Source of the DNA: an uncultured Bacteroidia bacterium
GTDB lineage: Bacteria; Bacteroidota; Bacteroidia; Bacteroidales; UBA932
Direction of reading: 5' to 3'
Assembly: GCA_902769525.1 (NCBI GenBank)
Contig: CACXPG010000006.1
Coordinates: 12,432-76,431 of the forward strand
DNA: 64,000 nucleotides
Part shown: in pieces, positions 1 to 64,000 of the stretch
Layout of the letters: every line of letters begins with the position of its first letter
How positions within the stretch are numbered: position 1 is the stretch's first letter
Translations under genes and position numbers: made by a program
Notes under the pieces: model-generated
The model's database searches: none
What the model was told of the DNA's origin: nothing
What the model saw: the letters and a program-made list of their open reading frames with translations, nothing else

Positions 1-1
1 C

Positions 2-2062
2 GCAGGCATTATGGTTCTTCCTGAGGATACTCCTGTAGGAATGAAGGCAAGAGACTATTTCGGCTTCAAGACAGATACCGTTTACACCATAGGCCTTACG
101 CCTAATAGAATAGACGCCGCTTCTTTCATCGGTGTTGCCAGAGACCTGAGCGCCTGGCTTAGGCTCAATAACCTTGGCGGAGAACTGACTTTGCCGTCAG
201 TTGAGGGCTTCAAGGCTCCCCAGACCGACAATGGCTCTGTGGATATTGTTGTAAACCAGCCAGAAGGGGCTCCTAGATACAGCGGCCTTACAATCAAGGG
301 CATTACCGTTAAGGAATCTCCGGACTGGATGAAGAAAAAGCTTCTGAGCGTAGGATTCCGTCCAATCAACAACATCGTGGACATAACAAACTATATCCTC
401 ATAGAAACCGGCAACCCTATGCACGCCTTTGATGTTGACTATGTCAAGGGCAACAAGATTGTGGTTGACTTCTGCCCTGAAGGCACTCCTTTCACCACGC
501 TTGACGGCATTGAACGCAAACTCTCAAATCAGGATCTTATGATTTGCAACGCAGAATCTCCGATGTGCATCGCCGGAGTGTTCGGCGGTCAGGACAGCGG
601 CGTGAAGGACAGCACCACTTCCGTTTTCCTGGAGAGCGCATATTTCAATCCTGTTCTTGTCAGGAAGACTTCCAAGAGACATACTCTGAAGACCGAAGCC
701 AGCTTCCGCTTTGAGAGGGGATGCGACCCGAATATGGTTCCATACGCTCTCAAGAGGGCTGCAATGCTGGTTCTGGAACTTGCCGGCGGAGAAATCGCCG
801 GTCCTGTCAAGGACGTGGTTTCCAAGCCAATCGAGAAGAAAGTCGTTGAACTCGACTATGCGCGTATGGAGTCTTTGATGGGCTGCAAGATAGGCAAGGA
901 CAAGATTCATCAAATTCTCGAATACCTTGAAATGGAGTTCGTTGAAGAATCTGAAACTGGCTGCACAGTAAAGGTTCCTACATACAGGGTGGATGTTTAC
1001 AGAGAGTGTGACGTGGTGGAGGATGTGCTCCGCATCTACGGTTACAACAACGTTCCGCTTCCTGGCAGCATGAAGTGCTCTGTTAACGTTGCTCCGCATC
1101 CGGATCCTGAGAAGATCAGGAAGACCGCCTGCGAGACCCTTACCGCCAACGGCTTTATGGAGATGATGAACAACTCCCTGACCAAGAGCGCTTACTATGA
1201 GGACCTGAAGACATACCCGGCCGACAAGCTGGTTATGATATGCAATCCGCTCTCTTCAGACCTGAACTGCATGAGGCAGACTCTTCTTCTTCACGGTCTT
1301 GAGGTTGTGGCCTACAACATCAACCGCCAGGAGACTCAGCTCAAGCTCTACGAGTTCGGCAACGTTTACTCTTTCAACAAGGACTATGTAAAGCCTGAAG
1401 AGGAAAGAAGCACACTGAAGGCCTACACCGAGCGTCCTAAACTCTCCATGTTTGTAACAGGCGATGGGCTAAAGAGCTGGAGAAACCAGACCATCAGCGG
1501 AGACTATTTCTCTCTCAAGGGATATGTGGAACTCCTTCTGAAGAAGTTCGCTGTCGATATCAAAGACCTTGACTATGAGGGCGCTCCTTCAGACATCTTC
1601 TCCGAGGGACTCACGTACAAGCTTAAGGCAAGCGGCAAGGAAATCGTGACAATGGGTGCCATAAAGGACAAGCTCGCCAAGAAGTTCGGCATCAAGCAGA
1701 AGGTTTACGCCGCAGAATTCTCCTGGGATGTCCTTCTGAACAAGGTCAAGAAGAACTCTGTCAAGTTCACCGAGCTTCCTAGATTCCCTGAAGTTAAGCG
1801 TGACCTAGCCCTGCTGCTGGATTACCAGGTATCCTTCGCAGACCTTAGAAACGCCGCTTACCAGGCTGAGAAGAAGCTCCTTAAGAACATTATCCTCTTC
1901 GATGTCTACACCGGCGACAAGATTCCTGAGGGCAAGAAACAGTACGCTATCAGCTTCTATCTCCAGGATCCTGACAAGACCTTGACCGACAAGGCTGTGG
2001 ATGCCATTATGGAGAAGCTCCTGAGAATCTTCAAGGAAAGGTTCAACGCTGAACTCAGATAA
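2..2062 (+). CDS. pheT: phenylalanine--tRNA ligase beta subunit (5' end outside window)
   Basis: The frame is open from the window edge. There are 683+ aa with PheT-like B3/4-B5 core and a C-terminal FDVYTG...KKQYAISF motif. Confidence 0.93.
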   Translation, partial: AGIMVLPEDTPVGMKARDYFGFKTDTVYTIGLTPNRIDAASFIGVARDLSAWLRLNNLGGELTLPSVEGFKAPQTDNGSVDIVVNQPEGAPRYSGLTIKGITVKESPDWMKKKLLSVGFRPINNIVDITNYILIETGNPMHAFDVDYVKGNKIVVDFCPEGTPFTTLDGIERKLSNQDLMICNAESPMCIAGVFGGQDSGVKDSTTSVFLESAYFNPVLVRKTSKRHTLKTEASFRFERGCDPNMVPYALKRAAMLVLELAGGEIAGPVKDVVSKPIEKKVVELDYARMESLMGCKIGKDKIHQILEYLEMEFVEESETGCTVKVPTYRVDVYRECDVVEDVLRIYGYNNVPLPGSMKCSVNVAPHPDPEKIRKTACETLTANGFMEMMNNSLTKSAYYEDLKTYPADKLVMICNPLSSDLNCMRQTLLLHGLEVVAYNINRQETQLKLYEFGNVYSFNKDYVKPEEERSTLKAYTERPKLSMFVTGDGLKSWRNQTISGDYFSLKGYVELLLKKFAVDIKDLDYEGAPSDIFSEGLTYKLKASGKEIVTMGAIKDKLAKKFGIKQKVYAAEFSWDVLLNKVKKNSVKFTELPRFPEVKRDLALLLDYQVSFADLRNAAYQAEKKLLKNIILFDVYTGDKIPEGKKQYAISFYLQDPDKTLTDKAVDAIMEKLLRIFKERFNAELR

Positions 2063-2079
2063 GGCCAACTTAAAGAGAG

Positions 2080-2826
2080 ATGTTTATGTTTGTGTTCAAT
2101 AAAAAGAGTTTATTTGCGTTTTTTGTACTTCTCATCCTTACTTCATGCGAGGCAAAGAAATCATCATCGTCTGTTTCTGTGATGAAGGAAGAGATGCCAG
2201 AAGATTTTTATAGGTTACCTGAAAAAGATATCGAAATCAATTATTCGAAGCCTTCAACTATTGATCTTCGTGGAATTCGGAATGAAATAACATGGTTTTA
2301 TACTCCTGCTCTTTCTGATTGTTTTGGTTATAATGACGAACCTGGATATTTATCCGTGAAAAACAATGACAAGTTGGTTTCTGCAAAGTTGATTGTAAAC
2401 TATTATCCTACAATATGGTCAGATGAAAATGACCATGTTATACAATTAATAGAGCTGCCTACACTATCTTGTAAGGGATCAAAGGATCTTGAGGTTGATT
2501 ATGGAAGAGTAATTCTGCTCCGTCGCAATGATTTGTTTTTTCTACCAGAAAATGTAAAGCAACAAGTCTCTGGTATCTCGCGACAAGATTTACTCACTAT
2601 ATTGGAATCTGCTGGTACAGATCATGAATTTGAGAATTGGTCAGTAGAGAAGAAGATATGGAAAAGATATATCAGCAAGTATACTCCAGGTGATTTTGCT
2701 CTTATAAATGCGGAGAATAATAGATTCGGAACATACCCCAATACCTTTTATTTACAGTTACATTTTAGGGGAAATAAAAGAGACTATTTGATTAATTTAT
2801 GTGATGAAGTTATTATCGGCAACTAG
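2080..2826 (+). CDS. hypothetical lipoprotein
   Basis: ATG at 2080. Hydrophobic signal ends in lipobox LTSC followed by a Ser-rich linker. AT-rich; no recognisable domain. Confidence 0.6.
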   Translation: MFMFVFNKKSLFAFFVLLILTSCEAKKSSSSVSVMKEEMPEDFYRLPEKDIEINYSKPSTIDLRGIRNEITWFYTPALSDCFGYNDEPGYLSVKNNDKLVSAKLIVNYYPTIWSDENDHVIQLIELPTLSCKGSKDLEVDYGRVILLRRNDLFFLPENVKQQVSGISRQDLLTILESAGTDHEFENWSVEKKIWKRYISKYTPGDFALINAENNRFGTYPNTFYLQLHFRGNKRDYLINLCDEVIIGN

Positions 2827-3004
2827 TTTATGAATAAGGGTTATACAAGTTTTTTTATATGTGATTGGCATATTTGCAGTAGCCGTAATTGCTTTTATTA
2901 CCTTAATGTTTTTTCTTTTTGTTGACAATAAATCTAAGCCCTCAGTTAAGCAACTCGAAAAAGCATGCGGAGTTCATTTCCCACTTTTTGATATTATTGA
3001 AGAA

Positions 3005-3038
3005 CTATAGTGGTCCCATAAAAATAGGACCACTATAG
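3005..3038. repeat. perfect 12-bp inverted repeat (ctatagtggtcc N10 ggaccactatag)
   Basis: Read directly. Arms at 3005-3016 and 3027-3038 with a 10-nt AT-rich loop. Possible terminator or operator in the 300-nt AT-rich spacer. Confidence 0.5.
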
Positions 3039-3127
3039 TTCTATCAAGACAAAAAAACTAAACATGTATTTTTTTTCGTATTTTTACTATCAATTAATGA
3101 ATATATAATAATTCGCAGTGAAAGTAT

Positions 3128-3901
3128 ATGAAAATAGTGTTTATTTTAATTGATTTTCTTTTCCTTTCTATCGGTTATGTGTTTGGCCAATCTAGAGTCA
3201 ATTATTTGCCTGTAACAGACGATTTATCAACTATCTATGGGAATGTGGCTAAAATAGAACAGTATTATTTTAATGGGGTAATCTCATCTGGTAAATTAGA
3301 TTTAGAAAAGACCTTAGATGAAAAACCTGATTCTTGGGCTGAATTTGACTATGATTTTAAAGGTCGGTTACTCAGAGAAACATATTATTCTTCAACTGGC
3401 AGTTGTGAGTTTAATCAATGGATTTATTCTGAAGATAGTCCGTTATTTTATATTAATCATTTGTATTATGGCCAAGGAAAGTTTTTAGTTAAAGCCTTGA
3501 CAGATTCTTACGAACTTTATAGAATAACTAATGGAGATGCTTACCTTACTTTTTCTAGTTGGGGTATTAACCAAAAGTCAACGATCGATTCCGTTTGGTC
3601 TTATCGTTTTGTCTATGATAAAGGAAGAATTATCCTTATCGAAACACCTAGTGGCACTACCACTGTAACGTATAATGTTGATAAAGTTGGATTTGAAAGT
3701 AAGATTGTTTTACCTCATGGAATAATAGTCCATAAATATAATGGAAGAGGGCACATTTATGAATCCGTTACTGTAAGTGGAAAAGTTATTAAATATTACT
3801 ATTACAAATTTGATGATAAGGGAAACTGGCTTGAAAGAAGTTCACATTTTGAGGATAGCATCGGTTTTGAAAAACGTATTATAACATATTACAATAAATA
3901 A
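3128..3901 (+). CDS. hypothetical secreted protein (KGNW...ITYY C-terminal motif family)
   Basis: ATG at 3128 and an N-terminal signal-like hydrophobic segment. The C-terminus DDKGNWLERS...KRIITYYNK resembles the next gene. Confidence 0.6.
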   Translation: MKIVFILIDFLFLSIGYVFGQSRVNYLPVTDDLSTIYGNVAKIEQYYFNGVISSGKLDLEKTLDEKPDSWAEFDYDFKGRLLRETYYSSTGSCEFNQWIYSEDSPLFYINHLYYGQGKFLVKALTDSYELYRITNGDAYLTFSSWGINQKSTIDSVWSYRFVYDKGRIILIETPSGTTTVTYNVDKVGFESKIVLPHGIIVHKYNGRGHIYESVTVSGKVIKYYYYKFDDKGNWLERSSHFEDSIGFEKRIITYYNK

Positions 3902-3994
3902 GTTATAGCTCACATTAATAGTAGTTAAAAGCATTAATGAATTAGTAGGCTATTTATTATATTTATCTTGCTTTCTCCGATATTAATAAATATT

Positions 3995-4708
3995 ATGAAA
4001 TTTTTATTTTTAGCCTTAGTCTTTATCTTGGCTCTGGATGCCTGTGGGCAGAATAACGGACAAAGCAACGGGCGGGTAAAGGAACCTGTCGATACCACAT
4101 CTGTTCAGTCCCAGATATATAACGAGATTGTTCAGGCTAAGGCTGAGGAACCGGTTGTGGAACAACCTGTTGAGGCTGTTAAACATGAATACCTGTCCCA
4201 GGATCTGGCTACCTTCGACTTTTACGGGAAGGTTGAATCGGTGAATTATGACCAGGGGGAACACGTCCTTCCTGTATGCGTACAGTTTGACACCAACGGG
4301 AAAGTCACTTCAATTGTACGGACTGGCAGCGGGGGAAACAAAGAGAATGCTGAAATCCTTTATGATGGCCTGGACAAGATAGAAACCATCTTGTTTGAGT
4401 CAGACGCCCCATGGATAAATGTTCTGACCTATGGAGATGGTGAAGGATTCCAGGCCCCAGTTACATATACGACTACCAATCAGATGGGCAATTACACAGA
4501 AGTTACCTATCAGAGGGACAGCAATGGTTTAGTGATTGGCATTCAGCGGGAAGAATCCATTCATTTCGCACCAGTTGAAGACAATGATCCTTACACTGTC
4601 GAGTTATCGGATTTTGACAGTAAGGGCAACTGGCTGCTGTGCACCAAGAAGTGGGGAGACTATACTTTTATCATCAAGCGCACAATCACTTATTATCAGC
4701 AAAACTAA
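3995..4708 (+). CDS. hypothetical lipoprotein, paralogue-like to 3128-3901
   Basis: The ORF-track start at 3968 is TTG. The ATG at 3995 gives MKFLFLALVFILALDAC lipobox. The C-terminus is DSKGNWLLCT...KRTITYYQQN. Confidence 0.6.
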   Translation: MKFLFLALVFILALDACGQNNGQSNGRVKEPVDTTSVQSQIYNEIVQAKAEEPVVEQPVEAVKHEYLSQDLATFDFYGKVESVNYDQGEHVLPVCVQFDTNGKVTSIVRTGSGGNKENAEILYDGLDKIETILFESDAPWINVLTYGDGEGFQAPVTYTTTNQMGNYTEVTYQRDSNGLVIGIQREESIHFAPVEDNDPYTVELSDFDSKGNWLLCTKKWGDYTFIIKRTITYYQQN

Positions 4709-4716
4709 TTTGGTCC

Positions 4717-5970
4717 ATGTGCAGGCTTTTTACAATCATTGTCCTTGCAGTTGCCTTGTTGACGGGCAGTTGCAGAGAAACATCTGATATTGTTGACAAC
4801 GGGAAAAACGGTCCGGTGGTAGTGGCTTATGTCAGCGGCGGGCAGGGGAAGCCGCTTCCGGATTTCGGGAAGGTCACTCACATTGATTATGCTTTCGGCA
4901 GGATAGACAGTACATTTTCAGGTTTGAGCATTGAGAACCCGCCACGGTTCAAGGAGATCGCCGATCTGAAGAACGAGTATAACAAGACTGCACAGAGGAA
5001 AGTGTTCATGCAGCTTTCCATCGGAGGATGGGGGAGCGGCCGCTTCAGCGAGATGGTCACCGACACCGCCTACAGACACGCTTTTGTGGCTGCCTGCAAG
5101 AAGGTTGTCGAGGATTACGGCATAGACGGCATAGACCTGGACTGGGAATATCCGTCCAGCGGGGTGGCAGGCATTTCTTCAGCTCCTACAGACATTGACA
5201 ATTTCACCCTTTGGGTAAAGGAACTAAGAGAGGCTCTCGGACATGACAAGCTGCTTACAATCGCCACAATCTCTACGGCCAGGTTCATCGATTTCAAGGC
5301 CGTTGACCCGTACATAGACTTCTACAACATAATGAGTTACGATATGGCTGTGGCTCCGTGTCACCATGCTCCGCTGAAGAGGTTCGAGACGGAACTTCTC
5401 CGAGACAGCCTTATCGGAAACCTCAGGATGGGATTCGGTTTTCTGGGCTATCCGTCTGATTCTACAGTTGCTCAGCAATACGGGCAGATGTACCAGACTC
5501 CGGTCATGCTCAATGCTGATTACTTCAGGCAGTTCGCTGCCAGCCTAACCAAAGAAGATAATCCTAAGGAGAGCAAGATTGCGGGGCAGTGCACTACGGA
5601 AGAGGCTGTAATGATGCATATTGCAGCAGGCCTGGATCCTAGTAAGCTTGTTCTTGGAATGCCGTTCTACGGCAAGAGCGGCGGCGGAGTAAACTATCCG
5701 TTCCAGAAAGAGTTCTGGGAGACCGGAGAACCGGGAGAAGGCTACCAGGAAGTCTGGGACGAGATTGCCTGGGTTCCGTACATCGCTGATGCTGAAGGAA
5801 ATCTTGTTTACGGCTTTGAAAACGAGCAGTCAATCCGTGCAAAATGCCGCTTTGCCAAGGAGCATCACCTCCTCGGCGCAATGTACTGGGAATACTGCAT
5901 CGATGCCGGAAGGAGTGAAGCCTTCCGTGGCAAACTGATCAACGCTGTCGCTGAGGAGATCCTTTTTTAG
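4717..5970 (+). CDS. glycoside hydrolase family 18 lipoprotein (chitinase / endo-beta-N-acetylglucosaminidase-like)
   Basis: GH18 catalytic motif DGIDLDWEYP at about 5119-5150. The internal ATG at 4717 gives signal plus lipobox LLTGSC. Confidence 0.85.
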   Translation: MCRLFTIIVLAVALLTGSCRETSDIVDNGKNGPVVVAYVSGGQGKPLPDFGKVTHIDYAFGRIDSTFSGLSIENPPRFKEIADLKNEYNKTAQRKVFMQLSIGGWGSGRFSEMVTDTAYRHAFVAACKKVVEDYGIDGIDLDWEYPSSGVAGISSAPTDIDNFTLWVKELREALGHDKLLTIATISTARFIDFKAVDPYIDFYNIMSYDMAVAPCHHAPLKRFETELLRDSLIGNLRMGFGFLGYPSDSTVAQQYGQMYQTPVMLNADYFRQFAASLTKEDNPKESKIAGQCTTEEAVMMHIAAGLDPSKLVLGMPFYGKSGGGVNYPFQKEFWETGEPGEGYQEVWDEIAWVPYIADAEGNLVYGFENEQSIRAKCRFAKEHHLLGAMYWEYCIDAGRSEAFRGKLINAVAEEILF

Positions 5971-6857
5971 TAGAATTTCACAGGGGTGCCTTCAAGGGAG
6001 GTGAGTACCTTGTTGGCAAGGCTGCTGGCGCCGATCCTGAAATACTTTGGAGTCAGTTGCTCTCTTCCCATCGTATGCTCGACTATAGACAGATAGAGTA
6101 TTGCGTCCTCTGAAGACGAAACTCCGCCGGCTGGCTTGAAACCTCTCCTTTTGCCGGTCTTTTCCATATAGGCCTTGAGGCATTTGCACATCACAAGGGC
6201 GGCGATTGGGGTAGCGCTCGGCTCCTGCTTTCCGGTAGATGTCTTGATGAAATCCGCTCCTTCCTCAAGGGCAAGGAGGGATGCCTCGGCTATAGCCTCG
6301 ACTCCTTCCTGGAGGGTAGGGTATCCGGTCTGCAGGGCACCGCTTTCCAGTATGACTTTCAGAGTCTTGCCTTCTGTAACCTTTCTCAGCGATGAGATTT
6401 CTTTTCTGGTCTCTTCCAGATTTCCGGCAACGAAAGAGCTGTGCGGAAGCACGATGTCTATTTCGGTAGCGCCGTCTTCAATGGCGTGTCTGGTTTCCAG
6501 CTCCTTTACGTCCAGAAAACTCTGCGATGAAGGGAAGCAGGCGGAAACCGTGGTAATGCCGACTCCTTCTTCCTTGAGGGTTCCCTTTACGGTCTTTGCG
6601 AAGTTAGGATAAACGCAAATCGATGCCGGAAGAGGGTACTGTGGATACTGTGCCTTGAACTTGTTTACCTTATCGGTGAACTTTGTGATGAATTCAGGGG
6701 TGTCTGAAGTGTGGAGGCTTGTAAGGTCTATGGCTCCAAGGGCGATCTTGAGGTTTTCCTCATTGAAGTTGGCCTTTGCCTTTTCCTTTATCTGGGCAAG
6801 TTCCTTCTCGAGCTCTTCAGCGTTTATTGTAAGACTGTACTTTTCGGTCAGTTTCAT
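5967..6857 (-). CDS. deoC: deoxyribose-phosphate aldolase
   Basis: Class I aldolase motifs ICVYPNF, EIDIVL, LKVILESG and Schiff-base Lys in FIKTSTGK. Confidence 0.9.
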   Translation of the reverse strand: MKLTEKYSLTINAEELEKELAQIKEKAKANFNEENLKIALGAIDLTSLHTSDTPEFITKFTDKVNKFKAQYPQYPLPASICVYPNFAKTVKGTLKEEGVGITTVSACFPSSQSFLDVKELETRHAIEDGATEIDIVLPHSSFVAGNLEETRKEISSLRKVTEGKTLKVILESGALQTGYPTLQEGVEAIAEASLLALEEGADFIKTSTGKQEPSATPIAALVMCKCLKAYMEKTGKRRGFKPAGGVSSSEDAILYLSIVEHTMGREQLTPKYFRIGASSLANKVLTSLEGTPVKFY

Positions 6858-6870
6858 ACACTTGTGTTTT

Positions 6871-7326
6871 TTAGAAATTTCTCTGTTTGCTGTCCATTAT
6901 TATTGTTACGGGGCCGTCGTTCAGAAGTTCCACCTTCATGTCTGCCCCGAATTCTCCGGTAGGGATGTCCTTTCCCAGGGCTGAGCCAAGCTGCTTTACG
7001 AATTCCTCGTAAAGTGGGACGGAAATCTCCGGCCTGGCAGCCTTGATGTAGGACGGGCGGTTTCCCTTGTAAGTTGAGGCCATCAGGGTGAACTGGCTGA
7101 CAACCAGGATGTCTCCGCCGTCATCCATTACCGAGATGTTCATCACTCCGTTCTGGTCGTCGAAGATTCTCAGGTTGGAGATTTTCTTTACCAGGTAGGC
7201 TATGTCTTCTTCCCCGTCTTCTTCTCCCACGCCAAGCAGCACCAGCATTCCCTTGCCGATGGAAGACTTCACCTTGCCCTCTATGGTGACGCTGCAATGC
7301 TTGACTCTCTGTATTACTGCTCTCAT
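6871..7326 (-). CDS. dtd: D-aminoacyl-tRNA deacylase
   Basis: 151 aa with MRAVIQRV... and the SQFTL motif. Start overlaps the upstream stop by 4 nt (7323-7326). Confidence 0.95.
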   Translation of the reverse strand: MRAVIQRVKHCSVTIEGKVKSSIGKGMLVLLGVGEEDGEEDIAYLVKKISNLRIFDDQNGVMNISVMDDGGDILVVSQFTLMASTYKGNRPSYIKAARPEISVPLYEEFVKQLGSALGKDIPTGEFGADMKVELLNDGPVTIIMDSKQRNF

Positions 7327-8096
7327 ACGGCTTCTCCGTTAATGGTTATGTCAAAGCCATCTTCCTTGAGCGGAAGGGCGATTTCCCGCATCTGCTCCAT
7401 TGTAGCTTTCTTCAGGTCTTTGGCTGGAGTGTCGCGGTCCAGGGTGTACATCATTATCTGCCTTGGCTTGAGCTGTCTGACAAGATTCCTCCAGTCTTCC
7501 GTGAGCTTTTTGTCCGTCAGGTCGAAGTCTATGGTCTTGAAGAAGATGGTCTGGAGTATGAAGTTTCCGTTGAATTTCTTTAGGTCTTCAATGGTCTTAT
7601 CCAGGCTGTATCCCGGGGCAGGACGGTTGACGGCGTTTACGATATCCTTGTCTGTGGAGTCAATCTTGAGGATAGGGTTGTCCACTTTCATCAGAGCCTG
7701 CCTTACCTCTTTTTTCCAGATCATTGAAGCATTGCTCAATACGGAAACCTTGGCGTCCTTGAGGTATTCGTCCCTTATGCGGAGCGTAATGTCCACGATC
7801 TTGGCAAACTCGGGATGGATGGTAGGCTCTCCGTTGCCTGAGAAAGTGATGGAATCTACCCTGATGTTGTCTCTATGGAGTTCTTCGGCCCTTTCCTTGA
7901 GCGCCTGTTCTACTTGCTTTGCGCTCGGCCGGAGTTTGTCCTGATTGTGATCCTTGTTCCACCCGCACTCGCAGTAGATGCAGTCGAAGGAGCAGATCTT
8001 GCCGTGCTCCGGCATCAGGTTGATACCGAGAGAAGACCCGAGCCTGCGGCTGTGGATAGGACCGACAATCAGCGATTCAAACAGTTTGGTTGGCAT
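7323..8096 (-). CDS. radical SAM protein
   Basis: CxxxCxxC cluster in CSFDCIYCECGWN near the N-terminus. Translationally coupled to dtd. Confidence 0.85.
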   Translation of the reverse strand: MPTKLFESLIVGPIHSRRLGSSLGINLMPEHGKICSFDCIYCECGWNKDHNQDKLRPSAKQVEQALKERAEELHRDNIRVDSITFSGNGEPTIHPEFAKIVDITLRIRDEYLKDAKVSVLSNASMIWKKEVRQALMKVDNPILKIDSTDKDIVNAVNRPAPGYSLDKTIEDLKKFNGNFILQTIFFKTIDFDLTDKKLTEDWRNLVRQLKPRQIMMYTLDRDTPAKDLKKATMEQMREIALPLKEDGFDITINGEAV

Positions 8097-8111
8097 ATAA
8101 TGTATTGTGTT

Positions 8112-9344
8112 CTAGATTATTCTTGTAGATTTAGTGTCTTTTGTTATCTTGAAACCATTGAGGTTTTCAAGAAGAACAATGCCTGGAGTCTTGCCTTTTT
8201 CAATGCTTCCCAGGCTATCCTGCTTTCCAAGGAGTTCGGCACCGTTTGAGCAGGCCCAGACAAGAAATTCTCCCAGTTCCAGACCCGGGAAGTTCTCCTG
8301 GAGGCATTCCATTTCCCTGACCATATCCAGAATCAGGTTGGAAGACAGGCTGTCTGTTCCAAGGCAGATCTTAAGGTTGTTTTTCCTCATAAGGTCAATT
8401 GGAGGAAGCTGCCTGTGGATGAATATGTTGGAAAGAGGGCAAATCGTGAAGAAAGGACTTTGGAGGGCCTCTTTAGCCCTGTCTATGCTCCTTTGGCTTA
8501 TCACCACGTTGTGGACGAGGTTAATTCTGCCTTTTACCTTTCCTTCTTTCTCGGCGATGCGGTCTATGAAGTATTCCAGGGCGGTTGCTCCCGTGACCGG
8601 CGGAGTGGAAAGGCCTCTTGAGTGATAGTTGTCTGACAGGGCTCCGCTTCCTTTCATTATCATATCCTCCTCTTCCTGGCTTTCCTGGCTGTGGTAGGAG
8701 ATGATGCCGCTCTCAAGACCTCTTTTTGCCGTGATTTCAAGCAGTTTAGGGCTCATCGTATAGCAGGAGTGAGGAGTCACGGAAGCCTCCAGCCCCATAG
8801 CCGTGGCCTGGTCGGCCGTTCTCTGTCCTCCTTCCAGGATGGCCTCGGCGTCTGCCTTCTCGGTTCCGAAAAGCTCAACGAAGGTCCTGTAGTAAACCGG
8901 AAACAGAGGGTTGCCGGCAGAATGCTTCAGCCTCAGGTAGTCTTTCTTGAACGCGAAGCTCTCGCTGCAGTTGCTGATGTCGGAGACTGCTACTACACCC
9001 TGGCGGGAGAAGTTCTCGAATTCAGCCTTCATGGCATCCAGGCGGCCTTTTTCGTCCACGCTTTCGCGGAGCTCGTTGATCTGGTTGATAAAGCCGCTCA
9101 TGCCTGTAGCCTGGCGGAAAGCGCCTTTAAGGTGGGAAAGCTCTATGTGGCAGTGGGCGTTCACAAAACCCGGGACAAGCGTTCCCCTGAAGTAATCAAC
9201 AGATTGGTCCTGAAGCCGGTCTTTGCTCTGATACTGGCTGATATCCAGAATCTTTCCGTCATCGTCAAGAGTTAAAAGAGGCTTGGCCAAAGGCTCAATC
9301 CGGCCGTCAAGAGTGTATATAAAGTCTGCAGCAATCTTTCTCAT
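8112..9344 (-). CDS. amidohydrolase family protein (metal-dependent, chlorohydrolase/deaminase-like)
   Basis: N-terminal HxH metal motif FVNAHCHIELSHL and a later HS...GTDS motif. Confidence 0.8.
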   Translation of the reverse strand: MRKIAADFIYTLDGRIEPLAKPLLTLDDDGKILDISQYQSKDRLQDQSVDYFRGTLVPGFVNAHCHIELSHLKGAFRQATGMSGFINQINELRESVDEKGRLDAMKAEFENFSRQGVVAVSDISNCSESFAFKKDYLRLKHSAGNPLFPVYYRTFVELFGTEKADAEAILEGGQRTADQATAMGLEASVTPHSCYTMSPKLLEITAKRGLESGIISYHSQESQEEEDMIMKGSGALSDNYHSRGLSTPPVTGATALEYFIDRIAEKEGKVKGRINLVHNVVISQRSIDRAKEALQSPFFTICPLSNIFIHRQLPPIDLMRKNNLKICLGTDSLSSNLILDMVREMECLQENFPGLELGEFLVWACSNGAELLGKQDSLGSIEKGKTPGIVLLENLNGFKITKDTKSTRII

Positions 9345-9356
9345 CGCGATTACAGT

Positions 9357-9920
9357 CTATCTTGCATCTATTTCGAAAGAAGGCCTGGTTTTTTGGGAAT
9401 CGCTTCTTGTATTGTCAGCGGCAGGGCTGCCTTCTTTCACCATAACTTTCTGAAGTTCCTCAAAGAATTTTTCTCTGCGGATTCTTTCTCCCTGGAGATT
9501 CTTGTTCCACCAGCCATCCAGATTGGAAATGACAGGGGCTTTGAAAGGAATCGGGAAATACAGCCTCGGCTTTTCCTGAGTGAGGATTTTGCTTTCCTTG
9601 GATGCGTTTACCTTAGCCATCCGGGTGGCGGCGTCCAGTATGTAGATGAAGTCTTTTTCGTCTTGAAGATAATGCCTTATGGATCTCTGGTAGTCTTCCA
9701 GGGTGCATCCGTATTTCTCGAATATGTGCTGATACAGAAGAATGGAGTCCGCAGCCAGGTTCACCTCGTTATAGGTCTTGGCATATTCGTCCACCACAAA
9801 CATATCGTACATGATGTTTGCCACCTTGTCTTTGCCGAGAATCCTCTCTCCGCAGCGGATGAAAGCAAACGCGGCTAGGGCAAGCAGCAGTGTCTTCAAT
9901 ATTTTGGTTCCTCTGTTCAT
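9357..9920 (-). CDS. hypothetical lipoprotein (DUF4296-like)
   Basis: The internal ATG at 9920 gives MNRGTKILKTLLLALAAFAFIRC lipobox. The family assignment is from memory only. Confidence 0.5.
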   Translation of the reverse strand: MNRGTKILKTLLLALAAFAFIRCGERILGKDKVANIMYDMFVVDEYAKTYNEVNLAADSILLYQHIFEKYGCTLEDYQRSIRHYLQDEKDFIYILDAATRMAKVNASKESKILTQEKPRLYFPIPFKAPVISNLDGWWNKNLQGERIRREKFFEELQKVMVKEGSPAADNTRSDSQKTRPSFEIDAR

Positions 9921-10032
9921 ATCTGCAAAATTAATAAGAATAAAGATATGTGCGTCCTGGTTTTTGAAATAGTTCATTTTCTCGGGAATTGCATTATCTT
10001 TACAACCGTTTTTAACAATCCGTCAGCCTAAG

Positions 10033-10644
10033 ATGAAGATAAACCCTCCTAAATTCATAAAAAGGATGTTTCCGTCCTTTATCTGGAACCTTCCGAATGA
10101 CAGGAACGAGGTTTATCTGACTTTCGACGACGGTCCCAGGCCGGAGGTGACACCTTGGGTCCTGGACCAGCTGGACAAGTTTGATGCCAAGGCGACTTTT
10201 TTCTGCATCGGCAAGAACGTGGAGCTTTTTCCGGAACTGTTCGAGGAAATCAAAAGAAGGGGACACGCCGTTGGCAACCACTCCTACAGCCACGTGAAGG
10301 GCTGGGGAATGAGCACCGGAGACTATGTCAGGGACATCGACATCGCTGGAGACCTTATACACTCCAACCTTTTCCGTCCACCTTACGCCCGTATCGGGCC
10401 AAATCAGGCGAGAGTGCTTGCAGAGCGCTACAGGCATATCCTCTGGACGATAATCAGCAAGGACTACAGCCGCCGTGTAAACGGGCAGAAATGCATCAAG
10501 AACGTGGTTCCATATCTTGAAAGCGGGGCCATTATAGCCTTCCACGATTCCATAAAATGTTCCGCAAACCTGTTCGAGGCTCTTCCTGTGGTCCTTCAGG
10601 CCATATATGACAAGGGGCTTCACAGCGCGAAAATCGAATTGTAG
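10033..10644 (+). CDS. polysaccharide deacetylase (NodB homology domain)
   Basis: Motifs TFDDGP and HSYSH. Confidence 0.85.
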   Translation: MKINPPKFIKRMFPSFIWNLPNDRNEVYLTFDDGPRPEVTPWVLDQLDKFDAKATFFCIGKNVELFPELFEEIKRRGHAVGNHSYSHVKGWGMSTGDYVRDIDIAGDLIHSNLFRPPYARIGPNQARVLAERYRHILWTIISKDYSRRVNGQKCIKNVVPYLESGAIIAFHDSIKCSANLFEALPVVLQAIYDKGLHSAKIEL

Positions 10645-10669
10645 AAAAGCAGATTCTAAATATTCAGAA

Positions 10670-12022
10670 ATGAACGTACTGGTTTTGGGCGGCGGAGGCC
10701 GCGAACATGCAATAGCCTGGAAAATAAGTCAGAGCAAAGACTGCTCACAGCTTTTTGTAATGCCTGGAAATCCGGGCACCGGACGCATAGGCAAGAATCT
10801 GGCAGGCAGTCCCAAAGACTTTTCCAAGGTCAGGCAGGCCGTGCTGGACAACAATGTGGATTTGGTGGTGGTCGGGCCGGAAGATCCGCTAGTAGGAGGT
10901 CTGGGAGACTTCTTCGCTGAGGATCCTGCACTTAAAGACGTACTTTTCATAGGCCCTTGTTCAAAGGGCGCGGCTCTTGAGGGAAGCAAGGAGTTCGCCA
11001 AGCAGTTTATGCAGCGCCACTCGATTCCTACGGCCGCTTTCCGCAGTTTCACTTCCAGTTCCATAGATGAGGCAGACCGTTTCCTGGAGAGCCTGAAAGC
11101 TCCTTATGTGCTTAAGGCAGACGGCCTTGCAGCGGGCAAGGGCGTGCTTATATGCCAGGACCTGGACCAGGCGAAGGCGGAACTAAGGAACATGCTTGGA
11201 GGAAAGTTCGGCTCTGCCGGAAATACCGTGGTGATCGAGGAGTTCCTCTCCGGAATAGAGGTTTCCATGTTCATTCTCACCGACGGCAAAGACTATCTGC
11301 TTCTTCCTGAGGCCAAGGACTACAAGAGAATCGGTGACGGCGACACCGGCCTGAACACCGGAGGAATGGGCGCTGTCTCGCCTGTTCCTTTTGTCACTGA
11401 TGAGTTCAAGGATAAGGTCATAAAGAGAATAGTGGTCCCTACGCTGGACGGTCTGAGAGAGGAGGGCATACCATACAAGGGGTTCATTTTCCTCGGTCTT
11501 ATGAACTGCGGGGGAGACCCTTACGTCATAGAGTACAACGTGAGGATGGGCGATCCTGAAACAGAGGCCGTAATGACAAGAATAGACTCGGATCTTCTGC
11601 ATCATCTGACGATGTGCGCCAAAGGCAGGCTGGGGGAGGAGAAGATAAAAATATCGGAAAGAGGCGCCCTTACTGTCGTGTGTGTCAGCGGAGGCTATCC
11701 TGAGGGCTATAAAAAAGGAATCAGGATTGACGGAAACGCGTTCACGTCTGACAATCCGGATGTCAATATCTTCCACATGGGAACTTCTCTCAGTGATGAC
11801 GGAATTCTGGCAACATCTGGCGGAAGAGTCCTCGCCATCACGGCAAACAGCAGACAGACAGACTGTTCCAATAATTCTGAAACTCCTTCGCAAAAGGCTG
11901 TCCGCCTGATAGGTGAGGGTAGGGACGCTTGTTATCCGGAAGCCGAAAAGATCAGGTTCGAAGGCCGGTATTTCAGAAAGGACATCGGGCTTGACATAAT
12001 CCGCTTTATAGAGAAGGGCTGA
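10670..12022 (+). CDS. purD: phosphoribosylamine--glycine ligase
   Basis: ATG at 10670 gives MNVLVLGGGGREHA. ATP-grasp core and C-terminal RKDIG motif. Confidence 0.95.
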   Translation: MNVLVLGGGGREHAIAWKISQSKDCSQLFVMPGNPGTGRIGKNLAGSPKDFSKVRQAVLDNNVDLVVVGPEDPLVGGLGDFFAEDPALKDVLFIGPCSKGAALEGSKEFAKQFMQRHSIPTAAFRSFTSSSIDEADRFLESLKAPYVLKADGLAAGKGVLICQDLDQAKAELRNMLGGKFGSAGNTVVIEEFLSGIEVSMFILTDGKDYLLLPEAKDYKRIGDGDTGLNTGGMGAVSPVPFVTDEFKDKVIKRIVVPTLDGLREEGIPYKGFIFLGLMNCGGDPYVIEYNVRMGDPETEAVMTRIDSDLLHHLTMCAKGRLGEEKIKISERGALTVVCVSGGYPEGYKKGIRIDGNAFTSDNPDVNIFHMGTSLSDDGILATSGGRVLAITANSRQTDCSNNSETPSQKAVRLIGEGRDACYPEAEKIRFEGRYFRKDIGLDIIRFIEKG

Positions 12023-12026
12023 AATA

Positions 12027-12974
12027 ATGGAAGAGAAGGTTGACGGACTGGGGTATTACAACAGGATGGCGCTGTATTTTGTGGCTGCCTTCCTGTTTGT
12101 CAGTTCTGCCTTCCTGCCGGATGAGATGGCTTTGTTAAAGGAAAGGTCTCTGACCAGTGTCGCGATGATTCTTCTGGGCCTTCTGGCGGACGCTTTCCTG
12201 CTTTTCTCGGTTTACATCACGGCTGAGCCTGTGGTTCCCCGCCACAAGGACCGCCTGACAGCGATGCTGCTCAGCGCGGCGATGCTTTTCGCCTGCCCGG
12301 GAGCGTTGGTTTTCAGCGAGATTCATATTGCCGCCATAGCGTTGCTCTGGGCTCAGTTCTGCTTGCTTAAGGAAGAGTACTTCATGGCTTTTTTCCTTAT
12401 GGGAATTTCATCGATGTTCTTCCCGCCTGTGCTTTGGGTTGCGCTTCTGGTGATTGTCCTGATGCTTCTGGCCGGTCTCACGGACAAGGTGAGGAACATC
12501 CTGAAGTTTCTGGGAGGACTGCTTGTCCCGTATCTGCTTTACTTCGGTTTTCTTTTCGTCAGAGACGGGAATCTGCTTCCGGTGATGGCGGCAGGGCTGT
12601 CTGTATGGGCGAAAATGACCTCCATTACGCTGGAATTCTTCTCTCTGGGCATACCTAAGCTTTTCCTTGTGTTCTGCCTTCTGGTTATGTGCCTCCACGC
12701 CACGCTGCTTTTTATGAGCAAGATGAGCGAGTACGGAATCGCCGAGTCTTACGCGCTGAAGGTCCAGATTATTAATGTGGCCGTGAGCGCAGCCATCTTC
12801 ATACTGTTTTCGTCTGCAGAAGTGCATTCTGTGGCGATTCTGGCCTGCTGCCCGGTTGCAGTGCTGCTTTCGAGGTATTTTTCCCAGTACGGGAGCAGTC
12901 CATTCCTCAGGGTGGAGATAGTTATACTGCTTTGCGCGCTGGTGGTGTCAAGACTTGGTAATTTCATTGTTTAA
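12027..12974 (+). CDS. polytopic membrane protein, unknown function
   Basis: 315 aa, almost entirely hydrophobic helices (at least 8 predicted by eye). Confidence 0.6.
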   Translation: MEEKVDGLGYYNRMALYFVAAFLFVSSAFLPDEMALLKERSLTSVAMILLGLLADAFLLFSVYITAEPVVPRHKDRLTAMLLSAAMLFACPGALVFSEIHIAAIALLWAQFCLLKEEYFMAFFLMGISSMFFPPVLWVALLVIVLMLLAGLTDKVRNILKFLGGLLVPYLLYFGFLFVRDGNLLPVMAAGLSVWAKMTSITLEFFSLGIPKLFLVFCLLVMCLHATLLFMSKMSEYGIAESYALKVQIINVAVSAAIFILFSSAEVHSVAILACCPVAVLLSRYFSQYGSSPFLRVEIVILLCALVVSRLGNFIV

Positions 12975-13022
12975 GATTAAATTTGAACTTTGTTCGGAAA
13001 GAATGTTAATGTTCGTATCGAT

Positions 13023-14519
13023 ATGAAAAAGATTGTTTCATTGTTTTCTCTGGCAGCTGTGCTCGTTTTCATTTCTGCACAGGCCTCACAGCTTTGGGCC
13101 CAGGCTCCAAAGAGCGCCTATACTCCCCAGGAGTACATAGACAAAGTCCTGAAGAAAGATTCTAATTATCTTAACGCTATTGCGGCAATCAAGGCTGTCG
13201 ACAAGAACGGAAAGGTAGTGGCAGAGTGGAATTCAAATCTTCCGGTACTGACCGCATCCACCCTTAAGACCATCACATGCGGAATGGCTCTGGCTTATCT
13301 GGGAGAGGATTACAAATTCTCTACCTGGCTCAAGCACAGCGGAACAGTAAAGGACGGTGTTCTTTATGGAGACCTCTGGATAGTTGGCGGCGGAGACCCT
13401 ACGCTTGGCAGCGAAGACGGAATGGCTTATCCTATAGATTCAATCTTCGGAGTATGGACCTCAGCGATGAAAGAGCTGGGAATCAGAAAGGTAGAAGGCA
13501 ATGTTATCGTAGATGACAGATATTTGGACAGGGAGGTGATTCCTTCTTCCTGGGAATGGGGAAACATTGGCTACGATTACGGTTCAGCTCCTAGCGGACT
13601 GCCGTTCCACCAGGATATCCAGAACGTGAGGATCATTCCTGGAAAGAAAGAGGGCGAGAAACCTCAGATCAAGGTTCTGTATCCTCAGATCCCGGGCTTC
13701 ACCTATATCAATGCCCTGACAACCGGCCCTGCAAAGAGCGGCGACTGGTCTGAATACAACTGCTCAGACCTTGCAAGAGTTGGAAAGTTTTCCGGAAGCG
13801 TTCCTGTAGACAGGGACACTATCCGCAGCACCATCTCCAACAAATACTCTTACCTGTCCTGCGGCGCTGCATTCAGGGATTTTGCCGTATCTCAGGGAAT
13901 AATCATCTCTGGCTCGGATATCCTTCCGGTAGAAGATGTGCAGGACGCTGAACTTACAGAGATTTCTACAGTATATTCTCCGGAACTCTGGAAAATCACT
14001 GCCCAGACACTTCTGGTTAGCGACAACTTCTATGCTGAAACCCTTTTCAAGCAGCTTGGCAAGCAGATGTTCGGAGACGGTTCATACAGAGCCGCAAAGA
14101 GAGCCGCAAAGAAGATCCTGGACTCTCTTGGAGTGAATACAGTTGGATATACCCAGGACGACGGCAGCGGACTTAGCCGCGAGAACTATCTCTCTCCAAA
14201 CTTCTTCTGCAATTTCTATTCTGCAATGGCAAAGCAGCCTTGCTTCCAGAAGTTTGTAGAAGGAATGCCTTATCCTGGAGTCGGAACATTCCGTACCGTT
14301 CTCACAGACAAGAAGAAATTCAACCAGGACATAGCAGCTGGAGTGCACGCCAAGAGCGGAAGCCTTAGCTGCGTAAAGACATACGCCGGATATGTTTACG
14401 CCGGCCCTAAGCACGGACTTATCAAGTTCGCCATACTTGTAAACAACTACTCTTGCCCTACAAGAGAGATCCAGAAGCATCTGGAAGGCTTTATGTACTC
14501 CCTTGCAAGCGCAGACTAA
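13023..14519 (+). CDS. dacB: D-alanyl-D-alanine carboxypeptidase/endopeptidase (PBP4, peptidase S13)
   Basis: ATG at 13023 with a signal peptide. SxxK (STLK), SxN (SDN) and KSG motifs in canonical order. Confidence 0.85.
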   Translation: MKKIVSLFSLAAVLVFISAQASQLWAQAPKSAYTPQEYIDKVLKKDSNYLNAIAAIKAVDKNGKVVAEWNSNLPVLTASTLKTITCGMALAYLGEDYKFSTWLKHSGTVKDGVLYGDLWIVGGGDPTLGSEDGMAYPIDSIFGVWTSAMKELGIRKVEGNVIVDDRYLDREVIPSSWEWGNIGYDYGSAPSGLPFHQDIQNVRIIPGKKEGEKPQIKVLYPQIPGFTYINALTTGPAKSGDWSEYNCSDLARVGKFSGSVPVDRDTIRSTISNKYSYLSCGAAFRDFAVSQGIIISGSDILPVEDVQDAELTEISTVYSPELWKITAQTLLVSDNFYAETLFKQLGKQMFGDGSYRAAKRAAKKILDSLGVNTVGYTQDDGSGLSRENYLSPNFFCNFYSAMAKQPCFQKFVEGMPYPGVGTFRTVLTDKKKFNQDIAAGVHAKSGSLSCVKTYAGYVYAGPKHGLIKFAILVNNYSCPTREIQKHLEGFMYSLASAD

Positions 14520-14561
14520 TCGCCGAGAATTAAAGAACTTATATAAAACAAATACAACATT

Positions 14562-15758
14562 ATGTTAACTCTTTCACAGAAAGCAATAGAAATGCCTGCT
14601 TCCCCGATCAGGAAGCTGGTGCCTTATGCCGAGGCGGCAAAGAAAAGGGGCGTGAAGGTTTTCCACCTGAATATCGGACAGCCTGACATCGATTCTCCTG
14701 AATGTGTAATGGAAGCAATCCGCAACATTCACCTGAACAACCTTGCCTATGCCAACTCGGCCGGTATCGAAAGCTACCGCAAGGGCCTTGCAGGCTATTA
14801 CAACAAGATCGGAATAGACGTAGAAGCTTCAGACATCATCGTCACCACTTCCGGCAGCGAGGCTGTGCTGTTTGCAATGACCGTAATCTGCAATCCTGGA
14901 GACGAGGTTGTGGTTATGGAGCCTTTCTACACCAACTACCGCGCATTTGCCATCCAGACAGGCGTTACGCTGGTTCCTATTTCTACCAAGATCGACAACG
15001 GATTCCAGGTTCCTCCGATTGAGGAGTTTGACAAGTACATCACTCCTAAGACCAAGGCAATCCTGATCTGCAACCCTGGCAACCCTACAGGTACCCTCTA
15101 TTCAAAAGAGAGCATGCTCAAGCTCGGCGAGATTGTAAAGAAGCACAACATCTTCCTGCTTTCCGACGAGGTTTACAGGGAATTCTGCTATTCAGACGAC
15201 CCTCATTTCTCAGCGATGCAGATTCCTGGCCTGGAGCAGAACGTTATGCTGCTCGACTCTGTTTCAAAGCGTTACAGCATGTGCGGCGCACGTATCGGCT
15301 GCATCGTTTCCAAGAACAAGGAGGTTATGGGAGCTATCATGAAGTTCGCCATGAGCCGCCTTTGCTCTCCAACAGTTGAGCAGATTGCCGCTGAGGCAGC
15401 GCTGGACACTCCTGCCGAGTACTTTGCAGCCGTAAAGGCCGAGTACATCCACAGAAGGGACGTTATGTGCGATATGCTCAACAAGATTCCTGGAGTCTTC
15501 ACTCCAAAGCCAATGGGAGCGTTCTACACCATCGCCCGTCTGCCTGTTGATTCAGCAGAGAACTTTGCAAAGTGGATGCTCGAGGAGTTCAACTACAACG
15601 GAGAAACCACCATGGTGGCTCCTGCAGCAGGATTCTACGCCAGCCCTAACACCGGTACAGACGAGGTAAGGCTCGCTTACGTTCTCAAGGTTGAGGACAT
15701 CGAGCACGCCATCAAGTGCCTGGAGGAAGGCCTGAAGGTTTATCCTGGAAGGAAGTAA
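14562..15758 (+). CDS. PLP-dependent aminotransferase class I/II (aspartate aminotransferase-like)
   Basis: 398 aa with NPGNPTG and PLP-Lys motif SVSKRYSMCGARIG. Confidence 0.9.
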   Translation: MLTLSQKAIEMPASPIRKLVPYAEAAKKRGVKVFHLNIGQPDIDSPECVMEAIRNIHLNNLAYANSAGIESYRKGLAGYYNKIGIDVEASDIIVTTSGSEAVLFAMTVICNPGDEVVVMEPFYTNYRAFAIQTGVTLVPISTKIDNGFQVPPIEEFDKYITPKTKAILICNPGNPTGTLYSKESMLKLGEIVKKHNIFLLSDEVYREFCYSDDPHFSAMQIPGLEQNVMLLDSVSKRYSMCGARIGCIVSKNKEVMGAIMKFAMSRLCSPTVEQIAAEAALDTPAEYFAAVKAEYIHRRDVMCDMLNKIPGVFTPKPMGAFYTIARLPVDSAENFAKWMLEEFNYNGETTMVAPAAGFYASPNTGTDEVRLAYVLKVEDIEHAIKCLEEGLKVYPGRK

Positions 15759-15777
15759 CTCATTCCTGAAAGAGAAA

Positions 15778-15811
15778 AGATGGTCAAAGACTGCTTTGGC
15801 CATCTTTTTTT
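15778..15811 (+). terminator. rho-independent terminator after the aminotransferase gene
   Basis: 12-bp stem agatggtcaaag/ctttggccatct (one G-T pair), 4-nt loop, then a T7 run. Confidence 0.7.
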
Positions 15812-15853
15812 GCCCTAAAGTGTATTTTATTGATAATTTTTCCAAAAAATATC

Positions 15854-15861
15854 TATATTTG
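15854..15861 (+). promoter_or_regulatory. Bacteroidetes-type -7 box (TATATTTG) upstream of glnA
   Basis: Matches the TAnnTTTG consensus, about 72 nt upstream of the ATG at 15933. Confidence 0.4.
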
Positions 15862-15932
15862 ACGGAGGAATCGCGGAGAATAGTGGTATTATTTCAGAAA
15901 AATACATACATTTTTAGATAAAACCGTTTTTT

Positions 15933-18131
15933 ATGAGCAATGTCCGTACCAGAGCCTTGGCAGAGAGTGCCCTCCACAAGGCTGAACGTTTCTATGAAGA
16001 CAACCGTCCGGTTTCCGACTATTTCGGAATGAATGTCTTCGATCTTCCAAAGATGCAGCTTTATCTTTCAAGCCAGGCTTATGAAGCGGTGGTTGAAGCA
16101 GTCCAGAGCGGTTCAAAGATAGACCGCCCGATCGCTGACCAGATAGCCCTGGGAATGAAAAACTGGGCCGTCAAGATGGGGGCCACGCATTACACTCACT
16201 GGTTCCAGCCTCTGACAGACGCCACGGCGGAAAAGCACGAGTCTTTTTCCGACCCGGTCAAGAGCGGCGGCGGGTCGTTCGAGAACTTCAAGGGCAGCAC
16301 CCTGATTCAGCAGGAGCCGGACGCATCCAGTTTTCCGAGCGGCGGCTTGAGAAACACCTTCGAGGCCAGGGGCTACACCGCCTGGGACCCTACATCTCCG
16401 GCTTTTATCATCGGAAAGACTCTTTGTATCCCGACGGTTTTCGTGTCCTACACAGGAGAGGCTCTGGACCAGAAGACTCCGCACCTGAAGTCTATTGCAG
16501 CAATAGACAAGGCGGCTGTCGCCCTTTGCCGCCTGTTTGACAAGAACGTGGAGAAAGTGACTCCGCAGCTGGGCATCGAGCAGGAGTATTTCCTGGTGGA
16601 CAGCGCTCTTTACAGCGCCCGTCCTGACCTGGTTTCCTGCGGCAGGACTCTTCTTGGGCACACTGCGGCAAAAGACCAGCAGCTGGAAGACCATTATTTC
16701 GGCGCGATTCCTTGCCGCGTGATGGCGTTTATGCAAGACTTCGAGACAGAGGCCTACAAGCTGGGAGTCCATCTTAAGACCAGGCATAACGAGGTGGCTC
16801 CGAACCAGTTCGAGTTTGCCCCGATTTACGGCGAGGCCAACATATCTTCAGACCAGAATCTGATGATGATGATCATAATGAAGTCCATCGCAGAGAAGCA
16901 TAACCTCAAGGTTCTGTTCCACGAGAAGCCTTTTGCCGGTGTCAACGGCAGCGGAAAACACTGCAACTGGAGCCTTGTGACAAACACCGGAGTAAACCTT
17001 CTCAAGCCGGGCAAGAATCCGAGGGCCAACCTGCAGTTCCTGTGCTTCTTCTCTTCTGTGATCAGGGGAGTGTACGAGCATAATCATCTGCTTATGAGTA
17101 CGGTGGCTTCGCTGAACAATATGTACCGTCTGGGCGGTAACGAGGCTCCGCCTTCCGTTCTGAGCGTTTTCATCGGCGAGACTCTTACCCGTCTTGTGGA
17201 GAGCATCGAGGCGCTTCCTGACGGAAATCTGGCATCGGTGACAGACAAGGACATCAAGGTCAGAAGCAAGATGCATATTGTCAACCAGATTCCCGAGATT
17301 CTTCCTGACAATACGGACCGCAACCGTACTTCGCCTTTCGCCTTCACGGGCAACAGGTTCGAGTTCAGGGCCGTAGGGTCTTCGGCAAACGTGGCTTCCT
17401 CCATCTTTGTATTGAATGCGGTGGTGGCTGAGCAGCTTGTCCGTTTCAAGGATTTGCTGGACAAGTATATGGACCAGGGCCTGAGCGAGACAAAGGCAAT
17501 GATGAAAGTCATACGCCAGTTCCTCAAGGAAAGCGACAGCATCCGTTTTGAGGGAAACGGTTACAGCGAAGAGTGGAGGAAGGAAGCCCAGAAGCGCGGA
17601 CTGAAGAGCATCAGTGTTCCCCAGGCTTTCTCCGAGTTCACGAGCAAGGAGAACACCGCTCTTTTCGAGAAACTCGGCATAATGACATCCAGAGAGGCCG
17701 CAGCCAGGTACGAGGTGCTCAACGAGATCTATGTCAAGAAGCTTCAGATAGAGGCCCGTGTACTGGGAGACCTTGTGACCAACCACGTTATCCCGACAGC
17801 TATCACTTTCCAGAACTCGCTGATCAGGAACGTCAAGGGCCTGAAGGAGCTGTTCCCGGGCAATTACTCGGAAATGTGCCAGATGCAGATTAACCTGATA
17901 GAAAAGATATCCGGTTACATAAATACCCTTCACGATTATGTCCACGATCTTGTGGAGGCCAGAAAGGTCGCGAACAAGATCACCGATGTTCCAAAGAAGG
18001 CCAGTGCCTATTCTCAGACCGTCTTTCCTTATATGGAGAAGATCAGGGAAAAGGCCGACAAGCTGGAGATGGTCATCGACGATGAACTGTGGCCGCTTCC
18101 GAAGTACCGCGAACTCCAGTCGTTCAGATAG
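15933..18131 (+). CDS. glnA: glutamine synthetase type III
   Basis: 732 aa. Length and N-terminus (FGMNVFD...) are typical of GSIII of Bacteroides. Catalytic core NEVAPNQFE. Confidence 0.95.
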   Translation: MSNVRTRALAESALHKAERFYEDNRPVSDYFGMNVFDLPKMQLYLSSQAYEAVVEAVQSGSKIDRPIADQIALGMKNWAVKMGATHYTHWFQPLTDATAEKHESFSDPVKSGGGSFENFKGSTLIQQEPDASSFPSGGLRNTFEARGYTAWDPTSPAFIIGKTLCIPTVFVSYTGEALDQKTPHLKSIAAIDKAAVALCRLFDKNVEKVTPQLGIEQEYFLVDSALYSARPDLVSCGRTLLGHTAAKDQQLEDHYFGAIPCRVMAFMQDFETEAYKLGVHLKTRHNEVAPNQFEFAPIYGEANISSDQNLMMMIIMKSIAEKHNLKVLFHEKPFAGVNGSGKHCNWSLVTNTGVNLLKPGKNPRANLQFLCFFSSVIRGVYEHNHLLMSTVASLNNMYRLGGNEAPPSVLSVFIGETLTRLVESIEALPDGNLASVTDKDIKVRSKMHIVNQIPEILPDNTDRNRTSPFAFTGNRFEFRAVGSSANVASSIFVLNAVVAEQLVRFKDLLDKYMDQGLSETKAMMKVIRQFLKESDSIRFEGNGYSEEWRKEAQKRGLKSISVPQAFSEFTSKENTALFEKLGIMTSREAAARYEVLNEIYVKKLQIEARVLGDLVTNHVIPTAITFQNSLIRNVKGLKELFPGNYSEMCQMQINLIEKISGYINTLHDYVHDLVEARKVANKITDVPKKASAYSQTVFPYMEKIREKADKLEMVIDDELWPLPKYRELQSFR

Positions 18132-18153
18132 TGCGCATCATTGTAGTTTTTAT

Positions 18154-18161
18154 TAAATTTG
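18154..18161 (+). promoter_or_regulatory. -7 box (TAAATTTG) upstream of purM-like gene
   Basis: TAnnTTTG match 14 nt before the ATG at 18175. Confidence 0.4.
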
Positions 18162-18174
18162 CCAAATCAACAGG

Positions 18175-19371
18175 ATGATGATGGCAAAAGAAGACAATAT
18201 CGCGGACAGATATGCCCAAAGGGGCGTGTCTTCCCAGAAGGAAGATGTCCACAAGGCTATCAGGAATGTGGACAAGGGCTTGTTCCCGAAGGCATTCTGC
18301 AAGATAGTGGAAGATGTCTATTCCAAGGAGGAAGATCCCTGGTGCAGTGTCATGCACGCTGACGGGGCCGGGACAAAGTCGTCTCTAGCCTACGCTTACT
18401 GGAAGGAGACCGGAGATTTGAGTGTATGGGACGGAATAGCCCAGGATGCCATTGTGATGAACACGGACGACCTTCTGTGTGTAGGCATAACGGACGACAT
18501 CTACATAAGCTCCACAATCGGAAGAAACAAGGCTCTTGTGCCGGGCGAGGTTATAGAAAGGCTCATTTCGGGCAGCGAGAAGTTTGTCTCCAGGATGCGG
18601 GACTATGGCGTGAGGCTTATCCCGACAGGCGGCGAGACGGCTGACGTGGGAGATTTGGTGCGTACCGTAATCGCCGACACTACAGTCTTTGCAAAAATCA
18701 GGAAAAGCCAGGTCATAGACAATTCCAACATTCGTCCGGGGGATGTGATAGTAGGACTTGCCTCTGACGGAAAGGCCTCTTATGAAGACTTCTACAACGG
18801 CGGAATGGGCAGCAACGGCCTGACCAGCGCCCGTCACGACGTGTTTGCCAAGTACCTGGGCCAGAAATACCCCGAGACATACGACCAGTCCATTCCCGAG
18901 AGCCTTGTCTACAGCGGAACCCGTTCCCTGACAGACATTGAGCCGGAGACCGGCCTGACATACGGCCATCTGGTGCTTTCTCCGACCCGTACATACGCGC
19001 CGGTTGTAAAGAAGGTGCTGGACAGGATGAGAAGCCGTATCCACGGAATGATTCACTGCACCGGCGGGGCCCAGACCAAAATCCTTCATTTTGTTGACGG
19101 GTTGAGGATAGTCAAGGACAACATGTTCCCTGTTCCGGTTCTTTTCCGCACCATCCAGCAAGAGAGCGGAACCCCGTGGAAGGAGATGTACAAGGTCTTC
19201 AATATGGGCCATAGAATGGAGTTTTACACCGGAGAGTCCGAGGCATCTGAAATCATCGCGATATCAGAGAGTTTCGGAATACCGGCCAGAATAATAGGCA
19301 GGGTTGAAAAAGGCGGAGGAGGCCTTCCTGCCCTTACAATTATCAGCTCTAAAGGTGAATTCAATTATTAG
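18175..19371 (+). CDS. purM: AIR synthase-related protein / phosphoribosylformylglycinamidine cyclo-ligase (Bacteroidetes long form)
   Basis: PurM-fold motifs ADGAGTKS, GGETAD and GLASDG..SNGLT. Confidence 0.75.
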   Translation: MMMAKEDNIADRYAQRGVSSQKEDVHKAIRNVDKGLFPKAFCKIVEDVYSKEEDPWCSVMHADGAGTKSSLAYAYWKETGDLSVWDGIAQDAIVMNTDDLLCVGITDDIYISSTIGRNKALVPGEVIERLISGSEKFVSRMRDYGVRLIPTGGETADVGDLVRTVIADTTVFAKIRKSQVIDNSNIRPGDVIVGLASDGKASYEDFYNGGMGSNGLTSARHDVFAKYLGQKYPETYDQSIPESLVYSGTRSLTDIEPETGLTYGHLVLSPTRTYAPVVKKVLDRMRSRIHGMIHCTGGAQTKILHFVDGLRIVKDNMFPVPVLFRTIQQESGTPWKEMYKVFNMGHRMEFYTGESEASEIIAISESFGIPARIIGRVEKGGGGLPALTIISSKGEFNY

Positions 19372-19375
19372 CAAT

Positions 19376-20869
19376 ATGAAAAGATTTATTTCCTGCCTCC
19401 TGGTGGCTACGGCAGTTTTGCTGACAGCGGCATCCTGCGAGGATGAAAAGCCAAATGTGGATATTACTCCGATTATGGACAAGGCTTTAAACCAGTCTTC
19501 AAGTATCTGGTATGCTGATTTCGGATCCTTCCCGCAGAAGTACGACCGCAGCCAGCTTCCGATTGGAGTGTTTGATTCCGGAACGGGCGGACTTACGGTT
19601 CTGGAAGTTATTCTTGCTGCAGACTATCTCGACAACATTGAGGGTGATGCCGGTCCTGACGGAATTCCTGACTTCCACGGAGAAGATTTCCAGTATCTTG
19701 CAGACCAGGCCAATATGCCTTATGGCACTTATTCTTCCGAGGGCAAGGCGGACTATCTGAGAGAGCTTGCTGTAAAGGACGCGCTGTTCCTTCTTGGCGA
19801 AAAGTATTACCTCATGCCAACCGACAAGACTGCCAAAGGCGAGAAGAAAAGATGCAAGATAATTGTTATAGCCTGCAACACCGCCACCGCTTACGGTCTG
19901 GGTGACATCAAGAACCTTCTGGAACTTTCAGGTTCCGGAGTCAGAGTGATCGGTGTTATCAACGCCGGAGTCAACGCCGCATTTGAGGACATCCAGGCTT
20001 CCAGAGAGAGAGACTCGCTTTCAATCGGTGTTATGGCCACTATAGGAACCATCGACTCAGACGCTTACCGCCGCACCATCCTCCAGGTCAAGAAAGAGAG
20101 GAACTACCCTGGATTCGTCCAGGTAGTCAACCAGAAAGGTGCCGGCTTTGCCGAGGCCGTGGATCTGGAGAGCGACTATGTTGACCTTTCCCTTACCTCT
20201 CCAAGAGACTCCTACAGAGGTCCGTCTCTGGGTGAGGGCGAAAGTGACATCAAGGAAGAGCTCCTGCCAGTTTACAATTTCTGCTTTGCCAACAACGGTG
20301 TGCTTTACAAGAAGGAAAACGGCAAATACACTCAGTTCCAGCTGAACTCAGCTGCCAACTATGCCCGCTTCCACCTGGTAAGCCTGTTTGAAAAGTTAAG
20401 GCAGACCAAGGAGCAGGCCCCTCTTAAGAGCATCATTCTTGGATGTACCCATTATCCTTTCCTTCTCGATACTTTAAAGCAGACTCTGCAGGAACTCAAG
20501 GAGTACAAGAAGAACGGAATGTATGTGTATGCCCCTCTGATTTCAGACGACTTCAAGTTCATCGATCCGGCCGTGTTCACAGCAATCGAATGCTGCAAGG
20601 CCCTCAGGGAGGACAAGCTTATGGCCCTCAGGACCAGGAACGGGAATGTTGAAGCTTACATCTCCGTCCCTTACTACAAGGTCGGTTCCAAGAACCTTGA
20701 AAAAGACGGTGGCCTGACTCGTGAGTTCAAATACGGCCGCTTCCCTGGAACTGAAGAGATTACCACAGTTCCTGTTCCATTCTCCAAAGACAATCTCAAT
20801 CCAGACAACCTTAAGAGAATCCAGAAGCTTGTTCCGTACACATACGAAAAGATAAAAGAAAAACTGTAG
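19376..20869 (+). CDS. glutamate racemase homologue with lipoprotein signal peptide
   Basis: ATG at 19376 gives MKRFISCLLVATAVLLTAASC. MurI motifs VFDSGTGGLTV, ACNTATA and GCTHYP are all present. Confidence 0.75.
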   Translation: MKRFISCLLVATAVLLTAASCEDEKPNVDITPIMDKALNQSSSIWYADFGSFPQKYDRSQLPIGVFDSGTGGLTVLEVILAADYLDNIEGDAGPDGIPDFHGEDFQYLADQANMPYGTYSSEGKADYLRELAVKDALFLLGEKYYLMPTDKTAKGEKKRCKIIVIACNTATAYGLGDIKNLLELSGSGVRVIGVINAGVNAAFEDIQASRERDSLSIGVMATIGTIDSDAYRRTILQVKKERNYPGFVQVVNQKGAGFAEAVDLESDYVDLSLTSPRDSYRGPSLGEGESDIKEELLPVYNFCFANNGVLYKKENGKYTQFQLNSAANYARFHLVSLFEKLRQTKEQAPLKSIILGCTHYPFLLDTLKQTLQELKEYKKNGMYVYAPLISDDFKFIDPAVFTAIECCKALREDKLMALRTRNGNVEAYISVPYYKVGSKNLEKDGGLTREFKYGRFPGTEEITTVPVPFSKDNLNPDNLKRIQKLVPYTYEKIKEKL

Positions 20870-20872
20870 CAG

Positions 20873-21454
20873 ATGACATTTCCCCCACATATAGCAACTG
20901 AGCAGATAGAGCAGTTGCCATTGGCTGATTTTAAGGGCAATATAGTTGTCATAGACAGTCAGGGCGAGAATTATCGCAGAGCGCTGGAGACACTTGGAAA
21001 AGAGAAGGTCATCGGTTTTGACACCGAGACCAAGCCTTGCTTTGTGGCAAAGGCTCCCAAGAACAGGATGGCTCTTCTGCAGCTTTCCACGGGTGACAGC
21101 GCTTTCATTTTCCGCCTTCAGCAGTTGGGGCTTCCATCTGAACTGTGCCAGTTGCTTTCCAATCCTGCAATCATTAAGGTTGGCGCCGCTGTCAGGGATG
21201 ACATCAACGGCCTTAACACATACGCCAGGTTCACTTCCAGGGGCTTTGCAGACCTCCAGACCATCGCCGAGAAGTTCGGCATCGAGGAAAAGAGCGTCCG
21301 CAAGATGAGCGCCATCATCCTGGGAATCAGGGTTTCCAAGTCTCAGCAGCTTTCCAACTGGGAGAGTTCCCGCCTGACCGACGCCCAGCTCAGGTATGCC
21401 GCCATTGACGCCTGGGTCTGCAGGCAGATGTACCTTAAACTTATGTCTATTTAG
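20873..21454 (+). CDS. 3'-5' exonuclease (DnaQ/RNase D-like domain)
   Basis: Exo motifs GFDTET, LLQL and YAAIDAW. Confidence 0.85.
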   Translation: MTFPPHIATEQIEQLPLADFKGNIVVIDSQGENYRRALETLGKEKVIGFDTETKPCFVAKAPKNRMALLQLSTGDSAFIFRLQQLGLPSELCQLLSNPAIIKVGAAVRDDINGLNTYARFTSRGFADLQTIAEKFGIEEKSVRKMSAIILGIRVSKSQQLSNWESSRLTDAQLRYAAIDAWVCRQMYLKLMSI

Positions 21455-21472
21455 CGTGTCAAGTTATCTGAT

Positions 21473-22672
21473 ATGGATAATAAAACATTAAACGGAAAAG
21501 TAATCCTGAAAAAAGGCAAGGACCAGAGTCTTCAGCGATTTCATCCCTGGGTTTTCTCCGGTGCTGTAGCAAAGATTGAAGGAGATCCCCAGAACGGCGA
21601 TATTGTCAAAGTCCACTCTTACGACGGAACTCTTCTTGGCAAAGGCCATTTCCAGAGGGGTTCCATTATGGTCAGGATGCTTGTCTGGGACGACTCCGCC
21701 ATTGACGCCTCTTTCTGGCAGAACAGGATTCAGGCAGCTTATACTCAGCGATTAAAGACTCTCGTCTCTCTTGGCGAGGGTATGACTGACTGCTTCCGTC
21801 TGGTCCACGGGGAAGGGGACTATCTCCCAGGCCTGATAGTGGACATCTACGGCAAAGTGGCCGTCATGCAGACTCATTCCGCCGGAATGTATGCCGCCAG
21901 AAAAGAAATCGCTGAGGCTATAAAGACTGTTTTCCACAACAACATAGACGCCATTTATTCCAAATCCACTCCTATTGGCACTTTCGTGGGGGATGATGAC
22001 TATCTCTACAAAAAAGACGGTTTCGACGCCACCGGCATCGAGGTAAAGGAAAACGGCTGCAAGTTCTTCGTGGACTGGGAAAAGGGCCAGAAGACAGGTT
22101 TCTTCCTGGACCAGAGAGACAACCGCAACATGGTCGGACGGCTTTCAGACGGCAGGAGAGTTCTCAACCTCTTCTGCTATACCGGCGGCTTTTCCGTTTA
22201 CGCCTTGAGTGGAGGAGCAGAGGAATGCTGCTCTGTAGACAGTTCCCAGCTTGCCATTGACGCCTGCAAAAACAACCTCAAGCTCAACGGCTTCACCCAA
22301 AACTGCGACTGTGTCTGCACCGATGCCATTGAATACCTCAGAAATGTCGAAAAGGGCAGATACGACCTTATGATCGTTGACCCTCCTGCTTTTGCCAAGC
22401 ATCTTAGCGCCAAGCCAAACGCCCTGAGAGCCTACAGGAAACTTAACTCCATGGCCATCGAAAAGGTTGCCCCAGGCGGCATCGTCTTCACCTTCAGCTG
22501 CTCTCAGGTTGTGGACAAAAACGACTTTGCCCTGGCTGTCTTCTCCGCCGCGACAATAGCAAAGCGCAAGGTCAGGATAATCGCGAGAATGACTCAACCA
22601 TCTGACCATCCGGTAGATATCTGCCACCCGGAAGGCGAATATCTCAAAGGCTTGGTCCTTTATGTTGAATAA
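21473..22672 (+). CDS. rlmI: 23S rRNA (cytosine-C5)-methyltransferase RlmI-like
   Basis: N-terminal PUA-like region, SAM motif LNLFCYTGGFSV and DPPAF. Confidence 0.85.
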   Translation: MDNKTLNGKVILKKGKDQSLQRFHPWVFSGAVAKIEGDPQNGDIVKVHSYDGTLLGKGHFQRGSIMVRMLVWDDSAIDASFWQNRIQAAYTQRLKTLVSLGEGMTDCFRLVHGEGDYLPGLIVDIYGKVAVMQTHSAGMYAARKEIAEAIKTVFHNNIDAIYSKSTPIGTFVGDDDYLYKKDGFDATGIEVKENGCKFFVDWEKGQKTGFFLDQRDNRNMVGRLSDGRRVLNLFCYTGGFSVYALSGGAEECCSVDSSQLAIDACKNNLKLNGFTQNCDCVCTDAIEYLRNVEKGRYDLMIVDPPAFAKHLSAKPNALRAYRKLNSMAIEKVAPGGIVFTFSCSQVVDKNDFALAVFSAATIAKRKVRIIARMTQPSDHPVDICHPEGEYLKGLVLYVE

Positions 22673-22686
22673 TCAAAAAAGATTGC

Positions 22687-22694
22687 TATATTTG
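22687..22694 (+). promoter_or_regulatory. -7 box (TATATTTG) upstream of tRNA-Cys
   Basis: TAnnTTTG match 13 nt before tRNA position 1. Confidence 0.4.
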
Positions 22695-22706
22695 CATTCC
22701 CAATCC

Positions 22707-22780
22707 GGTACCATGGCCGAGTGGCTAGGCAACGGTCTGCAAAACCGTGTACAGCAGTTCGATTCTGCTTGGTACCTCCA
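22707..22780 (+). tRNA. tRNA-Cys (anticodon GCA), CCA encoded
   Basis: Folded by hand. 7-bp acceptor GGTACCA/TGGTACC, anticodon stem ACGGT/ACCGT with loop CTGCAAA, T-arm AGCAG-TTCGATT-CTGCT, discriminator U73, CCA. Confidence 0.95.
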
Positions 22781-22790
22781 ATGAACAAAT

Positions 22791-22821
22791 AACCCCTTCC
22801 AGAACGTCTCTGAAAGGGGTT
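22791..22821 (+). terminator. hairpin after tRNA-Cys
   Basis: 8-bp stem aacccctt/aaggggtt with a 15-nt loop. Only a weak T-rich tail follows. Confidence 0.4.
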
Positions 22822-23066
22822 TCCTGTTATAAGACCTGTTCTGTTTGGGCCTATCTTGAGACTGAAAATGAGACTGGAAAAATCTGGTCGCAAATTGAGG
22901 CTTAACTCCGATTACAACAATGAGTTGTGCTGTATTTACGACATTGTGATACTAACAAGAGGGTAAAATAGGGTATTGAATGGTGAAAAGAGGATTTGAG
23001 GTATTTGAGACGATTTAAATATTTTAAAGGGGTGTTTGAAATGCTCTAATTTCTAAGTAGAATCAT

Positions 23067-23074
23067 TAAATTTG
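23067..23074 (+). promoter_or_regulatory. -7 box (TAAATTTG) upstream of the type IIG gene
   Basis: TAnnTTTG match 30 nt before the ATG at 23104. Confidence 0.4.
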
Positions 23075-23103
23075 TATGATTCGCAATAAGAAACAAAGTA
23101 CGC

Positions 23104-26100
23104 ATGGATTTAAAACAATATATCTCCGAATTAAACCTTCAGTACAAAACAGGTATTGCTCGTGAACACTCTTATCGTCCTGCTTTGAAGGATCTCTTGC
23201 AGAGTTTGTTGCCCAAAATGGTTGTTACAAACGAACCTGCACACATTGAGTGTGGCGCACCTGATTATATCATCTCAAGGAAGAATGATCATCTTCCTGT
23301 GTTCTTTGTAGAAGCAAAGGATGTTGGAGATACAGATCTTGACGGAAGAAGTAAGAAACAACATAAGGAACAATTTGATAGATATAAACAGGCTCTAGAC
23401 CATATCATCTTCACGGACTATTTAGACTTTCATTTGTATGAAAATGGAGAGTTCGTTGATAGTGTAAGAATTGCCGAAATTAGAGGCAATAAGATTGTTG
23501 GGATTTTTGAAGCAGAAGAAAAGTTCATTGGCATGATTCATCATCTGGGTACTTCTGGTATTCAGCGAATTACTTCAGCACCTCGTCTGGCTAAATTGAT
23601 GGCTGGCAAAGCTCGTCTATTGGCAAATATCATTGAACAGGCAATGAACGACGAGACGCAATCATATGATAATGACAATCTTCAAGGACAATATAATGCC
23701 TTTAAGGATGTACTTATTCAGGACTTAAAAAAGGAAGACTTTGCAGATATCTATGCCCAAACGATAGCCTATGGTTTGTTTGCCGCACGTCTGCATGATG
23801 ATACCCCCGAGGACTTTAGCCGTGAAGAGGCAGCTCGCCTTATTCCGAAAACTAACCCTTTCTTACGTCAGATATTCAACAATCTTGCAGGGAATGATCT
23901 AGATGAGCGAATATCGTGGGTTGTCGATGATTTAGTTCTTGTGTTCCAAGCCACTAACCTTCAGAAATTGATGGACAGTTACAAAAGGAATAAACTCCAT
24001 CATGATCCAATGATTCATTTTTATGAGGATTTTTTGTCTGAATACAACCCTAAGTTGCGAAAATCGAAAGGTGTTTGGTATACGCCACAACCAGTAGTAA
24101 GTTTCATAGTAAGGGCTGTTGATGAGATTCTTCAAAAAGAATTCAGTCTAGCTGACGGATTAGCAGATTACTCTATGGTAGAACGTGACGTTGCTGTTGA
24201 GCAGAGTCGCGACAGACGCACAATAGATGGTATGAAGCATATGAAACAGCGATTCCATAGAGTGCAAATACTTGATCCTGCCACAGGCACAGGTACTTTT
24301 TTAGCAGAAGTTGTGAATCAGATATATGATCGCTATCGCAACAATCAAGGAATCTGGCAACAGTATGTTGAACAGCACCTATTGCCTCGTCTGAATGGTT
24401 TCGAGATTCTAATGGCTTCGTATGCAGTAGCACACCTGAAGATCGACATGTTACTATCAGAAACAGGTTATCAGCATAAATCAGATAAGCGACTTCATAT
24501 ATATTTAACCAACTCATTAGAAGAAAGCAACAACGAGCCGCGCACTCTTTTTGCTCAGTGGTTGAGCCGTGAAGCGACGGAGGCAAATGATATCAAACGA
24601 GATCGCCCTGTTATGGTAATGATAGGCAATCCTCCGTACTCCATCAGCAGCCAGAATAATGGAAGTTGGATAACAAATCTCACTGCCCTTTATAAAAAAG
24701 ATTTGAATGAAAGAAATATCCAACCCCTTAGTGATGATTACATTAAATTCATTCGCTTAGGCCAGTATTATGTTGAAAAGAATGGAGAGGGTATACTTTC
24801 TTATATCAGCAACAATGGCTTTATTGATGGTACTACTCACCGCCAGATGAGATTGTCTTTAATGCAAGTGTTTGATGATATTTATATTATTGATTTACAT
24901 GGAAATAGCCGCAAACATGAAATAGCTCCTGATGGAAGTATAGACGAAAATGTTTTTGATATTATGCAAGGAGTAAGCATTAATATTTTTGTTAAATCAG
25001 GAGGAAAAGCAAAAGGTAAATATGCAAATGTTTATCATCATAGTTTATATGGTACTCGAGAGGATAAGTATTCTTTTTTGAATAGAGCTTCATTGGCAAC
25101 GATTCCTTTTAAAAAACTGAAACCAGTAGAACCTTATTTCTTCTTTTCTCCCAAAGATTTTTCTGTTCAAGGAGAGTATGAAAGAGGATTCAAGATAGAT
25201 GAGTTAATGCCTAATAATTGTATTGGAGTTGCAACGGGTAAGGATGATACTCTAGTAAGAATTAGTGAAGACGAGTTCAATTCTATGAATATGACTAATA
25301 CTGATTATATTCAGAAGTATTCCTATCGACCTTTTGACGAACGATATATATATTATGACACTTCTATAGTGCAAAGAGCCAGAGAACGGATAATGAGGCA
25401 TATGAAGAAGGATAATATTTCCTTATTGTGTACATCTAAAAATAGACAGTTAAGTACATTGTATTTTTCTGTATCTCATAATATATCGGATAGGCATTAT
25501 TTAGATTCATCTTCTGACAGTATGAGTGTCTTCCCTCTTTATCTCTATAGTTCAAATATGGGTATAGAAGACCGTACTGTTAATTTCAATACTGGGTTGT
25601 ACGTAAAAATTGCCGAAGGGCTAAATTTCTATCCATCTTTTGATAAGAGGGTCGGTGATTCTACGAGGGGGTACGATGGGGTGCTTACTCCTCAAGATCT
25701 TTTCGACTACATCTTTGCCATTTTGCACAATCCTAGTTATCGCGAACGTTACAAAGAATTCCTCAAGATAAGTTTTCCTCGAATACCATATCCGAAGGAT
25801 AAACAAAAGTTCCATGTTTTAGTGGAAATGGGTACTAAGCTAAGAATGCTGCACTTGATGCAAAATTTACCTTCTCAGACGGGCATTTCTTTCCCAGAAT
25901 CAGGTTCTTTGAGGATAGATCGACTTCAGTGGCAGAATAATCGTGTTTATATCAACGCTGAGCAATACTTTGAGGGTGTTTCAGAATTAGCCTGGAACTT
26001 CTTCATTGGTGGATACCAACCTGCTCAGAAGTGGCTCAAAGACCGTAAGGGGCGCACATTGAATTTCAATGATATCCTCCATTATGGCCGCATTATTTAT

Positions 26101-26160
26101 GTTCTTGAACAGATTGATAAGATTATGAAAGAGATTGACGAACTGAATCCTTTTAATTAA
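23104..26160 (+). CDS. type IIG restriction-modification enzyme (fused PD-ExK nuclease, gamma-class N6-adenine MTase, C-terminal specificity region)
   Basis: N-terminal GAPDYII(D54)...FFVEAK(E70,K72) fits PD-(D/E)xK. Also GVWYTPQPVV, SAM motif ILDPATGTGTF (aa 389-399) and NPPY at aa 509-512 (nt 24628-24639). 1018 aa. Confidence 0.8.
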   Translation: MDLKQYISELNLQYKTGIAREHSYRPALKDLLQSLLPKMVVTNEPAHIECGAPDYIISRKNDHLPVFFVEAKDVGDTDLDGRSKKQHKEQFDRYKQALDHIIFTDYLDFHLYENGEFVDSVRIAEIRGNKIVGIFEAEEKFIGMIHHLGTSGIQRITSAPRLAKLMAGKARLLANIIEQAMNDETQSYDNDNLQGQYNAFKDVLIQDLKKEDFADIYAQTIAYGLFAARLHDDTPEDFSREEAARLIPKTNPFLRQIFNNLAGNDLDERISWVVDDLVLVFQATNLQKLMDSYKRNKLHHDPMIHFYEDFLSEYNPKLRKSKGVWYTPQPVVSFIVRAVDEILQKEFSLADGLADYSMVERDVAVEQSRDRRTIDGMKHMKQRFHRVQILDPATGTGTFLAEVVNQIYDRYRNNQGIWQQYVEQHLLPRLNGFEILMASYAVAHLKIDMLLSETGYQHKSDKRLHIYLTNSLEESNNEPRTLFAQWLSREATEANDIKRDRPVMVMIGNPPYSISSQNNGSWITNLTALYKKDLNERNIQPLSDDYIKFIRLGQYYVEKNGEGILSYISNNGFIDGTTHRQMRLSLMQVFDDIYIIDLHGNSRKHEIAPDGSIDENVFDIMQGVSINIFVKSGGKAKGKYANVYHHSLYGTREDKYSFLNRASLATIPFKKLKPVEPYFFFSPKDFSVQGEYERGFKIDELMPNNCIGVATGKDDTLVRISEDEFNSMNMTNTDYIQKYSYRPFDERYIYYDTSIVQRARERIMRHMKKDNISLLCTSKNRQLSTLYFSVSHNISDRHYLDSSSDSMSVFPLYLYSSNMGIEDRTVNFNTGLYVKIAEGLNFYPSFDKRVGDSTRGYDGVLTPQDLFDYIFAILHNPSYRERYKEFLKISFPRIPYPKDKQKFHVLVEMGTKLRMLHLMQNLPSQTGISFPESGSLRIDRLQWQNNRVYINAEQYFEGVSELAWNFFIGGYQPAQKWLKDRKGRTLNFNDILHYGRIIYVLEQIDKIMKEIDELNPFN

Positions 26161-26166
26161 AAGAAC

Positions 26167-26427
26167 ATGTTGTCAGATAACTCAATTCCAAAAGATTGGA
26201 GACATAGTTTCTCTAAAGCCACAACCCTCTCAGAAGTCGCAGACCTCTTTAACGAAGCAGAGCAATACTCTGATTTTGATTGCTGTGCTGAATTAGAAGT
26301 ATGGTGCAAAGACCACCCTGCAAAAATGGCAGGTTTAGATAAGCCTATATACATATTCGCTGAGACCGAGACAGAGCAACTTGTTTACAGGGATTCAGAG
26401 AGAAAATGGTTCTTAATGTCCAAATAG
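26167..26427 (+). CDS. hypothetical small acidic protein
   Basis: 86 aa, starting 6 nt after the R-M stop. About 17 D/E versus 10 K/R by my count. No signal peptide or recognisable domain. Confidence 0.5.
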   Translation: MLSDNSIPKDWRHSFSKATTLSEVADLFNEAEQYSDFDCCAELEVWCKDHPAKMAGLDKPIYIFAETETEQLVYRDSERKWFLMSK

Positions 26428-26458
26428 ATTGTTGAAGAATTAGATTGTTGAAATACAA

Positions 26459-27676
26459 ATGAAAAGGCTTTCTTTGTTTTTATTAATTCTATTGTATTCT
26501 ATTGATGCATTTGCCCAACATACACATTCGCGTGGTGGAAATTCATTTTATTGGGCATTCGTTGGTGCTGTTGGAGCTGGTATATGTTATATTGTTTTTT
26601 TAACTATCTCATTTTTACCAACATTATTCAAAAGGAAAAAGAAATTATTAAAAACTGAGGCAGAGATTAAAGCTATTAATACAGAGGTAAATACTGTAGA
26701 ATCTGATGTAAAGAAAGAGTCTGTTGCTATTCTAAAGAAAACAAACTATAGAGATTCAGATAACACTAAGAACAATTTTCATAGAAGCGGTAATATCGCG
26801 AATGTCTGGAAGAATAAACGGACACTTATAGCCGTTGTTCTATATCTGTTTTTGTTATTATCATCAGTATTATTAGTCAATAATCATATTGACAACAAGC
26901 GTATAAAGCTTTATCGTGACTTATTTGGGCGAATTTTAAATGCATTTGACGGATACCGTGCTGAAGCCTTAAATAAAGATATCGAAGAATATTTTCTTGA
27001 ATACAAAGAGGTACCAATACCTCCATTCCCAGTAGATGGCTCGAAAATTGATCGCTATCATTGGGATAATATGTTTTCAGGTATTGAACATTTGTATAAG
27101 ATTAAGGGAGGCAATTGGGTTATGAGTGGCATACAATTTCAGCCTATTTGTGATAATAGTGGTGTTTGCATTACTGAGGGTATTGAAATTTATAAATATA
27201 TGCCATATATGATATGTGTGCCGCAGGGCTTTGACTTCAACACTCAAATTGCACGAGCTATTCTAAATAAATCATTGGAAAAGGTTTATTGCGAGCCAGA
27301 GCAATTTGATAAGCGATATGAATTAACATATACAAGGGAGGAGAATGAGAATAAGTATTATAAAATACAAGGGCGGCTGTATCTTAGAGATAGCGTACTA
27401 ATGGAAAGAAATTCCCATCATTATTCTGAAGCTACAGGTAATGAACCTATATATGAAGACGGTAGATTTATGGGGTTTTGGTATGGAATGGATTTCATTA
27501 ACCATTACAGAGTGCTTTATCGATGTGTTGAAGAATCGTATTGGATAGTTGAAGAAAAAAGAGAAGCATCGGTAAAAGATAGGTTTTTGCTATATGGAGG
27601 AGCTTTTCTAATTCTTTCTTGTTTACTTTCCTTGTTCCTTTTAAGGGAAAAGAGAAAGAATAAACTACAGTCATAA
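26459..27676 (+). CDS. hypothetical membrane protein (signal peptide plus 3 TM, about 235-aa extracytoplasmic Cys-containing domain)
   Basis: Signal peptide ending in AFA-Q. TM helices are at about aa 30-57, 123-141 and 373-392. Lys/Arg-rich segments follow TM1 and TM3. No recognisable domain. Confidence 0.6.
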   Translation: MKRLSLFLLILLYSIDAFAQHTHSRGGNSFYWAFVGAVGAGICYIVFLTISFLPTLFKRKKKLLKTEAEIKAINTEVNTVESDVKKESVAILKKTNYRDSDNTKNNFHRSGNIANVWKNKRTLIAVVLYLFLLLSSVLLVNNHIDNKRIKLYRDLFGRILNAFDGYRAEALNKDIEEYFLEYKEVPIPPFPVDGSKIDRYHWDNMFSGIEHLYKIKGGNWVMSGIQFQPICDNSGVCITEGIEIYKYMPYMICVPQGFDFNTQIARAILNKSLEKVYCEPEQFDKRYELTYTREENENKYYKIQGRLYLRDSVLMERNSHHYSEATGNEPIYEDGRFMGFWYGMDFINHYRVLYRCVEESYWIVEEKREASVKDRFLLYGGAFLILSCLLSLFLLREKRKNKLQS

Positions 27677-27821
27677 ATATGCAAAGGAGCCTAAATTACA
27701 TTTTAAGTATGTAGCACTTATCATTTTATGTGCCTGTGCCTTTATTCCTGAAATGCTAAGAGAAAAGCGATAGTTTAAGTGATGACAAAGATGATTTGAG
27801 ACATAGATTAAATAGCTGTTT

Positions 27822-29087
27822 ATGAATTGTAGGTGTGGCAAAGAATATATTCCTAAAGATTCAATTATTTGTCCGAATTGCGGTAAAGTTTTAACGAATG
27901 TTTGCAGGAATGGAAAATATGGTCTGATAGGTACAAAAGGGGATGTTATCATTCCTTGTGTTTATGAAGAATTTGGTTATTTGGTAAATGGTATGGTAAT
28001 GGTTAAAAGGGATGGAAAATATGGATTCATAAACTCAAAAGGGGAAGAAACCGTATCGTGCATATATGATAAAGCATATCAATTCAGAGAGTGTGGTTTA
28101 GCCAATGTATACAAAGATGGGAAATGTGGATTAGTTGATACTGAAGGTAATTTGGTTGTTCCACTTTCTGATTACGATTATATTCTGGCAAAAACAGAAA
28201 AATTTTATGAAATTACTAAAAGTAGATTAAAAGGGGTTTATAAATCTGGAGTAGGGGAAATACTTCCATGTGATTATGACAAGACAGAGTTGTTTATTGA
28301 TGATGGGTATATCTTTGTAAAAAAAGATGGCCTTTATGGATTAATAAGCCTTGATGGGAAATTGAAGGTTCCCTGCAGTTATCGATGTTTGTCTCCAACA
28401 AGAATAGTTAATGGTCTTTTCTATGTAAAGTGTAATGCACATTATTGGGGATTAATTGATGAGAATAATCGAGAGATCTTAAGATGTGTATATGATAAAA
28501 TAGATGTATTAAATGATAATCTTATTAGCGTAGAAATCAATGGAATGAGTGGTTTCATAGATTTGTCCGAAGAAATTATGCCCCACAATTCTGTAATTTT
28601 TTGCGATATGGTAGCACGGGGCAATAAAGATGGCGAGGCTTTTTTTATAGATGACGCTGGTAATGTTTATTCCAACAGAATGTCACAATGCAGAGGTTTT
28701 AGTGTAGGAGAAAGAGAAGAATGGTTTTTTGGAGATGTTCTTGTTGTAAGAAAATCTTTATCATATGCTGTTTATGATAAAATGGGAAGAGCAATTGTTC
28801 CTTTTGATAAATATGGTTACATAGATTTCTTTTATAAGGGACTTGCACGTGTTCGTGCTAATAGCGAAAACCCTACAATAGTCAATCTCAATGGAAGAGC
28901 GATTAGATTACTTGATAATATAGATGATTGCAAATGGGGCATTATTAACATGCTGGGCGAGGAGGTTCTTCCTGCTGAATATGATAGAATTTGGCGCTTT
29001 TCTGGTAAGGTTTTCCCTACAATAATCGCAGAAAAAGATGGGACAATTAAGCATATTCCATATGAAGATTTAAATCATTATTTGTAG
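27822..29087 (+). CDS. zinc-ribbon / WG (KWG)-repeat protein
   Basis: N-terminal CRCG-x11-CPNCG. About 8-10 degenerate repeats of the type DGKYGFINSKGEE / DGKCGLVDTEGNLVVP / CKWGIINMLGEEVLP. Confidence 0.7.
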   Translation: MNCRCGKEYIPKDSIICPNCGKVLTNVCRNGKYGLIGTKGDVIIPCVYEEFGYLVNGMVMVKRDGKYGFINSKGEETVSCIYDKAYQFRECGLANVYKDGKCGLVDTEGNLVVPLSDYDYILAKTEKFYEITKSRLKGVYKSGVGEILPCDYDKTELFIDDGYIFVKKDGLYGLISLDGKLKVPCSYRCLSPTRIVNGLFYVKCNAHYWGLIDENNREILRCVYDKIDVLNDNLISVEINGMSGFIDLSEEIMPHNSVIFCDMVARGNKDGEAFFIDDAGNVYSNRMSQCRGFSVGEREEWFFGDVLVVRKSLSYAVYDKMGRAIVPFDKYGYIDFFYKGLARVRANSENPTIVNLNGRAIRLLDNIDDCKWGIINMLGEEVLPAEYDRIWRFSGKVFPTIIAEKDGTIKHIPYEDLNHYL

Positions 29088-29204
29088 GCACTGTCCTAGA
29101 GTTTGTTTAAGAGGTTAACCTATGAGTATAATTGTGAGAATAGAACATGTAGAAACATATATTATAGTTATCTGTTGACGTAAATAATTGAAATTAAACT
29201 AAAT

Positions 29205-29243
29205 AAAAGATTGGTTGTGTTTTGCGAGTATCCAATCTTTTTT
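29205..29243 (+). terminator. hairpin plus T-run after the WG-repeat gene
   Basis: 10-bp stem aaaagattgg/ccaatctttt with a 17-nt loop, running into TTTTTT. Confidence 0.55.
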
Positions 29244-29260
29244 ATATCTTTGTACAGTTC

Positions 29261-29283
29261 AAAAGGGAGATTCTCTCCCTTTT
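29261..29283. terminator. tight hairpin, likely terminator of the minus-strand hicAB operon
   Basis: Perfect 10-bp stem aaaagggaga/tctccctttt with a 3-nt loop. T-runs on both strands. Confidence 0.5.
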
Positions 29284-29317
29284 CTTATGCAGTAAGTGAC
29301 ACTTTTCTGGATAGCCC

Positions 29318-29722
29318 TTAAAACATAGACACAGACAGAAGCCTGCGTCCCAAGTCGTGAAGAGCATTCTCTATTTTCTTGACCTGCTTGTCTGAAATAG
29401 GGAAATCGCCGCATTTATAATGCCTGAGCAAAGATGAGTTGACTCCCGCCATTTTTGCGAATTTAGTGGTGTTGATTACATCCAGTTCATCAAATACTGA
29501 AGATACGTCATATCTGAATTCAAACTTGGGATTCAACATTTCATCGGGGATTTTCAGTCCTCTATCAGGATATATGCTTTTGATTTCTTCCCAAGAGTTA
29601 AAGAAATCTGTTTTTGCTTCCTCAACACTTTTCCCTTCGCCAATAATCACACCATGCTTCAGGTTATCGGTGTAAACGGAAAAACCTTTGTCGTCTTTTT
29701 CTATTAATACTCTGACTGTCAT
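29318..29722 (-). CDS. hicB: HicB family antitoxin with C-terminal HTH
   Basis: The N-terminus VLIEKDDKGFSVYTDNL..IGEGKSVEEA is HicB-like. The C-terminal FAKMAGVNSSLLRHYK is an HTH. Sits directly downstream of hicA. Confidence 0.85.
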   Translation of the reverse strand: MTVRVLIEKDDKGFSVYTDNLKHGVIIGEGKSVEEAKTDFFNSWEEIKSIYPDRGLKIPDEMLNPKFEFRYDVSSVFDELDVINTTKFAKMAGVNSSLLRHYKCGDFPISDKQVKKIENALHDLGRRLLSVSMF

Positions 29723-29758
29723 AATAACTAGTATTTGTTGAGCAAATACGATTTCCGA

Positions 29759-29944
29759 TTAAAAACCGATTTGCTTTTTCAATTTTGCTAAAAGCCCTTT
29801 TCTTATTTCAGAATTCCAGTGTCTTTCAATCTGAAGATAATCTTCTGGCCTGTCCTTGTGAACATAGATGTCATGATTGCTCCCGTGTCTATGTAAAACA
29901 AAGCCTTTTTCTTTGGCAATCTTTAGCAGTTCATTCCATTTCAT
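29759..29944 (-). CDS. hicA: HicA family mRNA-interferase toxin
   Basis: 61 aa, LLKIAKEKGFVLHRHGSNHDIYVH... typical YcfA/HicA fold sequence. Confidence 0.9.
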   Translation of the reverse strand: MKWNELLKIAKEKGFVLHRHGSNHDIYVHKDRPEDYLQIERHWNSEIRKGLLAKLKKQIGF

Positions 29945-30176
29945 TTTATAGTGACAATGTAAAGGTAACGCATTTATGCGATATTCGAATAATTCTCGAA
30001 ACTTTTTTCTGCCACGATATTAAACAGATTATTCTTTGAATGGATGCCAAACGATACAATAGACTGTGTCCGCCCCCAAAGTTTTTACGTTAACGCTTCC
30101 CCCAGCCATTTTATCTGTCGTTAGAGTATATTTCTTATATTTACACTCAGAAAGAAACTATTAAAAACAAACAAAG

Positions 30177-30671
30177 ATGAAAGCCACACTTAGAGTTACT
30201 GTTGTCATGATGATCATGGCATTTCTGTTCTCCTCTTTGAAGCCCAATGTAGTTTACGGGCAGAAAGCAACGTTCAAGAACTGCAGTCTTGAGATGAACG
30301 TGAAAGACAATAATGGAAAGAAGAAAATGGTATGCCATTTCTCAGCCGATTTTACGGGAATGAAAAAGCATGATGTCCAGATTTATATGGAAATTGAAAG
30401 TCCAAAAGGCACTCTACACGAGTATCTGGATGATGATGAAGGAGGTGAGGGAAGTATGCGTTTACCTGTCCAGAAGGTCAAGAACTTCAAAAACAAGAAC
30501 AAGACAGACAAATTTGTGCTCAATGACAAAATCATCTGGATGTTTAACTCAGATCTTCACCCTAAGAAGGGCAAGCACACTTATTATGTACGCCTTGTCG
30601 CTTACGATGCCCAGACCTATGATGAAATAGGGCACTCTAACTACATGTCATACACAATGACCGGGAAGTAA
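30177..30671 (+). CDS. hypothetical secreted protein
   Basis: Signal-like N-terminus (MMIMAFLFSSLKPNVVYGQ). No recognisable domain. Confidence 0.55.
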   Translation: MKATLRVTVVMMIMAFLFSSLKPNVVYGQKATFKNCSLEMNVKDNNGKKKMVCHFSADFTGMKKHDVQIYMEIESPKGTLHEYLDDDEGGEGSMRLPVQKVKNFKNKNKTDKFVLNDKIIWMFNSDLHPKKGKHTYYVRLVAYDAQTYDEIGHSNYMSYTMTGK

Positions 30672-30806
30672 CATTTTTTTCGTTTATTGATATTCCAGCC
30701 CTTTGACCGCTATCCCGATGTTGATTGGGATGTGCTGCATTTTGCCTAGGGCGTTTTCTCTGAGATAGCTGCTTTTCAGGTAAGGCCGCCGTTTGACGGA
30801 AAAGAA

Positions 30807-30842
30807 ATCCCCGAGACGTTTGCCTCGGGGATCTGTTTTTTT
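30807..30842. terminator. bidirectional rho-independent terminator
   Basis: 9-bp GC-rich stem atccccgag/ctcggggat with an 8-nt loop. T7 run on the plus strand and a T-rich tail on the minus strand. Lies between convergent genes. Confidence 0.65.
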
Positions 30843-30875
30843 CTTATTTAAGTTTTGTCTGTGTCTTTACTGATT

Positions 30876-31247
30876 CTAGAGCTTGTCGAAATCAACATCG
30901 GTGAAGTCGTTTCTCTCTGCCTGAGGAGCGGCGTTGTCAGAAGGTTCTGTGTAAACTCTCTCCTGGACAGGGCATTTTTCCTTTATGAACTGTACAACTT
31001 CCTGCAATCCGGCGGCGAACTTCTCGAAATCTTCCTTGTAGAGGAAAATCTTGTGCTTGTCGTATGAAAAGCGTCCGTCCTTCTCCACTTTGCGCTTGCT
31101 CTCTGTTATGGTCAGATAGTAGTCGTTGTTCTTTGTGGCCTTTACATCGAAGAAGTATGTCCTCTTGCCGGCTCTTACAGGCCTAGAATAAATATCATCC
31201 CCACTTTTCTCCTGTGAGAAAGCATTGTCAAAATCTTCTTGATACAT
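30876..31247 (-). CDS. DUF3276 (PUR-alpha-like ssDNA/RNA-binding) protein
   Basis: RPVRAGKRTYFFDVKATKNNDYYLTITESKR...KIFLYKEDF is the characteristic conserved Bacteroidetes sequence. Confidence 0.8.
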   Translation of the reverse strand: MYQEDFDNAFSQEKSGDDIYSRPVRAGKRTYFFDVKATKNNDYYLTITESKRKVEKDGRFSYDKHKIFLYKEDFEKFAAGLQEVVQFIKEKCPVQERVYTEPSDNAAPQAERNDFTDVDFDKL

Positions 31248-31302
31248 AATCGTGTATTTTTAAATTCGGTAGACAAAGATAAGATATTTTTGTGTAATTG
31301 AG

Positions 31303-31310
31303 TATATTTG
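31303..31310 (+). promoter_or_regulatory. -7 box (TATATTTG) upstream of nusB
   Basis: TAnnTTTG match 24 nt before the ATG at 31334. A second match, TATTTTTG, lies at 31285-31292. Confidence 0.4.
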
Positions 31311-31333
31311 TAGAATATTTAACCCTAGAGCAA

Positions 31334-32281
31334 ATGATTAGCAGGACACTTATACGAATTAAGGCTTTTAAAGAGCTGTACAGCAGGATAACCACGGGTT
31401 CGACAGACACCAAAGCCGCTGAATCTGAATTGATGCAGTCCTTTGTGCAGACTCAGAGGCTATGGGGCTTGATGGCGCTGCTGCCTTCGGCTCTGGCGAT
31501 GGTTGCAGAAGACAAGATCATCACCCAGAACCGCAAATTCAACCCGGACAAGGGCGTTATTGAGCAGAACAGCAAGTTTGCCTCAAATGCTCTTTCTGCG
31601 ATTACACGTGCGGATTCTGTTTTTGTAAACTGGTGCAACAATCAGGGAATCAGCTGGATGGACTTCGAGACATCTCTAAAGGCCATATACTCGGGCATGG
31701 TTTCCAAGGAGTATTTCCAGGATTATCTGGGCATAGAGAATCCTTCCAGGGAAGACGCGGTGAAGCTCTTCCGCCACATCTATTCAGAGGAGCTTTCCGG
31801 AAACGAGGTTCTGGAAGACGCTCTGGAAAACAGCAATATCTGGTGGACGGAGGATCTTGAATATGTACTGAACAAGATTCTGGACAGGCTTCCTTCCGTT
31901 GCCGCTTCGGGCCACGTGGAGATTCCGCAGATCTTTGACGACAAGCAGGACGAGGAGTTTGCAAAGAAGCTTGTGGGAGTGGTGCTGGTGAATTTCGACG
32001 ACCTGGCCGAAACCATATCTTCCTATATGACAAACTGGGAAGTGGGCAGGGTAGTCCAGTCAGATATCCTGATTGTGGCTATGGGAATCGCCGAGGCTCA
32101 GACTTTCAGCAGCATTCCGGTAAAGGTCACCATAAACGAGTATGTGGAGCTGAGCAAGAACTTCTCCACTCCAAAGAGCTATTCGTTTGTAAACGGCCTG
32201 CTTAACAAGATATTGAAGGAAATGCTCGCTGACGGCAGGATCCAGAAAGACCCTAGAGGCATGATAGGCGGACTTTACTGA
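31334..32281 (+). CDS. nusB: transcription antitermination factor NusB (long Bacteroidetes form)
   Basis: ATG at 31334 gives MISRTLIRIKAFKELY. The C-terminal NusB core is NWEVGRV..D..I...GIAE...F..IP..V.INEYVELSK...FVNGLL. Confidence 0.85.
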   Translation: MISRTLIRIKAFKELYSRITTGSTDTKAAESELMQSFVQTQRLWGLMALLPSALAMVAEDKIITQNRKFNPDKGVIEQNSKFASNALSAITRADSVFVNWCNNQGISWMDFETSLKAIYSGMVSKEYFQDYLGIENPSREDAVKLFRHIYSEELSGNEVLEDALENSNIWWTEDLEYVLNKILDRLPSVAASGHVEIPQIFDDKQDEEFAKKLVGVVLVNFDDLAETISSYMTNWEVGRVVQSDILIVAMGIAEAQTFSSIPVKVTINEYVELSKNFSTPKSYSFVNGLLNKILKEMLADGRIQKDPRGMIGGLY

Positions 32282-32322
32282 TTTTTATCGCGATAATATT
32301 AACAAAACTAAAACATTAGAAT

Positions 32323-32640
32323 ATGAATTTTTTGACAATTGCACTTCAGGCTCAGCCTGCACAGCAGGGTGGTGGCGGACTTTCCCTTATTATCATGATG
32401 GTTGCCATTTTTGCCATTATGTACTTCCTTATGATCCGTCCGCAGCAGAAGAAGCAGAAAGAACTGCAGAGGTTCCGCAACGAGCTCAAGAGAGGCGACA
32501 AGGTGATTACCATAGGCGGTATCTACGGCATCATTGACGAGATCAACGACAATCACGTTTTGATGATTGTGGACAAGAATGTCCGTATCAAGGTTGCCAA
32601 GAGCTCTATCGTAAGAGACTTTTCAGACGTTCAGCAGTAA
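32323..32640 (+). CDS. yajC: preprotein translocase subunit YajC
   Basis: 105 aa with one TM helix, then IRPQQKKQKE...GDKVITIGGIYG. Confidence 0.9.
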   Translation: MNFLTIALQAQPAQQGGGGLSLIIMMVAIFAIMYFLMIRPQQKKQKELQRFRNELKRGDKVITIGGIYGIIDEINDNHVLMIVDKNVRIKVAKSSIVRDFSDVQQ

Positions 32641-32655
32641 TAGAGGGTTTTATCC

Positions 32656-33639
32656 TTGGAAGCGGAAAGGCAAAACGGCTCGCGTGACAGAAGATGGGGC
32701 GGGAATCTGATCGTTCTGGTCATATCCCTGCTGCTGGCTCTTGTGGTGTGGGGAGTTATGAAACTCTCCGCCAGCTACCGCTATCTCTACCATTATCAGG
32801 TGGAGATATCTTCTCCGATGGAAGGCCGGGTGCTGAAGTCCGTTTCCAAAGATCCGGTAACCTTCAGGGGCAGCTCCTCCGGATTTTTTCTTCTGCGATA
32901 CAAATACTCTCTGCACAAGAGAAGCAACATTCTCTCGTTCAGGGTGAATCCTTCTGTGCTGAAACCTCTTCCTGGAGTTGAGGACGCGTTTTACTTCAAC
33001 TCGTTGATTCTCAAGGACTGGATTTCAGAGATGCTGGACGAGTCTGTGACGGTGGACGATATAGTTTCTGACACCCTGGTTTTCATTATCCCAAAGTCTT
33101 TCCAGAAGAAAGTTCCGGTATGCCTTCACTCGGACTTGACTTTCTCTCCCCAGTATATGCCTCTGGAAATGGTTGCGCTGGTGCCGGATTCTGTTTATAT
33201 AACCGGCGAGGAGAGTATAGTATCCGGCATAGATTCGGTTTTCACTGAAAAAGTGATGGGAAGGAACCTGACGAGGACATTCCAGGGAGTGGCCGGTATA
33301 GAGCCGATTCCGGGAGTGGAGATAAGCGAGAATGAAACGGTCTACAGCCTGAAGGTCGGACGGTACGTGGAACGGGCGGTGGAAGTGGATATCCAGGCCA
33401 GGAATGTGCCGCCGGGAAGCCGGATGGTGCTTGTCCCTTCATCTGTAAAAGCCGTTTTCAGAGAGGAATACGGAAGAAAGAAACCGCTTGAAAAAGAAGA
33501 CTTCATCGCTTATGTGGACTACGGAGAGGCATCGTTGTCCGAGTCCGGAAAGGCAAAGGTGAAGATGGACTGGATGCCTGAGGGCGTACTTAAGATTTCT
33601 TTGGATCCGCCTTTTGTAGACAGGATAATCGTGGAGTAA
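32656..33639 (+). CDS. YbbR-like domain protein (start uncertain; TTG at 32656)
   Basis: N-terminal TM helix plus repeated beta-rich segments. Conserved yajC-ybbR-coaE order. Assignment is from synteny and memory. Confidence 0.55.
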   Translation: MEAERQNGSRDRRWGGNLIVLVISLLLALVVWGVMKLSASYRYLYHYQVEISSPMEGRVLKSVSKDPVTFRGSSSGFFLLRYKYSLHKRSNILSFRVNPSVLKPLPGVEDAFYFNSLILKDWISEMLDESVTVDDIVSDTLVFIIPKSFQKKVPVCLHSDLTFSPQYMPLEMVALVPDSVYITGEESIVSGIDSVFTEKVMGRNLTRTFQGVAGIEPIPGVEISENETVYSLKVGRYVERAVEVDIQARNVPPGSRMVLVPSSVKAVFREEYGRKKPLEKEDFIAYVDYGEASLSESGKAKVKMDWMPEGVLKISLDPPFVDRIIVE

Positions 33640-33640
33640 A

Positions 33641-34237
33641 ATGGCCAAGGTGCTGGGCGTAACGGGAGGAATAGGCTCCGGAAAGAGCTATGTGTGCAAG
33701 GTTTTTGCATCACTTGGCTGCGCCGTGTACGATTCCGATTCCCGCACCAAGCAGCTCTATGACGAGAATCCGGACTTGCTCACGGGGCTGGCCGGGCTGC
33801 TGGGGACAGGAATCCTGAAGATTAAAGGCGGGAAGGTGGTGCTGGACAAGAAGGCTATGGCCGCCAGGATATTCAGCAGCAAGTCCCTGATGGAAAAGGT
33901 GAAGGAATATGTCTATCCGTTCGTGATGGAGGACTTCAGGAAATGGAAAAGGTGGAAAAGAGGGGTTGTGCTGTTTGAAAGCGCAGTTATACTGGAGAAC
34001 GACTATGTCCGTGGCTTTATGGACAAGACGCTGGTCGTGACGGCTCCTCTGGAAGAGCGGATCGCGAGAGTTATGAAAAGGGACAACAGTTCCTTGCAGG
34101 AAGTGAAGCGCAGGCTCAGAAGCCAGTGCTCAGACGAGGAGAGGATCGCCAAGGCTGATTTTGTGATAGAGTCTGTGGACGGCTCTGACATAGAGGCTGA
34201 GGCCAGGCAGATACTAAGAAAGATGTTAAACAAGTAG
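33641..34237 (+). CDS. coaE: dephospho-CoA kinase
   Basis: P-loop VTGGIGSGKSYV; 198 aa. Confidence 0.9.
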   Translation: MAKVLGVTGGIGSGKSYVCKVFASLGCAVYDSDSRTKQLYDENPDLLTGLAGLLGTGILKIKGGKVVLDKKAMAARIFSSKSLMEKVKEYVYPFVMEDFRKWKRWKRGVVLFESAVILENDYVRGFMDKTLVVTAPLEERIARVMKRDNSSLQEVKRRLRSQCSDEERIAKADFVIESVDGSDIEAEARQILRKMLNK

Positions 34238-34253
34238 CAGACGCTGCAATTAT

Positions 34254-35039
34254 ATGATATTCAAGTTTATATTAGGAGCGATAGGCTGGGCTGCCGGTGG
34301 ATTTATCGGTGCTCTGGTGGGCTATTTTGTAGGTTCTGCCATAGACGGTGCCACTACCCAAAAGCGAATCGGCTCCGGTTCTTCCGGCGGGGGTTATTCT
34401 ACAGGTGGCGGCTATTCCACAGGCGGAGGATATACCAGGCGTCCATATTCCACGACCGAGCAGCGCAACAGCTTCCTTATCAGCCTTCTGGTTCTTTCCA
34501 CGGCCGTAATGAAGGCAGACGGGAAAGTCCTCAAGTCTGAGCTTAACTACATAAAGGAGTTCATCCGTTCCAATTTCGGGGACAATGCGGTAAATGACTG
34601 TCTCCAGATAATCAGGAAACTCCTGCAGCAGAACATAGACGTACCTCAGGCCTGTGCCCAGATAAAGTTGAACATGATATCGTCTCAGAGGCTCCAGCTG
34701 TTCCATTATCTGTTGGGCATAGCCCAGGCGGACGGGCAGGTTTCTCCGGAAGAGAGCAGCCTGCTGTTTACCATAGGACGGAACCTGGGACTGAGCGAGA
34801 AGGATATCCGGAGCATAATGGGTATGTTCGAGCCTGAGAAAGACCCGTACAAGATTCTGGAGATAGACAAGACCGCCACCGATGAAGAGGTGAGGAAGGC
34901 TTACCGCCGTATGGCTGTCAAGTTCCATCCGGACAAGGTGGAAAACCTGGGAGCGGACGTAAAGAAGGCTGCCGAGGAGAAGTTCAAGAGCGTTCAGGCG
35001 GCCTACGAGCAGATAAAGAAAGAACGCGGAATGCGTTAA
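34254..35039 (+). CDS. TerB-like / J-domain membrane co-chaperone (DjlA-like)
   Basis: N-terminal TM helix, a GGGYSTGGGYSTGGGYT linker, a TerB-like middle and a C-terminal J domain with HPD (DPYKILE...KFHPDK). Confidence 0.85.
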   Translation: MIFKFILGAIGWAAGGFIGALVGYFVGSAIDGATTQKRIGSGSSGGGYSTGGGYSTGGGYTRRPYSTTEQRNSFLISLLVLSTAVMKADGKVLKSELNYIKEFIRSNFGDNAVNDCLQIIRKLLQQNIDVPQACAQIKLNMISSQRLQLFHYLLGIAQADGQVSPEESSLLFTIGRNLGLSEKDIRSIMGMFEPEKDPYKILEIDKTATDEEVRKAYRRMAVKFHPDKVENLGADVKKAAEEKFKSVQAAYEQIKKERGMR

Positions 35040-35072
35040 CACAAAGGATTATAATCATAAACAGTTAGATAT

Positions 35073-35621
35073 ATGAAGACAGATTTAGGTAAAGTACTTA
35101 CAGTAAGCGGAGAGCAGGGGCTCTTCACATACGTTGCACAGGCTGCCAGGGGAGCTATTCTGGAGTCTATGCTTACCAAGAAAAGATTTGTTGCAGGCCC
35201 GTCTGTAAAGATGAGTGCGCTCAGCGATATCTCCATCTTCACCCAGGAGGGCGAGATGAAGCTCCAGGATGTTCTTACCGCAATGAAGAACAGTCTCGGC
35301 GACGAGAAGGCTCCAAGCGGAAAGAGCGCTCCTGAGGTTCTGAAGGAGTTCTTTGGAAAGATCGTCCCAGACTACGACGGAGAAAGGTTCTATCCTTCTC
35401 ACATGAAGAAAGTTGTGGAATGGTACAACTGCCTCAAGGAATACGCTTCTTTAGATTTCGAGACCGAGGAGGACAATGAAGCCAAAGCCGGCGAGAGCGA
35501 GGAGAGCGCCAAGACCGCTGCCTCAAAGCAGGCCAAGGAGGCTTCCAAGCATCAGGGAGCAAAGGTAAGCGCCAAGCAGGCAGCCCCTTCCAAGACTAAC
35601 GTTCCGAGAAAGGTTGTATAG
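35073..35621 (+). CDS. conserved hypothetical protein (DUF5606-like) with acidic/Lys-rich tail
   Basis: 182-aa ORF with backbone composition. The family name is from memory only. Confidence 0.5.
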   Translation: MKTDLGKVLTVSGEQGLFTYVAQAARGAILESMLTKKRFVAGPSVKMSALSDISIFTQEGEMKLQDVLTAMKNSLGDEKAPSGKSAPEVLKEFFGKIVPDYDGERFYPSHMKKVVEWYNCLKEYASLDFETEEDNEAKAGESEESAKTAASKQAKEASKHQGAKVSAKQAAPSKTNVPRKVV

Positions 35622-35626
35622 CGCCG

Positions 35627-36985
35627 ATGCTTGAAATCACGGGCATATTCAAGCCGAAAAGGGTGCAGCTCATAACTATGGGCTGCTCCAAGAACCGTGT
35701 GGATTCGGAGAAGCTTCTCTCCCGCCTGAGCGACGGGGGGCTGGAGATTATTCCGGAAGACCTTCCGTACGAGCAGTCCAGGCCGGATGTGGTGATAATC
35801 AACACTTGCGGCTTCATCGGTGACGCAAAGAAAGAATCCATAGACGAGATCCTTTCCGCGATCCAGGCTAAAAACTCCGGCTTTGCGGGAAAGGTTGTCG
35901 TTTGCGGATGCCTCAGCGAGCGCTATCTGGAAGACCTGAAGCAGTCGCTTCCTGAAGTGGACGCTTTCTTTGGCTCTTTCCAGTGGAAGAAGGTTGTGGA
36001 GTGGATGGGCCTTAAGCCGGCTGGAAACTGGACGGGCCGCCATCTTACAACTCCAAGGCATTATGCCTATCTGAAGATCGCCGACGGCTGCAACCGCAAA
36101 TGCTCATACTGCGCCATTCCTCTGATAAAGGGCAAGTTCACATCCGTTCCTATGGCCACTTTGGAAAAAGAAGCCAAAGCCTTGGCAGCCAAAGGAGTCC
36201 GTGAACTTATTCTCATTGCCCAGGACACCACTTTCTACGGAATGGACCTCTACGGCAAGAAGATGCTCGCCCCGCTTATCGAGAGGCTCTCAAAGATAAA
36301 AGGCATCGAGTGGATAAGGATACACTATTCGTACCCTGCCGGCTTCCCTAAAGACGTGCTTAAGGTGATGGCGGAAAACCCGAAGGTATGCAAGTACCTC
36401 GACATTCCTCTCCAGCACTCTTCCACAAAGATTCTCAAGATGATGAGAAGGGGAGTGGACCACATCAAGACACAGAAGCTGATAGACGATATCCGCTCCA
36501 GGGTTCCGGGAGTCGCCCTTCGCACAACGATGATTGTGGGGCATCCGGGAGAAGGGGAGGAAGAGTTCAATGACCTTCTCGATTTTGTTCGCCGCAACCG
36601 CTTCGAGATGCTGGGCGCGTTCCCTTATTCGGAGGAGGAAGGAACTTACGACGCCCTTCATTTTGAAGACGATGTGCCTTCATCCGTAAAGAAGCGCCGC
36701 TATGCCCGTCTGATGAGGCTCCAGAGCAAGATTTCCCTGGAGAACAACCAGATGCGGGTAGGCGGAGTGGAGAAAGTCATCATCGATGACTACCGGGACG
36801 GATTCCTTATCGGCCGTAGCCAGAAGGAGAGTCCGGAGGTGGACGGAGCGATACTTATAGACCTCTCTCCTCAGAAAGAAGCGGTGAAAGACGGAAGTTT
36901 CCGCCCTGAAGATTTTATTGGTAAATTTGCGGCGGTCAAGATAATAACCGCAACCGAGTACGACCTTACGGGCGTGCTGGCATAA
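35627..36985 (+). CDS. rimO: ribosomal protein S12 methylthiotransferase
   Basis: MTTase N-domain ITMGCSKNRVDSE, radical SAM CNRKCSYC and a C-terminal TRAM-like domain. Confidence 0.9.
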   Translation: MLEITGIFKPKRVQLITMGCSKNRVDSEKLLSRLSDGGLEIIPEDLPYEQSRPDVVIINTCGFIGDAKKESIDEILSAIQAKNSGFAGKVVVCGCLSERYLEDLKQSLPEVDAFFGSFQWKKVVEWMGLKPAGNWTGRHLTTPRHYAYLKIADGCNRKCSYCAIPLIKGKFTSVPMATLEKEAKALAAKGVRELILIAQDTTFYGMDLYGKKMLAPLIERLSKIKGIEWIRIHYSYPAGFPKDVLKVMAENPKVCKYLDIPLQHSSTKILKMMRRGVDHIKTQKLIDDIRSRVPGVALRTTMIVGHPGEGEEEFNDLLDFVRRNRFEMLGAFPYSEEEGTYDALHFEDDVPSSVKKRRYARLMRLQSKISLENNQMRVGGVEKVIIDDYRDGFLIGRSQKESPEVDGAILIDLSPQKEAVKDGSFRPEDFIGKFAAVKIITATEYDLTGVLA

Positions 36986-37019
36986 ACAGAAAACAAAGAT
37001 TTTTAAATACTAAGACATT

Positions 37020-37766
37020 ATGAAACTACTTGAAGGAAAGGTTGCCCTGATTACCGGCGCAGCCAGAGGAATCGGCAAGGCAGTTGCCTTGAAGTTCGCA
37101 AGCGAAGGCGCCAACATCGCTTTCACAGACCTCGTGATTGATGAACTCGGAGAGCAGACAAAGAAGGAGCTCGAAGCCTATGGAGTAAAAGTTATGGCTA
37201 TTGCTTCAAACGCGGCTGATTTCCAGCAGGCTCACGATGCAGTTGCCCAGATCGTCAAGGAAATGGGAAGAATCGACATCCTTGTAAACAACGCCGGAAT
37301 AACCAAGGACGGCCTGATGCTCAAGATGACTGAGGCTCAGTGGGATGCCGTTATCGCAGTTAACCTGAAGTCGGCTTTCAACTTCATCCACGCCGTTACT
37401 CCTGTTATGATGAGCCAGAAGAGCGGTTCCATCATCAACATGTCTTCCGTAGTCGGTGTTCACGGCAACGCTAGCCAGTGCAACTACTCCGCTTCCAAGG
37501 CCGGAATGATCGGTCTTGCAAAGAGTATCGCCCAGGAGATGGGAAGAAGAGGCATCCGCGCAAACGCTGTTGCTCCAGGCTTCATCATCACCGAGATGAC
37601 TGCACAGCTTCCTGAGGAAGTAAAGCAGGACTGGTACAAGAAGATTCCTCTCAGAAGAGGCGGCACTCCAGAAGATATCGCCAACGTTTGTCTTTTCTTG
37701 GGCAGCGACCTTTCATCATACGTTTCCGGACAGGTCATCCAGGTTTGCGGCGGAATGATGATGTAA
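37020..37766 (+). CDS. fabG: 3-oxoacyl-[ACP] reductase
   Basis: SDR motifs TGAARGIG, NNAG and YSASK; 248 aa. Confidence 0.9.
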   Translation: MKLLEGKVALITGAARGIGKAVALKFASEGANIAFTDLVIDELGEQTKKELEAYGVKVMAIASNAADFQQAHDAVAQIVKEMGRIDILVNNAGITKDGLMLKMTEAQWDAVIAVNLKSAFNFIHAVTPVMMSQKSGSIINMSSVVGVHGNASQCNYSASKAGMIGLAKSIAQEMGRRGIRANAVAPGFIITEMTAQLPEEVKQDWYKKIPLRRGGTPEDIANVCLFLGSDLSSYVSGQVIQVCGGMMM

Positions 37767-37769
37767 TTT

Positions 37770-38699
37770 ATGGCGGGGAAGATTTTTACCAAACAGAACA
37801 TATTGGAATACAGCCTTCTGGCGGGTGGATGCTTCATCTTTTCGCTGGGGGCTGTCCTCCTTATTGAGCCGTACGGTTTCGCTCCTGGCGGAACATACGG
37901 CCTTTCTATGGTGTTCCATCATCTGTGGGGCTGGAGAACGGAAGTTTCCGCCCTGTGCATGGACATTCCTCTGCTGGTTCTGGGAACGATTGTCCTGGGA
38001 AGCAGATTCGGCATCAAGACGCTGCTGTGCACGTTCCTCATACCGGCCTTCATGTGGATTATCCACCAGACCTACGGCTTTGATTCTCTGATAGAGCCGG
38101 AAATCAGCCAGAAGATTGCCGCCGAGGGCCTGACCGGAGAATCCGCCATCAGCCTCTACGACCACCAGCTTCTGGCAGCCATCTTCGGCGGAATACTCTA
38201 CGGCATCGGTCTTGGAATGATTTTCCGCTCAAGGGCCACCAGCGGCGGAAGCGACATCATCTCGATGATCATCAACAAGTACCTCCACATCTCGATGGGA
38301 ACGGCGGTAACCATTGTTGACGGTCTTATAACCCTCTCTACCGTTATCGCTTTCGGAGACTGGAAGCTTCCTATGTACTCCTGGCTTATTATCATTCTGG
38401 AGAGCCTGATCATAGACAAGGTAATCGAGGGACAGGCCGCCAAGACAATGATGATCATATCCCAGAAGCAGGATGAAATCCGCAAGGTCATCATAGACGA
38501 CATGCATCGCGGAGCCACCCTGATACACGCTACTGGAATGTACAAGGGAGAGCAGAAGGACATCATCTACGTTAACCTTACAAGAAGAGAAGTCGTGAAC
38601 CTCAGGTACCGCATCGCCGAGATAGATCCGCAGGCTTTCATAAACATCATGAATTCCTCTGAAACTATCGGCCGGGGGTTCAAGTCTATTAAGGAGTAA
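37770..38699 (+). CDS. YitT family membrane protein (DUF2179 C-terminal domain)
   Basis: Polytopic N-terminal half with TSGGSD and a soluble C-terminal domain. Confidence 0.8.
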   Translation: MAGKIFTKQNILEYSLLAGGCFIFSLGAVLLIEPYGFAPGGTYGLSMVFHHLWGWRTEVSALCMDIPLLVLGTIVLGSRFGIKTLLCTFLIPAFMWIIHQTYGFDSLIEPEISQKIAAEGLTGESAISLYDHQLLAAIFGGILYGIGLGMIFRSRATSGGSDIISMIINKYLHISMGTAVTIVDGLITLSTVIAFGDWKLPMYSWLIIILESLIIDKVIEGQAAKTMMIISQKQDEIRKVIIDDMHRGATLIHATGMYKGEQKDIIYVNLTRREVVNLRYRIAEIDPQAFINIMNSSETIGRGFKSIKE

Positions 38700-38717
38700 G
38701 CTCTTGCGTTTCAAAAA

Positions 38718-38750
38718 GAAAGGCGGCCTTTTCAGCCGCCTTTTCTTTTT
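38718..38750. terminator. bidirectional terminator between yitT-like and mgtC-like genes
   Basis: Stem gaaaggcggc/gccgcctttt with a 7-nt loop. T-runs on both strands. Confidence 0.7.
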
Positions 38751-38763
38751 CAGTCGAATTTCA

Positions 38764-39450
38764 TCAGTCGAGTTTCATCAGCATCAGGTTCTTTATCTCG
38801 TTCAGCCTTCTGAAAAGCTCGTTCTCGTCGTTCTTGTTGTGGATTCTGACAACCACGTCAACCTTGTAGCCGTTTGGCATCTCGCTGACATTGTAGTTGC
38901 TGACCATATAACGGGACTCGGCGAGGATTTTCTGTATAGACTCCAGCTGTGCCTGTTCAGGAACCAGAATCTCAAGCCCGAGGCTTCTGAGTCCCAGACC
39001 TTTGAAGAAGAATCTCAGAACTTCCAGGCCAATCAGGATGAAGACTGTGGCGGCGATACCGACAAAATACATTCCGGCTCCAATGGCAAGGCCGACGCCC
39101 GCCAGAGCCCAGAGTCCAGCCGCTGTTGTAAGACCTTTGACAATCTGCTTCTGGAGGATGATGGTACCTGCACCCAGAAAACCTATACCGGAAACTACCT
39201 GAGCCGCGATTCTGGCCGGGTCAAGCCTCATGGCGTTTACCTGTCCGCCATATTTTTCTATAACTGCATTGAACCCGTACTGGGACACCAGCATAAAAGT
39301 CGCGCTGCCCAGACAAATCAGAAAATGCGTCCTGTATCCGGCCGCCTTGGCGCGGTATTCTCTTTCAAGTCCCACCACTGTGCCCAGTATGCCGGCAACC
39401 AGCAGCCTGAGCAGATGCTCCCATTCAAGGTTTGCCAAAAATTCTTCCAT
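38764..39450 (-). CDS. MgtC/SapB family membrane protein
   Basis: GLEREYRAKAAGYRTH...AAQVVSGIGFLGAG signature and a C-terminal soluble domain. Confidence 0.85.
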   Translation of the reverse strand: MEEFLANLEWEHLLRLLVAGILGTVVGLEREYRAKAAGYRTHFLICLGSATFMLVSQYGFNAVIEKYGGQVNAMRLDPARIAAQVVSGIGFLGAGTIILQKQIVKGLTTAAGLWALAGVGLAIGAGMYFVGIAATVFILIGLEVLRFFFKGLGLRSLGLEILVPEQAQLESIQKILAESRYMVSNYNVSEMPNGYKVDVVVRIHNKNDENELFRRLNEIKNLMLMKLD

Positions 39451-39454
39451 AGTC

Positions 39455-40399
39455 TTAATTCTGTGATTTGTTTTTCTTCATTTTAAGGTACTTGTGAAGC
39501 TGTCCAGCCTGTTCAAAGTCGTATCTGCTTCTGGCATAGGTAATCCAGTTCTCCGCCAGGTCTGTGTTCCCCAGCATCTGGCAGGCGACCGCAATGTTGA
39601 ATGCGGCAAACGAAGCCTTTTCAGAGTTCTGGTCTTCTGTCATCGGCATCCATTCCTTTATGGCGTCTTCCCACTTGAAATCCATCGCGTGCTTGTATGC
39701 CGTGTGCCAGGCGCTCTCCTGCGGATAGTCTATCAGCATCCACTCTTCCTGAGTCCAGTTTTCGCAGACCTTTGAGGCAAGGAGGTTTCCGAACACCGCG
39801 AAAATCAGCGAGTCGTTCCCGTCCACGTATTCCTGGACGCTCTGTCTTGAGTAGCTGTACTGAGCAGGAATCATGAACTTTATGCTGTCATGTACAGTGG
39901 AACTGAAAAGAGTGGTGTCGGATATGGCGTCATATACTGTAAGATGTGCCTTTGCCGGAATAACCGCTAAAGTTCCAGCTCCCAGATATGAGCTGTAGGT
40001 TTTGGAAATTGTTCCCTGTCCGAAATCTATATCGCTGATTATAGCCAGAATACCGCTGCCGGTGGCCAGCATCAGCTGTTCCAGGTATTCTTTGTCGGCA
40101 GTGCCCTTGAACTCGGAGGCAGGAATGGTGAACGCTCCAACCTCTCCCTCTTCCAGGGCGTTGGCTTCCTCAACCTTTCGCGCCGCGGCGAGGGCGATTG
40201 TAGCCACTTCCGAGCTGTCCTGCCTGTCGTCAGAGTATGTACCCACAAAAGCGGCAGAACTCTCTTCCACATTCAGGGTAAAGGCGGAAGGCTGAAGCAC
40301 ATCCACATTAAACAGCATCACCTGCGGAGTGGCGCATCCTGTCAGCATAAACGCGGCTCCCGCAAGCAGCAATCTGTATCGCGACAAAAAACGTTTCAT
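39455..40399 (-). CDS. hypothetical lipoprotein
   Basis: Signal plus lipobox MLTGC. TPR-like C-terminus. No confident family. Confidence 0.55.
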   Translation of the reverse strand: MKRFLSRYRLLLAGAAFMLTGCATPQVMLFNVDVLQPSAFTLNVEESSAAFVGTYSDDRQDSSEVATIALAAARKVEEANALEEGEVGAFTIPASEFKGTADKEYLEQLMLATGSGILAIISDIDFGQGTISKTYSSYLGAGTLAVIPAKAHLTVYDAISDTTLFSSTVHDSIKFMIPAQYSYSRQSVQEYVDGNDSLIFAVFGNLLASKVCENWTQEEWMLIDYPQESAWHTAYKHAMDFKWEDAIKEWMPMTEDQNSEKASFAAFNIAVACQMLGNTDLAENWITYARSRYDFEQAGQLHKYLKMKKNKSQN

Positions 40400-40443
40400 A
40401 ATCTAATCTCCTATAATACGCAGAATCTACTGCAAAATTCGGG

Positions 40444-41334
40444 CTACAATATGTTCAGGCTCTGTTCCCTGATCTTTTCCAGCTCGTCTTTCATCCTTAC
40501 TACCAGCGCCTGGATAGCGGCGTCGTTGGCCTTTGAGCCAAGAGTGTTGATCTCCCTTCCCATCTCCTGGACGATGAACCCGAGCTTCTTTCCTGGCAGA
40601 GAATCTGACTGCAGGGTATCCATAAAGTACTTGCAGTGCTGTGCCAGCCTCACTTTTTCCTCGTTGATGTCAAGTTTCTCCACATAGAAGACAATCTCCT
40701 GCTCCAGCCTTTCCGGATTGGCCTCGATGCCGGCCTTGTCTATCTTCTGCCTGAGCCTTTCCTTGATGGCCGGAACTCTCTTGATATCCAGAGTCTTGAC
40801 CTCTTCAAGGCAGCTCATTATGGTGGCTACTCTTTTCAGCACGTCTTCCAGAAGAGCCGTTCCTTCGGTCTCGCGATAGGCGTTCAGCCTGTTGATTGCC
40901 TGGGCGATGGTCTTGTCTATCTTTGCCCAGTCCTCGTCGCTGAACTCATACTGCCTTGTTTCCATCACGTCCGGCATCCTTATTATAGACGCCAGAAGGA
41001 ATGAGTCGGACAGAGGGAGAGCCGCTACATCCGGAGATTCTGTCTTCTGGATGTCCTTTATCTGATGAAGGATGTCCAGGACCGCCTCGGAGTTTATCTG
41101 CTTGTTTGCCGCAGGGTTCTTGAGCTCCAGACTCAGAGAGAAGTCAATGCTGCCCCTTACCAGTTCCCTGGAGAGCAACTTACGTATTTCCAGTTCCTTG
41201 TCTTTGGGAATAATCTGGCTTTTGACGCTTATTTCCGCGTTTTTCCCGTTCAGGGACTTGATCTCTACGGTAATCTTGCTGTGGTCTGCAAGGGTGCATT
41301 CGCCCTTGCCGTAACCTGTCATCGATTTAATCAT
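40444..41334 (-). CDS. yicC: YicC family stress-induced protein
   Basis: ATG at 41334 gives MIKSMTGYG. The C-terminus is REINTLGSKAND...IREQSLNIL. Confidence 0.9.
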   Translation of the reverse strand: MIKSMTGYGKGECTLADHSKITVEIKSLNGKNAEISVKSQIIPKDKELEIRKLLSRELVRGSIDFSLSLELKNPAANKQINSEAVLDILHQIKDIQKTESPDVAALPLSDSFLLASIIRMPDVMETRQYEFSDEDWAKIDKTIAQAINRLNAYRETEGTALLEDVLKRVATIMSCLEEVKTLDIKRVPAIKERLRQKIDKAGIEANPERLEQEIVFYVEKLDINEEKVRLAQHCKYFMDTLQSDSLPGKKLGFIVQEMGREINTLGSKANDAAIQALVVRMKDELEKIREQSLNIL

Positions 41335-41443
41335 ATCGTGCAAATTTAATAAATCAAAAGTTATTCGCGCACATTTTACGCTTTTGCCCCCGCCCAAAAA
41401 TCATTATTTACGCGTTTTAAAGACGATTTTAACTTATAATAAT

Positions 41444-41451
41444 GTATATTT
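41444..41451 (+). promoter_or_regulatory. -7 box (TATATTTG) upstream of glnS
   Basis: TAnnTTTG match 28 nt before the ATG at 41479. Confidence 0.45.
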
Positions 41452-41478
41452 GTATGATACAATTTAACTCATCGCTAT

Positions 41479-43164
41479 ATGGAAGACAGCAATCTGAAAG
41501 GCACTGAAGTCAAAGAAGAAGTTAAGAACCTTAATTTTATTGAGGAAATCATCGAGGACGACCTTAAAACAGGAAAACATAAAAGCATACTTACCCGCTT
41601 CCCTCCGGAGCCTAACGGCTATCTGCACATAGGGCACGCAAAGAGCATCTGCCTGAACTTCGGGGTGGCCAAGAAGTACGGCGGCAAGACCAACCTCCGC
41701 TTCGACGACACCAATCCTACCAAGGAAGACGTGGAGTATGTGGATTCCATCAAGAACGACATCCGCTGGCTGGGCTTCCAGTGGGCTGAGGAAAGATATG
41801 CATCCGACTATTTCCAGCAGCTTTATGACTGGGCTGAACTGCTGATTAAGAAAGGCCTGGCTTACGTCGATGACCAGTCTCTGGAGGAGATCCGCCTCAA
41901 CAGGGGAACTGTCCAGAAGCCTGGAACCCCATCTCCTTGGCGCGACCGTAGCGTTGAGGAAAACCTCGCTCTTTTCCGCGATATGAGGGACGGCAAGTTC
42001 AAGGAAGGAGAGAAGGTTCTCCGCGCCAAGATAGACATGGCTCATCCGAACATGCTCTTCCGCGATCCGATAATGTACCGCATCAACTACGCTCCGCATC
42101 ACCGTACGGGCACCAAGTGGTGCATCTACCCGATGTACGACTTTGCCCACGGCCAGAGCGATTCCATAGAGGGTATCACCCACAGTATCTGTACTTTGGA
42201 GTTTGATGTCCACCGTCCTCTGTACGACTGGTTCATCGAGAATCTGGAAATCTTCCCTAGCCATCAGTACGAGTTTGCAAGGCTCAACCTCACATATACG
42301 GTAATGAGCAAAAGAAAGCTCCTTGAACTTGTCAAGAACAATTATGTCCGTGGCTGGGACGACCCTCGTATGCCTACCATCTGCGGTATCAGGAGAAGGG
42401 GCTACACTCCGGAGAGCATCAAGATGTTCGCCGAGAAAGTGGGAGTGGCAAAGCGTGACAACATCATAGACCTCTCCCTTATGGAGTGGTGCGTAAGAGA
42501 AGACTTGAACGCGAGAAGCAACCGCTATATGGCTGTGCTTGACCCTGTTGAACTGGAACTCGAGGGATGGCCAGAAGGCCAGGTAGACTGGGTTGAGGCT
42601 CCGATGAACCCGGCTTTCCCGGATGGTCCAAAGAGAAAGATTCCTTTCACCGGCCACGTTTACATCGAGAGGGCAGACTTTATGGAGAATCCTCCAAAGA
42701 AGTACTTCCGTCTCCAGCCTGGCGGAGAAGTCCGCCTGAAGTACGGCTACATCATCAAGTGCAAGGATATCGTAAAGGATGCAGACGGCAACATAACCAA
42801 GATCATCTGCACCTATGACCCTACATCCAAGCCTGGAGCAGGCGAGTGGAGAAGCGTCAAGGGCACTATCCACTGGGTCAGCATTGCTCACGCCAAGAAG
42901 CTGGAAGTAAGGCTTGTAGACCGCCTGTTCACCGAGCAGTACATGGATCAGATTCCGGAAGGTTCAGACTACAAGGACTTCCTTAACCCTCATTCGATGG
43001 ACATCATCACGGCCTATGCCGAGCCAGCCCTCCTGGAGGACAACTCCGGCATCGCCGTCCAGTTCGAGCGCACCGGCTACTTCTTCAAGGATCCTGACAG
43101 CACTGAAGACCTGCCTGTCTTCAACCGCACCGTCACCCTGAAGGACACCTTCAAGTTCAAATAG
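41479..43164 (+). CDS. glnS: glutamine--tRNA ligase
   Basis: Class I motifs HIGH (LHIGHAKS) and KMSKS (VMSKRK); 561 aa. Confidence 0.95.
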   Translation: MEDSNLKGTEVKEEVKNLNFIEEIIEDDLKTGKHKSILTRFPPEPNGYLHIGHAKSICLNFGVAKKYGGKTNLRFDDTNPTKEDVEYVDSIKNDIRWLGFQWAEERYASDYFQQLYDWAELLIKKGLAYVDDQSLEEIRLNRGTVQKPGTPSPWRDRSVEENLALFRDMRDGKFKEGEKVLRAKIDMAHPNMLFRDPIMYRINYAPHHRTGTKWCIYPMYDFAHGQSDSIEGITHSICTLEFDVHRPLYDWFIENLEIFPSHQYEFARLNLTYTVMSKRKLLELVKNNYVRGWDDPRMPTICGIRRRGYTPESIKMFAEKVGVAKRDNIIDLSLMEWCVREDLNARSNRYMAVLDPVELELEGWPEGQVDWVEAPMNPAFPDGPKRKIPFTGHVYIERADFMENPPKKYFRLQPGGEVRLKYGYIIKCKDIVKDADGNITKIICTYDPTSKPGAGEWRSVKGTIHWVSIAHAKKLEVRLVDRLFTEQYMDQIPEGSDYKDFLNPHSMDIITAYAEPALLEDNSGIAVQFERTGYFFKDPDSTEDLPVFNRTVTLKDTFKFK

Positions 43165-43196
43165 GACTTATTGTTAACAAGATACCTCAAAGTCGT

Positions 43197-43910
43197 ATGT
43201 CATATAAATCAGTTATTGCAGTAATCGCCTTGATTTCTGCTGTTTTCTCCTGCAAATCAGGCAACAAGTCAGACAACAGCTCAGACAGGCCTTCCGGCAT
43301 GACATTCACCCGGGAAGAACTGACAATCCTCAACCAGTCGGATTCCGTGATGTACCTTACCGTCATCGGCGACAAGTCCGACAGCCTGATACTGAGGAAA
43401 GTCTCCAGAGATCTCACTCAGGAGGAGCTTGATAGCCCGGAGGCTGCTACTCTTGCCCGTAACCTTCTTGCCACGGTCCAGGACCCTAGCCAGGACGGTG
43501 TCGGCATTTCTTCCCCGCAGGTCGGGCTAAATCTCAGGATGCTTGCCCTTATGCGCTATGACAGGGAAGGCCGTCCGCTCCAAGTCTATGCCAACGTCCA
43601 TATAGACAGCCTCTTCACAAATGTTGTAAAAGGGCCTGAAGGATGCCTTTCCATACCAAACTATCGCGGAGTAGTGCCAAGAGCAGACAGCATAATTGTC
43701 TCATACTTTGACTTCCAGACAAAGCAGTTCAAGAAAGACACGGTAGGCGGCTACACGGCTATCATCTTCCAGCACGAGACAGACCATCTGGAAGGCATCC
43801 TCTACACAGACAGGGCGGATACCGTCTTCTTCAACCAGGCCTGGGCGGACGAGCGCAAGCTCTACGAGCAGCATGGCGCCTATACCAAACCAGCCTGGTG
43901 GCCGTACTAG
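43197..43910 (+). CDS. peptide deformylase homologue with N-terminal signal/lipobox extension
   Basis: All three PDF motifs are present: GISSPQVG, EGCLS and QHETDHLEG. The N-terminus is VIALISAVFSCKSG. Confidence 0.8.
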   Translation: MSYKSVIAVIALISAVFSCKSGNKSDNSSDRPSGMTFTREELTILNQSDSVMYLTVIGDKSDSLILRKVSRDLTQEELDSPEAATLARNLLATVQDPSQDGVGISSPQVGLNLRMLALMRYDREGRPLQVYANVHIDSLFTNVVKGPEGCLSIPNYRGVVPRADSIIVSYFDFQTKQFKKDTVGGYTAIIFQHETDHLEGILYTDRADTVFFNQAWADERKLYEQHGAYTKPAWWPY

Positions 43911-43922
43911 GAAAACAAATCT

Positions 43923-43971
43923 GTTTATCGCGATAAACAAAAATCGCTAAAATTTGTTTATTACGATAAAC
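43923..43971 (+). promoter_or_regulatory. two copies of a 16-bp palindrome (GTTTATCGCGATAAAC / GTTTATTACGATAAAC), candidate operators
   Basis: Read directly at 43923-43938 (perfect) and 43956-43971 (two central mismatches), centres 33 bp apart. The second copy fills the spacer between TTTG (43953-43956) and TACATTTG (43977-43984). Confidence 0.45.
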
Positions 43972-43984
43972 AAGTGTACATTTG
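43953..43984 (+). promoter_or_regulatory. Bacteroidetes-type promoter (-33 TTTG, -7 TACATTTG) for the AAA ATPase gene
   Basis: TTTG-N20-TAnnTTTG spacing matches the published Bacteroides consensus. The ATG lies at 44001. Confidence 0.5.
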
Positions 43985-44000
43985 CCCAAAACAATAGGCT

Positions 44001-45212
44001 ATGGATTTACTGTTTGAGCGGCATTCTGAATATCTTTCTGGTGTTCCTACAGCTTTTGAGCGGGAACTTATGTTTAAAATCGATTGGGAGTCAAGGCTGG
44101 TCCTGATCAGAGGACCTAAAGGTGTTGGCAAGTCTACTTTGATGCAGCAGTATATTCTTAAGCATTATGGTATTTCTGACAGGCATGTGCTATACTGTTC
44201 TGCAGACTCTTCATATTTTGCTTCGCACACGTTGCTTGACACTGCTGCAGCATTTGTCCGCCAGGGTGGCAAGCATCTGTTCATTGATGAGATTCATAAA
44301 TATGAGGGTTGGAGCCGGGAGATTAAAGAGATTTACGATTTATATCGCGATCTTAAAGTGGTTTTGAGCGGCTCGTCCTTGCTTCAGTTGAATGACGGGC
44401 AGGCAGATCTTTCCAGACGTCAGGATATATATGATATGTCCGGCCTTTCTTTCCGAGAGTATTTGTGGTTCAGAACCGGTAAGAAAATTGAACCGGTACG
44501 ATTGGATCAGCTGTTAGAAAATGCTTCTGAATATTGTTTGGGAATCAGGTCTTTATATCGTCCTCTGGAGTTTTTTGAAGATTATTTGCGATTTGGCTAT
44601 TATCCGTATTCTTTTGAAAAAAAGAATACTTATAAAACACTGGTAGAGAGCGTTGCCAACTATATCATCGAGGTAGAACTGACGAAGTTTCGCGGTGTAA
44701 ACATGGTCAACACAAGGAAAATCAAAGCTCTGCTGAATGTGATTTCTGAAATGTTGCCTTATCAAGTTGATTTGTCAAAGCTTTCTTCCAGTGTCAGCAT
44801 AGACCGTGTTACCTTAGTCCGGTATCTGAGATTTATGGATGAAGCAAAGCTTATCAGGAATCTTTTTACTGAGATTGATATGATTACAGATTTACAGAAA
44901 CCTGACAAGATACTTCTGGATAATACTAACCTTAGCTATGCTTTTGCTATAAAGGAACCTGAAAGAGGTACTTTGAGGGAGACATTTTTCTGCAACCAAC
45001 TTTCCTCAGCTGGGCATATTGTAGAATATGGCGGGCTTCAAACAGGAGACTACCGTATAGACAAAAGCATTGTAATTGAAGTAGGAGGGGCAGGTAAAGA
45101 TTTTTCTCAGATTAATTCCAAAGATATTGCCAATGCAGCATTGGCATTGGATGACATAGATATGGCTTCAGGCAAGAAGATCCCATTGTGGGCTTTCGGA
45201 TTTCTCTATTAG
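44001..45212 (+). CDS. AAA family ATPase (COG1373-type, AAA_14 plus DUF4143-like C-terminus)
   Basis: Walker A GPKGVGKST, Walker B LFIDEIH and C-terminal GDYRID...VIEVGG. Confidence 0.8.
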   Translation: MDLLFERHSEYLSGVPTAFERELMFKIDWESRLVLIRGPKGVGKSTLMQQYILKHYGISDRHVLYCSADSSYFASHTLLDTAAAFVRQGGKHLFIDEIHKYEGWSREIKEIYDLYRDLKVVLSGSSLLQLNDGQADLSRRQDIYDMSGLSFREYLWFRTGKKIEPVRLDQLLENASEYCLGIRSLYRPLEFFEDYLRFGYYPYSFEKKNTYKTLVESVANYIIEVELTKFRGVNMVNTRKIKALLNVISEMLPYQVDLSKLSSSVSIDRVTLVRYLRFMDEAKLIRNLFTEIDMITDLQKPDKILLDNTNLSYAFAIKEPERGTLRETFFCNQLSSAGHIVEYGGLQTGDYRIDKSIVIEVGGAGKDFSQINSKDIANAALALDDIDMASGKKIPLWAFGFLY

Positions 45213-45237
45213 ACAGGTATTTATCTAATGCAATGCG

Positions 45238-46335
45238 ATGAACCTTGTAGTTATTCGTCTTCTCAACCAGCAGCTTGCGGCACCTCAGTTCACCGATCCG
45301 GCTGAGGTTGTACGCCATTTATGCGCCATCCAGGCACAGGAATACCGCATGATGCGCTGGGCTGTGGCCATGCGCACCAAAAAGCCTTCCGCCAAGGCGT
45401 TCAGGGAGGCTTTTGACAGCGGAAGCATCATCCGCCTTCACCTTATGAGGGGCACCTGGCAGCTGGTAAGCGCACAAGATTACTGGTGGATGCTGGACCT
45501 TTGCGCTCCCAAGGCCATTGCCGTCACTAAAGGCTGGATGGCCAGCAACAAGATCTCCATCCCGGCTAAAGAACAGGCCAAAATCAGAGATATTCTTTCA
45601 AGAACAGCATCGGACATGGGAAGCGCAACTAAAGAAGATTTCAAACAGGCTCTGAAAGAGAAAGATATAACTATGGATGACCACAGGCTGTCCTACCACA
45701 TCCGTATGGCCGAGTTTTCCGGCACTCTCTGCAGCGGAGACCTCCTTCCCATGAAAGCCACATACTCTCTGGTATCAAATAAAGTAGGCCCACACCCTGG
45801 CAAAACCGACAGGAACGAGGCCCTTATGAACCTCACCCGCAAGTATTTCCAGAGCCGCCAGCCTGCCACTCTCGAGGACTTTGTCTGGTGGTCCGGCCTT
45901 AATGTCAGCGATTGCAGAAGGGGCATTGAACTCCTTAGCACTTCAATTCATAAAGAGCATCTTAATGGCCGTGATTTCTACCTTACCGACAACTGCCGCA
46001 CACGAGGCTTCCGCCATGGCAAATACTTTCTTATTCCTCCATACGATGAATATCTGATTGGCTACAAAAGTAGAGACATAGTCCTGCCCCAGGAACATCG
46101 TCACAAGGCCCACAACAACAGCGGCATCTTCCAGCCCGTCATCGCTCACGACGGCATCATCTGTGGCAACTGGGCTCCGTTCAAACCAGAACTTCAGGCG
46201 GAATTCTTCATCCCGTCCACACCCGTAGCCAAGCATAGCAGCTCCACAAAATCCTATCCTGAGCCACTCCAGCACGCCTGGCATGTTTACAACCGCTTAT
46301 TTTCTTGCCCTGGTAATTTCAACCTGAAGTCCTAG
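45238..46335 (+). CDS. winged-helix DNA-binding protein, YcaQ/AlkZ-like (DUF1006) DNA glycosylase family
   Basis: N-terminal LLNQQL...AIQAQEYRMMRWAVAMR signature; 365 aa. The 3' end overlaps higA by 39 nt. Confidence 0.75.
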   Translation: MNLVVIRLLNQQLAAPQFTDPAEVVRHLCAIQAQEYRMMRWAVAMRTKKPSAKAFREAFDSGSIIRLHLMRGTWQLVSAQDYWWMLDLCAPKAIAVTKGWMASNKISIPAKEQAKIRDILSRTASDMGSATKEDFKQALKEKDITMDDHRLSYHIRMAEFSGTLCSGDLLPMKATYSLVSNKVGPHPGKTDRNEALMNLTRKYFQSRQPATLEDFVWWSGLNVSDCRRGIELLSTSIHKEHLNGRDFYLTDNCRTRGFRHGKYFLIPPYDEYLIGYKSRDIVLPQEHRHKAHNNSGIFQPVIAHDGIICGNWAPFKPELQAEFFIPSTPVAKHSSSTKSYPEPLQHAWHVYNRLFSCPGNFNLKS

Positions 46336-46608
46336 TGCATTGATTATGCGGTAGAAAGTTCCGACACTTGGGACCATCACTCCGTTTTCAATCTTTGAAA
46401 TGTAGCTTTTGGTGCTTCCTATTCTTGATGCCAATTCATTTTGAGTCACACTCTCTCCTACACGAGCATCCTTAAGAATCTGTCCTGAATAAAAAGCATA
46501 AGCTTCTTCTTCTGCCTTGATTCTCTCTTTACTTCCCGGAGTGCCGAATTCTGTATCTAGAACAATATCGTAATCTCTTATTTTATTGTCATTTACATGT
46601 TTTTTCAT
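46297..46608 (-). CDS. higA: XRE-family HTH antitoxin (HigA-like)
   Basis: HTH SVTQNELASRIGSTKSYISKIENG. Immediately downstream of, and overlapping, the toxin gene. Confidence 0.8.
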   Translation of the reverse strand: MKKHVNDNKIRDYDIVLDTEFGTPGSKERIKAEEEAYAFYSGQILKDARVGESVTQNELASRIGSTKSYISKIENGVMVPSVGTFYRIINALGLQVEITRARK

Positions 46609-46945
46609 AGTATGCTTTCTTTATTAGTTTTGCTTTGTCAATCTCATTTTGGGGTGTTTGTTGAGTCTTTTTCTTAAAACCGTTAAACAGTACAACAACA
46701 TTGTCTGAGTCAAAAATGAAGAAAGTCCTGAATATGTTCCCTTCATATTCTGTCCTAAGTTCATAAATGCCTTCATCTATGTGTTTTACAAACTTGGCAG
46801 GTATCCTGTTTTGTGTTTTCAGGAGAAGTAGACCATATTTTACCTTTTGTTGCTGTTCAAGTGTTAAGGTTTTCATAAAAGCCTCAAAGTATCCTCCGTA
46901 TGTCAAGATTCGTCTTGTCGATTGCAAAGGTAATAAAGGTTGCAT
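46589..46945 (-). CDS. higB: RelE/ParE-superfamily toxin, Gp49/HigB-like (DUF891)
   Basis: FEAFMKTL...KV.YGL.LL......P.KFVKHI.EGIYELR.EY.GNIFR.FF.FD pattern typical of Gp49-like toxins. Confidence 0.8.
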   Translation of the reverse strand: MQPLLPLQSTRRILTYGGYFEAFMKTLTLEQQQKVKYGLLLLKTQNRIPAKFVKHIDEGIYELRTEYEGNIFRTFFIFDSDNVVVLFNGFKKKTQQTPQNEIDKAKLIKKAYYEKTCK

Positions 46946-46956
46946 TATTATGCAAC
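46939..46956. promoter_or_regulatory. inverted repeat GTTGCAT-N4-ATGCAAC overlapping the higB start codon
   Basis: 7-bp arms read directly. The higB ATG (46943-46945, minus strand) lies inside the left arm. Confidence 0.4.
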
Positions 46957-47170
46957 TTGTCGCTGCTTTTTTATTCTGTTTTCTTTGCTGTTTTTTTTGT
47001 TTGATTTTTCTTTCCCTTTTTATCGTTCTTCTCCTTCATCATTCTTTTTGATATTTCAATGATTCAAAGGAAAAGGATCCCGCAGATAAGCGGTTGCAAG
47101 ACTGTAAAATTTACCCGACAGAGTTAAAAATTTTGTGGTTAACGTTTTTGATCAACGTAAAATAACAATC

Positions 47171-47737
47171 TCAGCGACTATACTTTGCCTTGATTTCCTG
47201 ACTGAAATACTTGTCCCTGGCTTTTCTCTCGGCTTGTTCTTTACGGCTCTTCTCCCTTAACTGTCTGGCCAAGGCAATCCTCTCCCGATATTCCTTTCCA
47301 CCGGACACAATCTCATCATTGACCCTCAAAACAGTTTCCTCAAAAACTGCTTTTTTCAGCTGGCACTCCCACACAATCACCACCTTCCATCCCAGTGCCT
47401 CGAGCCTTCTCCATACTGCAGAATCGCGATTCTTGTTTCTTTCAACCTTTGCCGTCCAGAACTCCACATTGCTCTTTGGCACCGTGTACAGACTGCACCC
47501 CTGGTGCCCGTGCCAGAAGCATCCGTGCACAAAAACCACTGTCCTGTACCGCCCAAACACTATATCCGGCTTACCTGGCAATCGTGGATCATTCACTCTG
47601 TACCTTAACCCCAGATGCCACAGCGCTCTCCTTAGCCGTATTTCCGGCTTTGTCCCCGATGAGTGTATCCGCGACATACAGTAATGCCGCTGCGCCTTGG
47701 TCATCTTGTCTGCCATTCCACTTGCTGATGAAATCAA
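47171..47737 (-). CDS. vsr: very short patch repair endonuclease (start may be 47716 or 47704)
   Basis: TKPEIRLRRAL...GKPDIVF...VFVHGCFWHGH signature, plus an about 40-aa basic C-terminal tail. Confidence 0.9.
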   Translation of the reverse strand: MISSASGMADKMTKAQRHYCMSRIHSSGTKPEIRLRRALWHLGLRYRVNDPRLPGKPDIVFGRYRTVVFVHGCFWHGHQGCSLYTVPKSNVEFWTAKVERNKNRDSAVWRRLEALGWKVVIVWECQLKKAVFEETVLRVNDEIVSGGKEYRERIALARQLREKSRKEQAERKARDKYFSQEIKAKYSR

Positions 47738-47807
47738 AGTAAAGTTACAAATATTCTTTTCTCAGCGATTATTTACTGTTTGACATAAACTGTCAATCTT
47801 GTTTCCA

Positions 47808-47815
47808 TATCTTTG
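47808..47815 (+). promoter_or_regulatory. -7 box (TATCTTTG) upstream of the NADAR gene
   Basis: TAnnTTTG match 29 nt before the ATG at 47844. Confidence 0.4.
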
Positions 47816-47843
47816 CACCAGAGAATCAAAACCCGAATCAGCA

Positions 47844-48659
47844 ATGCAAACTCTCCAAAACAAGTACCTCTTTTTCTGGAGCCACTCGGAAAGAGGCAGC
47901 AACGTTACCAAGGCCTGCCTGAGCCAATGGTATCCTTCATACATGATAATAGACAACGTTCCTTATTGCAATGTAGAACAGTATCTTATGGCTGAAAAGG
48001 CTCGCACTTTCGGCGATACGGAAACAGAACAGAAGATTCTGAAGACAAGCGATCCAAAGGAAATCAAGAAACTCGGCCGTGAAGTAAAGGATTATGATGA
48101 TCAAATATGGGCAGCAAAGCGTAAAGATGTTGCATTCAAGGCCAACACTGTCAAATTCGCCTCCCACACGCACCTAAGGAAATTCCTCTTTGAAACAAAG
48201 ATCTGGACTCTTGTTGAAGCCAGTCCTTACGACCGCATCTGGGGCATTGGCTACAACGAGGCTCATGCCCTCAAGGTCAGCCCAGACCAGTGGGGCCAGA
48301 ACCTTCTTGGCCAAGTCTTGATGGAAGTAAGGGCCAACCTGAAGAAGCCTTACCTCAAATACTGCCGCTATTATAAAGACGACGGTTCAAGCCAACTTAA
48401 CCGTCCTGGCGATAATACCTCGTTTGCCTCATACGAATTTGCCTGGATTGTTGATGAAATTGCCAACCCGCTCTCTATCAGCAGTCTTCTGTCTGAATAC
48501 TTTGCCTACGGCCATGAGTTCTTCAATATGAACGATGGTGTTCCAATCACTCTCAAAGCCACGCTTTTCAACCGTTGGGTAAAAATGTCTGGTTTCCAAA
48601 TTGACAAAGATGGCTTCCAGACTTGGTACAAGGAGCATTATTTGAAATCTAAGGCTTAA
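47844..48659 (+). CDS. NADAR (DUF1768/YbiA-like) domain protein with about 110-aa unknown C-terminal extension
   Basis: LFFWSH....LSQWYP....ID...Y...EQYLMAEKA..FGD...IWGIG signature in the first about 170 aa. The remainder is unrecognised. Confidence 0.8.
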   Translation: MQTLQNKYLFFWSHSERGSNVTKACLSQWYPSYMIIDNVPYCNVEQYLMAEKARTFGDTETEQKILKTSDPKEIKKLGREVKDYDDQIWAAKRKDVAFKANTVKFASHTHLRKFLFETKIWTLVEASPYDRIWGIGYNEAHALKVSPDQWGQNLLGQVLMEVRANLKKPYLKYCRYYKDDGSSQLNRPGDNTSFASYEFAWIVDEIANPLSISSLLSEYFAYGHEFFNMNDGVPITLKATLFNRWVKMSGFQIDKDGFQTWYKEHYLKSKA

Positions 48660-48725
48660 CACCCAAGAATGGCATATAGACAATACAAATATTACAGTCC
48701 GTTTGCCTTTTGTTCAGCGATTAGT

Positions 48726-48745
48726 TAAATTTGCTTGAGCAAGCA
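48726..48745 (+). promoter_or_regulatory. -7 box TAAATTTG overlapping small palindrome TGCTTG-AG-CAAGCA upstream of the R-M operon
   Basis: Read directly. The -7 box is at 48726-48733 and the palindrome at 48732-48745. The ATG is at 48777. Confidence 0.35.
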
Positions 48746-48776
48746 TATATTTAAATAATGTAATTTATTCAAGGAC

Positions 48777-50417
48777 ATGGCTAAGATGACCACAATTACT
48801 GAAAAACAATCTCTCATGCGTACCGTAGAAAAGTTAATTGCAGGACATATGCTTTGCTATTCCAAGCAAGATCGTAAGTATATTCTTTTGGGCTTGGACG
48901 TTATTTCTGAGTTTAAGATCACTGTTGATGTAAAATCATCACATATTAGTATTGAACAGTTTCAGAATCTTCTTTCAAAGATTAATGAAAAGGAGCAGAG
49001 GCGTAGAGATGAGGGAGTTTATTATACCCCGAAAGATATTACTGAATATATTGCAGCGAACTCATATCTTTTCTATTTGCTCCCAAATGTTAATCAAGTG
49101 CATTCTGTTACTCGATGTTTATCATTTATTAGTCGGGCTAGTAACGAAAAACTATTAAGAGCTAAAGTTTTTGACCCCACTTGTGGTACTGCGGAGTTCT
49201 TACTTAGTGCTCTTCAGCTTAAATTGAAGATTTTTAAAGTTTTTAATAATGACAAAGAAATACTAAAGGTTACTTCTACTATTTATGGTAATGATATCGC
49301 AGAAGAATCTATTCTATTGTCGAAAATCAGAATTTTCTTTGCCATTGTTAATTTGCTCAAGGACAAAAAAAATGCTTTGCAATTAGGGAAAATTCTTAAC
49401 AAGAATTTTGGGAATGGCGATTTTGTCATTAATCCTTGTGTGAAACCTTGTTTCGAGATTATACTTGGCAACCCTCCGTATGTAGAATATGGGAAATTGC
49501 AGATTATTCCTTCTACAAACTTTGGGAATACCTATGCAGATGTATTGAAGAATTCTATAGAATCTTTAAAACAAGGTGGTGTTATCGGTTTTATTATTCC
49601 TCTTTCATTTGTTTCAACACCAAGGATGAAAGGCATAAGGAGCTATGTTTGTTCTAAATTAACTAGATTATTCGCTCTAAATTTCGCCGATCGTCCAGAC
49701 TGTTTATTTGAAGGGGTCCACCAAAAACTTACTTTATTATTTGGACAGAAGGGAAATGGAGGGTGCAATGTATATTCTTCAAGCTATTATCACTGGTACA
49801 ATGATGAAAGATATGATTTGTTGAATAAAGCAAAAATTGTTTCGGTTGTTCCAGAAGATTCATATATTCCCAAAATAGGAACAAAATATGAACTTAGCAT
49901 ATTTAATAAAATATTGGATATTAAAGGGGAAACCCTTCCAAAAATATCAAAAGAAACAGTAAAAGAAACATCAATATTTCTTAATATGAGAGGCTGTTTC
50001 TGGATGAAGGCTTTCTCATTTAATCCCGGTTCAAATGAGTATAAAAGGTTTTATTGTCCAAATTACTTACAACCATACCTTTTGGCCGTTTTAAACTCTA
50101 CAATTTTTTTCTTATTCTGGACAATAGTATCTGATTGTTGGCACATAACAGGAAAAGAGTTGAATGGTTTTAAGATACCTATTAGTGATGTCAAATTTGA
50201 CGCGTTTAGACAATTAGTTATCAATCTTGAAAGAAGGTTGGAAGAAACAAAAAAATATGTTGGAAGTAAACAGACACTTTTCGAATATAAACACAGGGAT
50301 TGTAAAAATGAAATAGACAAGATTGATAAAGCCTTACAAGGCATATATCATTTGACGGATAAGGAGTTGTCTTTTTTGAAAGACTTTAAGCTTAGATATA
50401 GAATGAGTAATGGCTAA
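48777..50417 (+). CDS. N6-adenine DNA methyltransferase (gamma class, Eco57I/TaqI-like, with C-terminal TRD)
   Basis: VYYTPKDI, FDPTCGTAEFL and NPPY at nt 49470-49481. C-terminal LLAVLNSTIFFLFW is a TaqI_C-like TRD. Confidence 0.85.
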   Translation: MAKMTTITEKQSLMRTVEKLIAGHMLCYSKQDRKYILLGLDVISEFKITVDVKSSHISIEQFQNLLSKINEKEQRRRDEGVYYTPKDITEYIAANSYLFYLLPNVNQVHSVTRCLSFISRASNEKLLRAKVFDPTCGTAEFLLSALQLKLKIFKVFNNDKEILKVTSTIYGNDIAEESILLSKIRIFFAIVNLLKDKKNALQLGKILNKNFGNGDFVINPCVKPCFEIILGNPPYVEYGKLQIIPSTNFGNTYADVLKNSIESLKQGGVIGFIIPLSFVSTPRMKGIRSYVCSKLTRLFALNFADRPDCLFEGVHQKLTLLFGQKGNGGCNVYSSSYYHWYNDERYDLLNKAKIVSVVPEDSYIPKIGTKYELSIFNKILDIKGETLPKISKETVKETSIFLNMRGCFWMKAFSFNPGSNEYKRFYCPNYLQPYLLAVLNSTIFFLFWTIVSDCWHITGKELNGFKIPISDVKFDAFRQLVINLERRLEETKKYVGSKQTLFEYKHRDCKNEIDKIDKALQGIYHLTDKELSFLKDFKLRYRMSNG

Positions 50418-51513
50418 TTATAGAGTTATAGATTTATTCGCAGGCTGTGGAGGTTTCTCTGTGGGGTTTGAGCAGGCAGGTTTTTCCATTGTGAAGGCTG
50501 TGGAATACGACAAGACTATAGCGAAATCATATTCGCATAATCATAAAGGAACCATATTGCTTTCCGAAGATATTGGTAATGTAGATAACGAGTTTTATTT
50601 TTCACGCGGAGAATCAGATGTTATTATTGGAGGGCCTCCGTGCCAAGGTTTTTCAATGGCAGGTGCTAGGATACGAAATAAAAATACTTTTATAGAAGAT
50701 CCTCGTAATTATTTATTCCTTCATTATGTTAATATCGTTAGAATTGTGCGACCTAAGGTATTCGTACTAGAAAACGTGAAAGGAATTCTTTCAAAAGATA
50801 ATGGTGCTATTTTCAAGGAGATTGTAAGCACATTTAGCAATCCCTTGTTTTTTAATGGTGATAGATATTTCTTGCATTATAAGGTTTGTCGTGCTGTGGA
50901 TTACGGGGTTCCTCAACAACGTGAAAGAGTCGTTGTAATAGGCGTTCTTAATTATGACTATGATATTGACGCTGTTTTCAAAGAAACCAGAAATGATATT
51001 AAGCGATTTGATGGGCATTTTTTTGATCCCGTATCCTTGAGGGATGCAATTTCAGACTTATCTAGCCCCACAAAAGATGGTGTTGTTGAATTACAACCAT
51101 GCCTATCACAGTATCAAGAATATTTAAGAAAAGGTTGCAAAACAACAAATAATCATACAGCATCAAATCATAGTTCAGTTGCTATTATGAGAATGCGGCG
51201 TGTTAAAGCTGGTCAAAATTGGCAGATTTTAAAAGAAGACATTAGTTCTGTCCATAGCGGTGCTTATGGACGTTTAGCATGGGACATGCCAACAATGACT
51301 ATAACGACACGTTTTGATACACCTGCCGGGGGACGTTTTATTCATCCAATCGAAAACCGAACTCTTACACCTCGGGAGGCTGCACGTGTTCAATCTTTTC
51401 CTGACAGTTTCGAGTTTATTGGAAACAAAACAATTATTTGCAAGCAAATAGGAAACGCCGTGCCTCCGAAAATGGCTTACTTTTTAGCAAACGTTGTAAA
51501 ACATCTTATATGA
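50410..51513 (+). CDS. DNA (cytosine-5)-methyltransferase
   Basis: Motif I DLFAGCGGFSVGF, motif IV GGPPCQGFS (Cys codon 50641-50643), ENV, QRER and GNAVPP. Start overlaps the upstream gene by 8 nt. Confidence 0.95.
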   Translation: MANYRVIDLFAGCGGFSVGFEQAGFSIVKAVEYDKTIAKSYSHNHKGTILLSEDIGNVDNEFYFSRGESDVIIGGPPCQGFSMAGARIRNKNTFIEDPRNYLFLHYVNIVRIVRPKVFVLENVKGILSKDNGAIFKEIVSTFSNPLFFNGDRYFLHYKVCRAVDYGVPQQRERVVVIGVLNYDYDIDAVFKETRNDIKRFDGHFFDPVSLRDAISDLSSPTKDGVVELQPCLSQYQEYLRKGCKTTNNHTASNHSSVAIMRMRRVKAGQNWQILKEDISSVHSGAYGRLAWDMPTMTITTRFDTPAGGRFIHPIENRTLTPREAARVQSFPDSFEFIGNKTIICKQIGNAVPPKMAYFLANVVKHLI

Positions 51514-51514
51514 T

Positions 51515-53290
51515 ATGAGTTCTTTAAGTACCCTCAAATTACAGAAGCTTAACAATATTGGCCAAAATGGCGGTTTTTGGTATATAACAAAGCAAAATCT
51601 TGTTTTTCGAGATCTGTGTTTTATAGCTAAAATACTTGAACAATGGAATGATAGTCAAAATGAGAATTATGAAACATTCTTCGACAGAAAGAAAATTCTT
51701 CATGAGTATGGTGGTTTTTCAGCTAAAACAGCTCATCGTGCTACGAAGAATTGCGAATATTTAGGACTAACGAGGCCATCATCTAATTACAGTGCAAGAT
51801 ATTTAACTCCATATTATTATGCACTTAAAAATCTTTGCCGTGGTGATTTTAATCGGCTATCAAGATATCCTCAAATTGTTAATAGGCAATTAGAGCGAAT
51901 GTTCATTGATTCAAGAAACAATAATCAGTATAGTATAACAATTCAAATATCTCCTTTTATGTTTTTGTTCAAGATATTACTCCTAATTGGCGACATTACT
52001 GAATCGTATAAGATTTCTACGTCCGAGTTTAAGCTATTCGTTGCTACAGCTCAAAATTGGAACGATTATTTCGAGGTCGTCGAGTCCATATTGAGGTACA
52101 GAGAAGATAATGATTTTCAAACTCAGTGCGATAATAATCAATCTAAAGTCAGTGATGTTCGATATAATGTTTTAGCACAAAATCATTCCCAACTTGAGGT
52201 GACTTCAGAGTATTTAGCTATAAAAGCAGAAGACATTAAAAACATTCGCAGAAAGGTTGCCGAATACGAAATAAATGAAGACATTCATAGTTCCGAAGAT
52301 GTTTTCCTAGTAGATGCGCTTTTGGAACGTCCATACCAGCAAATATACTACGGAGCTCCTGGAACGGGCAAGTCATTTAAGTTAAGGGAAGATACTAAAT
52401 CATTTAATCATATCCGGACGATATTTCACCCCGATTCTGATTATGCATCTTTTGTCGGTTGTTATAAACCAGTAATGAATGGTGATAAGATTAAGTATGA
52501 CTTTCGTGCTCAAGCATTTATTAATGCTTATGTTAACGCATGGCTTTCAAAAGATCCTTATTATCTCATAATTGAAGAAATAAATCGTGGTAATTGCGCC
52601 CAGATTTTTGGAGACATTTTCCAGCTTCTCGATAGGAAAAATGGCGTTTCTGACTACACTGTTGTTCCTGATGCAGACCTTAAGAAACACTTGTGTGATA
52701 CATTTCATAGTGAAGAAAATCAGGCTATTATAAAAGAAAAGGGACTTGTTATTCCTAATGATATTCTGGAAGGAACTGGAATGAGGTTGCCTGCAAATTT
52801 CTTCCTCCGCGCGACAATGAATACTTCAGACCAATCTCTTTTCCCGATGGATAGTGCATTTAAACGTCGTTGGGCATGGAAACATTTTTCTATTAAAGAT
52901 GAGGGAAAGGGATACAAGATAGAAGTAGATGAAAACCATGTATATGATTGGTGGAAAACAATAGACACGTTGAATCGTAAGATATACGGAGAAACAAAAT
53001 CGGCGGACAAACAACTCGGTTATTGGTTTACGAAACTCCCAGATAACGTGACTGTTATTTCCAAAGATGATTTTGTGTCGAAGGTTCTCTTTTACTTATG
53101 GAATGATGTGTTTAAAGATTATGGTTTTGATTCCAAAAATGCTTTTTCTGAAGAGATACAATTCGACAAATTTTTTACAAGTGACGGAGATGTGGATGCC
53201 TCAATGGTGGTAAAGTTCATGGAGTATAATGGCATCAAACCTGAAGAAAAGGAGTCTTCTGAAGACTCGGCTGAAGAAGAACAGCAATGA
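51515..53290 (+). CDS. McrB-family AAA+ GTPase restriction subunit (LlaJI R1-like) with unknown about 270-aa N-terminal domain
   Basis: Walker A GAPGTGKS (52352-52375), Walker B IIEEINRGN, McrB signature MNTSDQS and FKRRW. Confidence 0.85.
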   Translation: MSSLSTLKLQKLNNIGQNGGFWYITKQNLVFRDLCFIAKILEQWNDSQNENYETFFDRKKILHEYGGFSAKTAHRATKNCEYLGLTRPSSNYSARYLTPYYYALKNLCRGDFNRLSRYPQIVNRQLERMFIDSRNNNQYSITIQISPFMFLFKILLLIGDITESYKISTSEFKLFVATAQNWNDYFEVVESILRYREDNDFQTQCDNNQSKVSDVRYNVLAQNHSQLEVTSEYLAIKAEDIKNIRRKVAEYEINEDIHSSEDVFLVDALLERPYQQIYYGAPGTGKSFKLREDTKSFNHIRTIFHPDSDYASFVGCYKPVMNGDKIKYDFRAQAFINAYVNAWLSKDPYYLIIEEINRGNCAQIFGDIFQLLDRKNGVSDYTVVPDADLKKHLCDTFHSEENQAIIKEKGLVIPNDILEGTGMRLPANFFLRATMNTSDQSLFPMDSAFKRRWAWKHFSIKDEGKGYKIEVDENHVYDWWKTIDTLNRKIYGETKSADKQLGYWFTKLPDNVTVISKDDFVSKVLFYLWNDVFKDYGFDSKNAFSEEIQFDKFFTSDGDVDASMVVKFMEYNGIKPEEKESSEDSAEEEQQ

Positions 53291-55047
53291 AATTGATTGT
53301 TGAAGAATATTACTATAAGTCAGCACTTGCACATGATATTATAAGGGGTTTTAATCATAAAATCCTTAGAGACGGTATTTCAACTGATTGTGTCGGTTAT
53401 TGCTACAGTAGACAACTTAAAGATTGTGTGTTCTTTGTTCCAAAGGTAATTTGCGATGAGAATGATAAGATTCTCGGGAAGTATTCTCCAGAAGAATGTA
53501 TAGACCTTTTGAATAGTCCCATAGATACGGGAGAGAAATCCTTTCTTCAAGAACTTAATGTATGGATATATCGAGCTCTTAAAGAGTACTCATATTTAAA
53601 AGAATCTTCTGACATACTGCAAGAGCAATATTTCTCTCTAGCTGATTCTTCCGGTAAGTTAACTCAAGGCTCATTTCTTGATAAGATACTTGCCCTAGTG
53701 AAGTTTTATGAAGAGAATCGTGATTTCTTCATTTTCACTTTAAAAAACATTCATAGTCAACATCATAGAATTAACTGGAATAAGACGATTTCCCATTCTC
53801 AAGCAATTATTCATGATAATGTTCCGGTTTATCTTGATCCCGTGAGTAAGAAGAAATCAATTGATTGGGATGAAGAATTGATGATTATTTTCTTTTCAAT
53901 TCTTGATTATCTCCAAAAATACGGTTTCGTCATTCGCACAGAGTACAATTATGAATTAATCAAAGGAGAGGCTTTTGAAGCATATATCGATGGTTTAGGT
54001 ACTCGTCGTCTTAGGCAGATTAGGCATCGTTATTTTTCAGATAAAACAAGAAAACTATGGTCGCTATGTTATGCTTTTTTTGATAATGCGGAAACCATAT
54101 TGTCAAGTAAAGAAGAAAAGGAGTTTCTGATAGCCACTAGTTTTCATACTGCTTTTGAGGCAATGGTCGATGAGCTAATAGGTGAGCCAGACCTTGCAGA
54201 AATGAGAAAGCTTGATGATGGTAAAATAATCGACCATATTTATAGAGATACATCTATCCTGTCGAAGGATTTAGTCTATTTTATTGGCGATAGTAAGTAT
54301 TATAAGAAAAGTAACTCAGTTGAAGAAAGGAGTCAATCTGCATACAAACAGTATACATATGCAAGGAATATTGTTCACGATAGTATAAAAAGTTCATTCG
54401 ATAATACATGGCCGTACAGAGATTCCTTGACCGAAGGATATTGCATTACACCCAATTTCTTCATTAGTGCAGAAATTGACACAGATCTTAGGTATAACGT
54501 TGATGGGTTTGAGAAAGAAAAGGATGTTCTTGGGAGACCTTTTTCGTCACGCCAGTTCAATAATCGTTTGTTTGATAGAGATACACTTTGGATCAATCAA
54601 TACAATCTAAACTTCCTCTATCTTCTTTCGGCATATGCATCTGCAGATTTCGGATTGAAAGAGGACTTTAAAGCAAAGGCTCGTCGCTTTTTCAGGGATT
54701 GCACCATTGACTTAATGAATGCAAAGTATGAATTTTGGAAACTTCTGCCAAAGGATGGGAAAAAACTTCAGGATGTGCTTACAAATGAAGTTAAATGGGA
54801 ACTTCGTGGCATGGTCTATAGTTTAGGCCAAGATGCTTTAATTTTAGCAATGGAAAAGCCCGAAGAGCCGGAAAATGAAGGAGATGCATATTATACAAAA
54901 TATGGGCCTATGATTGATTTCGATAGAATTAAGCCGCTTGTTAAGGGTAATTTTAAATATAGTTGCTGCAAACTTTCTAAACAGAAAGAACTCATTGTAG
55001 AAGATGATGAAAACACGTGTTCTAGAGTTTTTTTGTTCGAAAAATAA
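53287..55047 (+). CDS. McrC/LlaJI R2-like restriction endonuclease subunit
   Basis: 4-nt overlap with the GTPase gene. PD-(D/E)xK-like IGDSKYYK (D335 at 54289-54291, K337 at 54295-54297). Size and position match the McrC partner. Confidence 0.7.
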   Translation: MKLIVEEYYYKSALAHDIIRGFNHKILRDGISTDCVGYCYSRQLKDCVFFVPKVICDENDKILGKYSPEECIDLLNSPIDTGEKSFLQELNVWIYRALKEYSYLKESSDILQEQYFSLADSSGKLTQGSFLDKILALVKFYEENRDFFIFTLKNIHSQHHRINWNKTISHSQAIIHDNVPVYLDPVSKKKSIDWDEELMIIFFSILDYLQKYGFVIRTEYNYELIKGEAFEAYIDGLGTRRLRQIRHRYFSDKTRKLWSLCYAFFDNAETILSSKEEKEFLIATSFHTAFEAMVDELIGEPDLAEMRKLDDGKIIDHIYRDTSILSKDLVYFIGDSKYYKKSNSVEERSQSAYKQYTYARNIVHDSIKSSFDNTWPYRDSLTEGYCITPNFFISAEIDTDLRYNVDGFEKEKDVLGRPFSSRQFNNRLFDRDTLWINQYNLNFLYLLSAYASADFGLKEDFKAKARRFFRDCTIDLMNAKYEFWKLLPKDGKKLQDVLTNEVKWELRGMVYSLGQDALILAMEKPEEPENEGDAYYTKYGPMIDFDRIKPLVKGNFKYSCCKLSKQKELIVEDDENTCSRVFLFEK

Positions 55048-55077
55048 TTTTTTCAAAAAGTAGCTTATATTGGAATT

Positions 55078-55461
55078 ATGACAATCGTTGAATGGTCTGC
55101 TATACTATCTCCGATTTTATCAGTCATTATTGCTGTAGTAATGATTCGGTATAATAACAGGGATACCAGAAAGTTGGTTGACAATTTGAGAAAACTGGCT
55201 AGGACTAATGTGGAACTGAATATTCAGCAGTTGGAATTAGACCTCAGACGTGAACAATTGTTATCGGGAGTTCAACATTCAAAGCATAATTATTTCTCTG
55301 ACAGTTATCTCTCCGGGTATCAGAAGACAGTGGCAGACCATATGATGGAACAGTATAAAAGAGTTGAGGAGCCAAAGTTGTTGTCGGAGATGCATCAGGA
55401 ATATCTGGCAATTCAACAGTCTTATTTGGAGAAACTGAAAGAGTTGAAGAAAGGGTTTTGA
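55078..55461 (+). CDS. hypothetical membrane-anchored coiled-coil protein
   Basis: 127 aa with an N-terminal TM helix (ILSPILSVIIAVVMI), then a heptad-like charged region. Confidence 0.5.
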   Translation: MTIVEWSAILSPILSVIIAVVMIRYNNRDTRKLVDNLRKLARTNVELNIQQLELDLRREQLLSGVQHSKHNYFSDSYLSGYQKTVADHMMEQYKRVEEPKLLSEMHQEYLAIQQSYLEKLKELKKGF

Positions 55462-55507
55462 TAAATACTGTATGTATTGGATTATGTTATTGTTAAAATA
55501 AGTCGTT

Positions 55508-56635
55508 ATGAAGAAACTGCTATTTATTTCTTTAATGTTGTGTAGTTCACTTGCATTCTCTCAAAATGCAGTGCATTATGCTTTTGATACAAATGGTCCA
55601 ATGGGAGAGTGCTTGTTCAATCAAGATTCTCGCGGGAATGTTATTTATACTGGAATAGTTGAGATGAACGGAACAGCTGAAGAGATTATTATGGCTGTCT
55701 CAGATTTCATTGAATCTTCTAAGGGTTTGCTCGAATGCGAGGCAAAGCAGAAAGTGAAGACAAAGAAAAATGTTATGTACCAGATCAAGTGTCCGGTTGG
55801 GAAACAGTATTTTAGCATTGAAGTATGGAGTTCACCTGTATTTTCTCGTTTAAGAGATGCAAGTGAAGTTATTTTTGATTGTAATGTCGAGGCGATTGAC
55901 GGCAAGTTCAAATATACGTTGAATAACTTTGTGACCAAGAGAAATATGTTGAAGGGTGAGGCTAAGAATGATGGTTCACCAAACATAATCCATTGGCAGA
56001 GAGTTAATAGCCTAATTAAAGAGAGGCAGAATTACTTGTCTAGACATAATCCTGCAAAGCGCTCTACAAAAGAAGATTTATACGACTATGACACTCAAAT
56101 AGACTTTGAGCAGTCGTTATATAAAATGGAGCATAAGAAGGTTATGCAGTTTGTCGAAGGCTTGATTAATATGAAGGAGCAGAGTTCGGATACTTTTACT
56201 TCGGATTTAGTCCCTGCCGATGATGGCAACGATGGTATAGAGCCACTTAATCTTGATAATTATAAGGGAAATCTTCTTAAGAAAGGCAATTGCGTATATG
56301 TGATGGGAGGGAACCCATATGAATCTGCTGGTGCTTCTGAATTGATCAAGCAAATATCAATTGATAACCTGTGGAAGATTGTCCCGGATCCTAGATTAGC
56401 TCATTTTATCATTGAGTATCGTGTGGATCTTGATGGAAGAGACAAGGCTTATTTAAGAATTAGCAGTAGAGATGGCTCTCGCTTTTTTTCTGGTTTCAAG
56501 CATTCTTCAGACGAGTCAGTTGATGGTAATAGAGGTGTGGCAAGAAGTATGTACTTAAATGAATTGTATCCTCTTATTAAGAAGTTGGAGTCTGGGAAAA
56601 CACCTAAAGAACTTGTTGATTTTGAAATTAGATAA
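55508..56635 (+). CDS. hypothetical secreted protein (N-terminal DUF4468-like region)
   Basis: Signal peptide ending in AFSQ. The family guess is from memory of the YTGIVEMNG..EEI....DFI pattern. Confidence 0.5.
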   Translation: MKKLLFISLMLCSSLAFSQNAVHYAFDTNGPMGECLFNQDSRGNVIYTGIVEMNGTAEEIIMAVSDFIESSKGLLECEAKQKVKTKKNVMYQIKCPVGKQYFSIEVWSSPVFSRLRDASEVIFDCNVEAIDGKFKYTLNNFVTKRNMLKGEAKNDGSPNIIHWQRVNSLIKERQNYLSRHNPAKRSTKEDLYDYDTQIDFEQSLYKMEHKKVMQFVEGLINMKEQSSDTFTSDLVPADDGNDGIEPLNLDNYKGNLLKKGNCVYVMGGNPYESAGASELIKQISIDNLWKIVPDPRLAHFIIEYRVDLDGRDKAYLRISSRDGSRFFSGFKHSSDESVDGNRGVARSMYLNELYPLIKKLESGKTPKELVDFEIR

Positions 56636-56673
56636 CTTTCATAGCCGAGACACAATATGTTCAAATAGCAGAC

Positions 56674-57108
56674 ATGAAACGTATTTACTTGTTTATGGCG
56701 CTGATGGTTGCAGCTGTAGTGGCAACGGCGCAGAAGGCTGAGGCGCAGGCTTCTGCTCAGGCCTCTGTTCAGAGCCAGGTGGCTGGAGTGCAGGTTCCTG
56801 TCGCTGAGGAGGAATATTACATCTATAACTTTGTGTATCTGTCGGGAGATATAAAGAATGAAGGGCTGAAAGCAGATATAGATGACGGAGTGTCAATAGA
56901 GAGAGTGAAGGATGCTGATGGCAAGACAATCAAGTTCAGGACACCGGCTGCGGTGCTGATGTACTTTACGGCTAAGGGATGGGAATGGGTAGCAAATGGA
57001 GACACCCTTTATAGCGGGGGAGATTCAACCAGGTCGTACTGGGTGCTCAGGAAACGGTGCACGAAGGAGGAGATGCTTGCGGCGGCGAAGGCAGGAAGGA
57101 AGAAGTAA
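56674..57108 (+). CDS. hypothetical secreted protein with A/Q-rich linker
   Basis: Signal peptide ending in ATAQ and a low-complexity AEAQASAQASVQSQ stretch. G+C looks higher than in neighbouring genes. Confidence 0.55.
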   Translation: MKRIYLFMALMVAAVVATAQKAEAQASAQASVQSQVAGVQVPVAEEEYYIYNFVYLSGDIKNEGLKADIDDGVSIERVKDADGKTIKFRTPAAVLMYFTAKGWEWVANGDTLYSGGDSTRSYWVLRKRCTKEEMLAAAKAGRKK

Positions 57109-57118
57109 AGCAGGATTT

Positions 57119-57150
57119 GCGGTCGAGGTTGCTCGGCCGCTTTTTGTTTG
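57119..57150 (+). terminator. rho-independent terminator
   Basis: 9-bp stem gcggtcgag/ctcggccgc (one G-T pair), loop gttg, then TTTTTGTTTG. Confidence 0.7.
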
Positions 57151-57280
57151 TGGTGGGATGGTTGCAAAATGTTGCTCATTTCCGTACGATTCTACGATTG
57201 TACAGGGTAAATTTTACCGGATGGTTTGGTTGAAGGGGTGGGGCGAGTGTAGATTTGCGGTAAACTAAATAGTGAGGGTT

Positions 57281-57892
57281 ATGGAAGAGCAATTGAAAGG
57301 AAAAGATGGGAAGCAAGAAGATCTTTCTTCTTGCAGGGTATATAGTAATGTTGAGGAGAGATTAATCGTTCTGAGGGGACAATCTGTCATTTTGGATGCG
57401 GATGTTGCAGAGATTTATGGGGTGGAAACTAAACGAGTCAACGGAGCCGTTAGAAATAATCCCGACAAATTTCCGAGTGATTATTTATGGGTCCTTTCTG
57501 ATGAAGAGATAGATGATTTGCGGACGAAAAATTCGTCCACAAATTTTTCCGTGATGTCTAGGAAACGCCCTAAAGCATTTACAGAGAAAGGTTTATATAT
57601 GCTTGCGACTATTCTGAAAAGTAATAAAGCTAAAGAGGCAACCTTTGCGATAATAGAAACATTTGCTAAGGTACGCCGTCTTAAGCAGGGCTTGTTGGAT
57701 ATTCATAAAGAGGCAGATGCATGCAGGCGCAAAGATAAAATGCAACAGTTCGGCAAAGAATTATCTGACATCGTGATGCCAGATATGGAAACCTCTGAGA
57801 CGGAATCAACTCTGGAACTGAATTTCTTTATTGGGAAGATAAAGCATACTGTTCGAAGAATAAGAAAAAACAAAGAAGGGAAAGGGGAGTAA
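57281..57892 (+). CDS. ORF6N domain protein (KilA-N-related DNA-binding)
   Basis: LRGQSVILDADVAEIYGVETKRVNGAVRNNPDKFPSDYLWVLSDEE matches the ORF6N signature. The ORF-track start at 57272 is GTG; the ATG is at 57281. Confidence 0.8.
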   Translation: MEEQLKGKDGKQEDLSSCRVYSNVEERLIVLRGQSVILDADVAEIYGVETKRVNGAVRNNPDKFPSDYLWVLSDEEIDDLRTKNSSTNFSVMSRKRPKAFTEKGLYMLATILKSNKAKEATFAIIETFAKVRRLKQGLLDIHKEADACRRKDKMQQFGKELSDIVMPDMETSETESTLELNFFIGKIKHTVRRIRKNKEGKGE

Positions 57893-57901
57893 AAAGGGAT
57901 T

Positions 57902-57924
57902 TGCGGTCGAAATTTTCGACCGCA
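57902..57924. terminator. palindromic hairpin between convergent genes
   Basis: tgcggtcgaaa t tttcgaccgca, 23 nt and almost fully self-complementary. Confidence 0.45.
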
Positions 57925-57961
57925 GATAAATAACATTATTCCAATTTCAATAAAGGGGAAA

Positions 57962-58666
57962 TCAGTCAAATAACTTGTTCATGTGGGAGAGCGGGAGTTC
58001 TACGTTGAAATAGAAAGTGTAGGTGTTCTCGGTGTCATCCTCAAGATTGAAGTCCATCTTGTCGCATTGTCCTGAAGGGGTGTTGACAACTGACTGGCCA
58101 AGTATCTGGCCTACGCCAACAAAGCTCAGGAAGATGTATTCGTCTGTGACTCTAATGACATACATAGGAGAGTCTTCTGTGCCTTTGCCGGATTTTGAGA
58201 TATGGAAAAGGATGGTTTGCATTCTCATGGTAACACTTTGAAACAACTCTTTATCCTTGGTCTGGTCAGCGATTATAAAAAGATCATACAAGAGTTCAAG
58301 TGAAACCGGATCGTTTTTCTGGGCTTCCAGGGCTTCTGCCTTGGCTTTTTCAAGTTCTTCCTTCTGAATCAGTTCCCTTATGTTGTCATAGTTGCCGTAA
58401 GGAGCATAGTGGCTGGTAAATGCGTAGCCGTAATATATGATGGCCACTTCTTCAGGGGTGAAAACAGTGGTGGAGTCCATCTTGAGGAAGCGATCTGTGA
58501 GGCTGTCATAGCGCGCACGGTCTTTATTGACAACCTTTTCTATCATTTTCAGGTCTGGAGTATACTTCACAGATTTGGTTTCTGTATCCTGGGCGAAAGC
58601 CTGTCCGGAAGATAAAAGCAGAGCTGATATTGCTATGACTGCGGAGAGAATGAAAGACTTTTTCAT
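57962..58666 (-). CDS. hypothetical secreted protein
   Basis: ATG at 58666 gives MKKSFILSAVIAISALLLSSGQAFAQ. No confident family. Confidence 0.6.
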   Translation of the reverse strand: MKKSFILSAVIAISALLLSSGQAFAQDTETKSVKYTPDLKMIEKVVNKDRARYDSLTDRFLKMDSTTVFTPEEVAIIYYGYAFTSHYAPYGNYDNIRELIQKEELEKAKAEALEAQKNDPVSLELLYDLFIIADQTKDKELFQSVTMRMQTILFHISKSGKGTEDSPMYVIRVTDEYIFLSFVGVGQILGQSVVNTPSGQCDKMDFNLEDDTENTYTFYFNVELPLSHMNKLFD

Positions 58667-58699
58667 AGTATGTTTTTGCGTTTTATGCAAGTTTTGGTG

Positions 58700-59605
58700 T
58701 TAGAGGTTGCGGGCGGTGCGGGCGGCAAGGCGGGCGTTGTTCAGGACAAGCTGGATGTTGGCCTTGAGGCTGTCTCCGCCGGTAAGGTCTTTTACCCTGG
58801 CAAGTAGGAACGGGGTGGTTTCCTTGCCGTGGATGCCTTGCTCTTTGGCTTCTTTGACGGCCTGCTCAATGGCCTGGTTGATGTAGTTGGGATCCATAGA
58901 CCATTCTTCCGGAATAGGGTTGGTAACAAGCATGCCGGAGTGCAGACCCATTTCCTGCTGGGCATTGAAAGCTGCGGCAAGGTCTTCAGGAGTGTCGATC
59001 CTGTAGTCAACCCTGAAGCCGCTGACTCTGGTGTAGAAGGCAGGAAGTTCGTTTGTCTGGTAGCCGATAACCGGCACTCCCTTGGTTTCCAGGTATTCCA
59101 GGGTGAGGCCAAGATCCAGGATAGACTTGGCTCCGGCGCAAACAACCATAACCGGAGTGCGAGAAAGTTCCTCCAGGTCGGCAGAAATGTCCATAGTGGT
59201 TTCAGCTCCGCGATGAACGCCTCCAACTCCGCCGGTGGCAAAGATCTTTATGCCCGCAAGATGGGCAATAATCATAGTGGTGGCAACGGTGGTGGCGCCG
59301 TCTCTTTTCTGTGCCACAAGCACGGGAAGATCTCTTCTTGAAGCCTTGGTTACAGCTGGCCCTTTTTTGCCCAGATACTCGATTTCCTCCTTGGTCAGGC
59401 CGGCCTTGAGTTTGCCGCCGATGACGGCTATGGTAGCAGGAACGGCTCCTTCCTGGCGGATGGCATCTTCTACCATAAGGGCGGTTTCAACATTCTGAGG
59501 ATAAGGCATTCCGTGAGATATGATGGTGGATTCCAGGGCAACAACTGGCTTGCCGAGTTCTATTGCGGATTTGACTTCAGGAGATAATTCCAAGTGCTTG
59601 TTCAT
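58700..59605 (-). CDS. psuG: pseudouridine-5'-phosphate glycosidase
   Basis: ALESTIISHGMPYPQN and TGGVGGVHRG signatures; 301 aa. Confidence 0.95.
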   Translation of the reverse strand: MNKHLELSPEVKSAIELGKPVVALESTIISHGMPYPQNVETALMVEDAIRQEGAVPATIAVIGGKLKAGLTKEEIEYLGKKGPAVTKASRRDLPVLVAQKRDGATTVATTMIIAHLAGIKIFATGGVGGVHRGAETTMDISADLEELSRTPVMVVCAGAKSILDLGLTLEYLETKGVPVIGYQTNELPAFYTRVSGFRVDYRIDTPEDLAAAFNAQQEMGLHSGMLVTNPIPEEWSMDPNYINQAIEQAVKEAKEQGIHGKETTPFLLARVKDLTGGDSLKANIQLVLNNARLAARTARNL

Positions 59606-59631
59606 AATGCTTTTGCTTTGCTGTTGTGTTG

Positions 59632-60483
59632 TTATTCAGATGCAAGGCTCTTGAGTTCAGGATTGACGGCCTCGGAGCTTTCAAGGGTAAGGGCGGCGCA
59701 TCCGAGGCCGAACTGTGCGGCTTCTTCAGTGGTGGCGTTCGGGCCTTTGTGGATTATGCCGGCAAACAGGGCGTCACCGGCGCCGGTCATGTTCTTGATC
59801 TTTTCCTTTGCTATCGGATAGGCGGGGAAGGTTTTTGTTTGGGTTTTCAGGCCGTCTTTGCCAAGGCTGATGAAGTGGCGGCCGTGGTGTTGCAAGCCTC
59901 TGAGAGACTGCTCTTCCAAGCGGTTGTACTTGATGGAGTGAAAGCGTGGATGGCTGGCCATTTCAAAGGCCTGTGCTATGCGCTTAGACTTGGGGCCGGA
60001 AACGGCGTCCAGGTACAAAGGAGCCTTGCAGTTGTCCATCAGCCAGGCTAGTGTTTCTGGCTGAAGGTTAGCCTCGGCCACAACTATGTCGGCTTCATCT
60101 ATCTTCGCTTGCCTTTGGCTGAGCCACTTGGGAGTTATAAGGTTGGTGGTATCCATATCTGCAATGCCGCCAATCATCCTTCCGTCTGAATCGTTGATGG
60201 AGGCAAAGCAAGGGTTGGGAGCGTTTTCTGCAGTCTGGCAGGCGGAGATGTCCATTCCGAGAGTTTTGCAGGACTCTGCGATAGACTTGCCGAAAATGTC
60301 ATCGCCGAAGACAGTTAGGAAAGTAACCTTGTCTGAAAGAAGGCAAAGGTTGTGGGCAATGTTGCGGCCAACTCCGCCAAAGGAAGTGCGCACCCGCCCG
60401 GGGTTGGAATCTTCAGGGCGGAAAGGAGCATCCGAGGTGGCCGTTATGTCCAGGTTGGCTCCGCCTATTACGCAGATTTTCAT
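59632..60483 (-). CDS. psuK: PfkB-family kinase, probable pseudouridine kinase
   Basis: ATG at 60483 gives MKICVIGGANLD. C-terminal TGAGDA. Adjacent to psuG. Confidence 0.8.
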   Translation of the reverse strand: MKICVIGGANLDITATSDAPFRPEDSNPGRVRTSFGGVGRNIAHNLCLLSDKVTFLTVFGDDIFGKSIAESCKTLGMDISACQTAENAPNPCFASINDSDGRMIGGIADMDTTNLITPKWLSQRQAKIDEADIVVAEANLQPETLAWLMDNCKAPLYLDAVSGPKSKRIAQAFEMASHPRFHSIKYNRLEEQSLRGLQHHGRHFISLGKDGLKTQTKTFPAYPIAKEKIKNMTGAGDALFAGIIHKGPNATTEEAAQFGLGCAALTLESSEAVNPELKSLASE

Positions 60484-60484
60484 A

Positions 60485-61276
60485 TTAATAGTCGCCTCCG
60501 TTCTCAAGGGAGAGAGGGCCTTCGTAGTAGAGTTTCCATTTCTGGCCGTTGCTCAGGGAAACGTCTATGTTGGCAACGTAGCCCTTGCCGGTAACCTGCT
60601 CAAGGCTGAAGTATCCGGTTGCGGTAATAGGCAGGGTTTCCCACATCTCATTCCTTATGACAGGATCGTTGTCCCGGCTGAGGTAGATGGTGATGTCGTT
60701 ATCGTTGTTGTTCCTGACAGAGCAGAGGAAGCAGGTGTCGAACTCGTCGAGCGAGGCAAGTGGCTTAGAGACATCTATCTTCTTGCCCAGGTCGCTGTGA
60801 TTGAGCATCATGCGGAAATGCTCCGTGCCGTCCGTGAAGTCCACTTCATAGTATCTGATAACTCCGGGAGAGTCATAGACCTTGTAGCCTGAAGCCTTCT
60901 TGATGGGGTAGGACAGGCTGCCTTTGGTCATTGTCCAGAAGACCTTTACAGATGCGGTGTTCCTGACCGCTCCGCATGTTGCAACAAGGTTGGCGGTTCC
61001 GGCTTTGACACCTGTCACCTTGCCGTTTTCGAAGGTGGCTATGTCTGGCTTGCTGGAGTTGACCTGAAGATCGCCCGTGTTGGTGGCGTTCTGCGGAACG
61101 GTAGTCACTGTAACAGGAAGGCTCTGGCCGACGAAGATTTCCATCTTGTCAGGCTTGAATTCTATACCGGTTACTGGTACTGTTTTCTCGCTTTTGCTGC
61201 AGGAAGCGGCGAGAGCGATTATCGCAGAGAAGGCCAGCAGTCTGATACTTGGCTGCTGCTTGAAGGTTGAGCTCAT
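60485..61276 (-). CDS. Ig-like (Big_2) domain lipoprotein
   Basis: Lipobox LAASC. Big_2-like VTGIEF.P....I.VGQS..L.VTV.P.NATN...W.SS...IATF..GKVTGVKAGTA. Confidence 0.7.
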   Translation of the reverse strand: MSSTFKQQPSIRLLAFSAIIALAASCSKSEKTVPVTGIEFKPDKMEIFVGQSLPVTVTTVPQNATNTGDLQVNSSKPDIATFENGKVTGVKAGTANLVATCGAVRNTASVKVFWTMTKGSLSYPIKKASGYKVYDSPGVIRYYEVDFTDGTEHFRMMLNHSDLGKKIDVSKPLASLDEFDTCFLCSVRNNNDNDITIYLSRDNDPVIRNEMWETLPITATGYFSLEQVTGKGYVANIDVSLSNGQKWKLYYEGPLSLENGGDY

Positions 61277-61318
61277 TTTACTTCGCTTTACAAGTGTTCA
61301 TTTTTTTGCAGTTCCTGT

Positions 61319-61621
61319 TTATCTGATTTCAAACAGGTTAAGGAAGCCAGTCATCATAAACACAGAGCGGATGTCGTCGTTGATGTTCTGGATTATGATC
61401 TTGCCTCCCTTGTCTTCGGCAGCTTTCCTGAGGGTGAGGAAAATCCTGAGGCCGGAACTGGAGATGTAGCTCATTTCCTTGCAGTCCAGGATGATGGTCT
61501 TGTCGGCCTCGTCCAGAAGCGGATTGATGACAGGATTTGCTTCCTGAGCGGCCGGGGTGTCTAACCTGCCTGTGAAGGCTACTATGATCTGGCCTTCTTC
61601 TTTGGTAACTTTGGTTTTCAT
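61319..61621 (-). CDS. STAS-domain anti-sigma-factor antagonist
   Basis: 100 aa with the pattern F.GRLD.....E........IILDC.E..YISSSGLR. Confidence 0.85.
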   Translation of the reverse strand: MKTKVTKEEGQIIVAFTGRLDTPAAQEANPVINPLLDEADKTIILDCKEMSYISSSGLRIFLTLRKAAEDKGGKIIIQNINDDIRSVFMMTGFLNLFEIR

Positions 61622-61625
61622 TCTT

Positions 61626-63818
61626 TTATCCTATTTTCTTTATCATTGTCAATATATTTTTGTCTCCCAAGCGTTTGTAGGTGACGCTGTCCATTATCTT
61701 CTTGAACAGGTGGATGCCAAGTCCTCCTATCTTGCGGTCGTCCAGACTCTGGTTTGTATCCACATCCGGAGTCTGAGTAGGGTCGAACGGCTTGCCGCTG
61801 TCCTTTACGGTATAGATAATCTCATTGTCGTTTGACTCTGTTTCAATGTCTACCGAGTCAGCGCCCGAGTACATTATCACGTTGGTTACGGCCTCTTCAA
61901 TTGCAATATTGATGCTAGTTGCCACACTTTGAGACAATTTTTTCTCCTCAGCGACAGTCGACAGGAAGTCGGAAAGCTTTGGAATTTCCTGTATATCGCT
62001 GTTTAGATGGAGTTTGCGGACTTTCCCCTGATGGCTCAGGTAGTGGAAGAAGAGCATCGTAAGGTCGTCGCTCTGGGCAGCATCCTTTACGAAATCCGCC
62101 ACGGCCTTCTTGACATTGTCCAGATGCTCCTGGGCCGGTTTCCTGCCGGAGAGGGCGTTTTTCAGTCTCTGGAGCCCGAACAGTTCGTGGTTCTGGTTTT
62201 CAGCCTCGGTGATACCGTCTGTATAGAGGAATACTGCATCGTCATAGTGAAGGTCCACTTCCTGGAGGGTGTAGTTCATTCCGTGCATCACTCCAAGTGG
62301 AAGGTTCGGATCCACAGGCAGTTCGTGCATCTTGTCGGTAAGCAGAAGCGGGGCGTTGTGGCCTGCGTTGCAATACTGCATCTTTCCGTTATTGAGGTCC
62401 AGCACGCAGCAGATGAAGGTTACGAACATATTGTTTTCGTTTATGTCCGCCATACTGTTGTTTATGCTGGTGACTATGTTTTTCGGATTGTCGTTATGAG
62501 CGCAGATGCTGCGGAAAAGGCTTCTTGTAACGGCCATCAGCAAAGAGGCGGGAACTCCCTTGCCTGACACGTCGCCGATGCAGAAGAAGAGCTTTTCGTC
62601 GCGGATAAAAAAGTCGTAAAGGTCTCCGCTGACTTCCTTTGCCGGGAACAGGGCGGCGGAAAGGTCTATGTCCTTCCTTTCAGGGAACGGAGGGAATGTC
62701 TTTGGAATCATCGACATCTGGATGTCGCTGGCAATTTTCAGCTCGTTCTCCATTATCTCTTTCTTCTCCGATATATACTTGACCTTGAGCTGGTTCTTGG
62801 CGATCGAGCGGAAAATCATGACTATCAGCAGAAGACCGATAATCTGCAGCATCCTTATAAGGTTGTCCAGCTTTCTCAGGCCGGCAAACATCTCTTTTTC
62901 CGGAATGATGATGTTCATGGCCCATCCGGTTTTGTCGATAGGAGAATAGTAAACCTGATTCTTGATGCCGTTTACAGTGACAGGCAGATTGCCGCTCTCT
63001 CTGTTGAGCATGGCCCTGTTGAGGGCGTTAAGGTCTGCCGAGTCTTTTACTGAAGATGCATACTCGTTTATGGTAGTGGTCATTACAAGGGTGGAATCAG
63101 GGGAGACCATAAGTCTTCCGTTGCGGCTGACAACTGTGCTGAAGGCTCCAGGATATATCTTGATGCCATTTACCAATGTGCCAAGCCACTCGAGGTCGAG
63201 GTCTGCCGTAAGCACGGCTGCTATGCGTCCCTGATTGTCCTTGATAGGGACAGAAAAAGTGGTCATCAGGATTTCTCCACCGCCTGTATCAATATAAGGT
63301 TCAGACCAGTATTCGCGGTCAAGCTCGATAGGTTTGGTGAACCATTCTTTGGACGGATAGTCATATTCCGGAGTTGCCAGGGACGTTTCTATTATTTCTC
63401 CGTTTGTTATTGCAGTATACGGAGAATACAGCGGTCTTTTTTTGTAATAGTTTGGAACAATGGCTATTGTAGATCCTGCGATAATAGGGTTGTTGTTCAC
63501 GATCAGCTTTGGAATGTTGGCCAGGCTGTCCGGAACCTGAAGGCACCACTGCGCTAGCCACACATTGTTTCTGACTGCGCTTTCCGCCTGGTTGACAATA
63601 TTGAGAATTCCGCTCCTGACAGCATTGAGCTGGCCTTCGGCTTTTGCCTTGGCTTCTTGCCTGATGCCATCCTTCGCGTAGTATGCCTGGACATGTGAGA
63701 TGGCTTCCAGAATCACCACGGCGGCAATAATGAGAAGAAGCCCGGTCCACCTGGATCTTCTTTTTATGTCTTTTTCAACGTGTTTTTTCGCGCGCTCTGT
63801 TATGTCGTGTATGTTCAT
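61626..63818 (-). CDS. membrane sensor (Cache-like periplasmic domain) fused to PP2C/SpoIIE phosphatase and RsbW-like HATPase kinase domain
   Basis: Two TM helices flank an about 270-aa domain with WFTKP...YWSEPYID.GGGE...T.S.PI. PP2C motif GDVSGKGVPASLLMA...TDG. C-terminal EEAVTNVIMYS...GGLGIHL. Confidence 0.85.
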   Translation of the reverse strand: MNIHDITERAKKHVEKDIKRRSRWTGLLLIIAAVVILEAISHVQAYYAKDGIRQEAKAKAEGQLNAVRSGILNIVNQAESAVRNNVWLAQWCLQVPDSLANIPKLIVNNNPIIAGSTIAIVPNYYKKRPLYSPYTAITNGEIIETSLATPEYDYPSKEWFTKPIELDREYWSEPYIDTGGGEILMTTFSVPIKDNQGRIAAVLTADLDLEWLGTLVNGIKIYPGAFSTVVSRNGRLMVSPDSTLVMTTTINEYASSVKDSADLNALNRAMLNRESGNLPVTVNGIKNQVYYSPIDKTGWAMNIIIPEKEMFAGLRKLDNLIRMLQIIGLLLIVMIFRSIAKNQLKVKYISEKKEIMENELKIASDIQMSMIPKTFPPFPERKDIDLSAALFPAKEVSGDLYDFFIRDEKLFFCIGDVSGKGVPASLLMAVTRSLFRSICAHNDNPKNIVTSINNSMADINENNMFVTFICCVLDLNNGKMQYCNAGHNAPLLLTDKMHELPVDPNLPLGVMHGMNYTLQEVDLHYDDAVFLYTDGITEAENQNHELFGLQRLKNALSGRKPAQEHLDNVKKAVADFVKDAAQSDDLTMLFFHYLSHQGKVRKLHLNSDIQEIPKLSDFLSTVAEEKKLSQSVATSINIAIEEAVTNVIMYSGADSVDIETESNDNEIIYTVKDSGKPFDPTQTPDVDTNQSLDDRKIGGLGIHLFKKIMDSVTYKRLGDKNILTMIKKIG

Positions 63819-64000
63819 AATACTGATTCAAGTGAAGCCCTGAAGCAAGGCATAGGGCAATTGGTGTCTCTTTCTATGATTAGTGTCTTGAGTCCCGCGT
63901 ACGGGCGAATCATCTCCTCTGTGTCTTTTAGGCTTATGCCTTCTCCGAAGTACAGAGGGGCAAAAGTGTCCCAGGCCTTCATTGCAACGGCCTTTGTCAT
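63815..64000 (-). CDS. 3' end of an unidentified gene (5' end outside window)
   Basis: Open frame to the window edge. The stop overlaps the downstream start by 4 nt. No recognisable motif in the 61 aa visible. Confidence 0.35.
   Translation of the reverse strand: MTKAVAMKAWDTFAPLYFGEGISLKDTEEMIRPYAGLKTLIIERDTNCPMPCFRASLESVL

Follow-up and report, generated by a model that had tools for sequence, protein, structure and literature searches.

Between a Type IIG restriction-modification (R-M) gene and a hicAB pair of an uncultured Bacteroidales bacterium lie three genes, here g1, g2 and g3, and the question raised by this locus is whether they make up one new defense system or are separate genes that share an address. 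The window analyzed was a 64,000-nt stretch (contig CACXPG010000006.1, positions 12,432 to 76,431), and all coordinates below are window positions (Table 1). The original prediction had treated the three genes as an unannotatable cassette, a candidate for a single new defense or abortive-infection module. Its description of the layout was borne out: the three ORFs lie on the same strand downstream of the R-M gene, ORF coordinates agree with gaps of 6, 31 and 145 nt, and the AT-rich composition is seen in a GC content of 33–40% in g1–g3 vs 47–50% in flanking core genes. The setting was likewise supported, as a low-GC, strain-variable island that adjoins a tRNA-Cys gene and carries the Type IIG enzyme and hicAB.

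Table 1. Positions of genes and sequence signals at the locus, in window coordinates.
Feature	Position	Strand	Comment
tRNA-Cys (GCA)	22707..22780	+	Left anchor of the variable hotspot; ARAGORN; Rfam tRNA 61 bits
TAAATTTG, match to the Bacteroidetes -7 promoter motif	23067..23074	+	Candidate promoter of IIG-g1-g2; 30 nt before the start codon of the IIG gene
Type IIG R-M enzyme ORF, 1018 aa	23104..26160	+	Upstream of g1
g1, 86 aa	26167..26427	+	Acidic orphan; R-M-linked accessory gene
Tandem TAGATTGTTGAA x2	26422..26452	+	In the g1-g2 spacer
g2, 405 aa	26459..27676	+	Envelope protein
g2-g3 spacer, 145 nt	27677..27821	+	Right end of the replaceable IIG-g1-g2 block at ~27820
g3, 421 aa	27822..29087	+	Zinc ribbon, then WG_beta_rep repeats; predicted cytoplasmic
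AT-rich hairpin and T-run	29200..29246	+	Arms 29200-29214 and 29232-29246, 17-nt loop, then TTTTTT
hicB-like (29318-29722) and hicA (29759-29944)	29318..29944	-	Right-hand conserved anchor

The flanking genes were assigned by family searches. The product of 23104-26160 matched PADLOC REase_MTase_IIG (E = 4.9e-290) and, in Pfam, Type_ISP_C (E = 3e-68), N6_Mtase, Eco57I and MmeI_Mtase, and a PD...EAK motif (PD-ExK-like) was present at the N-terminus of its translation. Judged from sequence, it is a Type IIG enzyme in which nuclease, N6-methyltransferase and a Type ISP C-terminal specificity domain are fused in one polypeptide. Of the flanking hicAB pair that had been predicted, HicA was confirmed (PF07927 HicA_toxin, E = 1.1e-11) and the putative HicB (134 aa) had no Pfam or NCBIfam match; it is named here because of its position and its conservation alongside hicA only. 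In the interval 22500-31000 no integrase gene and no att-like direct repeat of the tRNA 3' end were detected, and the tRNA was the sole match of an Rfam scan.

Transcription signals were also searched for. The candidate promoter upstream of the IIG gene is suggestive by position only, because the whole-window count of the motif equaled chance. The Bacteroidetes -7 motif was absent from the g1-g2 and g2-g3 spacers, and promoter-like matches in a sigma-70 scan were at chance level (33 vs 29.9 expected). Co-regulation within the window is compatible with these data, since the gaps are tight (6 and 31 nt) and no recognizable promoter precedes g3. The hairpin and T-run said to close the unit were present, with no call at that position by the terminator scanner; the element is possibly a terminator common to the convergent g3 and hicBA transcripts.

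Joint inheritance of the three genes was assessed by tblastn and blastp in 24 loci outside the identical island, comprising 16 g2-homologue loci, 7 further g1 contexts and 1 locus with a near-identical g3. Several of these loci are near-identical copies and many consist of short metagenomic contigs, which leaves fewer independent observations than loci. In none of them were g1, g2 and g3 found together, a combination confined to copies of the identical island, and neither g1 nor a g3-like gene lay directly beside a g2 homologue in any of the 16 loci. The co-occurrence of g2 and g3 homologues raised in the original prediction was not seen as an orthologous pairing outside the identical island. 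Kept synteny across unrelated genomes, as expected of a multi-gene defense system, was not found for g1-g2-g3.

The same tRNA-Cys hotspot was recovered as three alleles: the window (IIG-g1-g2 / g3 / hicBA), L023 (a 400-aa TM+nuclease-like protein / g3 at 90% / hicB) and L020-22 (two lipoproteins-g1-a 459-aa TM+nuclease-like protein / hicBA). Left-hand homology stops at window position 22800 in L023 and at 23047 in L020. By blastn, right-hand homology to L023 resumes at 27820, 2 nt 5' of the g3 ATG, and continues over 27820-29755 at 94% identity, and the hicBA-side segment shares 91% nucleotide identity with L020 vs 73–76% for flanking core genes. Judged by these DNA breakpoints, g3 shares a block with hicBA, and IIG-g1-g2 form a different block that is replaceable. 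In L023 the gene before g3 encodes an unrelated membrane protein that carries a nuclease-like domain. Lipoproteins and a secreted Peptidase_C1 are among the other cargo of this hotspot.

From these comparisons the region is best read as mosaic cargo of a strain-variable island beside tRNA-Cys, made up of three functionally independent modules and not of one system (probability about 0.7). The original prediction had g3 as a WG-repeat sensor, g2 as a membrane effector and g1 as an acidic regulator or DNA mimic of one new system, perhaps with the IIG enzyme. Such a system would account for the shared strand, for the 6- and 31-nt gaps with no recognizable promoter motif before g2 or g3, and for the placement of the genes in a low-GC island, with an R-M enzyme on one side and hicAB on the other. 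It would also agree with the finding, anticipated in that prediction, that no named defense system fits: g1–g3 all lacked a PADLOC-DB v2 family at E <= 0.1 and matched nothing in NCBIfam or PHROGs. Set against this are the absence of the trio outside the identical island, an allele breakpoint exactly at the start of g3 with an unrelated partner for g3 in L023, different genes downstream of g1 in L017, L020, L024, L025 and L026, and 16 g2-homologue loci with neither partner. A single module is already largely refuted by comparative genomics and is very improbable, and the roles of sensor, effector and regulator within one system are likewise not supported.

Each gene was then considered in its own contexts. 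As predicted, the g1 product is acidic (17 D/E and 10 K/R, pI 4.66), and it has no hydrophobic segment, in agreement with the predicted lack of a signal peptide. Its 23 homologues share 63–100% identity, with C39, C40 and C47 invariant and H50 near-invariant (a CC-x6-C-x2-H cluster). The AF2 model (pLDDT 89.7) has three short helices and a three-stranded sheet. Foldseek searches with this model gave no fold match (best E = 0.95 in PDB and 0.23 in BFVD), a profile search of PDB sequences returned nothing relevant, no Pfam, PADLOC, NCBIfam or PHROGs family was matched, and no relatives were found on IMG/VR viral contigs.

In 6 of 8 contexts g1 lies directly downstream of an R-M system. The gene lies behind the ISP-like IIG enzyme in the window, an MmeI-type IIG enzyme in L026, a Type I HsdS in L024, a Type III Mod/Res system in L017, an invertible IIG system with a resolvase in L014-16 and a ResIII+Eco57I enzyme in L038-43. 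Thus g1 tracks R-M genes of several types, not g2 or g3, and belongs with the upstream IIG gene. Conserved sites for recombination or regulation were sought beside g1 and rejected: DNA similarity between contexts is confined to the coding sequence, and the TAGATTGTTGAA tandem is not kept 3' of g1 elsewhere, being unique to the window.

Two known classes of small R-M-related protein were compared with g1, namely ArdA/Ocr and R-M controller (C) proteins, which it resembles in being small, acidic and genetically tied to R-M. A controller protein was rejected (no HTH or other Pfam match at E <= 0.1). The DNA mimic of the original prediction was likewise abandoned on the Foldseek scores, the empty PDB profile search and the lack of viral relatives. 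It differs from these classes in that its confident model has no PDB or viral fold match, in its position behind R-M genes that belong to the host itself and not in a phage or plasmid leading region, in its CC-x6-C-x2-H cluster, and in accompanying R-M systems of Type I, Type III and IIG without distinction. We infer the biochemical roles put forward here for both g1 and g2. For g1, a conserved, autonomously folding, acidic, Cys-bearing protein, the role would be that of a generic R-M accessory, which might modulate restriction or self-toxicity, for example while the island establishes in a new host. Alternatively, g1 may be no more than a conserved neighbor of R-M cargo slots on mobile elements of Bacteroidales.

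The g2 product has the cleavage pattern of a signal peptide (MKRLSLFLLILLYSIDAFA before Q) and hydrophobic segments at 35-53, 122-140 and 377-395, and its loop at 56-121 is rich in basic residues (17 K/R vs 8 D/E) and predicted to be cytoplasmic. In the predicted layout, a signal peptide and a short stub in the periplasm precede TM1; the Lys-rich loop joins TM1 to TM2, and TM2 and TM3 enclose the periplasmic domain (~235 aa), after which comes the basic tail. The signal peptide, three TM segments, Lys-rich loop and basic tail of the original prediction were all found, and its six extracytoplasmic cysteines were recounted as five (231, 237, 253, 278 and 356). The protein matched nothing in Pfam, NCBIfam, PADLOC, PHROGs or PDB. 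An AF2 model built from 22 sequences reached pLDDT 66 and gave no Foldseek match in PDB (best E = 0.17), and a recognizable fold could be missed because this model is only moderate; a profile search of PDB sequences returned nothing relevant. A cysteine-peptidase-like His/Cys dyad (H211, C253) was considered and rejected: it is invariant in the 22 closest sequences and fails in the wider family, where the C253 position is G or T in P0049, P0058 and P0062.

The g2 family is rare: at 50% identity it comprises ~17 clusters in a set of 1.84 billion representatives, and it has members in 3 of 185,579 species genomes. An exhaustive profile search returned 4891 matches, swamped by the retropepsin module, and only the matches to profile positions 150-505 were usable. 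The conserved core is TM-periplasmic domain-TM. In relatives it is extended by a retropepsin on the periplasmic side, or by a zinc ribbon or helical domain on the cytoplasmic side, and these variable modules fit the predicted topology. Most g2 homologues start with a signal peptide and a protease module related to bacterial retropepsin-like proteases (PF13650/PF13975; TIGR02281). The g2 protein itself is without the retropepsin and has instead a conserved 13-residue stub (QHTHSRGGNSFYW) after the signal peptide. A phage origin was rejected, with no relatives on IMG/VR viral contigs and no PHROGs matches.

Gene neighborhoods of the 16 g2-homologue loci were surveyed. A DUF2971/PDC-S31 gene lies upstream of the g2 homologue in 6 of them, immediately upstream in 5. 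The validated antiphage system Aristaios consists of DUF2971 only, which acts as a single gene in Lactococcus (PMC11381338). This DarT/AbiGi-like ADP-ribosyltransferase (PADLOC PDC-S31) marks the type of neighborhood in which the g2 family is found; it lies upstream of retropepsin-type g2 homologues but is absent from the window. The other neighbors were AbiH, RVT_1, NERD/UvrD, AAA_21+RloB, HAD_SAK_2, RlaP, a ThsB-like protein and an HTH_17 excisionase. The expectation that g2 homologues sit beside R-M, TA or Abi genes was upheld to the extent that AbiH and other such genes recur near the family, and the homologues occur singly within defense-rich arrays. By these recurrent known defense neighbors across loci, several of them related, together with the IIG enzyme and hicAB in the window, the g2 family is a defense-island resident.

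Surface-protein genes (BspA LRR, dockerin, lipoproteins) also neighbor the family, so its context is not purely defensive. Here the possibility was weighed that g2 and g3 are non-defense cargo, that is, envelope, surface or housekeeping-like accessories for niche adaptation, competition or immunity that hitch-hike in the hotspot. Lipoproteins and the secreted Peptidase_C1 as alternative hotspot cargo would fit such a role, as would BspA-type LRR, dockerin, fimbrillin-like and Big_2 neighbors, the largely periplasmic bulk of g2 with no conserved catalytic residues, and the lack of relatives on viral contigs. The recurring defense and conflict neighbors (AbiH, DUF2971, RT, NERD/UvrD, RloB, HAD_SAK_2, RlaP) argue against it, and the family is patchy and horizontally mobile, as is typical of defense genes. 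A non-defense role for g2 and g3 is unlikely, and a defense role for g2 is plausible from gene context.

Returning to the reading as independent modules, g2 would be a single-gene unit, an inner-membrane protein whose ~235-aa periplasmic core is held between two TM helices with both ends in the cytoplasm. It may act alone at the envelope as a defense or exclusion factor, perhaps by keeping phage DNA out, or perhaps by sensing a disturbed envelope and then damaging the membrane. RexB, AbiZ-type and Sie-type proteins are membrane-anchored abortive-infection or superinfection-exclusion proteins. They resemble g2 by functional analogy, as single membrane proteins of defense islands or mobile elements that act at the envelope; they differ in that no sequence or fold similarity to g2 is seen and in that the periplasmic domain of g2 is large and TM-bracketed.

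The label 'unannotatable' was wrong for g3, which scored 169.1 bits against Pfam WG_beta_rep (PF14903; cut-off 25.6, E = 1.7e-50) over 6 stretches and also matched Zn_ribbon_3. The CxC-x11-CxxC zinc ribbon noted earlier was located at residues C3, C5, C17 and C20. The claim of some 8–10 repeats stood in part: about 8 xG[LFVIY] motifs were counted and 6 repeats were scored by Pfam. More than 2800 homologues were found. Among them are WG repeats fused to TIR, Ser/Thr kinase and caspase domains, and architectures of zinc ribbon plus WG repeats recur (PF13240/PF13248 with PF14903). Within the family ('WG repeat-containing protein') g3 is isolated apart from its nearest relative, P0196 (90% identity), all others being at <=36%. 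A literature search returned nothing on bacterial WG_beta_rep function. As far as its sequence goes, g3 is an ordinary member of this very large family, linked to the hicBA block, and is probably a ligand- or protein-binding scaffold.

Gene fission, in which the g3 ribbon would be the detached C-terminal ribbon of g2 relatives (P0002-5), was considered and rejected, because an allele breakpoint falls at the g3 start, the ribbon is kept beside an unrelated gene in L023, and the ribbons are of a generic CxxC-x(10-11)-CxxC form.

A looser association was also weighed, in which WG proteins serve as cytoplasmic sensors for interchangeable membrane-anchored partners, g2 here and the TM+nuclease-like protein in L023. 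A membrane protein does precede g3 in both g3-carrying alleles, in 3 of the 16 loci (L030, L033 and L034) a WG_beta_rep gene is found one to three positions upstream of the g2 homologue, fusions of WG repeats to TIR, kinase and caspase domains are as expected of a sensor module, and the cytoplasmic zinc ribbon of some g2 relatives resembles the one with which g3 starts. Yet 13 of the 16 loci have no nearby WG protein, those that are nearby are neither adjacent nor orthologues of g3 (best 37% identity over 91 aa), the TM+nuclease-like protein of L020 has no WG partner, and the zinc ribbons are of a generic type. Proximity by chance is likely, as the family is huge and common in these islands, and a sensor with exchangeable partners is quite unlikely.

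Under the preferred reading of independent modules, a false lead, that of a new three-gene defense system, is replaced by two sharper ones, g1 and g2. In a bolder form of these leads, which we hold only tentatively and consider rather unlikely as a whole, g1 would represent a new class of ~85-aa metal-binding R-M accessory proteins in Bacteroidales that serve Type I, Type III and IIG systems, and g2 would found a single-gene family of envelope antiphage proteins. The g1 proteins would then tune restriction, for example by shielding the host genome during establishment of an incoming R-M island, or by gating restriction. The placement of g1 behind R-M systems of at least four architectures hints at an accessory function independent of R-M type; to our knowledge, no function of this kind has been described before. 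In g2, a rare, periplasm-exposed membrane family that lacks a Pfam model is found among Abi, ART and RT defense genes, often by an Aristaios-like gene. The locus as a whole shows cargo exchange at a tRNA-adjacent hotspot in uncultured Bacteroidales, with the swaps falling between conserved anchors (g1 and hicBA) that are more alike across lineages than the surrounding core genome.

The 86-, 405- and 421-aa ORFs (g1, g2 and g3) had been put forward as a three-gene defence or abortive-infection module. As described, they lay downstream of an R-M gene on one strand, separated by gaps of 6, 31 and 145 nt (ORF list). The upstream ORF was identified as a Type IIG R-M enzyme (PADLOC REase_MTase_IIG, E=4.9e-290; Pfam domains Type_ISP_C, N6_Mtase, Eco57I and MmeI_Mtase). 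On the other side of the three ORFs, hicA (PF07927, E=1.1e-11) was found beside a hicB-like 134-aa ORF, which had no family match in the Pfam search. Neither the IIG enzyme nor hicA is unusual. The defence context of the island is real. The AT-rich composition was also recovered (33-40% GC in these genes vs 47-50% in flanking core genes), as was the closing hairpin, with T6 after its second arm. Other low-GC stretches of the window (2001-4000, 44001-45000 and 46001-58000, at 29-44% vs about 50%; longest 49001-56000, 32-37%) are probably further horizontally acquired islands.

Positions in the window of the genes and sequence features discussed
Feature	Position	Strand	Description	Source
IIG enzyme	23104-26160		1018-aa ORF upstream of g1	PADLOC and Pfam
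g1	26167-26427	+	86-aa ORF	ORF list
Tandem repeat	26422-26452		TAGATTGTTGAA, two direct copies, 16-nt spacing	
g2	26459-27676	+	405-aa ORF	ORF list
g3	27822-29087	+	421-aa ORF	ORF list
Hairpin	29200-29214 and 29232-29246		two arms	
Secreted orphan	30177-30671		164 aa, right of hicA	

The exact g2 protein was found on 17 contigs, all carrying an identical island that lies between the rRNA methyltransferase/tRNA-Cys side and hicBA-DUF3276-NusB-YajC. When g1, g2, g3, IIG and hicAB were searched against related loci by tblastn, g1, g2 and g3 occurred together only in copies of this island; blastp with the same queries against neighbours at 16 g2-homologue loci added just two weak g3 matches (L030 and L034). 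Gene calling and clustering at these 16 loci recovered no g1 and no WG-repeat gene immediately beside a g2 homologue. WG_beta_rep proteins were present one to three genes upstream at three of them (L030, L033 and L034), but not next to the g2 homologue and not as orthologues of g3. The three ORFs assort independently and, judged from these sequence comparisons, the proposed cassette is not a real functional unit: of the original prediction, the island and its defence setting stand but the three-gene system does not.

Three alleles of the same chromosomal hotspot were compared. From tRNA-Cys, the window carries IIG, g1 and g2, then g3, then hicBA. The L023 allele has a 400-aa TM + endonuclease-like (DIEIDEPY...RFSE) protein after tRNA-Cys, then g3 at 90% and hicB, and the L020-22 allele has two lipoproteins, g1 at 81% and a 459-aa TM+nuclease-like protein, then hicBA, without g3. 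Blastn homology between the window and L023 spanned 22692-22800 (tRNA) and 27820-29755, the latter 94% identical and beginning 2 nt before the g3 ATG. Within the island, the window and L020 matched at g1 (26196-26409, 85%) and hicBA (29319-30108, 91%) and nowhere else. From these breakpoints, g3 and hicBA form one block and IIG-g1-g2 a replaceable block that is itself mosaic. At least three alleles with differing cargo were thus seen across 22692-30108 in comparison with L020-L023, anchored by g1 (85%) and hicBA (91-94%). Across lineages both anchors are more alike than the core genes on either side of the island (73-76%), which suggests that they were recently exchanged horizontally or recombined. 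The flanking core proteins had named matches from Bacteroidales MAGs only. In this uncultured Bacteroidales lineage, the locus forms a variable island beside tRNA-Cys, with cargo swapped between conserved anchors.

At L023:406-1608 and L020:7323-8702, the slot instead carries a membrane protein in which two TM segments and a coiled coil accompany an endonuclease-like motif at the C terminus (YFPDLV...DIEIDEPY...IHY...W.V.RFSE). Its copies in L023 and L020 were 34% identical over the nuclease-like domain (E=7e-20) with no match in Pfam, PADLOC or PHROGs, and look like another orphan defence candidate. A Peptidase_C1 gene (L020:9737-10825) takes the place of the secreted orphan in the L020 allele, so the variable region passes hicBA, to about 30845.

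IIG, g1 and g2 are probably one transcript, given the 6- and 31-nt gaps and a TAAATTTG motif 30 nt 5' of the IIG start codon; being transcribed together within an island does not unite the three into a single system. The tandem TAGATTGTTGAA repeat fills the g1-g2 spacer, overlapping the g1 stop codon, and was absent downstream of g1 in other loci.

Eight distinct contexts of g1 were counted, window included. An R-M system preceded g1 in six, with unrelated architectures: an ISP-like IIG enzyme (window), an MmeI-type IIG enzyme (PF20473/20466/20467; L026), a Type I HsdS (PF01420; L024), Type III Mod/Mod/Res followed by two small ORFs (L017-19), a PLD-SNF2 helicase, IIG methyltransferase, inverted Eco57I/TaqI_C module and resolvase (L014-16), and a 1316-aa ResIII+Eco57I enzyme (L038-43). 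The L020-22 and L025 contexts were without R-M genes. The gene 3' of g1 changed in every context (g2, a MORN_2-like secreted protein, a TM+nuclease-like protein, DUF488 genes with caspase and CHAT, or Big_2 and fimbrillin-like proteins). Since R-M genes precede g1 in six of eight contexts while the downstream gene varies, the preferred reading ties g1 to the IIG gene upstream of it rather than to g2 or g3. DNA similarity around g1 ended at its CDS limits, and a TAnnTTTG-type motif upstream of g1 in L014, L024 and L025 indicates that it can form its own transcription unit.

Downstream of g1 in L017 and L026, and at a constant distance from it, the opposite strand carries a mobile-element backbone (DUF4313, DUF3871, AAA_24, an 87-aa ORF and DUF3853/AAA_25/DnaB_C). 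The cargo between them varied, being either a MORN_2-like protein of 531 aa or Big_2 with a fimbrillin-like protein, and on this element g1 sits at the margin of a cargo slot. At L014-L016, the Eco57I/TaqI_C specificity module lies in opposite orientation to the IIG methyltransferase, with a resolvase present; the methyltransferase gene, a single 1033-aa gene in L014 and L015, was called as 245-, 507- and 282-aa pieces in L016. This R-M locus, upstream of g1, resembles a Type IIG or BREX-like system subject to phase variation by inversion.

The g1 protein is acidic (17 D/E vs 10 K/R, as originally counted; pI 4.66). Its 23 homologues (63-100% identity) share invariant W11, R12, a DFDCC motif, C47, K59/P60 and W81, with H50 near-invariant; taken together, DFDCC, C47 and H50 make a CC-x6-C-x2-H cluster, a possible metal site. 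The model was confident (pLDDT 89.7, pTM 0.78; three helices and a three-stranded sheet). Neither the PDB (best E=0.95) nor the viral structures of BFVD (best E=0.23) gave a fold match, PDB sequences searched by profile returned nothing, and no relatives were found on IMG/VR viral contigs. The protein would be an R-M accessory independent of R-M type, perhaps moderating restriction while a system becomes established or modulating it in another way. Some R-M-related function is a tentative reading, short of even odds.

In g2, the predicted N-terminal MKRLSLFLLILLYSIDAFA followed by Gln and the hydrophobic segments (35-53, 122-140 and 377-395) were present, but the extracytoplasmic Cys residues numbered five, not six. 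The 56-121 loop was basic (17 K/R vs 8 D/E), as was the tail. Bacteroidota proteins typically have Gln directly after the point cut by signal peptidase I, which fits cleavage at AFA-Q. No significant match was found in Pfam, NCBIfam, PADLOC or PHROGs; the single weak Pfam match, DUF3391 (16.9 bits), fell under the 27.8-bit cut-off. Relatives were few: 22 proteins (37-44% identity) in a search of 5.8 billion, about 17 clusters matching the core in an exhaustive HMM search of 1.84 billion representatives, and 3 loci in 185,579 species genomes. The conserved core comprises TM2, a ~235-aa periplasmic domain and TM3 (alignments A1 and A3). What is attached to it varies among members: a signal peptide with a retropepsin-like aspartic protease (PF13650/PF13975), the short QHPHSRGGNPFYW stub of g2, a C- or N-terminal zinc ribbon, or a ~130-aa C-terminal helical domain. 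The zinc ribbons were always on the predicted cytoplasmic side, which supports the predicted topology. An H211/C253 catalytic dyad, apparent in the close set, lost conservation in the wider family. The AlphaFold2 model was moderate (pLDDT 66, pTM 0.47), with no Foldseek match in the PDB (best E=0.17), nothing relevant in a profile search of PDB sequences and no relatives on IMG/VR viral contigs. The signal-peptide and retropepsin-like head of g2 homologues is common to thousands of 160-650-aa proteins (seen at P0064-P0195). Most of its 4891 matches (E<=0.001) covered profile positions 1-155 only, so the protease head is a conserved periplasmic module joined to C-terminal regions of great diversity.

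Homologues of g2 were single copies within dense same-strand gene arrays. DUF2971 (PADLOC candidate PDC-S31, E=6.6e-18) lay directly upstream in L005/6, L011, L012, L028 and L030, and one gene further in L033. DUF2971 is the sole gene of Aristaios, an experimentally validated lactococcal antiphage system (PMC11381338), and its domain is ADP-ribosyltransferase-like, kin to DarT and AbiGi (PMC12522546). Other neighbours were AbiH (PF14253, E=9e-33; L027 and L029), a reverse transcriptase (L034), NERD and a UvrD-like helicase (L005), AAA_21 with RloB (L007), HAD_SAK_2, Metallophos, RlaP, radical SAM/SPASM, a ThsB-like protein, RNase_T, HTH_17 excisionase-type genes, and surface proteins (BspA LRR, dockerin). 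The 529-aa reverse transcriptase (L034:1113-2702; RVT_1, E=5.7e-15; YRDD motif), directly 3' of a WG-repeat protein and two genes 5' of the g2 homologue, may be defence-associated. An acidic C-terminal motif, DAF/YEGDPxAxWNTD, recurred in WG-repeat or neighbouring proteins (L030:951-2522, L033:240-1418 and L034:299-1156; variant GFDGDYESLGY in L034:2787-3398) and may act as a shared tail signal or mediate interactions. The g2 protein would act alone at the inner membrane, its periplasmic domain the active part, as an exclusion or abortive-infection factor. A defence role is likewise a tentative reading, short of even odds.

The g3 protein, originally called unannotatable, belongs by sequence to a known family (Pfam WG_beta_rep, 169 bits against a cut-off of 25.6, E=1.7e-50). 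The described Cys residues (C3, C5, C17 and C20) were present, as were about eight xG[LFVIY] repeats, and Pfam gave a weak zinc-ribbon match at residues 4-24. Its more than 2800 homologues included WG-repeat fusions to TIR, Ser/Thr kinase, caspase, Hsp70, TonB_C and zinc-ribbon modules; the sole close relative was protein P0196 (90%). A literature search returned nothing on what this family does in bacteria. Travelling with hicBA, g3 is probably a cytoplasmic repeat scaffold and could bind a ligand or protein.

Both g1 and g2 belong to unnamed families, and none of the membership tests placed either of them among known defence, anti-restriction or controller proteins. A general R-M accessory role for g1 together with a new envelope-level defence role for g2 is unlikely. 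The two are uncharacterised defence-island residents, a known kind of thing, and the linkage of g1 to R-M systems is the most interesting lead left.

What the first reader, a model, noticed from the sequence alone, without database searches (positions are those of the whole stretch)
48777..55047. Translationally coupled four-gene GTPase-dependent restriction operon with mixed m6A plus m5C methyltransferases
Seen: the gene order is gamma-class N6A MTase (NPPY), C5 MTase (PPCQ, ENV, QRER), McrB-family GTPase (GAPGTGKS, EEINRGN, MNTSDQS), then a 586-aa McrC/LlaJI-R2-like protein with GDSKYYK. The junctions are an 8-nt overlap, a 1-nt gap and a 4-nt overlap, so this is very probably one operon. 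Established: LlaJI and BsuMI-type systems pair two methyltransferases with McrB-like and McrC-like subunits and cut unmodified DNA. The described LlaJI example uses two m5C enzymes. Classical McrBC has no cognate MTase and cuts modified DNA. Inference: this may be an LlaJI-logic system protecting an asymmetric site with one adenine and one cytosine methylation, one per strand. I am not aware of a characterised member with that combination.
Basis: partly seen in the sequence, partly recalled or inferred. Interest (0 to 1): 0.6.

Follow-up and report, generated by a model that had tools for sequence, protein, structure and literature searches.

The report
Methylase-protected McrBC-type restriction operon, swappable cassette
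This is an intact four-gene anti-phage restriction-modification operon of the known but little-studied LlaJI kind, in a rumen Bacteroidales genome; its two methylases and its DNA-reading domain form one block that is exchanged as a unit between different cutting engines.

Summary
Four co-directional ORFs lie at 48777-55047 with junctions of -8, +1 and -4 nt. They encode a gamma-class N6-adenine MTase, a C5-cytosine MTase, a McrB-family GTPase (NxxD branch) and a McrC-like PD-(D/E)xK nuclease (Pfam RE_LlaJI). They sit in a 33-37% GC island that 24 same-genus genomes lack.

- All six M1 contexts examined show the same order: M1, C5 MTase, R1, McrC-like protein.
- In one lineage the two MTases are fused into a single 931-aa protein.
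- The 276-aa N-terminus of R1 folds like the recognition domain of type IIS enzymes (N.BspD6I, BpuJI). It is neither a methyl-base reader nor the B3 domain of LlaJI.
- A sister strain carries the same island, with a 96% identical GTPase and a 99-100% identical R2. There, window 48738-52342 (M1, M2, reader) is replaced by Mrr, two C5 MTases and another reader.
- Conversely, the same cassette sits on NxD-branch GTPases paired with DUF2357 nucleases.

Mixed m6A/m5C protection is already known from Eco31I. I rate this a new variant of a known kind. The recognition site, one-strand-each methylation and GTP dependence remain untested.

The parts
48702..48733 (+). Bacteroidetes-type promoter-like element (TTTG, 20 nt, TAAATTTG) 44 nt upstream of the M1 start. 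It lies just left of the cassette breakpoint, so both alleles share it.
   Evidence: Sequence read and pattern hit at 48726-48733. TAnnTTTG is not enriched in the window as a whole, so this is a pattern match only. L068 is 96.4% identical up to 48737.
48738..52342 (+). Specificity cassette: M1, M2 and the R1 reader domain. It is the block replaced as a unit in the sister-strain allele.
   Evidence: blastn of L068 against the window. The flanks 45747-48737 and 52343-57563 are 96.4% and 98.2% identical, and the stretch between them is unrelated. An X7 contig also matches only from 52346 onward.
48777..50417 (+). M1: gamma-class N6-adenine DNA methyltransferase with a C-terminal target-recognition region (Eco57I/MmeI-like methylase half). 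An alternative start is at 48786.
   Evidence: Pfam Eco57I and N6_Mtase. PADLOC type IIG REase-MTase model, residues 225-544, E 5.6e-27. Motifs DPTCGT and NPPY. More than 100 homologues at 46-65% identity.
50410..51513 (+). M2: C5-cytosine DNA methyltransferase with motifs in canonical order.
   Evidence: Pfam DNA_methylase 3.8e-76. TIGR00675. PDB M.HaeIII 3.5e-38. Motif positions.
51515..52342 (+). R1 N-terminal reader domain (aa 1-276), with the fold of type IIS recognition domains.
   Evidence: AlphaFold2 model with pLDDT 85.8 and pTM 0.85. The 12 best Foldseek PDB hits are all N.BspD6I or the BpuJI recognition domain (E 8e-5 to 5e-3, TMq 0.46-0.59); the next hit has E 0.8. Weak Pfam RE_AlwI hit. 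The domain is 62-71% conserved in more than 100 R1 homologues.
52343..53290 (+). R1 McrB-family GTPase (AAA+) domain of the NxxD branch: Walker A 52352-52375, Walker B 52568-52594, NTSD signature 52817-52837.
   Evidence: PDB 6ut3 alignment. NCBIfam McrB. Motifs. 96% identical in L068.
53287..55047 (+). R2: McrC-like PD-(D/E)xK nuclease subunit of the RE_LlaJI family. Predicted catalytic residues are D316 and D335-S-K337 (54286-54306); E291 is also invariant.
   Evidence: Pfam RE_LlaJI 25.1 bits against a cut-off of 23.6. These residues are invariant in 48 homologues. The AlphaFold2 model (pLDDT 79.4) best matches B. subtilis YdjA (BsuMI subunit, E 6.8e-12) and T. gammatolerans McrC (2.2e-7); the next hit has E above 0.1.
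47171..47737 (-). vsr (T:G mismatch endonuclease), a possible accessory to the m5C methylase. It is not part of the swapped cassette.
   Evidence: Pfam Vsr 4.8e-35. Vsr lies next to C5-containing R1/R2 modules in L020, L034, L042, L051, L057/58 and L069-71. It is present in both alleles. The genome has a second C5 MTase on another contig.

Best explanation
This is a LlaJI-type restriction-modification system: a methylation-protected enzyme driven by a McrBC-type engine. It is built from two separable modules.

Module 1 is the specificity cassette (window 48738-52342). It holds M1 (gamma N6-adenine MTase), M2 (C5-cytosine MTase) and the first 276 residues of R1. That R1 segment is a type IIS-like DNA-recognition domain.

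Module 2 is the engine (52343-55047). It holds the McrB-type GTPase domain of R1 and the McrC-like PD-(D/E)xK nuclease R2.

Proposed mechanism:
1. The R1 reader binds a short, probably asymmetric, unmodified sequence on incoming DNA.
2. R1 assembles into a GTP-bound ring that recruits R2.
3. GTP hydrolysis drives translocation or activation.
4. R2 cuts the DNA.
5. On host DNA, M1 methylates an adenine and M2 a cytosine in or beside that sequence, most likely one on each strand.

For: 1. Anatomy: four overlapping ORFs with all catalytic motifs intact. R1 is McrB-like by sequence. R2 is McrC/YdjA-like by profile and by fold, with invariant PD-(D/E)xK residues.

2. No methyl-base reader or B3 entry appears among the 50 Foldseek hits listed. 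By sequence the same domain family also occurs fused to HNH, fused to a ResIII/SNF2 helicase, and as stand-alone proteins of about 280 aa. That is the behaviour of a restriction-enzyme specificity module.

3. Conservation: all six M1 contexts examined have the order M1, C5 MTase, R1 (AlwI-like N-terminus plus AAA_5), McrC-like protein, in unrelated flanks. These are the window, L057-59, L060, L062-64, L152 and L153.

4. Fusion: in L062-64 the two MTases form one 931-aa protein, N6A at aa 83-334 and C5 at 562-922, in the same order as the genes.

5. Co-variation: among 84 non-redundant R1 loci, 99 of 112 pairs with similar readers (88%) share the MTase set, against 25% of other pairs. None of 10,000 label shuffles reached this. 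MTase-less Fibrobacter loci instead carry the MrcB_N domain typical of type IV enzymes.

6. Natural swap: L068 is the same island (flanks 96-99% identical, R1 GTPase 96%, R2 99-100%). It has Mrr, two C5 MTases and an unrelated reader in place of window 48738-52342. The right breakpoint lies three codons before Walker A.

7. Their GTPase belongs to the NxD branch and their nuclease is DUF2357/PDDEXK_7. Neither gives a tblastn hit to the window's engine.

8. Precedents: LlaJI R1 binds the unmethylated site and both R subunits are needed in vivo (PMC1459862). A LlaJI-like cluster limits uptake of unmethylated DNA in C. cellulovorans (PMC11779793). Eco31I uses m6A plus m5C on complementary strands (PMC4659465).
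Against: - No experiment or methylome exists for this system or any close relative. No transcript evidence was found.
- The RE_LlaJI profile match is marginal (25.1 against 23.6 bits) and covers only profile positions 35-235 of 365.
- tblastn of R2 against 72,556 plasmids found only one Pedobacter plasmid and no lactococcal LlaJI. Kinship to the type enzyme is therefore distant.
The fold is assigned; the specificity is not.
- Cassettes can carry passengers: L068's cassette includes an Mrr gene. Co-transfer alone does not prove that both MTases protect the same site.
- The co-variation statistic is not corrected for shared descent.
- GTPase activity was not demonstrable in vitro for LlaJI itself (PMC1459862).
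Confidence: 0.8

Rival explanations
1. This is a plain type IV McrBC enzyme that cuts modified foreign DNA and merely lies next to two unrelated orphan methyltransferases.
For: R1 and R2 belong to the McrB/McrC superfamily. MTase-less relatives with a MrcB_N reader exist within the same R2 family (L008, L011, L049).
Against:
- The order M1, M2, R1, R2 is kept in six unrelated contexts, and the MTases are fused in one lineage.
- Reader and MTases are swapped together in L068.
- A type IV enzyme would not be expected to be translationally coupled to MTases and to keep that linkage across lineages.
Confidence: 0.04
2. This is a true R-M system in which only one MTase is the cognate protector. The other is a passenger or has a separate role, for example epigenetic regulation, protection against another nuclease, or M2 working with vsr.
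For: - Single-C5 versions are the commonest form of the family (37 of 84 loci), so one MTase can suffice.
- Cassettes can carry extra genes: Mrr in L068.
- vsr nearby fits any m5C MTase.
Against: M1 is always followed by the C5 MTase in the contexts seen, and the two are fused in L062-64. M1 resembles the one-strand methylase half of type IIG/IIL enzymes; that such halves modify only one strand is my own recollection, and it would leave the other strand needing a second enzyme. Eco31I is a precedent for needing both (PMC4659465).
Confidence: 0.12
3. The operon is a decaying or silent remnant, or an assembly chimera in a metagenome-assembled genome, and has no present function.
For: The genome is MAG-like: 23 contigs, 92% complete. 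The island is mosaic in GC. No RNA-seq support was found.
Against: All four ORFs are full length with intact catalytic motifs. Contigs from other runs match the stretch, and one X4 contig spans the cassette/engine boundary at 52342/3. The engine is 96-100% conserved at protein level in the sister allele, which suggests purifying selection.
Confidence: 0.04

Closest known systems
LlaJI of Lactococcus lactis pNP40 (M1, M2, R1, R2; site GACGC/GCGTC)
   Same: Four co-oriented genes: two MTases, then a protein with an N-terminal reader and a C-terminal McrB-type GTPase, then a McrC-like PD-(D/E)xK subunit. The logic is restriction of unmethylated DNA. R2 hits Pfam RE_LlaJI.
   Different: - LlaJI uses two m5C MTases; this operon has one gamma N6A and one C5 MTase.
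- The LlaJI R1 reader is a B3-like domain (PMC12707154, citing Hosford and Chappie 2018); here it is a type IIS (N.BspD6I/BpuJI-like) recognition domain.
- Sequence kinship to the lactococcal proteins is too low for BLAST.
BsuMI of Bacillus subtilis (YdiO/YdiP MTases; YdiR, YdiS, YdjA) and LlaI of pTR2030
   Same: A McrB-like NTPase plus a McrC-like nuclease protected by cognate MTases. R2's best structural match is YdjA (9a5m_A, E 6.8e-12).
   Different: In BsuMI and LlaI the McrB-like subunit is short (337-343 aa) and the restriction cassette has three genes (PMC1459862).
Eco31I / Alw26I / Esp3I type IIS R-M systems
   Same: For Eco31I, a gamma-type N6A MTase (PF02384) and a C5 MTase each modify one strand of an asymmetric site (PMC4659465). 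From my own memory, not checked here: the two MTase activities lie in one polypeptide in M.Alw26I and M.Esp3I. The window's family also has separate and fused forms, and its reader has a type IIS fold.
   Different: Those C5 MTases are circularly permuted (PMC5944983); M2 here is canonical. From memory, their endonuclease is a single chain with its own cleavage domain. Here cleavage is delegated to a McrBC-type GTPase and nuclease pair.
Classical McrBC (E. coli, T. gammatolerans), type IV
   Same: The AAA+ GTPase has Walker A/B and the NxxD signature. The partner is a McrC-fold nuclease.
   Different: McrB's N-terminal domain reads modified bases and there is no cognate MTase.
MTase-associated McrB clades noted in the McrBC census (Bell et al. 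2024, eLife, PMC11090510)
   Same: That paper reports that NxxD, NxD and NxxxD GTPase branches are all often linked to DNA methyltransferases. It calls the link probably ancestral.
   Different: The paper defers description to a later publication.

Membership tests
LlaJI-type R-M (type II with McrBC-like R1/R2) | Co-oriented operon of MTase gene(s) followed by R1 and R2 | tested here: met
   junctions of -8, +1 and -4 nt. The same order is seen in six contexts.
LlaJI-type R-M (type II with McrBC-like R1/R2) | R1 C-terminal half is a McrB-type GTP-binding domain | tested here: met
   NCBIfam McrB. PDB 6ut3 at 1.7e-13 with Walker A, Walker B and NTSD aligned. Motif positions.
LlaJI-type R-M (type II with McrBC-like R1/R2) | R2 is a McrC-like protein with a PD...(D/E)xK centre (Pfam RE_LlaJI) | tested here: met
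   RE_LlaJI 25.1 bits against a cut-off of 23.6, partial coverage. D316 and D335-S-K337 are invariant in 48 homologues. The fold matches YdjA and McrC.
LlaJI-type R-M (type II with McrBC-like R1/R2) | R1 N-terminal domain is the B3-like site reader of LlaJI.R1 | tested here: not met
   The Foldseek PDB top hits are only N.BspD6I and the BpuJI recognition domain. No B3 entry appears among the 50 hits listed.
LlaJI-type R-M (type II with McrBC-like R1/R2) | Two m5C methyltransferases, one per strand | tested here: not met
   M1 is a gamma N6A MTase and M2 is a C5 MTase.
LlaJI-type R-M (type II with McrBC-like R1/R2) | Restricts unmethylated DNA; the MTases protect | not testable with these tools
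   Supported only indirectly: the cassette swap, reader/MTase co-variation and the MTase fusion.
LlaJI-type R-M (type II with McrBC-like R1/R2) | GTP dependence of restriction | not testable with these tools
   Motifs only. This was not shown in vitro even for LlaJI (PMC1459862).
Classical type IV McrBC | N-terminal domain that reads modified bases (McrB-N, MrcB_N/DUF3578, YTH, EVE) | tested here: not met
   By contrast, the MTase-less relative L011 does carry MrcB_N (6.9e-55).
Classical type IV McrBC | No cognate methyltransferase | tested here: not met
   Two MTases are translationally coupled upstream and co-inherited.
Type IIS R-M with m6A plus m5C (Eco31I group) | Gamma N6A MTase plus C5 MTase, adjacent or fused | tested here: met
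   fusion in L062.
Type IIS R-M with m6A plus m5C (Eco31I group) | Circularly permuted C5 MTase (motifs IX-X before I-VIII) | tested here: not met
   M2's motifs are in canonical order: FAGCGG 10-15, PPCQ 76-79, ENV 121-123, QRER 170-173, GNAVPP 348-353.
Type IIS R-M with m6A plus m5C (Eco31I group) | Single-chain endonuclease with its own cleavage domain | tested here: not met
Type IIS R-M with m6A plus m5C (Eco31I group) | Adenine and cytosine methylated on complementary strands of one asymmetric site | not testable with these tools
   This needs a methylome or in vitro methylation.
BsuMI / LlaI three-subunit restriction | Short McrB-like subunit with a third restriction gene in the cassette | tested here: not met

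The most novel reading that the evidence does not exclude
The block M1 + M2 + reader is a portable specificity cassette for McrBC-type engines. It recombines at a fixed joint a few codons before the Walker A motif. This lets strains at one chromosomal locus switch restriction specificity wholesale (window allele versus L068 allele). It also lets the same specificity be mounted on engines from both deep branches of the McrB family: NxxD with RE_LlaJI, and NxD with DUF2357/PDDEXK_7.
Probability: 0.5. Interest if true: 0.7.

Novelty: new variant of a known kind. Interest (0 to 1): 0.55.

Why it matters
LlaJI-type systems are common: at least 7,957 R2 relatives scored E <= 1e-20. Yet they are barely characterised, and the latest McrBC census called the methylase link 'surprising' and left it for later work (PMC11090510).

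This locus gives a clean natural experiment. It shows that the methylases and the DNA reader belong together and that the GTPase and nuclease form an interchangeable engine. That makes three things directly testable:
- how a McrBC motor is re-aimed from modified to unmodified DNA;
- whether readers can be swapped at the pre-Walker-A joint to build restriction enzymes of chosen specificity;
- how rumen Bacteroidales strains diversify their phage and plasmid barriers.

In practice, such systems are likely obstacles to transforming gut Bacteroidales. The paired MTases would be the tools to get past them.

Tried and rejected
- Sequence searches of R2 and M1 against PDB chains gave nothing useful. 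Fold search was needed for R2.
- tblastn of R2 against PLSDB plasmids found only one Pedobacter plasmid and no lactococcal LlaJI. Direct alignment with the type enzyme was therefore not possible.
- The sigma-70 promoter scan found no more sites than shuffled sequence (33 against 31.6), and TAnnTTTG is not enriched in the window. The promoter assignment is only a positional pattern match.
- A search for RNA-seq runs holding the operon found none; word share was 0.00 in the only metatranscriptomes offered.
- An exact 40-mer from the conserved engine was absent from the JGI metagenome collection.
- I fetched E. coli EC958 to compare M1 and M2 with the Eco31I MTases, but the coordinates I guessed held other genes. 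I dropped this because M2 is not circularly permuted and so is not an Eco31I-type C5 MTase.
- L060 at first looked like an exception (same MTases, different reader cluster). Pairwise BLAST showed its reader is a distant homologue of the same domain: 24% identity over 231 aa, E 4e-7.
- With more loci, single-linkage clustering of readers merged groups. I replaced it with a pairwise test.
- I did not try to predict the recognition sequence. Identity to N.BspD6I is about 15%, and the island looks recently acquired, so genome-wide site avoidance would not be informative.

Full report

Yes. The ORF listing gives four + strand ORFs: 48777-50417 (546 aa), 50410-51513 (367 aa), 51515-53290 (591 aa) and 53287-55047 (586 aa). 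I read the junctions directly.
- M1/M2 share ATGGCTAA, an 8-nt overlap.
- The M2 stop TGA is followed by a single T and then the R1 ATG.
- R1/R2 share ATGA.

The four genes have 32.5-37.6% G+C, against about 50% in the surrounding chromosome. No terminator-like site lies on the + strand before 57119. A Bacteroidetes-style TTTG-N20-TAAATTTG element lies 44 nt upstream of M1; this is a pattern match only.

Near-identical sequence occurs in bovine and sheep gut metagenomes from several studies.

**2. What are the four proteins?**

- M1 hits Pfam Eco57I and N6_Mtase. Its C-terminal 320 residues match the methylase/TRD part of a PADLOC type IIG model at 5.6e-27. It is a gamma-class adenine methylase with its own target-recognition region.
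- M2 is a canonical C5 methylase: Pfam 3.8e-76 and M.HaeIII 3.5e-38.
- The C-terminal half of R1 is a McrB-family GTPase. The alignment to T. gammatolerans McrB (6ut3) covers Walker A, Walker B (IIEEINRGN) and the signature MNTSD, an NxxD motif.
- R2 passes the Pfam RE_LlaJI cut-off, though narrowly (25.1 against 23.6 bits) and only over part of the profile. In an alignment of 48 homologues, E291, D316-H317 and G334-D-S-K-Y-Y339 are invariant. An AlphaFold2 model (pLDDT 79.4) finds only two significant PDB matches: B. subtilis YdjA, a BsuMI restriction subunit (E 6.8e-12), and T. gammatolerans McrC (2.2e-7). The next hit has E above 0.1.

**3. The reader domain.**

The first 270 or so residues of R1 gave only a weak RE_AlwI hit (1.4e-4). 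They are, however, 62-71% identical in more than 100 metagenomic R1 homologues, nearly all precomputed as RE_AlwI plus AAA_5.

An AlphaFold2 model of residues 1-275 (pLDDT 85.8, pTM 0.85) was searched against the PDB. The top 12 hits are all either the nickase N.BspD6I or the recognition domain of BpuJI (E 8e-5 to 5e-3, TMq 0.46-0.59). The thirteenth hit has E 0.8. The AlwI Pfam hit points the same way.

So R1 carries a type IIS-style sequence-recognition domain. It does not carry the B3 domain reported for LlaJI.R1 (PMC12707154) or a methyl-base reader.

A phmmer search of 1.84 billion representatives found 118 clusters with this domain. Most are the N-termini of AAA_5 proteins. Some are stand-alone proteins of about 280 aa, one is fused to HNH, and one to a ResIII/SNF2 helicase. 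That is how a restriction-enzyme specificity module behaves.

**4. Do the four genes belong together?**

M1 has more than 100 homologues at 46-65% identity. I examined five other contexts: L057-59, L060/61, L062-64, L152 and L153. The flanks are unrelated.

In L062-64 (Paludibacteraceae) the two methylases are one 931-aa polypeptide. The N6A part is at aa 83-334 and the C5 part at 562-922, in the same order as the separate genes. This fusion is the strongest single argument that the two methylases act as a pair.

**5. Reader and methylases co-vary.**

From 150 loci holding R2 relatives (and others) I kept 84 non-redundant R1 genes with a readable upstream region. Their MTase sets are:

| MTase set | Loci |
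|---|---|
| C5 alone | 37 |
| C5 + C5 | 16 |
| none | 13 |
| N6_N4 (beta) + C5 | 11 |
| gamma N6A + C5 | 4 |
| D12 + D12 | 2 |
| D12 | 1 |

Of 112 pairs with similar readers, 99 (88%) share the MTase set. Among other pairs the figure is 25%. None of 10,000 label shuffles reached the observed value. This test is not corrected for shared ancestry.

Mixed amino-MTase plus C5 sets are therefore 15 of 84 loci, which is not rare. The MTase-less Fibrobacter locus tested (L011) carries MrcB_N, the N-terminal domain of type IV McrB proteins. This is a useful internal contrast.

**6. A natural cassette swap.**

The R2 cluster representative P0241 (99% identical) lies on an ENA rumen scaffold, L068. That scaffold is the same island as the window. 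It has AlkZ-like, HTH/Gp49, vsr and NADAR on the left. On the right it has the same three ORFs of 127, 375 and 144 aa, then ORF6N, DUF4919 and the pseudouridine glycosidase gene.

blastn gives:
- L068 1-2990 matches window 45747-48737 at 96.4%.
- L068 7057-12278 matches window 52343-57563 at 98.2%.
- Nothing in between is alignable.

The left breakpoint lies just after the -7 box. The right breakpoint lies three codons before GAPGTGKS. At protein level the R1 GTPase is 96% identical and R2 99-100%.

A sheep-gut contig (X7) also matches the window only from 52346 onward, and another X7 contig stops matching at 48735.

**7. The reciprocal case.**

| Part | L152 / L153 vs window | L068 vs window |
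|---|---|---|
| M1 | 50-59% | no hit |
| M2 | 62-74% | 34% (generic C5) |
| R1 reader | 63-64% | no hit |
| R1 GTPase | no tblastn hit at E 1e-3 | 96% |
| R2 | no tblastn hit at E 1e-3 | 99-100% |

 In L152 the GTPase has Walker A GISGTGKS and the signature VNMDE, which places it in the NxD branch. Its partner is a DUF2357/PDDEXK_7 protein, not RE_LlaJI.

L057 and L062 show a milder version of the same mosaic. Those engine values are no higher than in loci with entirely different methylases.

Specificity cassette and engine therefore assort independently, even across the deepest split of the McrB family described in PMC11090510.

**8. Mechanism.**

This section is inference, built on LlaJI genetics (PMC1459862), McrBC structures (PMC7680126, from its abstract) and the Eco31I precedent (PMC4659465).
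2. R1 forms a GTP-bound ring that recruits R2.
3. Hydrolysis drives translocation or activation, and R2 cuts.

M1's likeness to the methylase part of type IIG enzymes fits a need for a second enzyme; that such methylase halves modify only one strand is my own recollection, not checked here. The site, the strand assignment, the nucleotide used and the cut position are all untested.

**9. Rivals.**

- A type IV enzyme beside orphan MTases is very unlikely, given sections 3 to 7.
- One MTase could be a passenger. This stays possible at about 0.1, because single-C5 systems are the commonest form and L068's cassette carries an extra Mrr gene.
- A dead or chimeric locus is unlikely. Motifs are intact, the engine is conserved in the sister allele, and an independent contig spans the joint.

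**10. Context.**

The genome is 2.23 Mb in 23 contigs. None of 24 same-genus genomes has R2. The three trailing exported-protein genes are part of the island (they are present in L068) but are absent from other modules, so they are not part of the R-M system. vsr recurs beside C5-containing modules elsewhere. It is shared by both alleles, and the genome has another C5 MTase.

**11. Novelty.**

The kind of system is known: LlaJI, and BsuMI/LlaI. Mixed m6A/m5C protection is also known from Eco31I.

I found three things in no paper I could search:
- a McrB GTPase carrying a type IIS (AlwI/N.BspD6I-like) reader and paired with a gamma N6A plus C5 methylase set;
- direct evidence that methylases and reader move as one cassette with a joint just before Walker A;
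- the same cassette mounted on both NxxD and NxD engines.

Earlier notes of this scan show that LlaJI-like operons turn up often. One note had already guessed at a 'recognition cassette'. The L068, L152 and L153 comparisons test that idea here.

Verdict: a new variant of a known kind, with moderate interest.

Noticed in passing
L068:3009-3920 (sister allele of window 48738-52342): The alternative cassette starts with a full Mrr-like type IV restriction gene (Mrr_N plus Mrr_cat, 1.6e-36). It sits directly upstream of, and overlaps, the first of two C5 MTase genes. A methyl-dependent nuclease thus travels with methylases.
   Followed up: partly
window 57564-57953: A 390-nt stretch inside or next to the ORF6N gene is absent from the otherwise 98-99% identical L068. 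L068's ORF6N product is 113 aa against 206 aa here. The stretch lies between the 14-bp direct repeats that another first-stage note reported.
   Followed up: partly
window 55078-57108: Three genes for small exported or membrane proteins (127, 375 and 144 aa) follow R2 with no terminator before 57119. They are conserved in the L068 allele but absent downstream of R2 in every other locus examined. They belong to the island, not to the R-M module.
   Followed up: partly
window 46297-46945 (- strand): An overlapping pair, Gp49-family (HigB-like) toxin and HTH_3 antitoxin-like gene, lies between the AlkZ-like glycosylase gene and vsr. It is also present in L068.
   Followed up: no
window 47799-48659: NADAR-domain protein (7.2e-48) with an extra C-terminal region of about 100 aa. 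It also hits the PADLOC candidate PDC-M42C and the NCBIfam 'NADAR family anti-phage protein' model (weakly). It sits directly before the R-M promoter in both alleles.
   Followed up: no
L057:3366-7850, L059:752-5293, L153:4021-6741: Directly upstream of several M1-type modules lies a second module: C5 MTase plus a large GHKL (HATPase_c_3) protein, in L057-59 followed by a 315-aa unknown. This looks like the MTase-linked HATPase defence modules noted elsewhere in this scan.
   Followed up: no
L008, L011, L049 (Fibrobacter loci): Within the same R2 family, these loci have no MTase. They have an HTH gene upstream, and the one R1 tested (L011) carries a MrcB_N reader. They are probably true type IV members sharing the LlaJI-like nuclease.
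   Followed up: partly
L069:9868-12036 and 16263-17726: A 66%-identical R2 relative sits in vsr - HTH - C5 - R1 - R2, followed by a GmrSD type IV enzyme and a Mob_Pre relaxase. This suggests a mobilisable defence island.
   Followed up: no
G000:C3:120284-121819 (own genome, other contig): A second C5 DNA methyltransferase lies in a 529-aa open frame. vsr in the window therefore need not serve M2.
   Followed up: no
L005:4131-6118, L013:6284-7270: In some Fibrobacter loci one or two HNH_2 endonuclease genes sit between the C5 MTase and R1.
   Followed up: no
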